A DNA stretch of 64,000 nt, from NCBI RefSeq assembly GCF_009914755.1, contig NC_060941.1; one strand, written 5' to 3'. A program made the translations under genes and the position numbers. This document shows positions 1 to 64,000 of this stretch, piece after piece (the stretch's first letter is position 1; each line of letters opens with the position of its first letter). The DNA is from the human T2T-CHM13v2.0 reference genome, Homo sapiens. Below the pieces are notes generated by a model, which searched no databases, was not told where the DNA came from, and saw only the letters and a program-made list of their open reading frames with translations.

Positions 1-292
<292 letters not shown>

Positions 293-445
293 TGTAGAAT
301 GGGGATGACAAGACAGGGCGGCGGAGATTGTGTTGGCGTGAAGCGAGGGAAACACTCGGCCGCAGGACAAAACTAAAACAGCAAGGGGGCACCGAAAGAC
401 TCAGTAGTCCACGTGAATATCCTGATTATGTTGTAGCTGAGATAA

Positions 446-1477
446 TGTAGGGTCCACCCCTACCGGGTCTGTGGGTTTTCTCTTCGCGTGTGTGCGGAGA
501 CGAGAGATCGAAGAGATAAAGACAGAAGACAAAGAGATAGGAAGAAAGACAGCTGGGCCCGGGGGACCACTGCCACCAAAGCGCGGAGACAGACAGGTAG
601 TGGCCCCGAGTGCCTGGAGGCGCTGCTATTTATTGTAGTCAAGGCAAGGGGGCAGGGTAAGGAGTGCCAGTCATCTCCAATGATCGATAGGTCACGCGAG
701 TCACGTGTCCACTGGACAGGGGGCCTTTCCCTTTGTGGTAGCCGAGGTGGAGAGGGAGGACAGCAAACGTCAGCGTTTCTTCTATGCACTTATCAGAAAG
801 ATCGAAGACTGTGGTACTCCTACTAGTTCTGCTACTGCTGTCTTCTAAGAACTTAAAAGGAGGAGCCAGGTGCACAGGCTGAACATGAAAGTGAACAAGG
901 AGCGTGACCACTGAAGCACAGCATCACAGGGAGACAGACGTTGGAGCCTCCGGATGACTGCGGGCCGGCCTGGCTAATGTCAGACCTCCCACAAGAGGTG
1001 GTGGAGCGGAGCGTTCTCTGTCTCCCCTGGAGAGAGGGAGATTCCCTTTCCGGGTCTGCTAAGTAACGGGTGCCTTCCCAGGCACTGGGGCCACCGCTAG
1101 ACCAAGGCCTGCTAAGTAACCAGGGCCTTCCCAGGCACTGGCATTACCGCTAGGCCAAGGAGCCCTCCAGCGGCCCTTCTCTGGGCGTGAATGAGGGCTC
1201 ACACTCTCGTCTTCTGGTCACCTCTCACTGTGGCCCTTCAGCTCCTAACTCTGTGTGGCCTGGTTTCCCCCAAGGTAATCATAATAGAACAGAGATCATT
1301 ATGGTAATAGAACAAAGAGTGATGCTACAAACTAATGATTAATAATGGTCAGATATAATCCTATCCGTTTCCTATCTCTAGTAAAACTTTTCTTATTCTA
1401 ATTATTTTCTTTGCTGTACTGGAACAGCTTGTGCCTTCAGGCTCTTGCCTGGGCACCTGGGTGGCTTGCGGCCCACA
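446..1477 (-). mobile_element. Solo LTR13 (HERV-K13/HML-4-like), unit 1
   Basis: TG...CA termini; minus strand begins TGTGGGCCGCAAGCCACCCAGGTGCC; perfect 6-bp TSD AGATAA at 440-445 and 1478-1483; homologous to the flanking proviral LTRs. Confidence 0.9.
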
Positions 1478-2786
1478 AGATAAGATATATTGCGTTGAAC
1501 TATAATTTATGTTGATTGCTGAATGATTTAGGGCGGGGGGGTGGGCACCCCCTGAAATTCTGCCCTGGAGGAGTGGCCTCACCCTAACCCTGGCCGTGGC
1601 TAATAATAAGGCCCACCTCTTAGGGCCGTGGAGTGAAATAAGTTTTCCAGGTAATGCGCAGTAGAGCCCTCAGCCCTCCGCTGAAGTTGCGTTAGGAAGG
1701 AGGAAGGGAGAGGTAAATGCTGAGCCCGCAGGCGGCAGTCTGTGCCTCGGAGAGAAACTTTATCCCAACCTTGCTGGGGGCCTTGACGCCCACCTTGCCC
1801 CAAGAGCACCCCGGCAGTCACCCCTGCCCTCTGGGGTCCTGCCACCCCGAGCCCGACCTTCCCCCTTTTCCCCCGCGCCGGGCCAATAGCCTCCTAACTG
1901 CGTCGTGCTCATCACCTTTGCGTCGTTTCTTCGCTCCACAAACGTTTACTGAGCGCCTTCCACACGCCAGGCGCCAGACTCGCGCGGGGAAACAGGGATA
2001 AGCACTGAGGAGGGGTCCCAGCCCTCAGCGATGGGATTTCAGAGCGGGAGATAAAGGGTTGCCCAGAAGGGTGGTGAGTGGAATAGCTGATATAAACAAC
2101 GGGGGCGCGATGAAATACACAGGAGGGCTGCTAGTCACATATGGGGCGGGTGCCGAGGGCCCTTGACTAAGGGAGGCTTCCTGCACGGGTGACACCCAAG
2201 CGGAGTCCTGACGACCTGCGTCAGAAGTAGCCAGGCGAGGAGGAGGGGAAAGGAATCCACGTCCCGAGCAGAGAGGCAGCGTTCCCTACACAGCCCAGGA
2301 CACGGTCCGCGCACAGAAGCCGCAGGAGACGCAGGCACAGGGGCTGGGGAGAATCCTTGCTGGGCCCTCGCCGCCTCCCTCTGCCGGGTGTCTGGTGCCA
2401 GCCTCCTGCCTGGCAGAGGAACTCCAGCCCCTGCTCCCGGAAGCCCCTCCAGGCCTTCGGCTTCCCTGACTGGGCATGGGCCCCTCGTCCCCTCGTCCCC
2501 TCGGGTACGGGGCCGGTCTCCCCGCCCGCGGGCGGCGAAGTAAAGGCCCAGCGCAGCCCGCGCTCCTGCCCTGGGGCCTCGTCTTTCTCCAGGAAAACGT
2601 GGACCGCTCTCCGCCGACAGGTCTCTTCCACAGACCCCTGTCGCCTTCGCCCCCGGTCTCTTCCGGTTCTGTCTTTTCGCTGGCTCGATACGAACAAGGA
2701 AGTCGCCCCCAGCGGAGCCCCGGCTCCCCCAGGCAGAGGCGGCCCCGGGGGCGGAGTCAACGGCGGAGGCCACGCCCTCTGTGAAA

Positions 2787-2977
2787 GGGCGGGGCATGCA
2801 AATTCGAAATGAAAGCCCGGGAACGCCGGAAGAAGCACGGGTGTAAGATTTCCCTTTTCAAAGGCGGAGAATAAGAAATCAGCCCGAGAGTGTAAGGGCG
2901 TCAATAGCGCTGTGGACGAGACAGAGGGAATGGGGCAAGGAGCGAGGCTGGGGCTCTCACCGCGACTTGAATGTGGA
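2787..2977 (+). promoter_or_regulatory. snRNA Pol II promoter: DSE (GC box plus octamer) and PSE, copy 1
   Basis: GGGCGGGGC-ATGCAAAT with octamer at 2796-2803 (about -221); PSE TCACCGCGACTTGAATGTGGA at 2957-2977 (-60 to -40). Confidence 0.93.
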
Positions 2978-3016
2978 TGAGAGTGGGACGGTGACGGCGG
3001 GCGCGAAGGCGAGCGC

Positions 3017-3204
3017 ATCGCTTCTCGGCCTTTTGGCTAAGATCAAGTGTAGTATCTGTTCTTATCAGTTTAATATCTGATACGTCCTCTATCCGAGGAC
3101 AATATATTAAATGGATTTTTGGAGCAGGGAGATGGAATAGGAGCTTGCTCCGTCCACTCCACGCATCGACCTGGTGTTGCAGTACCTCCAGGAACGGTGC
3201 ACCC
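3017..3204 (+). ncRNA. RNU2-1: U2 snRNA gene, copy 1 (n.160A>G)
   Basis: ATCGCTTCTCGGCCTTTTGGCTAAGATCAAGTGTAGTATC...; branch-recognition GTAGTA, Sm site ATTTTTGG, 3' end GGTGCACCC; GGAGCAGGGAG is the RNU2-1-type segment as I recall it. Confidence 0.98.
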
Positions 3205-3222
3205 CCTCCGGGGATACAACGT

Positions 3223-3238
3223 GTTTCCTAAAAGTAGA
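3223..3238 (+). terminator. snRNA 3' box (Integrator processing signal), copy 1
   Basis: GTTTCCTAAAAGTAGA fits GTTT-N-AAARNNAGA, about 19 nt after the U2 end. Confidence 0.9.
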
Positions 3239-3505
3239 GGGAGGTGAGAGACGGTAGCACCTGCGGGGCGGCTTGCACGCCGAGTGCCTGTGACGCGCCG
3301 GCTTGACTTAACTGCTTCCCTGAAGTACCGTGAGGTTCCTGATGTGCGGGCGGTAGACGGTAGGCTTATGCGGCACGCTTTCGTTTCCACCGTGGCTACT
3401 GCGCTTTGGGAAGGCCACGACCTCCTCCTTTGGGGAGGTCCTTAGGATCTCAGCTTGGCAGTCGAGTGGGTGGCGACCTTTTAAAGGAATGGGACCCACC
3501 CGGAG

Positions 3506-3516
3506 TTCTTCTTTCT

Positions 3517-3569
<53 letters not shown>

Positions 3570-3598
3570 GTCTCTCCGTCTCTCTGTGTCTGTCTCTG

Positions 3599-3638
<40 letters not shown>

Positions 3639-3697
3639 CTCTGTCTCTCTCTCTCTCTTTCCCCCCCCCTCCCCGCCTCTCCCTCGCTCTCTCTTTT
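3506..3697. repeat. Compound (CT)n/(GA)n microsatellite, copy 1
   Basis: About 190 bp of interrupted CT repeats ~300 bp downstream of U2. Confidence 0.97.
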
Positions 3698-4190
3698 GGT
3701 TTCCCCCACCCCCTCCCAAGTTCTGGGGTACATGTGCAGGACGTGCAGGTTTGGAACATAGGTACACGTGTGCCACGGTGCTTTGCTGCACCTATCCACC
3801 AGTCGTCTAGGTTTGAAGCCCCGCATGCGTTGGCTATTTGTCCTAATGCTCTCTCTCCCCTTGCCCCCCACGCCCCGTCAGGGCCCGGCGTGTGATGTTC
3901 CCCTCCCTGTGTCCCATGTGTTCTCGCTGTTCAACTCCCACTTAGGAGCGAGAACATGCGGTGTTTGGTTTTCGCTTCCTGTGTCAGTTTGCTGAGAATG
4001 AGGCCTTCCAGCTTCATCCACGTTCCCGCAGAGGTCATGAACTCATCCTTTTTTATGGCTGCGTAGTAATTCCATGCTGTATACGTGCCACACTTTCTTT
4101 ATCCAGCCTATCATTCATGGGCATTCGAGTTGGTTCCAAGTCTTTGCTATTGTAAATAGTGCTGCAGTAAACATACGTGTCCACGTGTCT
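3698..4190 (-). mobile_element. 5'-truncated L1PA-type 3' end; also at ~9845-10337, ~15994-16486, ~22136-22628
   Basis: AAGTTCTGGGGTACATGTGCAGGACGTGCAGGTTTG... and GTTGGTTCCAAGTCTTTGCTATTGTAAATAGTGCTGCA match the reverse of the L1 3' UTR and ORF2 end. Confidence 0.88.
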
Positions 4191-4631
4191 TCCTAGTAGG
4201 AACTTCTTCCTCTTCAGCCCGCTGAGTAGCTGGCACTTTAAGGCAGGTGCCAACGCACCGGCAGCAAGCTTCCTTTTTTGCCCGGGAAAAACTGAGGTGC
4301 AGGTAGTATAAGCCATTGATCACGGAACGCACAGGAGCAGAGCTCGAGTCCAAGCATCGTGGCTCCACCCGTCATGCTGGATGCATCTTTAGGCTCCGCT
4401 CTAGGTATGTGTATCCTTTACGGGATCAGCCACCGGCAGTTGCCTTGCGAGCACGATGACAAACCTCTGCCGGCTCTTTTGGGTCTCATCCCTGTATCTA
4501 TACGTTGCATCCCAACATAAAGACCGGAATGTTCCTTTCGCTGACCCAGTCTCTCACCCTTTCCAAACTCCAGAAATCTTGTCTGTCCTCGGAAGAACTC
4601 CCCCTGCTTCTTTCTCTAAAGGCTGTCTTCA

Positions 4632-4985
4632 GGCCGGGCACAGTGGGAGGATCGCTTGAGCCCAGAAGGCCGCAGTGAGGTGAGATCGCGCCATTGCACT
4701 GCAGCCCCCGGCGGCAGAGCCGGAGCCCCGTCTCGAAACAAACAAACAAAAACCAACCAACCAACCAACAAACAAACACAGACAAAGAAAGAAAGAGCCC
4801 AGGCAACCTAGTGAAAACCTGTTCGGGCTGGGACGTACCTGTACCCCAGCTGTTCCGGAGGCTGAGGCCAGGAGGATGGGTGGACGCTGGGAGGTGGATG
4901 CTGCAGTGAGCAGTGATTGCACCACTGCACTCCAGCCTGGGTGACAGAGCCAGACCCCGTCCCAAATAAATAAACATAAAAATAA
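4632..4985 (+). mobile_element. Two degenerate Alu monomers/fragments separated by an (AAAC/AACC)n tail; in each unit
   Basis: GGCCGGGCACAGTGGGAGGATCGCTTGAGCCC... and CACTGCACTCCAGCCTGGGTGACAGAGC with A-rich tails. Confidence 0.8.
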
Positions 4986-5494
4986 AGGAACCAGTTTGTA
5001 GAAAGCGGGAGAGGGTCCCATTGAACTTCAAGCCTTCGAGCAACAGCTGTGGCTGGACAGGTTGGACCAGCAGGCTGGAGCAGTCGCCATCTTGGCAGGG
5101 ATCATTGACCCTGATCTATTCGTCGGGAGGAGGAAGAGCTGATCTTACGCAGGGAGGGCAGGTGGACTATGTGTGGACTCTGGTGACCTGTTTGGGTGCC
5201 AGGTGTTACTCCCAGGGCCACCCGTAACTGTGAATGTGCAGGAACCCTGACTTGAGAAGGGCCTGGCCACGGGGGGCTTAGGCCCCTGGGGAATGAGAGT
5301 TTGGTTCCCGGTACCCAGGGAAACCACCAGCATCGGCAGAGGTGATAGCTGAGGAGGAGCGGGGATTTGGACGAGAGACACAGGATGAGTACCGGGGGGC
5401 AGCCCCGTGATCAACAACTGCTGCAAGAGGGGCCGTTTGTTCGACTCGCTAGTCTTCTGCGGCTCTATGCGGTACTAAAGAGCAGAAGACAGAA

Positions 5495-6342
<848 letters not shown>

Positions 6343-6590
6343 TCACACTTACAGCACAGCTCCATTAGAACTGACCACATTTCCAGGGCTCCCTGGATAC
6401 CTGTGGCTAGCGGCTGCCATACTACACCGTGCTGGGCTGTAGAATGGGGATGACAAGACAGGGCGGCGGAGATTGTGTTGGCGTGAAGCGAGGGAAACAC
6501 TCGGCCGCAGGACAAAACTAAAACAGCAAGGGGGCACCGAAAGACTCAGTAGTCCACGTGAATATCCTGATTATGTTGTAGCTGAGATAA

Positions 6591-7622
6591 TGTAGGGTCC
6601 ACCCCTACCGGGTCTGTGGGTTTTCTCTTCGCGTGTGTGCGGAGACGAGAGATCGAAGAGATAAAGACAGAAGACAAAGAGATAGGAAGAAAGACAGCTG
6701 GGCCCGGGGGACCACTGCCACCAAAGCGCGGAGACAGACAGGTAGTGGCCCCGAGTGCCTGGAGGCGCTGCTATTTATTGTAGTCAAGGCAAGGGGGCAG
6801 GGTAAGGAGTGCCAGTCATCTCCAATGATCGATAGGTCACGCGAGTCACGTGTCCACTGGACAGGGGGCCTTTCCCTTTGTGGTAGCCGAGGTGGAGAGG
6901 GAGGACAGCAAACGTCAGCGTTTCTTCTATGCACTTATCAGAAAGATCGAAGACTGTGGTACTCCTACTAGTTCTGCTACTGCTGTCTTCTAAGAACTTA
7001 AAAGGAGGAGCCAGGTGCACAGGCTGAACATGAAAGTGAACAAGGAGCGTGACCACTGAAGCACAGCATCACAGGGAGACAGACGTTGGAGCCTCCGGAT
7101 GACTGCGGGCCGGCCTGGCTAATGTCAGACCTCCCACAAGAGGTGGTGGAGCGGAGCGTTCTCTGTCTCCCCTGGAGAGAGGGAGATTCCCTTTCCGGGT
7201 CTGCTAAGTAACGGGTGCCTTCCCAGGCACTGGGGCCACCGCTAGACCAAGGCCTGCTAAGTAACCAGGGCCTTCCCAGGCACTGGCATTACCGCTAGGC
7301 CAAGGAGCCCTCCAGCGGCCCTTCTCTGGGCGTGAATGAGGGCTCACACTCTCGTCTTCTGGTCACCTCTCACTGTGGCCCTTCAGCTCCTAACTCTGTG
7401 TGGCCTGGTTTCCCCCAAGGTAATCATAATAGAACAGAGATCATTATGGTAATAGAACAAAGAGTGATGCTACAAACTAATGATTAATAATGGTCAGATA
7501 TAATCCTATCCGTTTCCTATCTCTAGTAAAACTTTTCTTATTCTAATTATTTTCTTTGCTGTACTGGAACAGCTTGTGCCTTCAGGCTCTTGCCTGGGCA
7601 CCTGGGTGGCTTGCGGCCCACA
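6591..7622 (-). mobile_element. Solo LTR13, unit 2
   Basis: Same sequence and AGATAA TSD. Confidence 0.9.
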
Positions 7623-8931
7623 AGATAAGATATATTGCGTTGAACTATAATTTATGTTGATTGCTGAATGATTTAGGGCGGGGGGGTGGGCACCCCCTGA
7701 AATTCTGCCCTGGAGGAGTGGCCTCACCCTAACCCTGGCCGTGGCTAATAATAAGGCCCACCTCTTAGGGCCGTGGAGTGAAATAAGTTTTCCAGGTAAT
7801 GCGCAGTAGAGCCCTCAGCCCTCCGCTGAAGTTGCGTTAGGAAGGAGGAAGGGAGAGGTAAATGCTGAGCCCGCAGGCGGCAGTCTGTGCCTCGGAGAGA
7901 AACTTTATCCCAACCTTGCTGGGGGCCTTGACGCCCACCTTGCCCCAAGAGCACCCCGGCAGTCACCCCTGCCCTCTGGGGTCCTGCCACCCCGAGCCCG
8001 ACCTTCCCCCTTTTCCCCCGCGCCGGGCCAATAGCCTCCTAACTGCGTCGTGCTCATCACCTTTGCGTCGTTTCTTCGCTCCACAAACGTTTACTGAGCG
8101 CCTTCCACACGCCAGGCGCCAGACTCGCGCGGGGAAACAGGGATAAGCACTGAGGAGGGGTCCCAGCCCTCAGCGATGGGATTTCAGAGCGGGAGATAAA
8201 GGGTTGCCCAGAAGGGTGGTGAGTGGAATAGCTGATATAAACAACGGGGGCGCGATGAAATACACAGGAGGGCTGCTAGTCACATATGGGGCGGGTGCCG
8301 AGGGCCCTTGACTAAGGGAGGCTTCCTGCACGGGTGACACCCAAGCGGAGTCCTGACGACCTGCGTCAGAAGTAGCCAGGCGAGGAGGAGGGGAAAGGAA
8401 TCCACGTCCCGAGCAGAGAGGCAGCGTTCCCTACACAGCCCAGGACACGGTCCGCGCACAGAAGCCGCAGGAGACGCAGGCACAGGGGCTGGGGAGAATC
8501 CTTGCTGGGCCCTCGCCGCCTCCCTCTGCCGGGTGTCTGGTGCCAGCCTCCTGCCTGGCAGAGGAACTCCAGCCCCTGCTCCCGGAAGCCCCTCCAGGCC
8601 TTCGGCTTCCCTGACTGGGCATGGGCCCCTCGTCCCCTCGTCCCCTCGGGTACGGGGCCGGTCTCCCCGCCCGCGGGCGGCGAAGTAAAGGCCCAGCGCA
8701 GCCCGCGCTCCTGCCCTGGGGCCTCGTCTTTCTCCAGGAAAACGTGGACCGCTCTCCGCCGACAGGTCTCTTCCACAGACCCCTGTCGCCTTCGCCCCCG
8801 GTCTCTTCCGGTTCTGTCTTTTCGCTGGCTCGATACGAACAAGGAAGTCGCCCCCAGCGGAGCCCCGGCTCCCCCAGGCAGAGGCGGCCCCGGGGGCGGA
8901 GTCAACGGCGGAGGCCACGCCCTCTGTGAAA

Positions 8932-9122
8932 GGGCGGGGCATGCAAATTCGAAATGAAAGCCCGGGAACGCCGGAAGAAGCACGGGTGTAAGATTTCCCT
9001 TTTCAAAGGCGGAGAATAAGAAATCAGCCCGAGAGTGTAAGGGCGTCAATAGCGCTGTGGACGAGACAGAGGGAATGGGGCAAGGAGCGAGGCTGGGGCT
9101 CTCACCGCGACTTGAATGTGGA
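8932..9122 (+). promoter_or_regulatory. U2 DSE and PSE, copy 2
   Basis: Octamer 8941-8948, PSE 9102-9122. Confidence 0.93.
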
Positions 9123-9161
9123 TGAGAGTGGGACGGTGACGGCGGGCGCGAAGGCGAGCGC

Positions 9162-9349
9162 ATCGCTTCTCGGCCTTTTGGCTAAGATCAAGTGTAGTAT
9201 CTGTTCTTATCAGTTTAATATCTGATACGTCCTCTATCCGAGGACAATATATTAAATGGATTTTTGGAGCAGGGAGATGGAATAGGAGCTTGCTCCGTCC
9301 ACTCCACGCATCGACCTGGTGTTGCAGTACCTCCAGGAACGGTGCACCC
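9162..9349 (+). ncRNA. RNU2-1: U2 snRNA gene, copy 2 (n.160A>G)
   Basis: Same sequence as copy 1. Confidence 0.98.
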
Positions 9350-9367
9350 CCTCCGGGGATACAACGT

Positions 9368-9383
9368 GTTTCCTAAAAGTAGA
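9368..9383 (+). terminator. snRNA 3' box, copy 2
   Basis: GTTTCCTAAAAGTAGA. Confidence 0.9.
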
Positions 9384-9650
9384 GGGAGGTGAGAGACGGT
9401 AGCACCTGCGGGGCGGCTTGCACGCCGAGTGCCTGTGACGCGCCGGCTTGACTTAACTGCTTCCCTGAAGTACCGTGAGGTTCCTGATGTGCGGGCGGTA
9501 GACGGTAGGCTTATGCGGCACGCTTTCGTTTCCACCGTGGCTACTGCGCTTTGGGAAGGCCACGACCTCCTCCTTTGGGGAGGTCCTTAGGATCTCAGCT
9601 TGGCAGTCGAGTGGGTGGCGACCTTTTAAAGGAATGGGACCCACCCGGAG

Positions 9651-9661
9651 TTCTTCTTTCT

Positions 9662-9716
<55 letters not shown>

Positions 9717-9745
9717 GTCTCTCCGTCTCTCTGTGTCTGTCTCTG

Positions 9746-9785
<40 letters not shown>

Positions 9786-9844
9786 CTCTGTCTCTCTCTC
9801 TCTCTTTCCCCCCCCCTCCCCGCCTCTCCCTCGCTCTCTCTTTT
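9651..9844. repeat. (CT)n microsatellite, copy 2 (+2 bp)
   Basis: Offset to copy 1 changes from 6145 to 6147 across the tract. Confidence 0.97.
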
Positions 9845-11810
9845 GGTTTCCCCCACCCCCTCCCAAGTTCTGGGGTACATGTGCAGGACGTGCAGGTTTG
9901 GAACATAGGTACACGTGTGCCACGGTGCTTTGCTGCACCTATCCACCAGTCGTCTAGGTTTGAAGCCCCGCATGCGTTGGCTATTTGTCCTAATGCTCTC
10001 TCTCCCCTTGCCCCCCACGCCCCGTCAGGGCCCGGCGTGTGATGTTCCCCTCCCTGTGTCCCATGTGTTCTCGCTGTTCAACTCCCACTTAGGAGCGAGA
10101 ACATGCGGTGTTTGGTTTTCGCTTCCTGTGTCAGTTTGCTGAGAATGAGGCCTTCCAGCTTCATCCACGTTCCCGCAGAGGTCATGAACTCATCCTTTTT
10201 TATGGCTGCGTAGTAATTCCATGCTGTATACGTGCCACACTTTCTTTATCCAGCCTATCATTCATGGGCATTCGAGTTGGTTCCAAGTCTTTGCTATTGT
10301 AAATAGTGCTGCAGTAAACATACGTGTCCACGTGTCTTCCTAGTAGGAACTTCTTCCTCTTCAGCCCGCTGAGTAGCTGGCACTTTAAGGCAGGTGCCAA
10401 CGCACCGGCAGCAAGCTTCCTTTTTTGCCCGGGAAAAACTGAGGTGCAGGTAGTATAAGCCATTGATCACGGAACGCACAGGAGCAGAGCTCGAGTCCAA
10501 GCATCGTGGCTCCACCCGTCATGCTGGATGCATCTTTAGGCTCCGCTCTAGGTATGTGTATCCTTTACGGGATCAGCCACCGGCAGTTGCCTTGCGAGCA
10601 CGATGACAAACCTCTGCCGGCTCTTTTGGGTCTCATCCCTGTATCTATACGTTGCATCCCAACATAAAGACCGGAATGTTCCTTTCGCTGACCCAGTCTC
10701 TCACCCTTTCCAAACTCCAGAAATCTTGTCTGTCCTCGGAAGAACTCCCCCTGCTTCTTTCTCTAAAGGCTGTCTTCAGGCCGGGCACAGTGGGAGGATC
10801 GCTTGAGCCCAGAAGGCCGCAGTGAGGTGAGATCGCGCCATTGCACTGCAGCCCCCGGCGGCAGAGCCGGAGCCCCGTCTCGAAACAAACAAACAAAAAC
10901 CAACCAACCAACCAACAAACAAACACAGACAAAGAAAGAAAGAGCCCAGGCAACCTAGTGAAAACCTGTTCGGGCTGGGACGTACCTGTACCCCAGCTGT
11001 TCCGGAGGCTGAGGCCAGGAGGATGGGTGGACGCTGGGAGGTGGATGCTGCAGTGAGCAGTGATTGCACCACTGCACTCCAGCCTGGGTGACAGAGCCAG
11101 ACCCCGTCCCAAATAAATAAACATAAAAATAAAGGAACCAGTTTGTAGAAAGCGGGAGAGGGTCCCATTGAACTTCAAGCCTTCGAGCAACAGCTGTGGC
11201 TGGACAGGTTGGACCAGCAGGCTGGAGCAGTCGCCATCTTGGCAGGGATCATTGACCCTGATCTATTCGTCGGGAGGAGGAAGAGCTGATCTTACGCAGG
11301 GAGGGCAGGTGGACTATGTGTGGACTCTGGTGACCTGTTTGGGTGCCAGGTGTTACTCCCAGGGCCACCCGTAACTGTGAATGTGCAGGAACCCTGACTT
11401 GAGAAGGGCCTGGCCACGGGGGGCTTAGGCCCCTGGGGAATGAGAGTTTGGTTCCCGGTACCCAGGGAAACCACCAGCATCGGCAGAGGTGATAGCTGAG
11501 GAGGAGCGGGGATTTGGACGAGAGACACAGGATGAGTACCGGGGGGCAGCCCCGTGATCAACAACTGCTGCAAGAGGGGCCGTTTGTTCGACTCGCTAGT
11601 CTTCTGCGGCTCTATGCGGTACTAAAGAGCAGAAGACAGAAGATACAAAAACCACAAAAAGTAGCCGGGCGTGGTGCTGCCCGTCAATAATCCCAGCTAC
11701 TCGGGAGGCTGAGACAGGAGAATCGCTTGAACCCGGGAGGCGGAAGTTTCAGCGAGCCGAGATCACGCCGTTGCAGTCCAACCTGAGCGTCCGAGCGAGA
11801 CTCTATCTCA

Positions 11811-12489
<679 letters not shown>

Positions 12490-12737
12490 TCACACTTACA
12501 GCACAGCTCCATTAGAACTGACCACATTTCCAGGGCTCCCTGGATACCTGTGGCTAGCGGCTGCCATACTACACCGTGCTGGGCTGTAGAATGGGGATGA
12601 CAAGACAGGGCGGCGGAGATTGTGTTGGCGTGAAGCGAGGGAAACACTCGGCCGCAGGACAAAACTAAAACAGCAAGGGGGCACCGAAAGACTCAGTAGT
12701 CCACGTGAATATCCTGATTATGTTGTAGCTGAGATAA

Positions 12738-13769
12738 TGTAGGGTCCACCCCTACCGGGTCTGTGGGTTTTCTCTTCGCGTGTGTGCGGAGACGAGAGAT
12801 CGAAGAGATAAAGACAGAAGACAAAGAGATAGGAAGAAAGACAGCTGGGCCCGGGGGACCACTGCCACCAAAGCGCGGAGACAGACAGGTAGTGGCCCCG
12901 AGTGCCTGGAGGCGCTGCTATTTATTGTAGTCAAGGCAAGGGGGCAGGGTAAGGAGTGCCAGTCATCTCCAATGATCGATAGGTCACGCGAGTCACGTGT
13001 CCACTGGACAGGGGGCCTTTCCCTTTGTGGTAGCCGAGGTGGAGAGGGAGGACAGCAAACGTCAGCGTTTCTTCTATGCACTTATCAGAAAGATCGAAGA
13101 CTGTGGTACTCCTACTAGTTCTGCTACTGCTGTCTTCTAAGAACTTAAAAGGAGGAGCCAGGTGCACAGGCTGAACATGAAAGTGAACAAGGAGCGTGAC
13201 CACTGAAGCACAGCATCACAGGGAGACAGACGTTGGAGCCTCCGGATGACTGCGGGCCGGCCTGGCTAATGTCAGACCTCCCACAAGAGGTGGTGGAGCG
13301 GAGCGTTCTCTGTCTCCCCTGGAGAGAGGGAGATTCCCTTTCCGGGTCTGCTAAGTAACGGGTGCCTTCCCAGGCACTGGGGCCACCGCTAGACCAAGGC
13401 CTGCTAAGTAACCAGGGCCTTCCCAGGCACTGGCATTACCGCTAGGCCAAGGAGCCCTCCAGCGGCCCTTCTCTGGGCGTGAATGAGGGCTCACACTCTC
13501 GTCTTCTGGTCACCTCTCACTGTGGCCCTTCAGCTCCTAACTCTGTGTGGCCTGGTTTCCCCCAAGGTAATCATAATAGAACAGAGATCATTATGGTAAT
13601 AGAACAAAGAGTGATGCTACAAACTAATGATTAATAATGGTCAGATATAATCCTATCCGTTTCCTATCTCTAGTAAAACTTTTCTTATTCTAATTATTTT
13701 CTTTGCTGTACTGGAACAGCTTGTGCCTTCAGGCTCTTGCCTGGGCACCTGGGTGGCTTGCGGCCCACA
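12738..13769 (-). mobile_element. Solo LTR13, unit 3
   Basis: Same sequence and AGATAA TSD. Confidence 0.9.
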
Positions 13770-15078
13770 AGATAAGATATATTGCGTTGAACTATAATTT
13801 ATGTTGATTGCTGAATGATTTAGGGCGGGGGGGTGGGCACCCCCTGAAATTCTGCCCTGGAGGAGTGGCCTCACCCTAACCCTGGCCGTGGCTAATAATA
13901 AGGCCCACCTCTTAGGGCCGTGGAGTGAAATAAGTTTTCCAGGTAATGCGCAGTAGAGCCCTCAGCCCTCCGCTGAAGTTGCGTTAGGAAGGAGGAAGGG
14001 AGAGGTAAATGCTGAGCCCGCAGGCGGCAGTCTGTGCCTCGGAGAGAAACTTTATCCCAACCTTGCTGGGGGCCTTGACGCCCACCTTGCCCCAAGAGCA
14101 CCCCGGCAGTCACCCCTGCCCTCTGGGGTCCTGCCACCCCGAGCCCGACCTTCCCCCTTTTCCCCCGCGCCGGGCCAATAGCCTCCTAACTGCGTCGTGC
14201 TCATCACCTTTGCGTCGTTTCTTCGCTCCACAAACGTTTACTGAGCGCCTTCCACACGCCAGGCGCCAGACTCGCGCGGGGAAACAGGGATAAGCACTGA
14301 GGAGGGGTCCCAGCCCTCAGCGATGGGATTTCAGAGCGGGAGATAAAGGGTTGCCCAGAAGGGTGGTGAGTGGAATAGCTGATATAAACAACGGGGGCGC
14401 GATGAAATACACAGGAGGGCTGCTAGTCACATATGGGGCGGGTGCCGAGGGCCCTTGACTAAGGGAGGCTTCCTGCACGGGTGACACCCAAGCGGAGTCC
14501 TGACGACCTGCGTCAGAAGTAGCCAGGCGAGGAGGAGGGGAAAGGAATCCACGTCCCGAGCAGAGAGGCAGCGTTCCCTACACAGCCCAGGACACGGTCC
14601 GCGCACAGAAGCCGCAGGAGACGCAGGCACAGGGGCTGGGGAGAATCCTTGCTGGGCCCTCGCCGCCTCCCTCTGCCGGGTGTCTGGTGCCAGCCTCCTG
14701 CCTGGCAGAGGAACTCCAGCCCCTGCTCCCGGAAGCCCCTCCAGGCCTTCGGCTTCCCTGACTGGGCATGGGCCCCTCGTCCCCTCGTCCCCTCGGGTAC
14801 GGGGCCGGTCTCCCCGCCCGCGGGCGGCGAAGTAAAGGCCCAGCGCAGCCCGCGCTCCTGCCCTGGGGCCTCGTCTTTCTCCAGGAAAACGTGGACCGCT
14901 CTCCGCCGACAGGTCTCTTCCACAGACCCCTGTCGCCTTCGCCCCCGGTCTCTTCCGGTTCTGTCTTTTCGCTGGCTCGATACGAACAAGGAAGTCGCCC
15001 CCAGCGGAGCCCCGGCTCCCCCAGGCAGAGGCGGCCCCGGGGGCGGAGTCAACGGCGGAGGCCACGCCCTCTGTGAAA

Positions 15079-15269
15079 GGGCGGGGCATGCAAATTCGAA
15101 ATGAAAGCCCGGGAACGCCGGAAGAAGCACGGGTGTAAGATTTCCCTTTTCAAAGGCGGAGAATAAGAAATCAGCCCGAGAGTGTAAGGGCGTCAATAGC
15201 GCTGTGGACGAGACAGAGGGAATGGGGCAAGGAGCGAGGCTGGGGCTCTCACCGCGACTTGAATGTGGA
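15079..15269 (+). promoter_or_regulatory. U2 DSE and PSE, copy 3
   Basis: Octamer 15088-15095, PSE 15249-15269. Confidence 0.93.
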
Positions 15270-15308
15270 TGAGAGTGGGACGGTGACGGCGGGCGCGAAG
15301 GCGAGCGC

Positions 15309-15496
15309 ATCGCTTCTCGGCCTTTCGGCTAAGATCAAGTGTAGTATCTGTTCTTATCAGTTTAATATCTGATACGTCCTCTATCCGAGGACAATATATT
15401 AAATGGATTTTTGGAGCAGGGAGATGGAATAGGAGCTTGCTCCGTCCACTCCACGCATCGACCTGGTGTTGCAGTACCTCCAGGAACGGTGCACCC
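15309..15496 (+). ncRNA. RNU2-1: U2 snRNA gene, copy 3 (n.18T>C, n.160A>G)
   Basis: Full U2 sequence; GGCCTTTCGGC with C at 15326. Confidence 0.98.
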
Positions 15497-15514
15497 CCTC
15501 CGGGGATACAACGT

Positions 15515-15530
15515 GTTTCCTAAAAGTAGA
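15515..15530 (+). terminator. snRNA 3' box, copy 3
   Basis: GTTTCCTAAAAGTAGA. Confidence 0.9.
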
Positions 15531-15797
15531 GGGAGGTGAGAGACGGTAGCACCTGCGGGGCGGCTTGCACGCCGAGTGCCTGTGACGCGCCGGCTTGACT
15601 TAACTGCTTCCCTGAAGTACCGTGAGGTTCCTGATGTGCGGGCGGTAGACGGTAGGCTTATGCGGCACGCTTTCGTTTCCACCGTGGCTACTGCGCTTTG
15701 GGAAGGCCACGACCTCCTCCTTTGGGGAGGTCCTTAGGATCTCAGCTTGGCAGTCGAGTGGGTGGCGACCTTTTAAAGGAATGGGACCCACCCGGAG

Positions 15798-15808
15798 TTC
15801 TTCTTTCT

Positions 15809-15865
<57 letters not shown>

Positions 15866-15894
15866 GTCTCTCCGTCTCTCTGTGTCTGTCTCTG

Positions 15895-15934
<40 letters not shown>

Positions 15935-15993
15935 CTCTGTCTCTCTCTCTCTCTTTCCCCCCCCCTCCCCGCCTCTCCCTCGCTCTCTCTTTT
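15798..15993. repeat. (CT)n microsatellite, copy 3 (+4 bp)
   Basis: Offset changes from 12292 to 12296. Confidence 0.97.
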
Positions 15994-17958
15994 GGTTTCC
16001 CCCACCCCCTCCCAAGTTCTGGGGTACATGTGCAGGACGTGCAGGTTTGGAACATAGGTACACGTGTGCCACGGTGCTTTGCTGCACCTATCCACCAGTC
16101 GTCTAGGTTTGAAGCCCCGCATGCGTTGGCTATTTGTCCTAATGCTCTCTCTCCCCTTGCCCCCCACGCCCCGTCAGGGCCCGGCGTGTGATGTTCCCCT
16201 CCCTGTGTCCCATGTGTTCTCGCTGTTCAACTCCCACTTAGGAGCGAGAACATGCGGTGTTTGGTTTTCGCTTCCTGTGTCAGTTTGCTGAGAATGAGGC
16301 CTTCCAGCTTCATCCACGTTCCCGCAGAGGTCATGAACTCATCCTTTTTTATGGCTGCGTAGTAATTCCATGCTGTATACGTGCCACACTTTCTTTATCC
16401 AGCCTATCATTCATGGGCATTCGAGTTGGTTCCAAGTCTTTGCTATTGTAAATAGTGCTGCAGTAAACATACGTGTCCACGTGTCTTCCTAGTAGGAACT
16501 TCTTCCTCTTCAGCCCGCTGAGTAGCTGGCACTTTAAGGCAGGTGCCAACGCACCGGCAGCAAGCTTCCTTTTTTGCCCGGGAAAAACTGAGGTGCAGGT
16601 AGTATAAGCCATTGATCACGGAACGCACAGGAGCAGAGCTCGAGTCCAAGCATCGTGGCTCCACCCGTCATGCTGGATGCATCTTTAGGCTCCGCTCTAG
16701 GTATGTGTATCCTTTACGGGATCAGCCACCGGCAGTTGCCTTGCGAGCACGATGACAAACCTCTGCCGGCTCTTTTGGGTCTCATCCCTGTATCTATACG
16801 TTGCATCCCAACATAAAGACCGGAATGTTCCTTTCGCTGACCCAGTCTCTCACCCTTTCCAAACTCCAGAAATCTTGTCTGTCCTCGGAAGAACTCCCCC
16901 TGCTTCTTTCTCTAAAGGCTGTCTTCAGGCCGGGCACAGTGGGAGGATCGCTTGAGCCCAGAAGGCCGCAGTGAGGTGAGATCGCGCCATTGCACTGCAG
17001 CCCCCGGCGGCAGAGCCGGAGCCCCGTCTCGAAACAAACAAACAAAAACCAACCAACCAACCAACAAACAAACACAGACAAAGAAAGAAAGAGCCCAGGC
17101 AACCTAGTGAAAACCTGTTCGGGCTGGGACGTACCTGTACCCCAGCTGTTCCGGAGGCTGAGGCCAGGAGGATGGGTGGACGCTGGGAGGTGGATGCTGC
17201 AGTGAGCAGTGATTGCACCACTGCACTCCAGCCTGGGTGACAGAGCCAGACCCCGTCCCAAATAAATAAACATAAAAATAAAGGAACCAGTTTGTAGAAA
17301 GCGGGAGAGGGTCCCATTGAACTTCAAGCCTTCGAGCAACAGCTGTGGCTGGACAGGTTGGACCAGCAGGCTGGAGCAGTCGCCATCTTGGCAGGGATCA
17401 TTGACCCTGATCTATCGTCGGGAGGAGGAAGAGCTTATCTTACGCAGGGAGGGCAGGTGGACTATGTGTGGACTCTGGTGACCTGTTTGGGTGCCAGGTG
17501 TTACTCCCAGGGCCACCCGTAACTGTGAATGTGCAGGAACCCTGACTTGAGAAGGGCCTGGCCACGGGGGGCTTAGGCCCCTGGGGAATGAGAGTTTGGT
17601 TCCCGGTACCCAGGGAAACCACCAGCATCGGCAGAGGTGATAGCTGAGGAGGAGCGGGGATTTGGACGAGAGACACAGGATGAGTACCGGGGGGCAGCCC
17701 CGTGATCAACAACTGCTGCAAGAGGGGCCGTTTGTTCGACTCGCTAGTCTTCTGCGGCTCTATGCGGTACTAAAGAGCAGAAGACAGAACATACAAAAAC
17801 CACAAAAAGTAGCCGGGCGTGGTGCTGCCCGTCAATAATCCCAGCTACTCGGGAGGCTGAGACAGGAGAATCGCTTGAACCCGGGAGGCGGAAGTTTCAG
17901 CGAGCCGAGATCACGCCGTTGCAGTCCAACCTGAGCGTCCGAGCGAGACTCTATCTCA

Positions 17959-18637
<679 letters not shown>

Positions 18638-18885
18638 TCACACTTACAGCACAGCTCCATTAGAACTGACCACATTTCCAGGGCTCCCTGGATACCTGTG
18701 GCTAGCGGCTGCCATACTACACCGTGCTGGGCTGTAGAATGGGGATGACAAGACAGGGCGGCGGAGATTGTGTTGGCGTGAAGCGAGGGAAACACTCGGC
18801 CGCAGGACAAAACTAAAACAGCAAGGGGGCACCGAAAGACTCAGTAGTCCACGTGAATATCCTGATTATGTTGTAGCTGAGATAA

Positions 18886-19917
18886 TGTAGGGTCCACCCC
18901 TACCGGGTCTGTGGGTTTTCTCTTCGCGTGTGTGCGGAGACGAGAGATCGAAGAGATAAAGACAGAAGACAAAGAGATAGGAAGAAAGACAGCTGGGCCC
19001 GGGGGACCACTGCCACCAAAGCGCGGAGACAGACAGGTAGTGGCCCCGAGTGCCTGGAGGCGCTGCTATTTATTGTAGTCAAGGCAAGGGGGCAGGGTAA
19101 GGAGTGCCAGTCATCTCCAATGATCGATAGGTCACGCGAGTCACGTGTCCACTGGACAGGGGGCCTTTCCCTTTGTGGTAGCCGAGGTGGAGAGGGAGGA
19201 CAGCAAACGTCAGCGTTTCTTCTATGCACTTATCAGAAAGATCGAAGACTGTGGTACTCCTACTAGTTCTGCTACTGCTGTCTTCTAAGAACTTAAAAGG
19301 AGGAGCCAGGTGTACAGGCTGAACATGAAAGTGAACAAGGAGCGTGACCACTGAAGCACAGCATCACAGGGAGACAGACGTTGGAGCCTCCGGATGACTG
19401 CGGGCCGGCCTGGCTAATGTCAGACCTCCCACAAGAGGTGGTGGAGCGGAGCGTTCTCTGTCTCCCCTGGAGAGAGGGAGATTCCCTTTCCGGGTCTGCT
19501 AAGTAACGGGTGCCTTCCCAGGCACTGGGGCCACCGCTAGACCAAGGCCTGCTAAGTAACCAGGGCCTTCCCAGGCACTGGCATTACCGCTAGGCCAAGG
19601 AGCCCTCCAGCGGCCCTTCTCTGGGCGTGAATGAGGGCTCACACTCTCGTCTTCTGGTCACCTCTCACTGTGGCCCTTCAGCTCCTAACTCTGTGTGGCC
19701 TGGTTTCCCCCAAGGTAATCATAATAGAACAGAGATCATTATGGTAATAGAACAAAGAGTGATGCTACAAACTAATGATTAATAATGGTCAGATATAATC
19801 CTATCCGTTTCCTATCTCTAGTAAAACTTTTCTTATTCTAATTATTTTCTTTGCTGTACTGGAACAGCTTGTGCCTTCAGGCTCTTGCCTGGGCACCTGG
19901 GTGGCTTGCGGCCCACA
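18886..19917 (-). mobile_element. Solo LTR13, unit 4
   Basis: Same sequence and AGATAA TSD. Confidence 0.9.
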
Positions 19918-21226
19918 AGATAAGATATATTGCGTTGAACTATAATTTATGTTGATTGCTGAATGATTTAGGGCGGGGGGGTGGGCACCCCCTGAAATTC
20001 TGCCCTGGAGGAGTGGCCTCACCCTAACCCTGGCCGTGGCTAATAATAAGGCCCACCTCTTAGGGCCGTGGAGTGAAATAAGTTTTCCAGGTAATGCGCA
20101 GTAGAGCCCTCAGCCCTCCGCTGAAGTTGCGTTAGGAAGGAGGAAGGGAGAGGTAAATGCTGAGCCCGCAGGCGGCAGTCTGTGCCTCGGAGAGAAACTT
20201 TATCCCAACCTTGCTGGGGGCCTTGACGCCCACCTTGCCCCAAGAGCACCCCGGCAGTCACCCCTGCCCTCTGGGGTCCTGCCACCCCGAGCCCGACCTT
20301 CCCCCTTTTCCCCCGCGCCGGGCCAATAGCCTCCTAACTGCGTCGTGCTCATCACCTTTGCGTCGTTTCTTCGCTCCACAAACGTTTACTGAGCGCCTTC
20401 CACACGCCAGGCGCCAGACTCGCGCGGGGAAACAGGGATAAGCACTGAGGAGGGGTCCCAGCCCTCAGCGATGGGATTTCAGAGCGGGAGATAAAGGGTT
20501 GCCCAGAAGGGTGGTGAGTGGAATAGCTGATATAAACAACGGGGGCGCGATGAAATACACAGGAGGGCTGCTAGTCACATATGGGGCGGGTGCCGAGGGC
20601 CCTTGACTAAGGGAGGCTTCCTGCACGGGTGACACCCAAGCGGAGTCCTGACGACCTGCGTCAGAAGTAGCCAGGCGAGGAGGAGGGGAAAGGAATCCAC
20701 GTCCCGAGCAGAGAGGCAGCGTTCCCTACACAGCCCAGGACACGGTCCGCGCACAGAAGCCGCAGGAGACGCAGGCACAGGGGCTGGGGAGAATCCTTGC
20801 TGGGCCCTCGCCGCCTCCCTCTGCCGGGTGTCTGGTGCCAGCCTCCTGCCTGGCAGAGGAACTCCAGCCCCTGCTCCCGGAAGCCCCTCTAGGCCTTCGG
20901 CTTCCCTGACTGGGCATGGGCCCCTCGTCCCCTCGTCCCCTCGGGTACGGGGCCGGTCTCCCCGCCCGCGGGCGGCGAAGTAAAGGCCCAGCGCAGCCCG
21001 CGCTCCTGCCCTGGGGCCTCGTCTTTCTCCAGGAAAACGTGGACCGCTCTCCGCCGACAGGTCTCTTCCACAGACCCCTGTCGCCTTCGCCCCCGGTCTC
21101 TTCCGGTTCTGTCTTTTCGCTGGCTCGATACGAACAAGGAAGTCGCCCCCAGCGGAGCCCCGGCTCCCCCAGGCAGAGGCGGCCCCGGGGGCGGAGTCAA
21201 CGGCGGAGGCCACGCCCTCTGTGAAA

Positions 21227-21417
21227 GGGCGGGGCATGCAAATTCGAAATGAAAGCCCGGGAACGCCGGAAGAAGCACGGGTGTAAGATTTCCCTTTTCA
21301 AAGGCGGAGAATAAGAAATCAGCCCGAGAGTGTAAGGGCGTCAATAGCGCTGTGGACGAGACAGAGGGAATGGGGCAAGGAGCGAGGCTGGGGCTCTCAC
21401 CGCGACTTGAATGTGGA
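21227..21417 (+). promoter_or_regulatory. U2 DSE and PSE, copy 4
   Basis: Octamer 21236-21243, PSE 21397-21417. Confidence 0.93.
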
Positions 21418-21456
21418 TGAGAGTGGGACGGTGACGGCGGGCGCGAAGGCGAGCGC

Positions 21457-21644
21457 ATCGCTTCTCGGCCTTTCGGCTAAGATCAAGTGTAGTATCTGTT
21501 CTTATCAGTTTAATATCTGATACGTCCTCTATCCGAGGACAATATATTAAATGGATTTTTGGAGCAGGGAGATGGAATAGGAGCTTGCTCCGTCCACTCC
21601 ACGCATCGACCTGGTGTTGCAGTACCTCCAGGAACGGTGCACCC
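21457..21644 (+). ncRNA. RNU2-1: U2 snRNA gene, copy 4, terminal (n.18T>C, n.160A>G)
   Basis: Full U2 sequence; GGCCTTTCGGC with C at 21474. Confidence 0.98.
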
Positions 21645-21662
21645 CCTCCGGGGATACAACGT

Positions 21663-21678
21663 GTTTCCTAAAAGTAGA
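21663..21678 (+). terminator. snRNA 3' box, copy 4
   Basis: GTTTCCTAAAAGTAGA. Confidence 0.9.
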
Positions 21679-21945
21679 GGGAGGTGAGAGACGGTAGCAC
21701 CTGCGGGGCGGCTTGCACGCCGAGTGCCTGTGACGCGCCGGCTTGACTTAACTGCTTCCCTGAAGTACCGTGAGGTTCCTGATGTGCGGGCGGTAGACGG
21801 TAGGCTTATGCGGCACGCTTTCGTTTCCACCGTGGCTACTGCGCTTTGGGAAGGCCACGACCTCCTCCTTTGGGGAGGTCCTTAGGATCTCAGCTTGGCA
21901 GTCGAGTGGGTGGCGACCTTTTAAAGGAATGGGACCCACCCGGAG

Positions 21946-21956
21946 TTCTTCTTTCT

Positions 21957-22011
<55 letters not shown>

Positions 22012-22040
22012 GTCTCTCCGTCTCTCTGTGTCTGTCTCTG

Positions 22041-22074
<34 letters not shown>

Positions 22075-22135
22075 CTCTCTCTGTCTCTCTCTCTCTTTCC
22101 CCCCCCCTCCCCGCCTCTCCCTCGCTCTCTCTTTT
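21946..22135. repeat. (CT)n microsatellite, copy 4 (-2 bp)
   Basis: Offset changes from 18440 to 18438. Confidence 0.97.
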
Positions 22136-24100
22136 GGTTTCCCCCACCCCCTCCCAAGTTCTGGGGTACATGTGCAGGACGTGCAGGTTTGGAACATAGG
22201 TACACGTGTGCCACGGTGCTTTGCTGCACCTATCCACCAGTCGTCTAGGTTTGAAGCCCCGCATGCGTTGGCTATTTGTCCTAATGCTCTCTCTCCCCTT
22301 GCCCCCCACGCCCCGTCAGGGCCCGGCGTGTGATGTTCCCCTCCCTGTGTCCCATGTGTTCTCGCTGTTCAACTCCCACTTAGGAGCGAGAACATGCGGT
22401 GTTTGGTTTTCGCTTCCTGTGTCAGTTTGCTGAGAATGAGGCCTTCCAGCTTCATCCACGTTCCCGCAGAGGTCATGAACTCATCCTTTTTTATGGCTGC
22501 GTAGTAATTCCATGCTGTATACGTGCCACACTTTCTTTATCCAGCCTATCATTCATGGGCATTCGAGTTGGTTCCAAGTCTTTGCTATTGTAAATAGTGC
22601 TGCAGTAAACATACGTGTCCACGTGTCTTCCTAGTAGGAACTTCTTCCTCTTCAGCCCGCTGAGTAGCTGGCACTTTAAGGCAGGTGCCAACGCACCGGC
22701 AGCAAGCTTCCTTTTTTGCCCGGGAAAAACTGAGGTGCAGGTAGTATAAGCCATTGATCACGGAACGCACAGGAGCAGAGCTCGAGTCCAAGCATCGTGG
22801 CTCCACCCGTCATGCTGGATGCATCTTTAGGCTCCGCTCTAGGTATGTGTATCCTTTACGGGATCAGCCACCGGCAGTTGCCTTGCGAGCACGATGACAA
22901 ACCTCTGCCGGCTCTTTTGGGTCTCATCCCTGTATCTATACGTTGCATCCCAACATAAAGACCGGAATGTTCCTTTCGCTGACCCAGTCTCTCACCCTTT
23001 CCAAACTCCAGAAATCTTGTCTGTCCTCGGAAGAACTCCCCCTGCTTCTTTCTCTAAAGGCTGTCTTCAGGCCGGGCACAGTGGGAGGATCGCTTGAGCC
23101 CAGAAGGCCGCAGTGAGGTGAGATCGCGCCATTGCACTGCAGCCCCCGGCGGCAGAGCCGGAGCCCCGTCTCGAAACAAACAAACAAAAACCAACCAACC
23201 AACCAACAAACAAACACAGACAAAGAAAGAAAGAGCCCAGGCAACCTAGTGAAAACCTGTTCGGGCTGGGGCGTACCTGTACCCCAGCTGTTCCGGAGGC
23301 TGAGGCCAGGAGGATGGGTGGACGCTGGGAGGTGGATGCTGCAGTGAGCAGTGATTGCACCACTGCACTCCAGCCTGGGTGACAGAGCCAGACCCCGTCC
23401 CAAATAAATAAACATAAAAATAAAGGAACCAGTTTGTAGAAAGCGGGAGAGGGTCCCATTGAACTTCAAGCCTTCGAGCAACAGCTGTGGCTGGACAGGT
23501 TGGACCAGCAGGCTGGAGCAGTCGCCATCTTGGCAGGGATCATTGACCCTGATCTATCGTCGGGAGGAGGAAGAGCTGATCTTACGCAGGGAGGGCAGGT
23601 GGACTATGTGTGGACTCTGGTGACCTGTTTGGGTGCCAGGTGTTACTCCCAGGGCCACCCGTAACTGTGAATGTGCAGGAACCCTGACTTGAGAAGGGCC
23701 TGGCCACGGGGGGCTTAGGCCCCTGGGGAATGAGAGTTTGGTTCCCGGTACCCAGGGAAACCACTAGCATCGGCAGAGGTGATAGCTGAGGAGGAGCGGG
23801 GATTTGGACGAGAGACACAGGATGAGTACCGGGGGGCAGCCCCGTGATCAACAACTGCTGCAAGAGGGGCCGTTTGTTCGACTCGCTAGTCTTCTGCGGC
23901 TCTATGCGGTACTAAAGAGCAGAAGACAGAACATACAAAAACCACAAAAAGTAGCCGGGCGTGGTGCTGCCCGTCAATAATCCCAGCTACTCGGGAGGCT
24001 GAGACAGGAGAATCGCTTGAACCCGGGAGGCGGAAGTTTCAGCGAGCCGAGATCACGCCGTTGCAGTCCAACCTGAGCGTCCGAGCGAGACTCTATCTCA

Positions 24101-25041
<941 letters not shown>

Positions 25042-25061
25042 TTATGTTGTAGCTGAGATAA

Positions 25062-26106
25062 TGTAGGGTCCACCCCTACCGGGTCTGTGGGTTTTCTCTT
25101 CGTGTGTGTGCGGAGACGAGAGATCGAAGAGATAAAGACAGAAGACAAAGAGATAGGAAGAAAGACAGCTGGGCCCGGGGGACCACTGCCACCAAAGCGC
25201 GGAGACAGACAGGTAGTGGCCCGGAGTGCCTGGAGGCGCTGCTATTTATTGTAGTCAAGGCAAGGGGGCAGGGTAAGGAGTGCCAGTCATCTCCAATGAT
25301 CGATAGGTCACGCGAGTCACGTGTCCACTGGACAGGGGGCCTTTCCCTTTGTGGTAGCCGAGGTGGAGAGGGAGGACAGCAAACGTCAGCGTTTCTTCTA
25401 TGCACTTATCAGAAAGATCGAAGACTGTGGTACTCCTACTAGTTCTGCTACTGCTGTCTTCTAAGAACTTAAAAGGAGGAGCCAGGTGTACAGGCTGAAC
25501 ATGAAAGTGAACAAGGAGCGTGACCACTGAAGCACAGCATCACAGGGAGACAGACGTTGGAGCCTCCGGATGACTGCGGGCCGGCCTGGCTAATGTCAGA
25601 CCTCCCACAAGAGGTGGTGGAGCGGAGCGTTCTCTGTCTCCCCTGGAGAGAGGGAGATTCCCTTTCCGGGTCTGCTAAGTAACGGGTGCCTTCCCAGGCA
25701 CTGGGGCCACCGCTAGACCAAGGCCTGCTAAGTAACCAGGGCCTTCCCAGGCACTGGCATTACCGCTAGACCAAAGTTTTCTAAATAACAGGTGCCTTCC
25801 GAGGAAGAGGCACTACCACAAGACCATGGAGCCCTCAAGCAGCCGTTATCCGGGCATGACAGGGGGCTCATACTCTTGTCTTCTGGTTACCTCTCACATT
25901 GTCCCCTCTACTTCTTACTCTGTATGGCCTGTTTTTTCCTCGGTTATAATAACAAAGATTAATACTAAAAACTAATAATTGATAATATCCATATGTAATC
26001 ATCTCTGTATCCTATGTCTGATATAACTTTCTTTTATCCTATTTTCTTTATTATATTTGAACAGCTTCTGCGTTCAGTGTCTTGCCTTGGCATCTGGATG
26101 GCTTTC
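25062..26106 (-). mobile_element. Chimeric LTR13 at the array junction (array-type to 25769, then flank-type), cut ~8 nt short by the next LTR
   Basis: Left part matches the unit LTR; 25770-26106 resembles the LTR at 52704-53691. Confidence 0.85.
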
Positions 26107-27077
26107 TGTAGGGTGCAGCCCTACAGGGCCTGTGGGTTTTTCTGTTTGTGTGCGGAGGCAATAGATCATGGAAATAAAAACACCGGACAAAGAGATAGTA
26201 GAAAAGACAGCTGGGCCCACGGGAACACTACCACGAAAACTCGGAGACCGGTAGTGGCCCTGAAGGCCTAGCTACGCTGTTATTTATTGTATACAAGGCA
26301 AGGGGACAGGGTAAGGAGTGCGAGTCATGTCCAATGATAGGTAAGGGCACGCGAGTCATGCATCCACTGTACAGGGGGCCCTTCCCTGTTTGGTAGCCGA
26401 GGCAGAGACAGAGAGGGGAGAGCTTACGTCATTATTTCTTCTTTGCATTTCTTGGGAAGATCAAAGACTCTAATACTTTCACTAATTGTGCTGCTGCTAT
26501 CCAGAAGGCGGGGCCATGTGCACAGAGCGGAAAATGAAAGTGGACCAGGACCACTGAAGCACAGCATCACAGGGAGACGTTTAGGCCTCCGGATGTCTGC
26601 AGGCATGGTTGCAGGCGGGTCTGACTAATGTCAGGCCTTCCACAAGAGGTGGTGGAGCAGAGTCTTCTCTTACTCCGCAGGGAAAGGCAGAGTCCCTTTC
26701 CTGGTCTGCTAAGTAACGGATGCCTTCCCAGACACTGGCGTTACCGCTTCACCAAGGAGCCCTCCTAGTGGCCCTGCCCGGGCATGACAGAGGGCTCACA
26801 CTCTTGTCTTCTGGTCACTTCTCACCATGTTCCTTCAGCTCCTATCTCTGTATGGCCTAGATTTTCCTAGGTTATAATTGTAGAACAGAGATTATTATAT
26901 TGGAATAAAGAGTAATGTTACAAACTGATTAATAATATTCACATATAATCACATATAATCCTATCTATATTCTATTTCTAGTATGACTATTCTTATTCTA
27001 AATATTTTCTTTATTATACTGGAACAGCTCGTGCTCTCCGTCTCTTGCCTTGGCACGTCGGTGGCTTACCACCCACA

Positions 27078-29122
27078 TCTCCCCACTTTTTATTGACTAG
27101 GATCATCATTGCCATCATTGCTTGTCGTTGACTTGGGACTTGTCCTCGGCCTCCTTGGAGACATCTGCAGACTAAAAGTAGACAACATAAACATACCAGT
27201 ATTAATAATGCCAATGACAACGATGATCCTCCGAGGGGTTTGATCCATTTAAAGGGATTAAGATCAGATAATCCTTTAGTTATTCCTTCAAAACTGCCCA
27301 AGGCAGGAGCAGTAGTTAAATGAGCCTGTGAGGCCTCAAAAACGTGTTCTTTAGGTTTTGAAATATCTAAGGTTAAGTTATCATCCCAGGCTTTTAAATG
27401 TCTTGAGACTTCTTCCCCACTATGTTGATCTTTATTATAAACATAAGGTCTTATGCAATAATCAGAAGTATTCCAATCGCACTGTAATTGCATATGGTGT
27501 TCCAGATTCATAACTCTATCTCCCAGTCAGATTACACTCTGGTGGAGATAATTAATTTGATTAGCCAATTTTTGATCAACTTGAGCATGAGAATTTCAGA
27601 GTTTGGTGGAGTTTTTTTTGCCATGCTTCCACATATTGAGCGGTTTGAACAGAGTTGTGGATAGCAACTCCAACGGTTGTCGCTGTTGCAGTAATGGCAA
27701 TTAGTCCTGCAATGACTGCAATAAGAGTAAAAATGAATCTCTTGGTTCTTTTGAGGATACCCTTAAGAAGTTCACTGACTATGTGTATAGAGGGGGAAGA
27801 CTTCCATGGATGATGTAAAGAAATTATATCCATACCCCCTTCCTAGCCCTTATCAAAAGAATACTTGTTCTGGGATTAAAAGTAGCATCGATACACGTGA
27901 ACAGGTTACAATCATTACATTCTATAGTTTGTGTATTGGGAGTAATAATTATAATTCCAACTAGCAGCATGTAAGGGGATTTGACACAGCTCCTGATATG
28001 TATCACCTGTCCTGACATCAAGGTGATCTTGAATATGAGTGTCTTGGTATTAGTAGGAGAGATTTGATAGGTAGCGTTCCATATCCTTATTCCTGTCATG
28101 GCTGCAGCTAATTTCCCTAATTCAGGATGTTCAGGGGTAACAATTTGATGAATCATTTTTGGTCTAGGAGGAACGATTCCTGTGTTCCTCCATTTGAATG
28201 GATAAGGGGCACCCATTCCCTCAACCTGTAGAATTGCCATCAGTCCTTTACATAATCTAACAAATAATTAAACTCCAAGCATTTGGTATTTTAGCCAGAG
28301 CAATTTCTCCAATAATACCCTCTTGGGGCCCAGTCAATAACAGCACCCATAGCTAGATTTTGGAACACTACGGCCTTTGGAGCATTACAATCATTCCATA
28401 AAATTGAATTTAGTAGAAAATGTCCCTTTGTAGGTTCCTTTGAGCAGTCTGGCAATCCTTTTGTTTTATTGCTTTTAGTAGTGACAGGAACTCTCCATTC
28501 CTCATGTGGATTAAGTTTAACATTCATGAGTTGAAAAGAATTGCTCCTGCACTTGATAAGAATCATTACTAGAGGACTGTATGGTCCACATCGAATTCTG
28601 ATAAGAATAAGCTAAGCAGCCAGGCAACATTCCAATACACAGTGGTGGATATTTGTAGCCAATTGACAAATTAAAGTGCATACCTTTTACTTCTGGTTGA
28701 GCTGGAAACCTGTCATCATTGGGGACTGGCATGAAGACACTATTATTAGTGTAAACTTCCACTGAGGAGTCCATCCAGGAGACAGACCGAATTAAAGGGG
28801 GAAAAGTAATGTATGCCCAGTAGGTATAATTTTGAGTTGCCCCAACCCCTGGTATACTCACCACTGCACTGACCACCATAAAGGCAGCCAGAATTATATT
28901 ACCCGTCACTTTTGGAATTCCTTTTTCTTGTAGTTATTTCTCTGTTTGATGGGATAAGACCTTTATCTGGCCCCATGTTGGTAGAGTAGAATGACTTGTG
29001 TTGGAGGTCACACGGTGAGATTTTGTTGTAATGTCGAGGTCATGGAATTTATGTGTCAGGTGGCAAAACTTGCTCTTTGATTTCTGAGGCTTCTTTGCCT
29101 TTTGTTTCTGAGAGTTCTTCAT
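27078..29122 (-). pseudogene. env: P1 env (fragmented)
   Basis: NYTYWAY, furin site RTKR plus fusion peptide [23 protein letters not shown] and TM anchor in several frames. Confidence 0.88.
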
Positions 29123-29149
29123 CCTTGGAGTTAAAATGCAATCTCAGTT

Positions 29150-31656
29150 GATGGGAGGGAACCCACACGGGTTGTTGTCCTTCTCCTGGGGAAACACAAG
29201 CGAAACCCCTACCCCATGTTACCACAGTGCCTAATTCCTATTTGTCAGTTTTTGTATCCTTCCACCATACCCACTTTCCTTTTTGTGGATCAAATCTGTT
29301 TCCAGTGAAATGTTGTTCTGCTGCTGTAAAAGGTTGATTTCTTGCTAGGTTTAAGAAATTGAGTGTAAAAAGAACAAAATTTAACTGAGTATGGGGGTAG
29401 GAGCATCCTTCTTCTCTTTAGTGTCCTGTTTTCAAAGTTGGTCTTTCAGCATTTTATTAACTCGTTCTACCAATGCCTGTCCTTGACAGTTATAGGGAAT
29501 GCCAGTTGTGTGAGTAATTCCCCATGTCTGAGTGAACTTTTTAAAATCATTGCTAATGTAACCAGAAAATTGTCAGTTTTTAGTTTCTCAGGACATCCCA
29601 TAACCAAGAAACATGAAACCATGTGCTGTTTAACATGAGCCGTACTTTCCCCCGTTTGACATGTGGCCCAGATAAAATGAGAAAAAGTGTCAATAGTTAC
29701 ATGCATAAAAGAGAGTTTGCTGAAAGCTGGATAATGAGTCACGTCCATTTGCCAGAGAATATTTTGTGAAAGTCCTCTAGGGTTAACTCCTGAAGAAAGT
29801 GGATGTAAAATTAACACTTGGCAAGTAGGACAGTGACATACAATGGTTTTAGCTTGCTTCCATGTGAAGCAGAACTTTTTTCCGAGTCCCGCAGCATTGA
29901 CTTGAGTTACAGCGTGAAAATTTTCTACGTCCATAAAAATGGGAGCAACTAATGTATCAGCGCTGGCATTTGCTGCTGAGAGAGGTCGGGGAGGGGCATG
30001 TGAGCCCGAACGTGAGTAATGTAGAAGGGAGAAGACCTTGCTCTGAGTAGGGACTGAAACTTTTGGAAAAGAAAAAGTGGTTATCATCAGGCAGAAATGT
30101 GTTTAAGGCAGTTTCAATGTTGCAAGCAACACCTGCTGCGTACACCAAATCAGAAACTATGTTAACTGGTTCAGGGAAATATTCAAGAACAGCCATGACA
30201 GCAGTCAGCTCAGCTTGTTGTGCTGAAGTAGCTCCTGAGTTAAGGACACATTCTTTTGGCCCTGCATATGCTCCTTGGTCATTACAGGAAGCATCAGTAA
30301 AAACAGTGACAGCTTCAGCTAATGGAGTATCCATAGTAATGTTAGGTAAGATCCAAGAAGTAAGTTTAAGGAACTGAAATAGTTTTACATTAGGATAATG
30401 ATTGTCAATTATACCCAGGAAACCTGCCAAATGTACTTGGCAAGCAATGCAGGTTGCAAAAGCCTGTTGGACTTGTAATCAGGTGAGGGAAACAATGATT
30501 TTTTGGGGCTCTGTACCCAAAAGATGAAGAAGGTGAGAAAGAGCTTGACCAATTAGGATAGAAATTTGATCTAGATAAACGGTAAGCGTCCGTAAAGAGC
30601 TGTGTGGAAGAAAGCACTATTCAATTAAATTATGTCCCTGGATAATGAGTCCTGTTGGTGAATGTTTAGTAGGAAAGATTAGTATTTCAAAAGGTAAATA
30701 TGGATTCGCCCTGGTTACCTGAGACTGTTGAATGCGTTTTTCTATAAGTTGTAATTCAGAATCTGCCTCAGGGGTCAAAGACCTTTTGTTGCATAAATCA
30801 GGATTGCCCCATAATGTTGCAAACAGATTAGACATAGCATATGTAAGAATGCCTAAGGAGGGGCAAATCCAATTAATATCTCCAAGCATTTTTTGGAAAT
30901 CATTTAGCGTTTTTAGAGAGTCTCATCTGAGTTGAACCTTTTGGGGCTTAATAACCTTGTCTTCTAGCTGCATTCCTAAATATTGATAAGGAGAAGAAGT
31001 TTGGATTTTTTCTGGAGCGACAGCCAAACCAGCTGTTGCAACTGCTTGTCGTACTGCAGAGAAACAAGATATTAATACAGAACGTGAAGGCACTGCACAA
31101 AGAATATCATCCATGTAATGAATGATAAAAAATTGGGGAAATTGATCTCTTACTGGCTTTAATATGCTCCCCACGTAATATTGACAAATGGTAGGCTATT
31201 AAGCATTCCCTGAGGTAGGACTTTCCAATGGTAACGTGCTGTGGGAGCGATGTTGTTAAGGGTTGGAACTGTGAAAGCAAATTTTTCAAAGTCCTGAGGG
31301 GCCAGAGGAATGTTGAAGAAGCAGTCTTTAAGATCAATGATGATAAGAGGCCAATACTTGGGAATCATAGCGGGGAAAGGCAAGCTGGGTTGTAATGTCC
31401 CCATAGGCTGAAGGACAGCACTTACTGCCCTAAGATCAGTAAGCATTCTCCACTTACCGGATTTCTTTTGGATAACAAAGACAGGTGAATTCCAGATAGA
31501 AAAAGATTGCTCGATGTGTCCCAATTTTAACTGTTCAAGGATCAAAATATGGAGTGCCTCCAGCTTATTTTTAGGGAGCGGCCACTGATTTACCCAAACC
31601 GGTTTCTGAGTTTTCCAAGTCAAGGGGATGGGATTTGGAGGCTTGATAGTGACCAC
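29150..31656 (-). pseudogene. pol: P1 pol (RT-RNase H-IN, fragmented)
   Basis: LPQGM, YMDD, VFTDAS, CPTCQ, WQMDVTH motifs across broken ORFs. Confidence 0.92.
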
Positions 31657-31658
31657 TT

Positions 31659-32500
31659 CTAAAAAGAATAACCAAGTCCCGTAAAATCTGATTTATGGGT
31701 AGGTATAATAGGCTCGGTGATGCCTTGTGCTGATTTCCCTAAGCCCATAACTTGAACAAATCCCATTTTTGTCATAATGTCTTTACTTTGCTGGCTGTAA
31801 TTGCCTTGTGGAAAAGAAATCTGTGCCCCTCGTTGTTGTAAAAGTTCTCTTCCCCACAGGTTAACAGGAATGGGTGTAATGAGGGGGCAAATAGTACCAA
31901 TCTGTTCTTCTGGGCCCGTACAGTGTAAAATTGTAGAACTTTCATAGACTTCTGAAGCCTGACCAACACCAACTAATGCTGTGGACGCGTGTTCCTTTGG
32001 CCAGTGTCGGGGCCATTGATGTAAAGCGATAATGGAGACATCAGCGCCCGTATCAATCATTCCCTCAAACTTCCTTCCTTGAATATGCACAGAGCACACA
32101 GGACGAGTGTCAGAAATCTTGCTGGCTCAATAAGCTGCTTTGTCCTGATAGTCTGTGCTACCAAAACCTCCAGTTCTGGTACAAGAACTGGATCCTAAAG
32201 GAACGTAAGGGAGTATAAGAAGGTGAGCAATGCGGTCTCCAGCTGCCGTATATCAAGGGACTGCAGAGCTAATGACAATATGAATTTCACCTGAATAGTC
32301 AGAATCAATTACACCAGTATGTACTTGAACACCTTTTAAATTTAGGCTTGAGAGATCAAATAGCAAACCGACACTGCCAGTCGGCAAGGGGCCAAAAACA
32401 CCTGTGGGAACAGCAATAGGTGGCTCTCCAGGTAACAGAGAAATATCTCTGGTACAACAGAGATCTACTGATGCTGAGCCTGTGGTGGCAGGGGACAAGC
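31659..32500 (-). pseudogene. pro: P1 pro (dUTPase-protease-G-patch)
   Basis: GVIDSDYSGEI, DTGAD, and MGFVQVMGLGKSAQGITEPI. Confidence 0.9.
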
Positions 32501-32599
32501 ATTGTACTGAGATTCGTGTTGGGGCAGAGCCATTAGATCCTGTGGCACAAATTGCTGAAGTGGGAATTGGGATGTACGTTGAATGGATTGGGCTGGCAA

Positions 32600-33716
32600 G
32601 GCGCTCATCTTGCTGGACGCCAGGGGCTCAGAGTTGAGGAATGCCCCATTGTTTGGAGGGGCCTAGGGCTGGCCCCTCTTCCCGTTTACCTGGAAGTGAC
32701 CGTAAGGGATTGCCATCAATATCAAATTTTGAATGGCATTGAGCCACCCAGTGATTTCCTTTTTGGCATCGTGGGCATATAGTAGAAAGTGGGGCTTGTT
32801 GTTGAAAAAATTTTGGTTGTTGGTGTTGAAAAGAACAGCGGCCTGTATGCCAAGGACAATTTCTTTTAGAATATCCCGATTGGCTGCATAGGAAGCATTT
32901 GCCAGGGAATTGTCCAGGCATTCGAATAGAGACCATGGCTTGTGCCATGACCATTGCTGTACGCAGAGTTCCCCTCACGCCTTCACAGACTTTAATGTAT
33001 GAGGTGAGTACATCACCCCCTGGTGGAATTTTGCCTTTAATGGGGCAAATAGCCACCTGACAGTCTGGATTTACTTGTTCATAAGCCATAAGTTCTATAA
33101 CAAGTCATTGGCCCTGGCTATCAGGGATAGCTTTTTCTGCTGCGTCTTGAAGATGGGCAATAAAGTCTGGATACGGTTCATGTTGTCCCCGTCTGACGGC
33201 TGTAAAACATGGGCATAGTTTGTCATCATCTTGAATCTTGTCCCAAGCATCTAAGCAGCATTTCCACAGTTGTTCAATAACCTCATCATTTAGTATAGTT
33301 TGGTTTCGAATTGCAGCCCACTGGCCCATTCCCAGTAATTGGTCGGCTGTAACATTAACAGGAGGATTAGAGCCCAAAGACGAATGCATTCCTGGATAGC
33401 ATCAACCCACCAAGTCCTGAATTGTAAATATTGGGATTTAGATAAGACTGACTGCTAAAATCTCCCAGTCATAGGGCACCAAGTGTTTATTTTCTGCTAG
33501 GGCTTTTAATTTGGAATGGACAAAAGGGGAGTTGGTGCCATACTGCTTCACAGATTCTTTGAAATCTTTGAGGAATTTAAAAGAAAAACTTGGCCAGGTG
33601 CGGTGGCTCACTCCTGTAATCCCAGCACTTTGGGAGGCCCAGGCAGGTGGATCACAAGGTCAGGAGATCGAGACCATCCTGGCTAACAGGGTGAAAGTCT
33701 GTCTCTACTAAAAATA

Positions 33717-33757
<41 letters not shown>

Positions 33758-35509
33758 AGCCGGGCATGCCTGGGAGACAGAGCGAGACTCCATCTCAAAA
33801 AAAAAAAAAAAGAAAGAAAAGAAAAAAAAACTTTCCTAAGTAGCGGGACATAGCTGAACCTGGCCTGGATGTATAGGGTCAGGTTGAACTACTGCCTGAA
33901 CTACTGGAACATCAGGAACTGGCTGTGTCTCAGCGGCAGGCAGTTGTGGAGCCTGATTATTTTCCTGAGCAGCCTGATTGTCAGGCTGTTGATCTTGACG
34001 GGTTGCGGGATCAGCCGCCTGCTGAGAAGGATCAGCAGGCTGTGGCTGATTTTGTGCCACTGGGACGGCGGGTATTGGAGGTTGTAAAATTACAGGAAAT
34101 TGCCAGGCTTCGGGATCCCCATATTCTCTTGTCTGAGCTATAGCCCTCATAAAAGGAGTGTCATTTTCAGGGATGTATATAGCTCATTGCTTATGAGCGG
34201 CAATGGTGGTATTGGCCACCACAGTAGCAACTGGACCAGAAGCAGGAAAAAGGTTGGAATTTTGAATGGAGGAAGAGTTGAGAACCTGTAGGCCAGGATG
34301 AGACGAGATTACCTGCTGGGCAGGTCTTTCATGGGCCTGAGGCTGCCGCAGTAACTGTGGACCAGGCTTCAAGAGAGCCTGAGGTTTCAAGGGAGCCTGA
34401 TTTGTCAGAAAAGACCCAGGCTTCAAGGAAGTGTGATTTGCCGAAAGAGACCCAGGCTTCGAGGGAGACTGATTTGCCAAAAGATACCCAGGCTTCAAAG
34501 GAGCCTGATTTCTGAAAGAGACCCAGGCTTCAAGGGAGCCTGATTTACCAAGAGAGGTCCAGGCTTCAAGGGAGACTGACTTGTCAAAAGAGAACGAGAA
34601 GAGAGAGGTGGAAAAATAGGTTGAATATGGATAGGGTTGAGGGCCTCATAACTGGGCTGAACTGGTAGAAAGTTGAGAGCCCCACAGCGGGGCTGAACAG
34701 AGATAGGGTTGAGGGCCTCATTACCAGGCTGAATAGGCAAGAAGTTGAGAGCTCTACAGCAGGGCTGAACAGGGATAGGGTTCAGGGCCTCATTACCAGG
34801 CAGGGAATTGAGAGCCTCTTCACCGGGCTGTGTAGAAATTGGAGCCTCTGTACCAGGCTGCATGAAAACATAGTTTAGAGCCTCTTTTTCAGGCTGCATC
34901 ATCTCATTTTCTATCTGCATAGCTGGAGAGTTGAGAGTTTGAGGAAAGGTAGGAGGGTACAGCTGTGATGGCTGTTGATAATATCTTTCAGCTGGATTTT
35001 GCTGGTTGGGGGAAATAAATTCATTCAGATCAGTTAAAAGTTCATCATAAAGCGATAACTGGGGCATGGTAGGCTCTGGCGTAGGTGGTGGCACCAAAGG
35101 AATATCAGAGTGGAGGTCCATCTGTAGAACTATGGCCTCAATCTGTGCAGTATCCTCAGGTGAAAAAGAACTAAGCACTTCCTCAGCCTCCTCAGAGGAA
35201 AGAGGGATCAGTCTCCATGTTGTCCTCCTGAGTCTGTAAAGAGTCTAGGACAGAGCGAACCGAAGCCCAGATTGACCAAATTGGGGGTGGAATAATATGC
35301 CCGCCTTTATGAGCAATTTTGAATGTCTGCCAATCTCATCCCAATCCTTAAGTTCTAAAGTTCCCTCAGTAGGAAACCAAGGGCAAAGAAGATCTACAAC
35401 ATCAAACAGTTCAATTAACTTATCAGTAGATACTTTTAACCACTCCTTCTTTAAGGAGAGTTTTTATAAAATTTAAATAAGCTGAGTACTTAGTACAGGC
35501 CTGTCCCTT
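32600..35509 (-). pseudogene. gag: P1 gag (start codon mutated to AAG; Alu-disrupted)
   Basis: MHR GQHEPYPDFI, two zinc knuckles (the first has lost its His), 36-bp internal repeats. Confidence 0.88.
33592..33830 (+). mobile_element. AluY-like element with an expanded central A tract and a deleted right arm, in P1 gag
   Basis: GAGATCGAGACCATCCTGGCTAAC; AAAAACTT flanks on both sides. Confidence 0.85.
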
Positions 35510-36648
35510 GGTGTCCCTGGGATACTCTGAGTGCCCAAGCTTACCACCAAGCTTATTGACCTCAATCCTCAGGAATCTGTCATTGAAATCCTCTGCTGTG
35601 TTTCACGCTCAAAGTGCAACTTCACACAGCGAGAGAGAAATTCTCGTTGGGCGCCAGATGTAGGGTCCAACCCTACAGGGCCTTTGGGGTTTTCTCTTGT
35701 GTGTGGAGATGATAGATCATAGAAATAAAGACACAAAACAAAGAGATAGAATAAAAGACAGCTGGGCCCGGGTGAACACTACCACCAAGACGCGGAGACC
35801 GGTAGTGGCCCCGAATGCCTGGCTGTGCTGTTACTTATTGTATACAAGGCAAGGGGGCAGGGTAAGGAGTGCAGGTCATCTCCAATGATAGGTAAGGTCA
35901 CGTGAGTCACGTGACCACTGGACAGGGGCCCTTCCCTATTTGGTAGCTGAGGTGGAGACAGAGAGGGGACAGCTTACGTCATTATTTCTTCTATGCATTT
36001 CTCGGAAAGATCAAAGACTTTAATACTTTCACTAATTCTGCTACCGCTGTCTAGAAGGCCAGGCTAGGTGCACAGAGTGGAACATGAAAATGAACAAGGA
36101 GCGTGACCACTGAAGCACAGCATCACAGGGAGACGTTTAGGCCTCCAGATGGCTGTGGGCATGGCTGCGGGTGGGCCTGACAAAGATCTTCCACAAGAGG
36201 TCGTGGAGCAGAGTCTTCTCTAACTCTCTCCCTTTCCTGGTCTGCTAAGTAACGGGTGCCTTCCCAGGCACTGGCGCTACCACTAGACCAGTCTGCTAAG
36301 TAACGGGTGCCTCCCCAGGCACTGGCGTTACCGCTAGACCAAGGAGCCCTCTAGTGGCCCTGTCCGGGCATGACAGAGGGCTCACACTCTTGTCTTCCGG
36401 TCACTTCTCACCGTGTCCTTTCAGCTCCTATCTCTGTATGGCCTAATTTTTTCTAGGTTATAATTGTAAAACAGATATTATTATAATATTGGAATAAAGA
36501 GTAAATCTACAAACTAATGATTAATATTCATATATGATCATATCTGTATTCTATTTCTAGTATAACTATTCTTATTCTATATATTTTATTATACTGGAAC
36601 ATCTTGTGCCTTCGGTCTCTTGCCTCAGCACCTGGGTAGCTTGCCGCC

Positions 36649-37620
36649 TGTAGGGTCCAGCCCTACAGGGTTTAGTGGGTGTTCTACCCATGTATGGAGA
36701 TGAGAGATTATAAGAGATAAAGACACAAGACAAAGAGATAAAGAGAAAACAGCTGGGCCCAGGGGACCATTACCACCAAGACGCAGAGACCAGTAGGGGC
36801 CCGGAATGGCTGGGCTCGCTGATATTTATTACATACAAGACAAAGGGGGCAGAGTAAGGAGGGTGAGACGTCCAAGTGATTGATAAGCTCAAGCAAGTCA
36901 CATGATCATGGGACAGGGGGCCCTTCCCTTTTAGGTAGCTGAAGCAGAGAGGAAAGGCAGCATACATCAGTGTTTTCTTCTAGGCACTTATAAGAAAGTT
37001 CAAAGATTTTAAGACTTTCACTATTTCTTCTACCACTATCTACTATGAACTTCAAAGAGGAACCAGGAGTACAGGAGGAACATGAAAGTGGACAAGGAGC
37101 ATGACCACTGAAGCACAGCACCACGGGGAGGGGTTTAGGCCTCCAGATGACTGCAGGGCAGGCCTGGATAATATAAAGCCTCCCACAAGGAGGTGGTGAA
37201 GCAGAGTGTTTCCTGACTCCTCCAAGAACAGGGAGACTCCCTTTCTTGGTCTGCTAAGTAACGGGTGCCTTCCCAGGCACTGGCATTACTGCTTGGCCAA
37301 GGAGCCCTCAACCGGCCCTTATGTGGGCATGACAGAGGGCTCACCTCTTGCTTTCTAGGTCACTTCTCACAATGTCCCTTCAGTACATGATCCTACACCC
37401 ATCAATTATTCCTAGGTTATATTAGTAATGCAACAAAGACTAATATTAAAAGCTAATGATTAATAATGTTTATACATTATTGATTGATAATTGTCCATGA
37501 TCATCTCTATATCTAATTTGTATTGTAAGTATTCTTTATTCTAACTATTTTCTTTATTATACTGCTACAGTTTGTGCCTTCAGTCTCCTGTCTTGGCACC
37601 TGGGTAATCCTTCGTCCACA
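36649..37620 (-). mobile_element. Solo LTR13 variant inserted 4 nt from the U3 end of the P1 5' LTR
   Basis: TG...CA; flanks GCCGCC (36643-36648) and GCTGCC (37621-37626), followed by CAAA and a PPT. Confidence 0.82.
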
Positions 37621-40600
37621 GCTGCCCAAATCTCCCCTCTTTTTATTGACTAGGATCATCATTGCCATCATTGCTTGTTGTTGACTTTGGGCTTTTCATC
37701 GGACTCCCTGAAGACATCTGCATACTAAAAGCAGACAACATAAACACACCAATATCAGTAATGCTAGTGACAATAGTGAACCTCTAAGGGGTTTGATCCG
37801 TTTAAAAAGATTAAGATCGGATAATACTTTGGTGATTTCCTCAAAAATATGAGAGCCAGGAACGGTAGTTAAGTGAGCCTGTGAGGCCCCCAAAATTTGC
37901 TCTTTCAGTTTTGAAATATCTTAAGTTAGATTATCATCCCAGGCTTTGAATGTCTCATGACTTTTTCCCAGCTATGCTGATCTTTTTTATAAGCATAAGG
38001 CATTATGCAATAATCAGAATTATTCCAATCACATTGTAATTGCATACGGTGTTGCAAATTCATAACTCTATCTCCCAGCCATATCACACTCTGGTGGAGA
38101 TCATTAATTTGATTAGCCAAATTTGATCAACTTGAGCCTGAGAATTCCAGAGTCTGGTGGAGTTTTTGTTTGTTTGTTTGTTTTTTTGCCACACTTCCAC
38201 ATATTGAGTGGTCTGAACAGAGTTGTGGATAGCAACTCCAGCTGCCATTGCTGTGGCAGTGACAGCAATTAATCCTGCAATGACTGCAATAAGAGTAAAG
38301 ATGAATCTCTTCGTTCTCTTAAGGATTCCTTTAAGGATTTCATTGACTATATGAATAGAGGGAGAAGACTCCCAAGGGTGGTGTAAAGAAACGGTATCCT
38401 TACCCCCTCCCTAGCCCTTACCAGGAGAATACTTGTTATGGGATGAAATGTAACACGAATACATGTAAACAATTTGCAATCATCAAATTCTATGGTTTGG
38501 CTGTTGGGGGGTGATAATTATATTTCCGACTAATAGCATATAAGGGGATTTTACACAGCTCCTGCTAGGTATCACCTGTTCAGACATCAAGGTGACTTTG
38601 TATACGTCTGTCTTGGTATTAGTGGGAGTGATCTGATAGGTTACATTCCATATCCTAATTCCAGTCATGGCAGCAGCCAATTTCCACAATTCAGGATGTT
38701 CTGGGGTAACAATAGGATGAATCACTTTTGGTCTAGGAGGAATGATCACTTTGTCCATCCATTTGAATGGGTAAGGAGACACCCATTCCCTCAGCCTGTA
38801 GGACTGCCATCCCTCCTCTACATAATCTATCAAATAGTTGAACTCAGAATATTTGGCATTTAGGCTGGAAAAATTTAGCCAATAATATCCTCTTGAAGCC
38901 CAGTCAATAACCACCTGTAATCAGGCGCTGTAACACTACTGCTTTTGGAGCATTACAATCATTCCATACAATAGTTTCAACTGTAAAAGGTTCCCTGGTA
39001 GGTTCACTTGAACAGTCTAGCAGTCCTTTTGTTGTATTATGTTTGGTAGTGACGGGAACTCTCCATTCCTCATGAGGATTAAGTTTAACAGTCATGATCT
39101 GAAAAGAATTACTACTAAACTCATTATGTACTTGATAAGAATCATTATTAGAGGACGGTACAGTCCATATCCAATTTTGATTAGAGAAAGCTAAGCAGCC
39201 AGGTGACATTCCTATGCACAATGGCGGGTATTTATATCCAATTGACAAATTAAACTGCATACCTTCTTCCTCTGGTTGAGCGGGAAACCTGTCATCGTTA
39301 GGGACTGGTATAAATGCACTACTATTAGTATATAGGCAGCATTTGCGAAGCTGTTGAATGACCTCATCATTTAGTATAGTTTGATTTGTAATTGCAGGCC
39401 ATTGTCCCATTCCCAATAACTGGTCAGCTGTAATATTAACAGGAGGATTAGAGCCTTGATTAAGCTGAACTCGATCGTGGACAGCATCAACCCACCAAGT
39501 CCTGAATTATAAATATTGGGATTCAGATAATACTGATTTTGCTAGAATTCCCCAGTCATAAGGCACCAAACGTTTATCCTCTGCTAGAGCTTTTAATGTG
39601 GAATGCACAAAAGGGGAGTTGGTGCCGTATTGTTTCACTGATTCTTTGAAATCTTTGAGGAATTTAAAAGAAAAACTTTCCCGTGTAGCAGGGAGTAACT
39701 GGACCTGGCCTGGATGAAAAGGATCTGGTTGGACTACTGCCTGGACTGCAGGTATACCTGGAGCTGGCTGCGCTACAGCAGCAAGCATTTATGGTATAGG
39801 TTGAGGAGCCTGATTATTTGCCTGAGGAGCCTGATTTTCAGGCTGCGGACCTTGGGGAGCCGTGTGATCAGCCACCTGCTGAGCAGGATCAGCGGGCTGT
39901 GGCTGATCCTGTGCCACAGCAACAGGAGCGGCAGGTATATGGGGATGTAGAATAAGAGGAAGTTGCTAGGCCTCAGGATGCCCATACTCCCTGGCTTGAG
40001 AAATGGCTCTCATAAGAGGAGTGTCATTTTCAGGAATGTATGTAACCTGTTGCTTATGAGCAGCCATGGTGGTGGCAACAGCAGTGGTAACCGGACCAGA
40101 AGCCAAAAAGAGATTCGAGTTTTGGATAGAGGAAGAATCAAGAACCTGTAAGCCAGGATGAGGTGCGATTACCTGCTGGGCAGGTCTTTTAGGGTTGAGA
40201 AATCAAGGCTGCTGCAGTAACTGCAGGACAGGCTTCGAGGGAGCCTGATGCACCAAAGGAGAAGCAGAAGTGAGAGATGGATAACCAGGCTGTGGAGGGA
40301 TAGGGTTGAGGGCCTCATTGCCAGGCCAAACAGGCAGAAGGTTGAGAGCCCTACAGCAGGGCTGAACAGAGACACAGTTGAGAGCCTGTAGGGGCCAGCC
40401 CTACAGGGTCTGTGGGTTTTTCTCCCCGTGTGCGGAGACAAGAGATCATAGAAACAAAGACAAAAGACAAAGAGATAAAAGAAAAGACAGCTGGGGCTGG
40501 GGGACCACTACCACCAAGACGTGGAGACCAGTAGTGGCCCCAAATTCCAGGCTGCGCTGTTATTTATTGGATACAAGACAAGGGGGCAGGGTAAGGAGTG

Positions 40601-41382
40601 TTAGCCATCTCCAATGATAGGTAAGGTCACGTGGGTCATGCATCCACTGGAAAGGGAGCCCTTCCCTGTTTGGCAGCCGAGGCGGAGAGAGAGGAGAGAC
40701 AGCTTACACCATTATTTCTGCATTTCAGAGACTTTTAATACTTTCAGTAATTCTGCTATTGCTATCTAGAAGGCAGAGCCAGGTGTACAGGATGGAACAT
40801 GAAAGCAGACCAGGAGCATGACTACTGAAGCACAGCATCACAGGGAGACGGTCAGGCCTCTGGATAACTGCAGGCAGGCCTGACTTATGTCAGGCCCTCC
40901 ATAAGAGATGGTGGAGTAGAGTCTTCTCTAAACTCCCCTGGGGAAAGGGAGACTCCCTTTCCTGGTCTGCTCAGTAGCAGGTGCTTTTCCTTGGCACTGA
41001 CGCTACCACTAGACCATGGTCCGCTTGGTACGGGCATCTTCCCAGACGCTGGCATTACTGCTAGACCAAGGAGCCCTCTGGTGGCCCTGCCTGGGCATAA
41101 CAAAAGGCTCACACTCTTGTCTTCTTGTCACTTCTCACCATGTCCCCTCAGCTCCTATCTCTGCATGGCCTGCCTTTTTCTAGGTTATGATTGTAGAGTG
41201 AGGATTATTATAATATTTGAATAAAGAGTAATTACTACAAACTAATGATTAATGGTATTTATATATAATCATATCTATGAGCTATATCAGTATAACTCTT
41301 GTTATTTTATATATTTTATTACACTGGAACAGCTCGTGCTCTCGGTCTCTTGCCTCGGCACCTGGGTGGCTTGCCACCCACA

Positions 41383-43300
41383 TCTCCCCGCTTTTTATTA
41401 ACTAGGATCACCATTGCCATCATTGCTTGTCGTTGACTTTGGACTTGTCTTCGGATTCCTTGCGGGATCTGCAGACTAAAAGTAGACAACATAAGCATAC
41501 CAATATTAATAATGCCAGTGACAACAATGATCCTCTGAGGGGTTTGATCCATTTAAAGGGATTAAGATCAGATAATTCTTTAGCTATTCCTTCAAAAATG
41601 TCTGAGCCCAGAACAGTGGATAAATGAGCCTGTGAAGCCTCAAAAATTTGTTCTTTAAGTTTTGAAATATCCAAGGTTATCATCCCAGGTTTTTAAATGT
41701 CTTGAGACCGTTTCCCAGCTATGCTGATCTTTATTATAAGCATAAGGTGTTATACAGTAATCAGAAGTATTCCAATCACATTGTAATTGCATACGGTGTT
41801 CCAAATTCATAACTGTATCTCCCAGCCATATTACACTTTGGTGGAGATAATTAATTTGATTAGCTAACTTTTGATCAATTTGAGTCTGAGAATTCCAAAG
41901 TCTGGAGGAGTTTTTTTGCCATGCTTCAACATATTGAGTGGTTTGAACAGAACTGTGGATCTCAACTCCAGCGGTTGCCGCTGTTGCAGAAACCGCAATT
42001 AGACCTGCAATGACTACAATAACAGTAAAAATAAATCACTTTGTTCTTTTCAGGATACCTTTAAGAACTTCATTGACTATGTGTATAGAGGGGGAAGACT
42101 CCCATGGATGATGTAAAGAAACTGGTATCCATACCCCCTCCCTAGCCCTTACGAATAGAATACTTGTTGTGGGATTAAAAGTAGCATCAATGCACATGAA
42201 CAGCTTACAATTATCACATTCTATATTTTGTGTATTGGGAATGATAATTATATTTCCAACCAACAGCATGTAAGGGGGTTTGACACAGCTCCTGATACGT
42301 ATCACCTGTTCAGACATCAAGGTGATGTTGAATGTGGGTGTTTTGATATTAGTGGGAGAGAGTTGATAGGTAGCACTCCATATCCTTATTCCTGTCATAG
42401 CTGCAGCTAATTTCCATAATTCAGGATGTTCTGGGGTAACAATGGGATGAATCATTTTTGGTCTAGAAGGAACAATGCCTGTGTTCATCCATTTGAATGG
42501 GTAAGGAGACACCCATTCTCTCAACCTGTAGGACTGCCATCCGTCCTCTAATATTGTAACAAATAATTGAACTCTGAGCATGTCGTATTCTGGCTGGAGC
42601 AATCCCGCCAATAATGGCATTACAATTATTCCATAAAATTGAATTCACCAGAAAAGGTCCCTTTGTAGATTCCTTTGGGCAGTCTGGCAGTCCTTTTGTT
42701 TTATTGCTGTTAGTAGTGACCAGAACCCACCATTCCTCTTGTGGATTAAGTTTAACAGAAGTTGAAAAGAATTGCTACTGAACACATTATGTACTTGATA
42801 AGAATCATTTGTAAAGGACGGTACTGTCCACATCCAATTCTGGTAAGAATAAACTAAACAGCCAGGCGACATCCCAGTGCATAGTGGTGGATATTTATAG
42901 CCAATTGACAGATTAAAGTGCATACCTTCTTGTTCTGGTTGAGCTGGAAACCTATCATCATTAGGGACCGGCATGAATGCACTATTATTAGTGTAAACTT
43001 CTACTGAGGAGTCCATCCAGGAGACAGACTGAATTAAAGGGGGAAAAGAACACATGCCCAGTAGGTATAATTTTGAGTTGCCCAAACTGGTGGTATACTC
43101 ACCACTGCACTGACTACCATAAAGGCAGCCAGAATTATATTACCTGTCGTTTTGGGGATTCATTTTTCTCTTAATGATTTTTCTGTTGATGGGATAAGAC
43201 CTTTATTTGACCCCAAGTTGGTGGAGTTAAATGAGTGGTGTTGTAGGTCACACGGCGAGATTTTGTCTCAATGTCGAGGTCATGAAGTTTATGTGTCAGG
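41383..43300 (-). pseudogene. env: P3 env (fragmented, short SU deletion near 42620)
   Basis: ORFs 42645-43085, 42036-42620 and 41420-41683 parallel P1 env. Confidence 0.88.
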
Positions 43301-45896
43301 CGGTGATACTTGCTCTTTGGTTTCAGAGGGGTCTTTGCCTTTTGTTTCTGGGAGTGTTTCTTCTTGGGAGTTATGGTGCAATTTCAGTTGTCGGGAGGGA
43401 ACCCACACAGGTTGTTGTCCTTTTCCTGGGGAAACACAAGCAAAACCCCTACCCCATGTTACGACAGTGCCTAATTCCCATTTGTTAGTTTTTGCATCCT
43501 TCCACCATACGTGCATTCCTTTTTGTGGATCAAATTTATTTCCAGTGAAATGTTGTTCTGCTGTTGTAAAAAGTTGATTTCTTAGTAGGTTTAAGAAATT
43601 TCAGTATAAAAGCAGCCAGATTTAACTAACTGAGCATAAGGGGTAGCAGCATCCCTCTGTTTTAGTGTCCTGTTTCCGAAGTTGCTCTTTGAGTGTTTTA
43701 TTGGCTCGTTCCACCAAGGTCTGTCCTTGAGAGTTATAGGGGATGCCAGTTGTGTGAGTAATTGCCCATGTCTGAGTGAACTTTTTAAAAGCAGCACTAG
43801 TGTAGCTGGGGCTGTTGTCAGTTTTTAGTTTCTTGGGACAGCCCATAACCGAGAAACATGAAAGTATGTGTCATTTAACATGAGCCATACTTTCCCCCTG
43901 TTTGACAAGTGGCCCAGACAAAATGAGAAAAAGCATCAATAGTTACATGTATAAAAGACAGCTTGCCAAAAGCAGCATAATGGGTCATATCCATTTGCCA
44001 GAGAGCATTCTGTGAAAGTCCTCTAGTGTTAACTTCTGAAGAAAGTGGATGTAAAATTAACACTTGACAAGTAGGACAGTGACATACAATGGTTTTAGCT
44101 TGTTTCCATGTGAGGGGGAACTTTTTTCAGAGTCCCACAGCATTGACATGAGTTAAAGTATGAAAATTTTCTGCATATGTAAAAACGGGAGCAAGTAATG
44201 TATCAGCTCTGGCATTTGCTGCCAAGAGAGGTCTGGGGAGGGTTGTGTGACCCTGAATATGAGTAATGTAGGAAGGAGAAGACCTTGATCTGAGTATGGA
44301 CTGAAACCTTTGGAAAAGAAAAAGTAGGTTGTCATCAGGCAGAAATTTGATTCAGGCAGTTTCAATGTTGTGAGCAACATGTACTACATACGCCGAATCA
44401 GAAACAATGTTAACTGCTTCAGGGAAATATTCAAGAACAGCCATGATACCAAACAGCTCAGCTCACTGTGCTGAAATAGCTCCTGTGTTAAGAACATGTT
44501 CTCTTGGACCCATATATGCTGCTCGGCCATTACAGGAAGCATCAGTAAAAACAGTGGCAGCTTCAGCTAATGGGGTGTTTCTAGTAATGTTAGGCAAAAT
44601 CCAAGGAGTTTAAGGAACTGAAATAATTTTACGTTAGGATAGTGATTATCAGTTATACCCGGGAAACCTGCCAAATGTACTTGCCAAGAGATGCAGGTTG
44701 CAAAAGCCTGTTGGACTTGTAATCGGGTGAGGGGAACAATTATTTTTTTGGGCTCTGTACCCAAAAGATGAAGGAGACGAGAACGAGCCTGACCAATTAA
44801 GATAGAAATTTGATCTAAGTAAATAGTAAGTGTCCGTAAAGAGCTGTGTGGAAGAAAACACCATTCAATTAAATTATGTCCCTGAATAATGAGTCCTGTT
44901 GGTGAATGTTCAGTAGGAAAAATTAGTATTTCAAAAAGTAAATGTGGATTCACTCTGGTAACCTGAGACTGTTCAATGCGTTTTTCTATAAGTTGTAATT
45001 CAGAATCCACCTCAGGAGTCAGAGACCTTTTGCTGTGTAAATCAGGATTGCCCCGTAACGTTGCAAAAAGATTAGACATAGCATATGTAGGAATGCCTAA
45101 GGAGGGATGAATCCAATTAATATCTCCAAGTAATTTTTGGAAATCATTTAGAGTTTTTAAAGAATCTCATCTGAATTGAACTTTTTTGGGCTTAATAACC
45201 TTGTCCTCTAGCTGCATTCCTAAATAGTGATAAGGGGAAGAAGTCTGAATTTTTTCTGGAGCGATAACCAAACCAGCTGCTGCAACTGCTTGTTGTACTG
45301 CAGAGAAACAAGATATTAATACAGAGCGTGAAGGTGCTGCACAAAGAATATCATCCATGTAATGAATGACATAACATTGGGGAAACTGATCTCTTACTGG
45401 CTTTAGTATGGTCCCCACATAATATTGACAAATAGTAGAGTTATTAAGCATACCTTGAGGTAGGACTTTCCAATGGTAATGTGCTGCAGGAGGGATGTTG
45501 TTAAGGGTTGGAACTGTGAAAGCAAATTTTTCAAAGTCCTGAGGGGCCAGAGGAATGTAAAACAAGCAATCTTTAAGGTCAATGATGATAAGTGGCCAAT
45601 ACTTGGGAATCATAGTGGGGGAGGGCAAACCAGGCTGTAATGTCCCCATAGGTTGAAGGACAGCATTTGCTGCCCTAAGATCAGTAAGCATTCTCCACTT
45701 ACCAGACCTCTTTTGGATAACAAAGGCAGGTGAATTCCAGGGAGAAAAAGAGGGTTTGACCCAATTTTAACTGTTCAAGAACCAAAATATGAAGTGCCTC
45801 CAGCTTATTTTTTGGGAGCAGCCACTGATCTACCCAAACCAGTTTCTGAGTTTTCCAAGTCAAAGGGATGGGATCTGGAGACTTGATAGTGACCAC
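43290..45896 (-). pseudogene. pol: P3 pol (fragmented)
   Basis: ORF 45167-45691 has LPQGMLN and YMDD; integrase WQMDMTH and WWKD...WGRGFACV. Confidence 0.92.
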
Positions 45897-45899
45897 TTC

Positions 45900-46750
45900 T
45901 AAAAAGAATAACCAAGTCCTGTAGAATCTGGTTTATGGGTAGGTATAATAGGCTCGGTGATGCCTTGTGCTGATTTTCCCAAGCCCATATCTTGAACAAA
46001 TCCCATTTTTGTCATAATGTCTTTACTTTGCTGGCTGTAACTGCCTTGTGGAAAAGAAATCTATGTCCCCCATTGATATAAAAGATCTTTTCCCCACAGG
46101 TTAACAGGAATGGGTGTAATGAGGGGGCAGATAGTTCCCATTTGTCCTTCAGGGCCCATGCAATGTAAAATTGTGGAGCTTGCATATACTTCTGAAGCGT
46201 CACCAACACCAACTAATGCTGTGGACATATGCTCCTTTAGCCAGTGTTGGGGCCATTGATGTAAAGCAATAATAGAAACATCAGCACCCGTATCAATCAT
46301 TCCCTCAAACTTCCTCCCTTGAATATGCACAGAGCACACAGGATGAGTGTCAGAAATTTTGCTGGCCCAATAAGCCACTTTGCCTTGATAATCTGTGCTA
46401 CCAAAATCTCTGTTTCTCATACAAGAACTGGATCCTAAAGGAATGTAAGGGAGTATCAGAAGTTGAGCAATGCGGTCCCCAGCTGCCACATTCCAAGGGA
46501 CTGCAGAGCTAATGACAATATGAATTTCACCTGAATAGTCAGAATCAATTACACCAGTATGTACTTGAGCACCTTTTAAATTTAGACTTGAATGACCAAG
46601 TAGCAAACTGACACTGCCAGTCAGTAAGGGACCAAAAACACCTCTAGGAACAGCAATAGGCAGCTATCCAAGCAACAGAGAAATGTCTCTGGTACAAGAG
46701 AGATCTATTGCTGCTGAGCCTGCAGTGGTAGGAGACAAACACTGTACTGA
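45900..46750 (-). pseudogene. pro: P3 pro (dUTPase-protease)
   Basis: ORF 46061-46606 has GVIDSDYSGEI, RIAQLLILP and DTGAD. Confidence 0.9.
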
Positions 46751-46849
46751 GATTCCTGCTGGGGCTGGGCCATTAGATCCTGTGGCACAAATTGCTGAAG
46801 TGGGAATTGGGGTGGAGGTTGAATCGATTGGACTGGGAAGGCACCCATC

Positions 46850-49800
46850 TGGCTGGATGCCAGGGGCTGGGAGTTGAGGAATGCGCCATTGTTTAGAGGG
46901 GCCTGGGGCCAGCCCCTCGTTCCATTTCCCTGGTTGTTAAGCGACTGTAAAGGATTACCATCAATATCAAATCTCGAATGGCATTGAGCAGCTCAGTGAT
47001 TTATCTTTTGGCATCGTGGGCATAAAGTAGAAGGTGGGACTTTCTGTTGTTGAAAAATTTTTTGTTGTTGGTGGTGGTGGGGTTGAAAAGAATGGCAACA
47101 TGTACACTGGGGACAATTTCTTTTAGCATGTCCTGTCTGGCCGCATATAAAGCATTGGCCAGTGAATTGTCCAGGCGTTCGAATAGAGGCCATGGCTTGT
47201 GCCATGATCATTGCTGTGTGCAGAGTTCCTCCCACACCTTCACAGGCTTTAATGTAGGAGGTGAGTATATCACACACACACACACACACACCCATGGAAT
47301 TTTACCTTTAACAGGGCGAATAGCCACCTGACAATCTGGATTTGCTTGTTCATAAGCCATGAGTTCTACAACAAGTCAATGGCCGTGGCTCAGGGATAGC
47401 TTTTTCTGCTGCGTCTTGGAGATGGGCAATAAAGTCTGGGTAGGGTTCATGTTGTCCCTGTCTGACTGCCGCAAACGATGGGCATACTTTGCCATCATCT
47501 TGAATCTTTTCCCAAGCATCTAAGCAACATTTCCACAGTTGTTCAATAACCACATCATTTACTATAGTTTGGTTTCTAATTGCAGCCCACTGACCCATTC
47601 CCAGTAACTGGTCAACTGTAACGTTAACAGGAGGATTGGAGCCCTGATTAAGATGAATGTGTTCCTGGACAGCATCAACCCACCAAGTCCTGAATTGTAA
47701 ATATTGGGATTTAGATAAGACTGACTTTCAGTCAAGTGAGCATTTTTTAAGAACACGTTGTACTGAGAACCACTTAAGCATTGAATGCGGAGAAAGCAGT
47801 GCTACCTCAGTTTTGCTGGAAGTAGACTTCTTTGATAGTTTTCTTTCTTTGATGAAGTTTCTGTATTTTCATGTTGTAAGTGGAAATACTTTTTTTTGTT
47901 TGTTTGTTTCATTTGCCTTGGAGCCAAAGTTTCTGTTCCTGGTGGTCGGGAAACTGCCTGCCGGCCAACTGACTTGAAGGAAAACTGTGGTATGGAGCTC
48001 TGCTTGAATTTTTTTTTTTTTAATATTTTTATTTTTTTCTTTGAATATCATCAGCTTACTTGTCTGGCAAGGGCAGAAGCCTGGGGTTGGCCTGAACTCT
48101 GCCAAACAAATATCAAAGTGTATTTAATAGTTAAATTTGTGCCCTTTCCCTTCTTGCTGCACCCATGTTGTCACTTAACCCCCAGGAGTTATTTATTATC
48201 TTTTTGTCAAAGTCAGGCTCATTTGGGGTAATGTGATGACTGTTTAGGTTTACATGACCCTCCTCTCCTTTCCCTACCCCCAAATATGTATATATACATA
48301 TATAAAATATGTATATATTTTACCTATATAAAATATATATATATATACACATATATGTATCTATATTCCTTTGTTTCTTTGCCTGCTTATACTGGCCATA
48401 AAAGAGGGAGCTGCCTTCAATGTATAAAGTATAAGAAGAGTGCCAGGGAATGCCATAATGGAGGTTTTTGGATCTGAATTTGGACCATTTCACTAAAGAG
48501 AACATGAGTTTGCTCAACCCTTTCCTCACAAGAGGGAGGGCCCTGGTTCCCCAGACTTCTCCACGCACTGGCTCCATAAAGGCCAGCTTTGGCCAGGCTG
48601 CCACAGGGGCCTGAGGAGCTCACTCTGGGCCTCCCTGGTTTCAGTTAGAGGATCCTCCTGTTATTTTTCCATTTAAAAAGTATGTCCTCATAAAACTGTA
48701 ATGGAAGGATGGGTGGCAGGAACTTGTATAGTTCAGCTTCCAACACTTTGGAACAGATTAAAAAGGGAATCTTTTAAATAAAAACTTATAAAAATAAAAA
48801 AAAAATAGATAAGACTGACTTTGCTAAAATCTCCCAGTCATAGGGCACCAAACATTTATTTATCTTCTGCTAGGGCTTTTAATGTGGAACGGACAAAAGG
48901 AGAGTTGATGCTGTATTGTTTTACTGATTCCTTGAAATCTTTGAGGAATTTAGAAAAACTTTCCCAAGGAGCAGGGCGTAGCTGAACCTGAGCTAGAAGT
49001 ATGGGGTCAGGTTGAACTACTGTCTGAACTGCTGGAATACCAGGTACTGGCTGTGCCCCAGCGGAAGGCAGTTGTGGAGCCTGATTATTTCCCTGAGCAG
49101 CCTGATTGTCCGGCTGAGGGGCTTGATTATCAGGCTGTTGATCTTGATGAGCTGCAGGATCAGCCACCTGCTGAGCAGGATGAATGGGCTGTGGGTGATT
49201 TTGTGACCCTGGGGTGGCAGGTACTGGAGGGTGTAAAATTACAAGAAATTACCAGGCACCAGGATCCCCATATTCCCTTGCCTGAACTATAGCCCTCATA
49301 AGCGGAGTGTCATTTCCAGGGATGTATGTAACTTGTTGCTTATGAGTGGCAATGGTAGTATTGGCAACAGCAGTAGCGACCAGACGAGGAGCAGAAAAAC
49401 GGTTGGAATTTTGAAAGAAGGAAGAGTTGAGAACCCGAAGGCCAGGATGAGACCAGATTACCTGCTGAGCAGGTCTTTCATGGGCCTGAAATCCAGGCTG
49501 CCACGGCAACTGTGGACCAGGCTTCAAGAGAGCCTGAGGCTTCAAGGGAGCCTGATTTGTAGAAAAGGAACCAGGCTTCAAGGGAGCCTGTGACTCCAAG
49601 GGAGTCCGATTAGCAGAAAAAGAACCAGGCTTCAAGGGAGCCTGTGACTCCAAGGGAATCCGATTAGCAGAAAAGGAACCAGGCATAAGAAAACTAGGCT
49701 GTGGAGGGATAGGGCTGAGGGCCTCATTACCGGGCCGAGAATTGAAAGCCTCCTCATCAGGCTGTATAGATATCAGAGCCTCTGTACTCTGGGCTATCGA

Positions 49801-50453
49801 GCTGCATGGAAACATAATTTAGAGCCCTGCTTTCAGGCCACCTGATCTCATCTGCTATCTGCATGGCTGCAGCATTGAGAGGGTGAGGAAAGGCAGGAGG
49901 GTCTGGCTGCAATGGCTGCTGATACATTTCAGCTGCGTTTTGCTAGTTGGGGGAAATAAGTTCATTCAGGTCAGTTAAAAGTTCATCATAAAGTAATAAC
50001 TGGGGTGCAGTAGGCTCTGGCGTACGTGGTAGCACCAAAGGAATGTCAGAGTGGAAGTCTGCCTGTAAAATTATGGTCTCAATCTGTGCAGTATCCTCAG
50101 GGGAAAGAGAACTGAGAACTTCCTCAACCTCATCAGAGGAGAGGAAACAGGGATCAGTCTCTGTATTGTCCTCCTGAGTCTGTAAGGAGTCTAGGACAGC
50201 AAACCAAAGCCCAGATTGACCAAATGGTGGGTGGAATAAAATGTCCCCCTTTATGGGCAATTTTGAATTGTCTGCCAATCTCATCCCAATCCTTAAGTTC
50301 TAAAGTTCCCTCAGTCAGAAACCAAGGGCAAAGAAGATCTACAACCTCAAACAGTTCAATTAACTTATCAGTAGAAACTTTAACCCTTCCTTCTTTAAGG
50401 AGAGTTTTTATAAAATTTAAATAAGCTGAGTACTTAGTACTGGCCTGTCCCAT
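46850..50453 (-). pseudogene. gag: P3 gag (fragmented, interrupted by a retrocopy)
   Basis: MGQASTKYSAY start, MHR, CFICGQTGHAKRNC knuckle. Confidence 0.9.
47729..48805 (+). pseudogene. 5'-truncated processed retrocopy of an unidentified mRNA 3' UTR
   Basis: 17-bp TSD TAGATAAGACTGACTTT (47712-47728 and 48806-48822); AATAAA at 48777 followed by an A tail; not recognisably a transposon. Confidence 0.85.
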
Positions 50454-52205
50454 GGTGTCCCCAGGATACTCTGAGTGCTCAGGCTTACCACCATGCTTGT
50501 CGACCGCAATCCTCAGGAATCTTTTGTCAAAATCCTCCACTGAGTCCCATGCTCAAAGTGCAACTTCACACAGCGAGGGAGAGCCCCACATTGGGCGCCA
50601 GATGTAGGGGACAGCCCTACAGGGTCTGTGGGTTTTTCTCCCCATGTGCGGAGACGAGAGATCATAGAAATAAAGACACAAGACAAAGAGATAAAAGAAA
50701 AGACAGCTGGGCCCAGGGGACCACTACCACCAAGACACAAAGACCGGTAATGGCTCCGAATGCCAGGCTGTGCTGTTATTTATTGGATACAAGACAAGGG
50801 GGAAGGGTAAGGAGTGTGAGCCATCTCCAGTGATAGGTAAGGTCACGTGGGTCACATGTACACTGGAAAGGGGGCCCTTCCCTGTTTGGCAGCCCAGGTG
50901 GAGAGAGGAGAGACAGCTTACGCCATTATTTCTGCATTTCAGAGACTTTTAATACTTTCAGTAATTCTCCTACTATCTAGAAGGCAGAGCCAGGTGTACA
51001 GGATGGAACATTAAAGTGGACCAGGAGTGTGACCACTGAAGCACAGCATCACAGGGAGATGGTTAGGCCTCTGGATAACTGCAGGTGGGCCTGACTGATG
51101 TCAGGCCCTCCACAAGAGGTGGTGGAGTAGAGTCTTCTCTAAACTCCCCCAGGGAAAAGGAGACTCCCTTTCCTGGTCTGCTCAGTAGCGGGTGCTTTTC
51201 CTTGGCACTGATGCTACTACTAGACCATGGTCCACTTGGTAACAGGTGTCTTCCCAGATGCTGGTGTTACTGCTAGACCAAGGAGCCCTCTGGTGGCCCT
51301 GTCCGGACATAACAGAAGGCTCACACTCTTGTCTACTGGTCACTTCTCACCATGTCCCCTCAGATCCTATCTCTGTATGGCCTGGTTTTTTCTAGGTTAT
51401 GATTGTAGTGCAAGGATTATTATAATATTGGGATAAAGAGTAATTACTACAAACTAATGATTAATGATATGTACATATAATCATATCTGTGATTTATATC
51501 TAGTATAACTCTTGTTATTACATATATCTTATTACACTGGAATAGCTCGTGCTCTCAGTCTCTTGCCTCGGCACTTGGGTGGCTTGCTGCCCACAGAAGC
51601 CTCATTACCAGGCCAAACAGGCAGAAGGTTGAGAGCCCCACAGCAGGGCTGAACAGAGACAGAGTTGAGGGCCTCATTGCTGGGCTGAACAGGCGGAAGG
51701 TTGAGAGCCCTACAGCAGGGCTGAGGAAAGACAGGAGGGTCTGGCCATGATAGCTGTTGATGATATATTTCGGTTGGAGTTTGCTGGTTTGGGGAAAGAT
51801 CATTTTTAAAGGTCATCAAAAAGTGATAATGGAGGCATGGTAGGCTCTGGTGTAGGTGGTGGGGCCAAAGGAATGTCAGAATGGAGGTCCGTCTGCAGAA
51901 TCACGGCCTCAATCTGTGCAGTATCCTCAGGGGAAAGAGAACTGAGGACTTCCTCAACCTCCTTGGAGGAGAGGAAAGAGGGACCAGCCTCCATGTTGTC
52001 CTCCTGAGGATGCAAGGAGTCTAGGACAGAGTGAACCAAAGCCCAGATTAAGCAAATGTGGGCAGAATAGTATGTTCCCCTTTATGAACAATTTTAAATT
52101 GTCAGCCAATTTCGTCCCAGAGTTTGAGTTCTAAATTTCCCTCAGTAGGAAACCAAGGGTAAAGGAGTTCTACAACCTCAAACAGTTCAATTAACTTATC
52201 AGTAG

Positions 52206-52484
<279 letters not shown>

Positions 52485-53691
52485 ACCTCTTTCTTTAAGG
52501 AGAGTTTTTATAAAGTTCAAATAAGCCAAGCACTTGGTACTGGCCTGTCCCATGGTGTCCCCGGGATTCTCTGAGTGTCCAAGCTTACCACCAAGCTTAT
52601 TGACTGCAATCCTCAGGAATCTGTCATTGGTAGTCCTCCGCTGAGTTCCACGCTCAAGGCGCACCTTCACACAGTGAGAGAGAAGACCTCATTGGGTGCC
52701 AGACGTAAGGTCCAGCCCTACAGGGCCTGTGGGTTTTCTCTTCATGTGTGGAGACAAGAGATCATAGGAAAATAAGACACAAGACAAAGACAGTAAGAAA
52801 GACAGCTGGGCCCAGGGGGCCACTACCACCAATGCGTGGAGTCCGGTAGTGGCCCAGAATGCCTGGATGCATTGCTATTTATTGTATACAAGGCAAAGGG
52901 GCAGGGTAAGGAGAGTGAGTCATCCCAAGTGATTGATAAGGTCAAGCAAGTCACTTGTCCACGTGACAGGCAGCCTTTCCCTTTGTGGTAGCCAAAGCAG
53001 AGAGGGAGGACAGCATACGTCAGCATTTTTTCTATGCACTTATCAGAAAGATCAAAGACGTTAGTACTTTTACTAATTCTGCTACTGCTATCTTCTAAGA
53101 ACTTAAAAGGAGGAGCCAGGTGTACAGGCGGAATGTGAAAGTGAACAAGGAGCATGACCACTGAAGCACAGCATCACAGGGAGACGTTTAAGCCTCCAGA
53201 TGACTACGGGCAGGCCTGGCTACTGTTCGACCTCCCACAAGAACTGGTGGAGCAGAGTGTTCTCTAACTCCCCCAAGGAAAGGGAAACTCCCTTTCCTGG
53301 TCTGCTAAGTAATGGGTGCCGCCTTCCCACGCACTGGCACTACTGCTAGACCAAGGTCTGCTAAATAACGGGTGCCTTCCCAGGCACTGGCACTACCACT
53401 AAACCAAGGAGCCCTCAAGGAGCCCTTATTTGGGTGTGACAGAGGGTTCATACTCTTGTCTTCTGGTCACCTCTCACAGTGTCCCTTCAGCTCCTGACTC
53501 TGTATGGCCTGGTTTTTCCTCAGTTAAAATAACAAACATTAATACTAAAAACTAATAATTGATAATATCCATATATAATCTCTATATCCTATGTCTAATA
53601 TAACTTTCTTTTATCCTATTTTCTTTATTATATTGGAGCAGCTTATGCCTTCAGTCTCTTTCCTCGGCACCTGGGTGGCTTTCTGCCCACA

Positions 53692-54209
53692 CTGACTGAG
53701 CCAAGTGAATGGAAAGTAAGTCACACTCTGGTGATATACACGTGGTAAACGTGAATGCAGTGATCTTCATACCATATCTACTGAGCCACGTGAATCAAAA
53801 AATAGACTCAGCAGAGTGATGTTCATGCGGTAACTGGAAGTCAATCATCTTCATACCACATCTAACTGAGTCAAGTGAATCGAAAATTAGTCAGACTCTG
53901 GAGAGCAAAGTACATGTCATAAATTTAAATGACAGGCTCTTTATACCCCTCTGACTGAGCCAGGTGAATTGAAATGTAGTTAGACTCTGGATAGTGACGT
54001 ACATGTGACGAATATGAATGCAGTGATATTCATACCGCATCTGACTAAGCCAAGTGAATTGAAAAGTGGTAAGACTCCTAATAGTGACATACACGCCATG
54101 ACATTGAAGGCAGCAATCTTCATACTGCATGTGAGTGAGCCAAGTGAATCAAAAAGAAGTCAGACTCTAGATAGTAACGTACACACAGAAAACTTGAATG
54201 CAGCAATCA
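53692..54209. repeat. Degenerate ~90-bp tandem repeat, left block (about 6 monomers)
   Basis: CTGACTGAGCCAAGTGAAT motif near 53692, 53778, 53862, 53951, 54041 and 54131. Confidence 0.85.
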
Positions 54210-56894
54210 TGTTACAGGAAAGGGGCCCCAATCCAGACCCCAAGAGAGGGTTCTTGAATCTCACACAAGAAAGAATTCAGGATGAGCCCTCAGTGCAAAG
54301 TAAATGCAAGTTTTTTAAGAAGGCAAAGTGGTGAAAAAACAGCTACTCCATAGACAGAATAGGACATTCCCAAAAGTAAGAGGAGGAACACATCTATCCT
54401 AGGTACAATGCTTGTATATTTGGGGAGATGTGCTCTGCTACAAGGGTTTGTGATAAAAGATTAATGTTCTCAATTACTGTATTTTGCAAGAACCGATATT
54501 ATCATCTTTGAAGCAAAATTAGGAATGCCTTTGTTCTCCAGATATCGACATATCTGGACATTGCCACGTTTGGGTCTGTTTAGTAAACATTATTAATTTG
54601 TTCCCTTAGCCATAAACATCTAGAGGCTAGGAATGCCTGACTTTCTCAGAATCCAGCCCAGAAAGTCCCAGCCTCATTTTCCTAGCCCTCCCTCAAAATG
54701 GAGTCGCTTTGGTTCAAATGCCTCGGACATATCTCCCCACTCCCTTTACAAGAGGACCCTTAATCCTAAGGGTTGCAGCAAGATGAAGATCTGTCTTGTG
54801 TAACTTCTTCAGGCTGAATTGGGGCAATGATATTGCTGCCTAACTATTACAGTCTCTTGCATTCGGGATAGAGAAAAGCTCAGAGAGCGTTGATATGGTA
54901 AATGTCATTCATAACTCTGAGTTCTGACGAAAGGTGATATCTGGAAGATTAGTAAGTGTCCAATTTAAAAAAGCATTGAGTGAGCTTGTCTTGCATTCCT
55001 ACACAAAGAGCTCAACCACAATATTTTCCACAGCAGCAAAGCAAAGTAAGTAAAATTATTCCAAGTAAACTAAACAGGAAGTCTTTCCAAGAACTAGGCA
55101 GTTGTTGAAACCAAGCCAATATAGGGTCGATTGACAGCACGCCAATGGCAGAGATATGAGTGTCTAAAGCTTTCATAGCCTGGGTAATAGTATGTGAATA
55201 GTCAAAAACATACACACAACATTCGATTTTGATCAAAGCACATGTTTCCCCTTGGGCTGCTGTTAAAATGTCCACATACCCAGCAGTTTATCTGATTATG
55301 TAGAGAGGCTAAAGCCTATGCCCACTCAATAAATAAGTTAATCTCTGCATGATTCCAACTTCTACCCAAAAGGAGAATCCCAATCCATATCTTTAGGTTA
55401 CCCATCTCTTTCATTTCTTCTGAACAGGAGTCGGAGGTCACTGCTTGGCTCACAGGGATAAACGGGATCAGTCTGTGTTCCACCAGATTGCGGGACTTCA
55501 TAAGAGACAGGTTTCATTCGAGATAAGTGGACCCAGCTGTTTATTCCCAGAAGTTTAACTATAGCTGGCATACTGAGGAGAACTTGATAGGGTCCCTTCC
55601 ATTTTGGGGAAAGTTGATCTTCTGGGAATAGTTCCAAGTTTCTAACAGGACTCAATCTCCTGGCTGGGTTGTAACAAGAGTCTCTTTCTTAGTGGGGGAA
55701 GGGAGTCTTTGGTTTCCATATTTAAGGAGTGCATTTTGCATTTGTTCTAAGTTGATCACATAATTCTGTAGCTTGAAAGTATCTATGTCTATTAGGAGGT
55801 CTGTAGTTAAGAAAGGCCTTCCATACATAATTTCAAAACTGGTGAGCCATAGATTTCCCTTAGGAGCCACTCAAACACTTAATAAGGCTATAGGTAATAA
55901 AGACAGCCAGGTTTCTGATATCTCCTGGCATAGTTTAGCAAGAGTCCTTTTTAGAGCTTGATTAGCTCTTTCTACTTTCCCTGAAGACTGTGGCCTCCTT
56001 GCCAAGTGAAGGCGGTACTGAATTCCTAGGGCTGAAGATACGTTTTGGGTAATTGTCACTGTGAAACATGGCCAATGATTGCTCTGTAAACTCTTAGGCG
56101 GACCAAATCTAAGACTTATTTCCTTTAACAGGAGTTTAGAAACTTCAATTGCCTTTTCAGACCAGGTAGGAAAAGCCTGAACCAACAAGTAAAGGTGTTA
56201 ATGACTAACAATAAATATTTCAACCCTTTACATAGGGGCATCTGAGTATAGTCTATTTGTCAGTCTTCAACAAGGTACATTCCCCTATGCTAAACAGGAC
56301 TTATTAGGGGAGGAGGTAAAGATTGGTTATTTGGGTTATTCCGGGCACATAGGTCACAGGCCTGAGTTACCTGCTTTACCGTTTTAAGTAAGTCTTTTCC
56401 TACAAAAAGCCTGGGCATTAATTAAAACAGGGAATCTCTTTCCAGATGAGTAGAGAGAGTCATGCAAATACTTAGCTATTTTCCACTGATTAGCACCTGG
56501 TAGTAACAGCTTGTTGTCATTGATAAGCCAGCCAGAAGGATCTTGAATTAAACCCTGACCTTTAGCCCATTCTTGTTCCTCTTCAGTATACCCAGGTTCT
56601 GTCATTACCATGGCTGAGGGCACTAACATGCTGACAGGTCCAACTAGCTCCTTTAATGCTGCTGTCTTAGCAGCTGCATCTGCAAAGGAGTTTCCCTTAG
56701 CCGCACTAGAGTCTCCTTTTTGATGTCCTCTGCAATGGATTAGAGCTACTTCCTTGGGCAGCAAAACAGCATCCAATAGATTCCGAATTTCTAAGTGATG
56801 TTTTATAGGGATCCCTTAGCAGTTGGAAGGCCCTGTTCCTTCCAGATAGCAGCATGAGCATGAAGTGCCAGAAAGGCATACTTAGAATCAGTAT

Positions 56895-57853
56895 TGTGGG
56901 GAAAAGCAAGAGAGATCAGATTGTTACTGTGTCTGTGTAGAAAGAAGTAGACATAGGAGACTCCATTTTGTTATGTACTAAGAAAAATTCTTCTGCCTTG
57001 AGATTCTGTGACCTTACCCCCAACCCCGTGCTCTCTGAAACATGTGCTGTGTCAACTCAGAGTTGAATGGATTAAGGGCGGTGCAAGATGTGCTTTGTTA
57101 AACAGATGCTTGAAGGCAGCATGCTCCTTAAGAGTCATCACCACTCCCTAATCTCAAGTACCCAGGGACACAAACACTGCAGAAGGCCGCAGGGACCTCT
57201 GCCTAGGAAAGCCAGGTATTGTCCAAGGTTTCTCCCCATGCGATAGTCTGAAATATGGCCTCGTGGGAAGGGAAAGACCTGACCGTCCCCCAGCCCGACA
57301 CCCGTAAAGGGTCTGTGCTGAGGAGGATTAGTATAAGAGGAAGGCATGCCTCTTTGCAGTTGAGACAAGAGGAAGGCATCTGTCTCCTGCCCGTCCCTGG
57401 GCAATGGAATGTCTCCGTATAAAACCCGATTGTATGCTCCATCTACTGAGATAGGGGAAAACCGCCTTAGGGCTGGAGGTGGGACATGCGGGCAACAATA
57501 CTGCTCTGTAAGGCATTGAGATGTTTATGTGTATGCATATCAAAGCACAGCACTTAATTCTTTACCTTGTCTATGATGCAGAGACTTTTGTTCACGTGTT
57601 TATCTGCTGACCTTCTCTCCACTATTATCCTATGACCCTGCCACATCCCCCTCTCTGAGAAACACCCAAAAATGATCAATAAATACTAAGGGAACTCTGA
57701 GGCTGGCGGGATCCTCCATATGCTGAACGCTGGTTCCCTGGGTCCCCTTATTTCTTTCTCTATACTTTGTCTCTGTGTCTTTTTCTTTTCCAAGTCTCTC
57801 GTTCCAGCTAATGAGAAACACCCACAGGTGTGGAGGGGCAACCCACCCCTTCA
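56895..57853 (+). mobile_element. HERV-K(HML-2) LTR5 solo LTR (LTR5_Hs-like)
   Basis: TGTGGGGAAAAGCAAGAGAGATCAGATTGTTACTGTGTC...GGGGCAACCCACCCCTTCA, with TATAAAA and AATAAA. Confidence 0.93.
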
Positions 57854-58471
57854 CAAAGCTATTTCCATCTGTAAACCATTCTACTTTGGGATTATCTAGA
57901 GGCTCATCTTTTAAATGTGGACGGCTAGAGTAAACTTGCTCCATAACTTGTATCCAAGAATGATCTGGGGTGCCTGTGGGTTCAGGCAAGTAGGTAGCTG
58001 GATTAAAATCTGGCATACTTTAAGTGTTGTATCAGGAGCATCTAGCAACAAAGCCTGGTATTTATTCACAGGAAAGGAGAAGAAGCATTTTCTGTCTGCC
58101 TTGTCATTTCCAAAACATACTACTGTTTGCAGCTGAGTTAATAAACCCCTTCCCAACAAGGGTGGGGCATTCAGGAGAAAACCAAAGTCCCTGAAGAGCA
58201 GCTTATAGGATAGGTAAAATGGCATCTATGGTCCTGTCTATCCCCTTGACCATAGAGTTTTGGGATGACAGAGGCCCATTATAATGGGTCAAAACAGAGT
58301 AAGCATTCTAGAAGGAAGTTAATATTATTACCTGTCATGTCAAGGGTTATCTGAGGCTTCTCAGAAGATATGGCTAGTTGTCCGACGGGAGGTGTAGCGG
58401 AAGGTCTTGGGCCCCGTCACTCTTGGGCTTCCCTGGTTATTTTGGCATCTGGTTTGGGTGCAGATGGCTGC

Positions 58472-59114
58472 TGTAAGGTACATGGATGTGCTTTGGTCAA
58501 GGAATAGCCCGAGGCAGATATCCAGGCCTGCATGACTCAGTGAGACTGCTGCACAGGCACTCACCTCCACTTGTTATATAACCTGTTTGTGTAAGCTCAT
58601 ACTTGGCTCTACACCACTACTGTCTGTAAAAGGAATAACTGCCCTGCTGACACTGTGCACGGGGACTCAACATGGCTCAGCATCGCTCTTGTGCAGGCAC
58701 TGGTGCTCAGAAAGAGAGTGAAGCTACTGACCCCTGTAAGGGAGAATGACTGTCTGACAGGTGGATAGAGGGGAGCCAGGACATGGCTCAGCTTGTGCCC
58801 AGAGAGAAAGGTTAAGCTACTGATCTTAGAGCTGGCCTTGCAGACCAGTTGTGCAGCTGTGAGTGGGAGCTAGCTGCTGAGAGGGTCCAGAGTCAGAGCA
58901 GACAGCCAAGATAAAGGCGAACAGTATAAAAGAGCTAGTGTGAGAGAACTGCTGATGAGAGAGCTGCTGAATAAAACTACATTTCACCTGTCTACACCGC
59001 CCCGAATGTTCTTTCAGCTATTCATCTATCCATCCACTCCTCTCAGACCTCATCATGGGCTGCACCCTAACCCTGAGCATGACATTTGTCATAGTCACGG
59101 CCCTGGACCTAACA
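58472..59114 (+). mobile_element. Solo LTR, LTR18-like (ERVL/HERV-S group)
   Basis: TGTAAGGTACATGGATGTGCTTTGGTCAAGG...GGACCTAACA; 5-bp flanks GCTGC/GCTCC; family name from memory. Confidence 0.7.
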
Positions 59115-59382
59115 GCTCCCTTTGGAGGAAGACTGGGCAATCCCTCTTCCAATGACCAGTTTCCTTACAGTGTGCACACTGATTCATGCCCAAAACACGC
59201 TGACTTGGACATCCAGCTCTGGGCTTCTCACATTTCAGCTTCCCTTCTTCACTCCAAGAGCCAGGAAAGAAACTCTATGTAGGAGGTGAGCTTAAGGCTG
59301 CAGCCAAGAGCTGCACCTTGTGGGAGGTCCTTCTTGCTCCTCTTTCTGCTTCCTGTGCTTTGTCCCCGTTATTAAAAACTAA

Positions 59383-59745
<363 letters not shown>

Positions 59746-60855
59746 TAGCTGCTTTTTGTAGTTTTCTGGGGATATCAGGGGCAGACTGGGTCATAAAATG
59801 TCCTCCCAAAAGGGTTTGTCTCTCCTTTGAGGCAGGATCAGTGATATTATACTTCCCGATTGCTTCAACTAAATGCCCTTGAAACAAACCTGGATTCTCA
59901 TCTTTATCCTGAGAATCTTCCTTAACCTGTTCATAGATAACAGGCTTTTTCATACATTTCTTCATCCCTTCCAACGAACAAGTGACCATATGATCTCTCC
60001 TCCCCAAGTCCTCACTGCGCCTTTGATAATTCCACTCTGCATCTTGATCTGGAACTGCTATACTTCCTGCCTGATACATAGTATGGTACGGGTTGCGAGC
60101 CAATACCTCATCTGCATGGGTCCTAGCTGTCCCCAAAATGCATTGTTTCTCCTCCACTGTACAACACAGAGACAACAAAACATGCAGATCCTCCCAAGTT
60201 AAACTATAGGTCAGAGTTGATTTCTCAAACTCATCTATAAATTTTCCTGGATCTTCAGAGAAATGACCAACCTTCTCTATATATAGGGTCAAACCAGACG
60301 GAGAAAAGGGAACATGTACTCTCACAGTGCCCTCTTCCCGATTTGCCACCTAAGTGGACAAAGATTTCCCTTTGGAGGTTGATAGCAGGCTGCACTATAA
60401 GTAGTACTCGGTGGGCTAAGTTCTTTGTGGGAATGGTGGGTACAGAGTGGGACTAGCTGGGTAAGGAGAAGGGACGAAGGGTTCTCAAGAACTTTCAGGT
60501 GGACTACAGGGAGAAAGAACTGACACATACGAACCTTCAGAGCTGACAGAAAGGGGTTCCGCTCCACCCAAAAATGCCTGCTGAACCACAGCAGGGCTTG
60601 CATTAAAGGATCACCTAGTATGTCTAAATCTTTTTCTTCTTTTCCTCTCATCAAACATGATTCACATTATCCAAATAACATAAGTGAGCTGAGCTATGAA
60701 TCTTAGATAAACCACAACATGGACTTTGAAAAAAATGTCGAATAAGGCAAAATAAGTGAAGAGGATTTAGATGGGAACAACCAGAGTAACCAATAACAGC
60801 AGTGAGGATTGGAAAAGCAAAGCAAACACGGTTTGCCCGAATCCAAGAAAAGAAA

Positions 60856-61158
60856 GTTTTTTTATTTTCTTTTGAGACAGAGTCTCGCTCTGTTGAGAAG
60901 ACTGCTGGAGTGCAGTGGTGCAATCTCAGCTAACTGCAAACTCTGACTCCTAGATTAAAGCGATTCTCCTGACTCAGCATCCCAAGAAGCTGGGATTACA
61001 GATGTCTGCCACCACACCCGGGTAATGTTTGTATTTTTAGTAGAGACGGGGTTTCAACACGTTGGCCAGGATGGTCTCGAACTCCTGATTTCAGGTGATC
61101 TGCCTGCCTCGGCCTCCCAAAGTGCTGGGATTACAGGTGTGAGCCACCGCACTTAGCT
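60856..61158 (-). mobile_element. AluS in the ERV1 leader
   Basis: Reverse Alu ending GAGCCACCGCACTTAGC. Confidence 0.9.
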
Positions 61159-62390
61159 ACAAAGGAGTTTTTTTAGTGTGCAAAACCAAACAAAACAGCA
61201 AGGAGAAAAGTCCCCTGATTTCCATCCTAGTGCTTCTCAATCACACTCAGCACAGCAGCAACAAAACACAACCACATCTATCGAATCTTACTGCTCATAG
61301 CTGTTAAATATCAAATCTCAATCAGCAATTTTAGAGCCGGATCCTCCAATGCTTTTGGTTCCCAGTGTTTCACAAGCAAACGGACAGAAATCGGGAGGGA
61401 CATAGGAGAAGAATCAGTTAAAATCCCTAAGACCAGTTAAATGAAGTCTCCTGAAAATGACACTGAAACGGAGACAGCAACCAAGACAAGGAGGACGAGG
61501 CAGACTAATACAAAGAGCATAGCCTGCGGTGTCAAACCTGTTTTTTAGCCGAGAGGGGCTTTACTGGGAGGGGCCTCTAACCCTCCTCGGTCGGGCCTCT
61601 AACCCGAGGTCGGTCAAGTGTCCTTGCCTTTTATTAAGAGGGGCCTCTAACCCACTCTCTTTTAGGAAAGACTCTAACTCCATTAAGTTGGGCCTCTAAC
61701 CCAATCCCATTCTTTACCCGGGCACTCCACCACTTACCCAAAGTCGTCCAATCAGTGCTGCAGTCTACTTCCTTTGGGTTGGGGGAGTTTCTTCAGTATC
61801 GCCCCTTCCGTCGTTCGCCAGAAATATGTTATAGGACCCCAACACTTCCCCAAAGCACTATAGTCCCATCTGTGGTGGCCAGAAATACGTCACAGGAAAA
61901 GGGCCCCGATCCAGACCCAAAGAGAGGGTTCTTGGGTCTCGCGCAAGAAATAACTCAGGGCGAGTCCGCGGTGCAAAATAAAAGCAAGTTTATCAAGAAA
62001 GTAAAGTGGTGAAAGAACAGCTACTCCATAGACAGAGAAGGGCGTTCCCGAAACTAAGAGAAGGAACGTATCCACCCTAGGTACAATGCTTGTATACATG
62101 GGGAGAGGTGCTCTGCTACAAGGGTTTGTGATAAAGAATTAACTTTAATTATTACATTTTGCAAGAATCCCTATTACTACCTTTAAAGCAAAATTAGGAA
62201 CGCCTTTGTTCTCCAGATATCCAGCTATCTGGACGCTCGGGTCTCTTCAGTAAACATTAATTTGTTCCCTTAACCGTAAGCATCTGAAAGCTAGGAATAT
62301 CCTTCTGAGAATGCAGGCCCGTAAGTCCCGGCCTCATTTTTCTAGCCCTCACTCAAAATGGGGTCGCTTCAGGTTCCAACGTCTCTGACA

Positions 62391-62885
62391 GTCATACTAC
62401 ATATGACTCAGCCACGTCAATGGAAAAAGTAGACTGGATAGTGACGTACCCGCAGAAAACGAATACAACAATCTGTCATATAGATCTGACCGCAGTCAGA
62501 TTCTGCAGTGAAGTAAAGCCGGTAAACTTGCATGCAACGATCTTCATACCGCATCCAACAAAGCCACGTAAATCCAAAAGCAGTGCGACTCTGGATAGTG
62601 AAACACATGCGGGAAACTTGAATGGAAAGATGTTTATACTGCCTCGGATGGAGACACGTAAATGAAAAAACAGTCCCGCTTGGGATAGTAAAGTAGGGGC
62701 GCTAAACTTAAATATAACGATCCGAATATCGCATCTGAGTGTGCCAAGTAATAGCAGAGACCAGTCAGAATACGGATACTGATGTGGGTGCGGTAACCTT
62801 AAATCCAATGACGGTCACACCGCATTTGATTAAACCAAGTGAAACCTAAAGCAGCCACACTCTCCAAAGTACGCGCTGCTGACTT
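62391..62885. repeat. Degenerate ~90-bp tandem repeat, right block
   Basis: Recurring GCCACGT(C/A)AAT, CTGGATAGTGA, AAACTT(G/A)AAT and ATCTTCATACCGCATC motifs, as in the left block. Confidence 0.75.
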
Positions 62886-64000
62886 ATACACAAGTGTGCT
62901 AACAGGCCCCGAAGATCCGATGCAAACGCGTGGAGGTAACGAAAGAAGCTCCCATTCCACCTTGTCAGCAGACAGCGTTTAGAGATCTCCTTTGCTGATG
63001 TAACGCGAAATAACAGTAACTGATAGAGCAAGTTCCGCACTTAACCTGAGCCTAAACGACCAAGGCGCTGCCGGCATTAGCGTTCGTCCACGGCCCTCCT
63101 CCTCTTAGAGCCAAGTGTATTAATAGGTCCCGACAATCTGAGTGGAGATGACAAGAGGCTCCCATTCTATGAGTGGAGATAACAAGCTGATGACGAAACC
63201 CGGGTGCTCCCCTCATTGGCACCCAGCAGGCAGCACCGGCCCGCTCCCGGAGCCCTCCATCCTGCGCTTTCCCAAACCCCCATCAAAACACCAACCCAGT
63301 CTCCTCCCTCTCAAGCCATTTTCCAACCTGCCTGGGAGCCACTCTGATCTCCCAGAACACCTCATTTTGTGAATTATAAACCTTTTCACACCTTCTCGGT
63401 CCCTGTGTGATGTCACCAGTCTCGATTTCCAAAATAAATTTGGGGTCAGTGGTGGGGCTGGGGTCCATCTAGTTCTGCAGAGTGGGAACAGCACAGAAGC
63501 TACCGGACTTGCTGTGCGCATAGTCCAATTTGGGTGCAAAAGCCTCCCCACTGGACTGGGTGGCCTCTTATCAGTGACAAAACCAAGGGATTTGCTAGTC
63601 CCTCATTTACACACTGGTTACTGAGTGCCTCCCGTTGAGTTGAACACTTTTACTTCCGGGGAAAATTCGTTGTTCCAGACCAAGTTGACTACTGTCTTCA
63701 CTGGACATTCTAAGAGGTGCTTTTGGTCCCAGGGAAATACCCCGGAAGCTGTGAAGTACAACAGCCTTAGGCCCTGTCCCAAATATTCTAATTTAATGGC
63801 TGTACGGTGGGGCTAGGACCTCAGGATGATTCACTCCACCGAGGTATCCGGTCGTCCTGAAGTATAGCCAAGGTTGAGAAGCACCGATAGACACGGAAGA
63901 ATTTTCACTCCCCTTCAGCAAAGACCTTTGTAGGTATGACCTCCTTTGGCTGTCATTGTTCAGAATGGTGGGGGGTCTGGCAAGAGCGAGTCTTAGGGCT

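What the first reader, a model, noticed from the sequence alone, without database searches (positions are those of the whole stretch)
3170..3192. All four U2 genes carry G at n.160, the first base of the U2B''/U2A' recognition motif in loop IV
Seen: hairpin IV reads CCTGG-T-GTTGCAGTACC-T-CCAGG in every copy (G at 3176, 9321, 15468, 21616). Established, from memory: canonical human U2 has AUUGCAG here, the RRM-binding heptamer for U2B''/SNRPB2, related to the U1A AUUGCAC site. Inference: G160 lies opposite C170 just inside the U159-U171 pair, so it could form a new G-C pair that extends the stem and shrinks the loop. Promoters and 3' boxes are intact, so concerted evolution may have spread an expressible variant U2 that short-read data would miss.
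Basis: partly seen in the sequence, partly recalled or inferred. Interest (0 to 1): 0.8.

Follow-up and report, generated by a model that had tools for sequence, protein, structure and literature searches.

The report
U2 snRNA gene variant A160G block
Five of the nine tandem U2 spliceosomal RNA genes on this human chromosome carry a young single-base change at the first base of the loop that binds the U2B'' protein; the change is real and already in print, and its effect on binding is untested.

Summary
All four U2 genes in the window read CCTGGTGTTGCAGTACCTCCAGG, with G at n.160.

The window shows only part of the array. The whole chr17 RNU2 array has nine genes: four canonical A160 copies upstream of the window, then five G160 copies. 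The last two G160 copies also carry T18C.

G160 is derived and young:
- 36 of 37 readable dispersed U2 loci have A, including RNU2-2.
- The first G160 repeat differs from an A160 repeat by that one base across 6,009 non-microsatellite columns.
- From -565 to +252 the nine repeats differ only at n.18, n.160 and one private site, +253. By sequence, the variant genes look as expressible as the canonical ones.

The same 4+3+2 layout is printed in Scholten, Segel and Haig (bioRxiv 2025). That preprint does not connect it to U2B''.

Published biochemistry points both ways. A1G costs U1A 5 kcal/mol on U1 stem-loop II. The reconstructed U2B'' ancestor barely notices position 1.

Folding predicts G160-C169/U161-A168 rather than G160-C170.

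Most likely this is a nearly neutral or mildly weakening polymorphism spread by intra-array duplication.

The parts
3017..3207 (+). U2 snRNA gene, array unit 6 of 9, variant G160
   Evidence: RF00004 hit, 196.2 bits, model 1-192. Differs from canonical L001 only at n.160 over 188 nt.
9162..9352 (+). U2 snRNA gene, array unit 7 of 9, variant G160
   Evidence: RF00004 hit, 196.2 bits. Identical to unit 6 across 551 aligned bases.
15309..15499 (+). U2 snRNA gene, array unit 8 of 9, variant C18 + G160
   Evidence: RF00004 hit, 193 bits. T18C is at column 318 of alignment A1. Differences from canonical are n.18 and n.160 only.
21457..21647 (+). U2 snRNA gene, array unit 9 of 9 (distal end), variant C18 + G160
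   Evidence: RF00004 hit, 193 bits.
3170..3192 (+). Stem-loop IV hairpin tip. Stem n.154-158/172-176, U159.U171 closing pair, 11-nt loop GUUGCAGUACC with G160 at 3176. Same element at 9315-9337, 15462-15484 and 21610-21632.
   Evidence: Exact matches. Rfam structure line. Folds.
15326..15326 (+). T18C, last base of the UUUU loop of stem-loop I. Also at 21474 in unit 9.
   Evidence: pattern TTTTTTTCC across units 1-9.
2796..2803 (+). Octamer ATGCAAAT at -221..-214, the position of the snRNA distal sequence element. The element name is recalled, not tested.
   Evidence: Read directly. Invariant in all nine units.
2957..2976 (+). TCACCGCGACTTGAATGTGG at -60..-41, the position of the proximal sequence element. 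The consensus is recalled, not tested.
   Evidence: Read directly. Invariant in all nine units.
3223..3238 (+). GTTTCCTAAAAGTAGA, the 3'-box-like element 19 nt past n.188. The consensus is recalled, not tested.
   Evidence: Read directly. Invariant in all nine units.
1..25774 (+). Distal part of the 6.1-kb RNU2 tandem array: the end of unit 5, then units 6-9. Similarity to the repeat ends at about 25774. The array begins at window -29836.
   Evidence: blastn of one unit against the array: 99.05-100% identity, spacings 6145-6187 bp.

Best explanation
A160G is a real, derived, recent germline variant of the RNU2-1 gene. It arose once in a single 6.1-kb repeat. It was then copied into neighbouring repeats by unequal exchange or duplication within the array, which is concerted evolution caught half-way. 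On this haplotype that left four canonical genes followed by five G160 genes. A second change, T18C, arose on a G160 repeat and now sits in the last two copies.

The variant genes keep the same promoter and 3' flank as the canonical genes. They are therefore expected to be transcribed, giving U2 snRNA whose stem-loop IV loop starts with G instead of A.

My inference on function: U2A'/U2B'' still binds this RNA, at most several-fold more weakly. Two things could weaken it: part of the free loop closing up, and loss of the A(N6)-Asp contact. On that reading the variant is neutral or mildly hypomorphic, and it is buffered by the four canonical copies and by RNU2-2.

Shown here: sequence, array layout, derived state, young age, identical flanks. 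Inferred: expression, binding, neutrality.
For: Layout:
- Nine RF00004 hits on C17 with 6145-6187 bp spacing: four at 197.4 bits (A160), three at 196.2 (G160), two at 193 (C18 + G160).
- Pattern AAAAGGGGG at n.160 and TTTTTTTCC at n.18.
- Linked sites at +538 and +629 (units 5-8), +1336 (units 6-9) and +4002 (units 8-9) give a nested block structure.
- A single boundary has chance 2/126 = 0.016. The 4/3/2 block order has chance 6/1260 = 0.005.

Derived state:
- 21 of 21 dispersed loci have A at n.160, and 15 of 16. That is 36 of 37 readable. Three further loci gave no alignment over n.160.
- The exact G160 16-mer occurs 5 times in the genome, all in the array.

Young age:
- Unit 5 (G160) differs from unit 3 (A160) by 1 SNV across 6,009 non-microsatellite columns.

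Expressibility:
- Only n.18, n.160 and +253 (unit 4) vary between -565 and +252.

Tolerance:
- The Rfam model penalises G by only 1.2 bits (197.4 against 196.2). Its consensus letter there is a lower-case 'a'.
- Delaney et al. 2014 (passages and section 10): the reconstructed U2B''-lineage ancestor Urb-Vb loses only about +0.3-0.6 kcal/mol when loop position 1 of SLII is mutated (A1C) or deleted. C. elegans SLIV lacks A1. [quoted passage not shown]

Modest structural cost:
- The fold gains 1.4 kcal/mol (-7.0 against -5.6).
- P(n.160 paired) rises from 0.29 to 0.91 in the full-length RNA.

The same layout is reported from the same assembly by Scholten et al. (section 9 read in full).
Against: - In the paralogous U1A-SL2 complex, the same change (A1G) raised KD from 3e-10 to 1.4e-6 M, a loss of 5.0 kcal/mol. 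This was not caused by the extra G-C pair, because the A1G/C10A double mutant bound equally poorly (Benitex and Baranger 2007, passages).
- In the human U2A'-U2B''-SLIV crystal structure, as re-described by Weber et al. 2018 (passage), the N6 amino group of this adenine hydrogen-bonds Asp19 and the base stacks on the U.U closing pair. G cannot make that bond.
- A1 is described as conserved in all vertebrate SLIV loops, which argues for constraint.
- The Urb-Vb measurements used SLII, A1C or a deletion rather than A1G, a reconstructed protein, and no U2A'.
- No expression data, raw reads or second human haplotype could be examined here. The printed report uses the same assembly, so it is not independent.
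Confidence: 0.6

Rival explanations
1. G160 U2 is a loss-of-function or strong hypomorph. U2A'/U2B'' fails to bind loop IV, the particle matures poorly and the RNA is degraded. On this reading the haplotype has only four effective RNU2-1 genes, and U2 homeostasis plus RNU2-2 make up the difference.
For: - A1G costs 5.0 kcal/mol in U1A-SL2, through steric and electrostatic clashes from the guanine donor/acceptor pattern.
- There is an A(N6)-Asp19 contact in the human ternary complex.
- A1 is conserved in vertebrate SLIV.
- The free G160 loop is predicted to hide n.160/161 in about 90% of molecules.
- RNU2-2 variants in SLIII/SLIV are argued in print to act as null alleles through impaired biogenesis (PMC13083260 passage).
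- Loss of U2-2 is compensated by up-regulation of U2-1 (Kosmyna et al. 2020 passage).
Against: - The U2B''-lineage ancestor is almost insensitive to position 1.
- C. elegans SLIV lacks A1.
- In the SLIV complexes the loop-3 arginine that repels G in U1A is described as contacting other groups: the G17 phosphate in fly and U8 in human.
- The predicted fold penalty is only about 1.3-1.6 kcal/mol.
- A null allele expanding to 5 of 9 copies is possible by drift in an array, but it has no positive support.
Confidence: 0.22
2. The G at n.160 is an assembly or polishing artefact in a near-identical tandem array. The true array would be uniform A160, or would hold fewer G copies.
For: - The repeats are at least 99% identical, which is a hard target for assembly.
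- GRCh38 copies of RNU2-1 are described in print as identical (PMC13083235 passage).
- The only printed report of G160 rests on the same assembly.
Against: - G160 sits in five adjacent units in phase with other unit-specific variants at +538, +629, +1336 and +4002.
- It contains a nested sub-block carrying T18C.
- Random consensus errors would not produce a nested, contiguous haplotype structure (chance 0.005-0.016).
Confidence: 0.04
3. G160 is an adaptive or haplotype-specific functional variant. It would be kept on one of the two long BRCA1-RNU2 haplotype classes because a U2 with altered U2A'/U2B'' affinity or stem-loop IV stability changes snRNP assembly or splicing.
For: - This assembly carries the LGRG haplotype and GRCh38 carries PEKS. 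Recombination across RND2-RNU2 is reported as very rare, and balancing selection has been proposed (Scholten et al. abstract and passages).
- The GRCh38 copies are called identical.
Against: - No population data for n.160 were found.
- The variant is not fixed even within this array (5 of 9).
- It looks very young (1 SNV from an A160 unit).
- Arrays turn over roughly once per 200 generations (Tessereau 2014, as cited), so a partial block is what drift would give.
Confidence: 0.1

Closest known systems
Canonical RNU2-1 gene of the chr17q21 6.1-kb tandem array
   Same: Same locus and repeat unit. Identical from -565 to +252 except n.160 (and n.18 in two copies). Full-length RF00004 match. Branch-site-pairing GUAGUA and the Sm-site AUUUUUG are read intact.
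   Different: G instead of A at n.160, loop position 1 of stem-loop IV. Two copies also have C instead of U at n.18, in the stem-loop I loop.
RNU2-2 (chr11), the other abundant expressed human U2 gene
   Same: [quoted passage not shown] Here it reads C170U. The one-base loop IV difference is stated by Kosmyna et al. 2020.
   Different: [quoted passage not shown] It also differs at n.108-111 and n.187. It is a single-copy gene, not part of the array.
U1 snRNA stem-loop II A1G mutant (Benitex and Baranger 2007)
   Same: Same substitution at the same loop position of the homologous AUUGCA(C/G) motif. The same question of an extra G-C pair across the loop was raised and tested there.
   Different: A different protein (U1A, with no U2A' partner), a C-G closing pair rather than U.U, and a 10-nt rather than 11-nt loop. 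It is a laboratory mutant, not a natural allele.
C. elegans U2 stem-loop IV (loop UUGCACUGC)
   Same: A natural U2 whose loop IV lacks the position-1 adenine yet is still bound by U1A/U2B'' family proteins in vivo (Delaney 2014 passage).
   Different: The base is deleted rather than replaced by G. The worm proteins are redundant and differ from human U2B''.

Membership tests
U2 spliceosomal snRNA gene (Rfam RF00004) | Covariance-model score above the gathering threshold over the full model | tested here: met
   196.2, 196.2, 193 and 193 bits against a threshold of 46, model positions 1-192 of 192.
U2 spliceosomal snRNA gene (Rfam RF00004) | Intact branch-point-recognition sequence (GUAGUA) and Sm site (AUUUUUG). 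The motif names are recalled. | tested here: met
   Both are read in 3017-3207. The only differences from canonical copies are n.160, plus or minus n.18.
RNU2-1 tandem-array gene (active copy) | Lies in the 6.1-kb head-to-tail repeat on chr17q21 | tested here: met
   Nine units, spacing 6145-6187 bp, 99.05-100% identity.
RNU2-1 tandem-array gene (active copy) | snRNA-type promoter (octamer/DSE, PSE) and 3' box | tested here: met
   The elements are read at 2796-2803, 2957-2976 and 3223-3238, with consensus recalled. All are invariant across the A160 and G160 units.
RNU2-1 tandem-array gene (active copy) | Transcribed and assembled into a U2 snRNP | not testable with these tools
   No RNA or chromatin data are reachable here.
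U2A'/U2B'' binding site (stem-loop IV loop AUUGCAGUACC) | Adenine at loop position 1 | tested here: not met
   G at 3176, 9321, 15468 and 21616.
U2A'/U2B'' binding site (stem-loop IV loop AUUGCAGUACC) | Loop positions 2-11 UUGCAGUACC, an 11-nt loop, and the U.U closing pair | tested here: met
   Identical to canonical copies L001-L004. The consensus is as printed in Delaney 2014 and Weber 2018.
U2A'/U2B'' binding site (stem-loop IV loop AUUGCAGUACC) | Binds U2B'' in the presence of U2A' | not testable with these tools
   The complex predictor offered takes proteins and small ligands only. No job was sent.

The most novel reading that the evidence does not exclude
G160 marks one class of the non-recombining BRCA1-RNU2 haplotypes and is common in people. 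On this reading it gives a U2 snRNA with clearly reduced U2A'/U2B'' affinity. Individuals would then differ in the fraction of U2 snRNPs that lack or exchange this protein pair. That would be a hidden, heritable spliceosome variant, invisible to short reads. It would also be a natural test of why position 1 of loop IV is conserved in vertebrates.
Probability: 0.1. Interest if true: 0.7.

Novelty: already known. Interest (0 to 1): 0.35.

Why it matters
RNU2-1 is usually described as an array of identical genes (passages). On this haplotype, 5 of 9 genes differ at a base described as conserved in every vertebrate stem-loop IV. That base touches U2B'' in the crystal structure.

Delaney et al. 2014 could not explain why this adenine is conserved, and they predicted it might mutate. 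A human haplotype where more than half of the U2-1 genes carry G is a ready-made test of that question.

It also bears on the clinical reading of stem-loop IV variants in RNU2-2, and on counting functional U2 gene dosage. If the variant is neutral, the practical lesson is smaller: RNU2-1 copies are not all identical, and reference transcript sets should include G160 and C18/G160 forms.

Tried and rejected
- Other human haplotypes or contaminant copies. A degenerate 23-mer (A or G at n.160) found 0 matches in genome contigs and 0 in viral contigs, so no second human haplotype could be examined.
- Print searches for the variant. 'A160G' with 'U2 snRNA' found 0 papers. 'n.160A' with 'RNU2' found 0 papers. 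The searches 'RNU2-1/T2T/variant', 'RNU2/pangenome/long-read/tandem array' and the snRNA-variant searches turned up no population or expression data for n.160.
- Papers read in passages that had nothing on n.160 or loop IV of RNU2-1: Mabin et al. 2021, PMC12667742, PMC8921233, and the three 2026 RNU2-2 papers. The stem IV variants named in the RNU2-2 text are n.152G>A and n.174A>C/n.176G>C, not loop positions. Their supplementary tables were not opened and may list loop variants.
- An old expressed G160 lineage seeding retro-pseudogenes. Rejected: only 1 of 37 readable dispersed loci has G (L044 on C8, 88% identical to U2), which fits a chance transition.
Rejected in favour of G160-C169/U161-A168. 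One row pairs U161 with C169, which is not a standard pair; I ignored it. The hairpin rows were sliced one base off and were replaced. The full-length rows stand.
- An A160-U170 pair in U2-2 as a covariation-like parallel. Rejected: P 0.035.

Full report
**What is there.** The window begins inside the human chr17q21 RNU2 tandem array.
- Four full-length U2 snRNA genes lie at 3017-3207, 9162-9352, 15309-15499 and 21457-21647 on the + strand. They score 196.2, 196.2, 193 and 193 bits against Rfam RF00004, whose gathering score is 46.
No match appeared in 100 shuffles.
- With n.1 = 3017, the G at 3176 is n.160.
- The four genes plus 300 bp on each side are identical except for T18C in the last two.

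**The whole locus.** A search of the window's own genome with RF00004 scored 48 candidates. Nine of them sit on C17 with 6145-6187 bp spacing.
- Four copies upstream of the window (window -27835, -21648, -15477, -9318) score 197.4 bits and read CCTGGTATTGCAG..., with A160.
- The fifth copy (window -3145) and the four window copies read CCTGGTGTTGCAG..., with G160.
- The order along the array is therefore AAAAGGGGG at n.160 and TTTTTTTCC at n.18.
- The exact G160 16-mer occurs five times in the genome, all in this array.
- 'All four' describes the window. The locus is 4 canonical : 3 G160 : 2 C18+G160.

**Derived and young.**
- Among the other loci, 21 of 21 in the first batch have A at n.160. 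This includes RNU2-2 on C11 and RNU2-4P.
- In the second batch of 19 fetched stretches, 16 aligned over n.160. Of these, 15 have A and 1 has G (L044 on C8, 88% identical). Three gave no alignment there.
- That is 36 of 37 with A. One G in old, diverged pseudogenes is what chance gives.
- I aligned the nine repeats, each taken from -2000 to the next unit's -2001.
- In that alignment, unit 5, the first G160 unit, differs from unit 3, an A160 unit, by one SNV across 6,009 ungapped columns outside the CT microsatellite.
- Other variants form nested blocks: +538 and +629 in units 5-8, +1336 in units 6-9, +1817 and +3110 in units 6-8, and n.18 and +4002 in units 8-9.
- Under random placement, a single A/G boundary has probability 2/126. 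The 4/3/2 block order has probability 6/1260.
- This pattern is what stepwise duplication or unequal exchange within one array produces. It argues against consensus error.

**Expressibility.** Between -565 and +252 the nine units vary only at n.18, n.160 and one private site, +253 in unit 4.
- The octamer at 2796-2803, the PSE-like element at 2957-2976 and the 3'-box-like element at 3223-3238 are read. Their names and consensus are recalled, not tested. They are identical in A160 and G160 units.
- Expression itself was not testable.

- They read this as contiguous expansion of variants.
- They print the n.18 change as C-to-T. The sequence shows U in canonical copies and C in the last two.
- Their text has no occurrence of U2B, SNRPB2 or stem-loop IV.
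- I found no paper on it. The searches found 0 papers, and searches found nothing relevant.

**Structure of the free RNA.** ViennaRNA gives the G160 hairpin -7.0 kcal/mol against -5.6 for A160.
- The gain comes from G160-C169 plus U161-A168 (P 0.78).
On its own it equals the open loop, at -5.5 against -5.6.
- In the full-length RNA, P(n.160 paired) rises from 0.29 to 0.91.
- Opening this structure would cost roughly 1.3-1.6 kcal/mol. I infer that from the ensemble and open-loop energies.
- Nearest-neighbour rules are weak for large protein-binding loops.

**Protein recognition, from papers.** The evidence splits.

For a strong effect:
- A1G in U1 stem-loop II raised the U1A KD from 3e-10 to 1.4e-6 M, a loss of 5.0 kcal/mol.
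- The authors tested the extra G-C pair idea with A1G/C10A and found it was not the cause (Benitex and Baranger 2007; abstract and passages).
- Weber et al. 2018 (passages) describe this adenine in the human U2A'-U2B''-SLIV structure. Its N6 bonds Asp19, and the base stacks on the U.U closing pair.
- Delaney et al. 2014 say A1 is kept in all vertebrate SLIV loops.

For a weak effect:
- The same Delaney paper (passages and section 10) finds that the reconstructed U2B''-branch ancestor loses only about +0.3-0.6 kcal/mol with A1C or a deleted A1 in SLII, against +2.3-2.4 for the U1A-branch ancestor.
- It notes that C. elegans SLIV lacks A1.
- Weber et al. place the loop-3 arginine, which repels G in U1A, on other groups in the SLIV complexes.
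- The eukaryote-wide Rfam model penalises G by only 1.2 bits.

No one has measured A1G on SLIV with U2B'' and U2A', as far as my searches reach.

**Verdict.** The sequence fact is known.
- Most likely (0.6) this is a young, drifting, near-neutral or mildly weakening variant spread by intra-array duplication.
- A real binding defect (0.22) is not excluded, and it is the point worth an experiment.
- An artefact is unlikely (0.04).
- A haplotype-linked functional variant is possible but unsupported (0.1).

**Limits.** I could not reach raw reads, RNA data, a second human haplotype or any ape sequence. The supplements of the RNU2-2 papers were not opened.

Noticed in passing
window 15326 and 21474 (n.18 of units 8 and 9): T18C turns the UUUU loop of stem-loop I into UUUC in the last two genes. 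It costs 3.2 bits in the Rfam model (196.2 to 193). All other U2 loci checked have T here except one with G. The preprint prints this change as C-to-T, the reverse of what the sequence shows.
   Followed up: partly
L005 (G000:C11:62831016-62831206, - strand; RNU2-2): RNU2-2 differs from canonical U2-1 at n.108-111, n.170 (C to U, in loop IV opposite n.160) and n.187. Three to five pseudogenes share T170 (L013, L016, L039, L046, L051), perhaps because they are copies of U2-2-type RNA.
   Followed up: partly
L044 (G000:C8:81017177-81017365, - strand): This is the only dispersed U2-like locus with G at n.160 (hairpin CCTCGTGTTGCAGTACCTCCAGA, 88% identical to U2). I read it as a chance transition in an old pseudogene.
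   Followed up: partly
window 32642-32690, - strand: Rfam RF01097 (Gag/pro ribosomal frameshift site) hit at 46.2 bits against a threshold of 43. It lies in the retroviral stretch just distal to the array, which the preprint calls ERVK13p. Noted only.
   Followed up: no
about +504 to +630 after each U2 gene (for example window 3520-3650): The CT/polypyrimidine microsatellite is the main source of length differences between units (indels at +504, +550 and +624-627). It also carries the block-linked SNVs at +538 and +629.
   Followed up: partly
window 21457-25774 (unit 9): The terminal unit has many private SNVs (11-18 differences from the other units, which differ from each other by 1-10). This fits edge repeats escaping homogenisation. 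It shares G160 and C18 with unit 8 but has the A160-block alleles at +538 and +629, which hints at a past exchange or conversion.
   Followed up: partly
window -3145 (G000:C17:44140855-44141045): The fifth array gene (G160, 196.2 bits) is missing from the hub's list of nearest annotated snRNA genes. That list jumps from -9318 to 3017.
   Followed up: no
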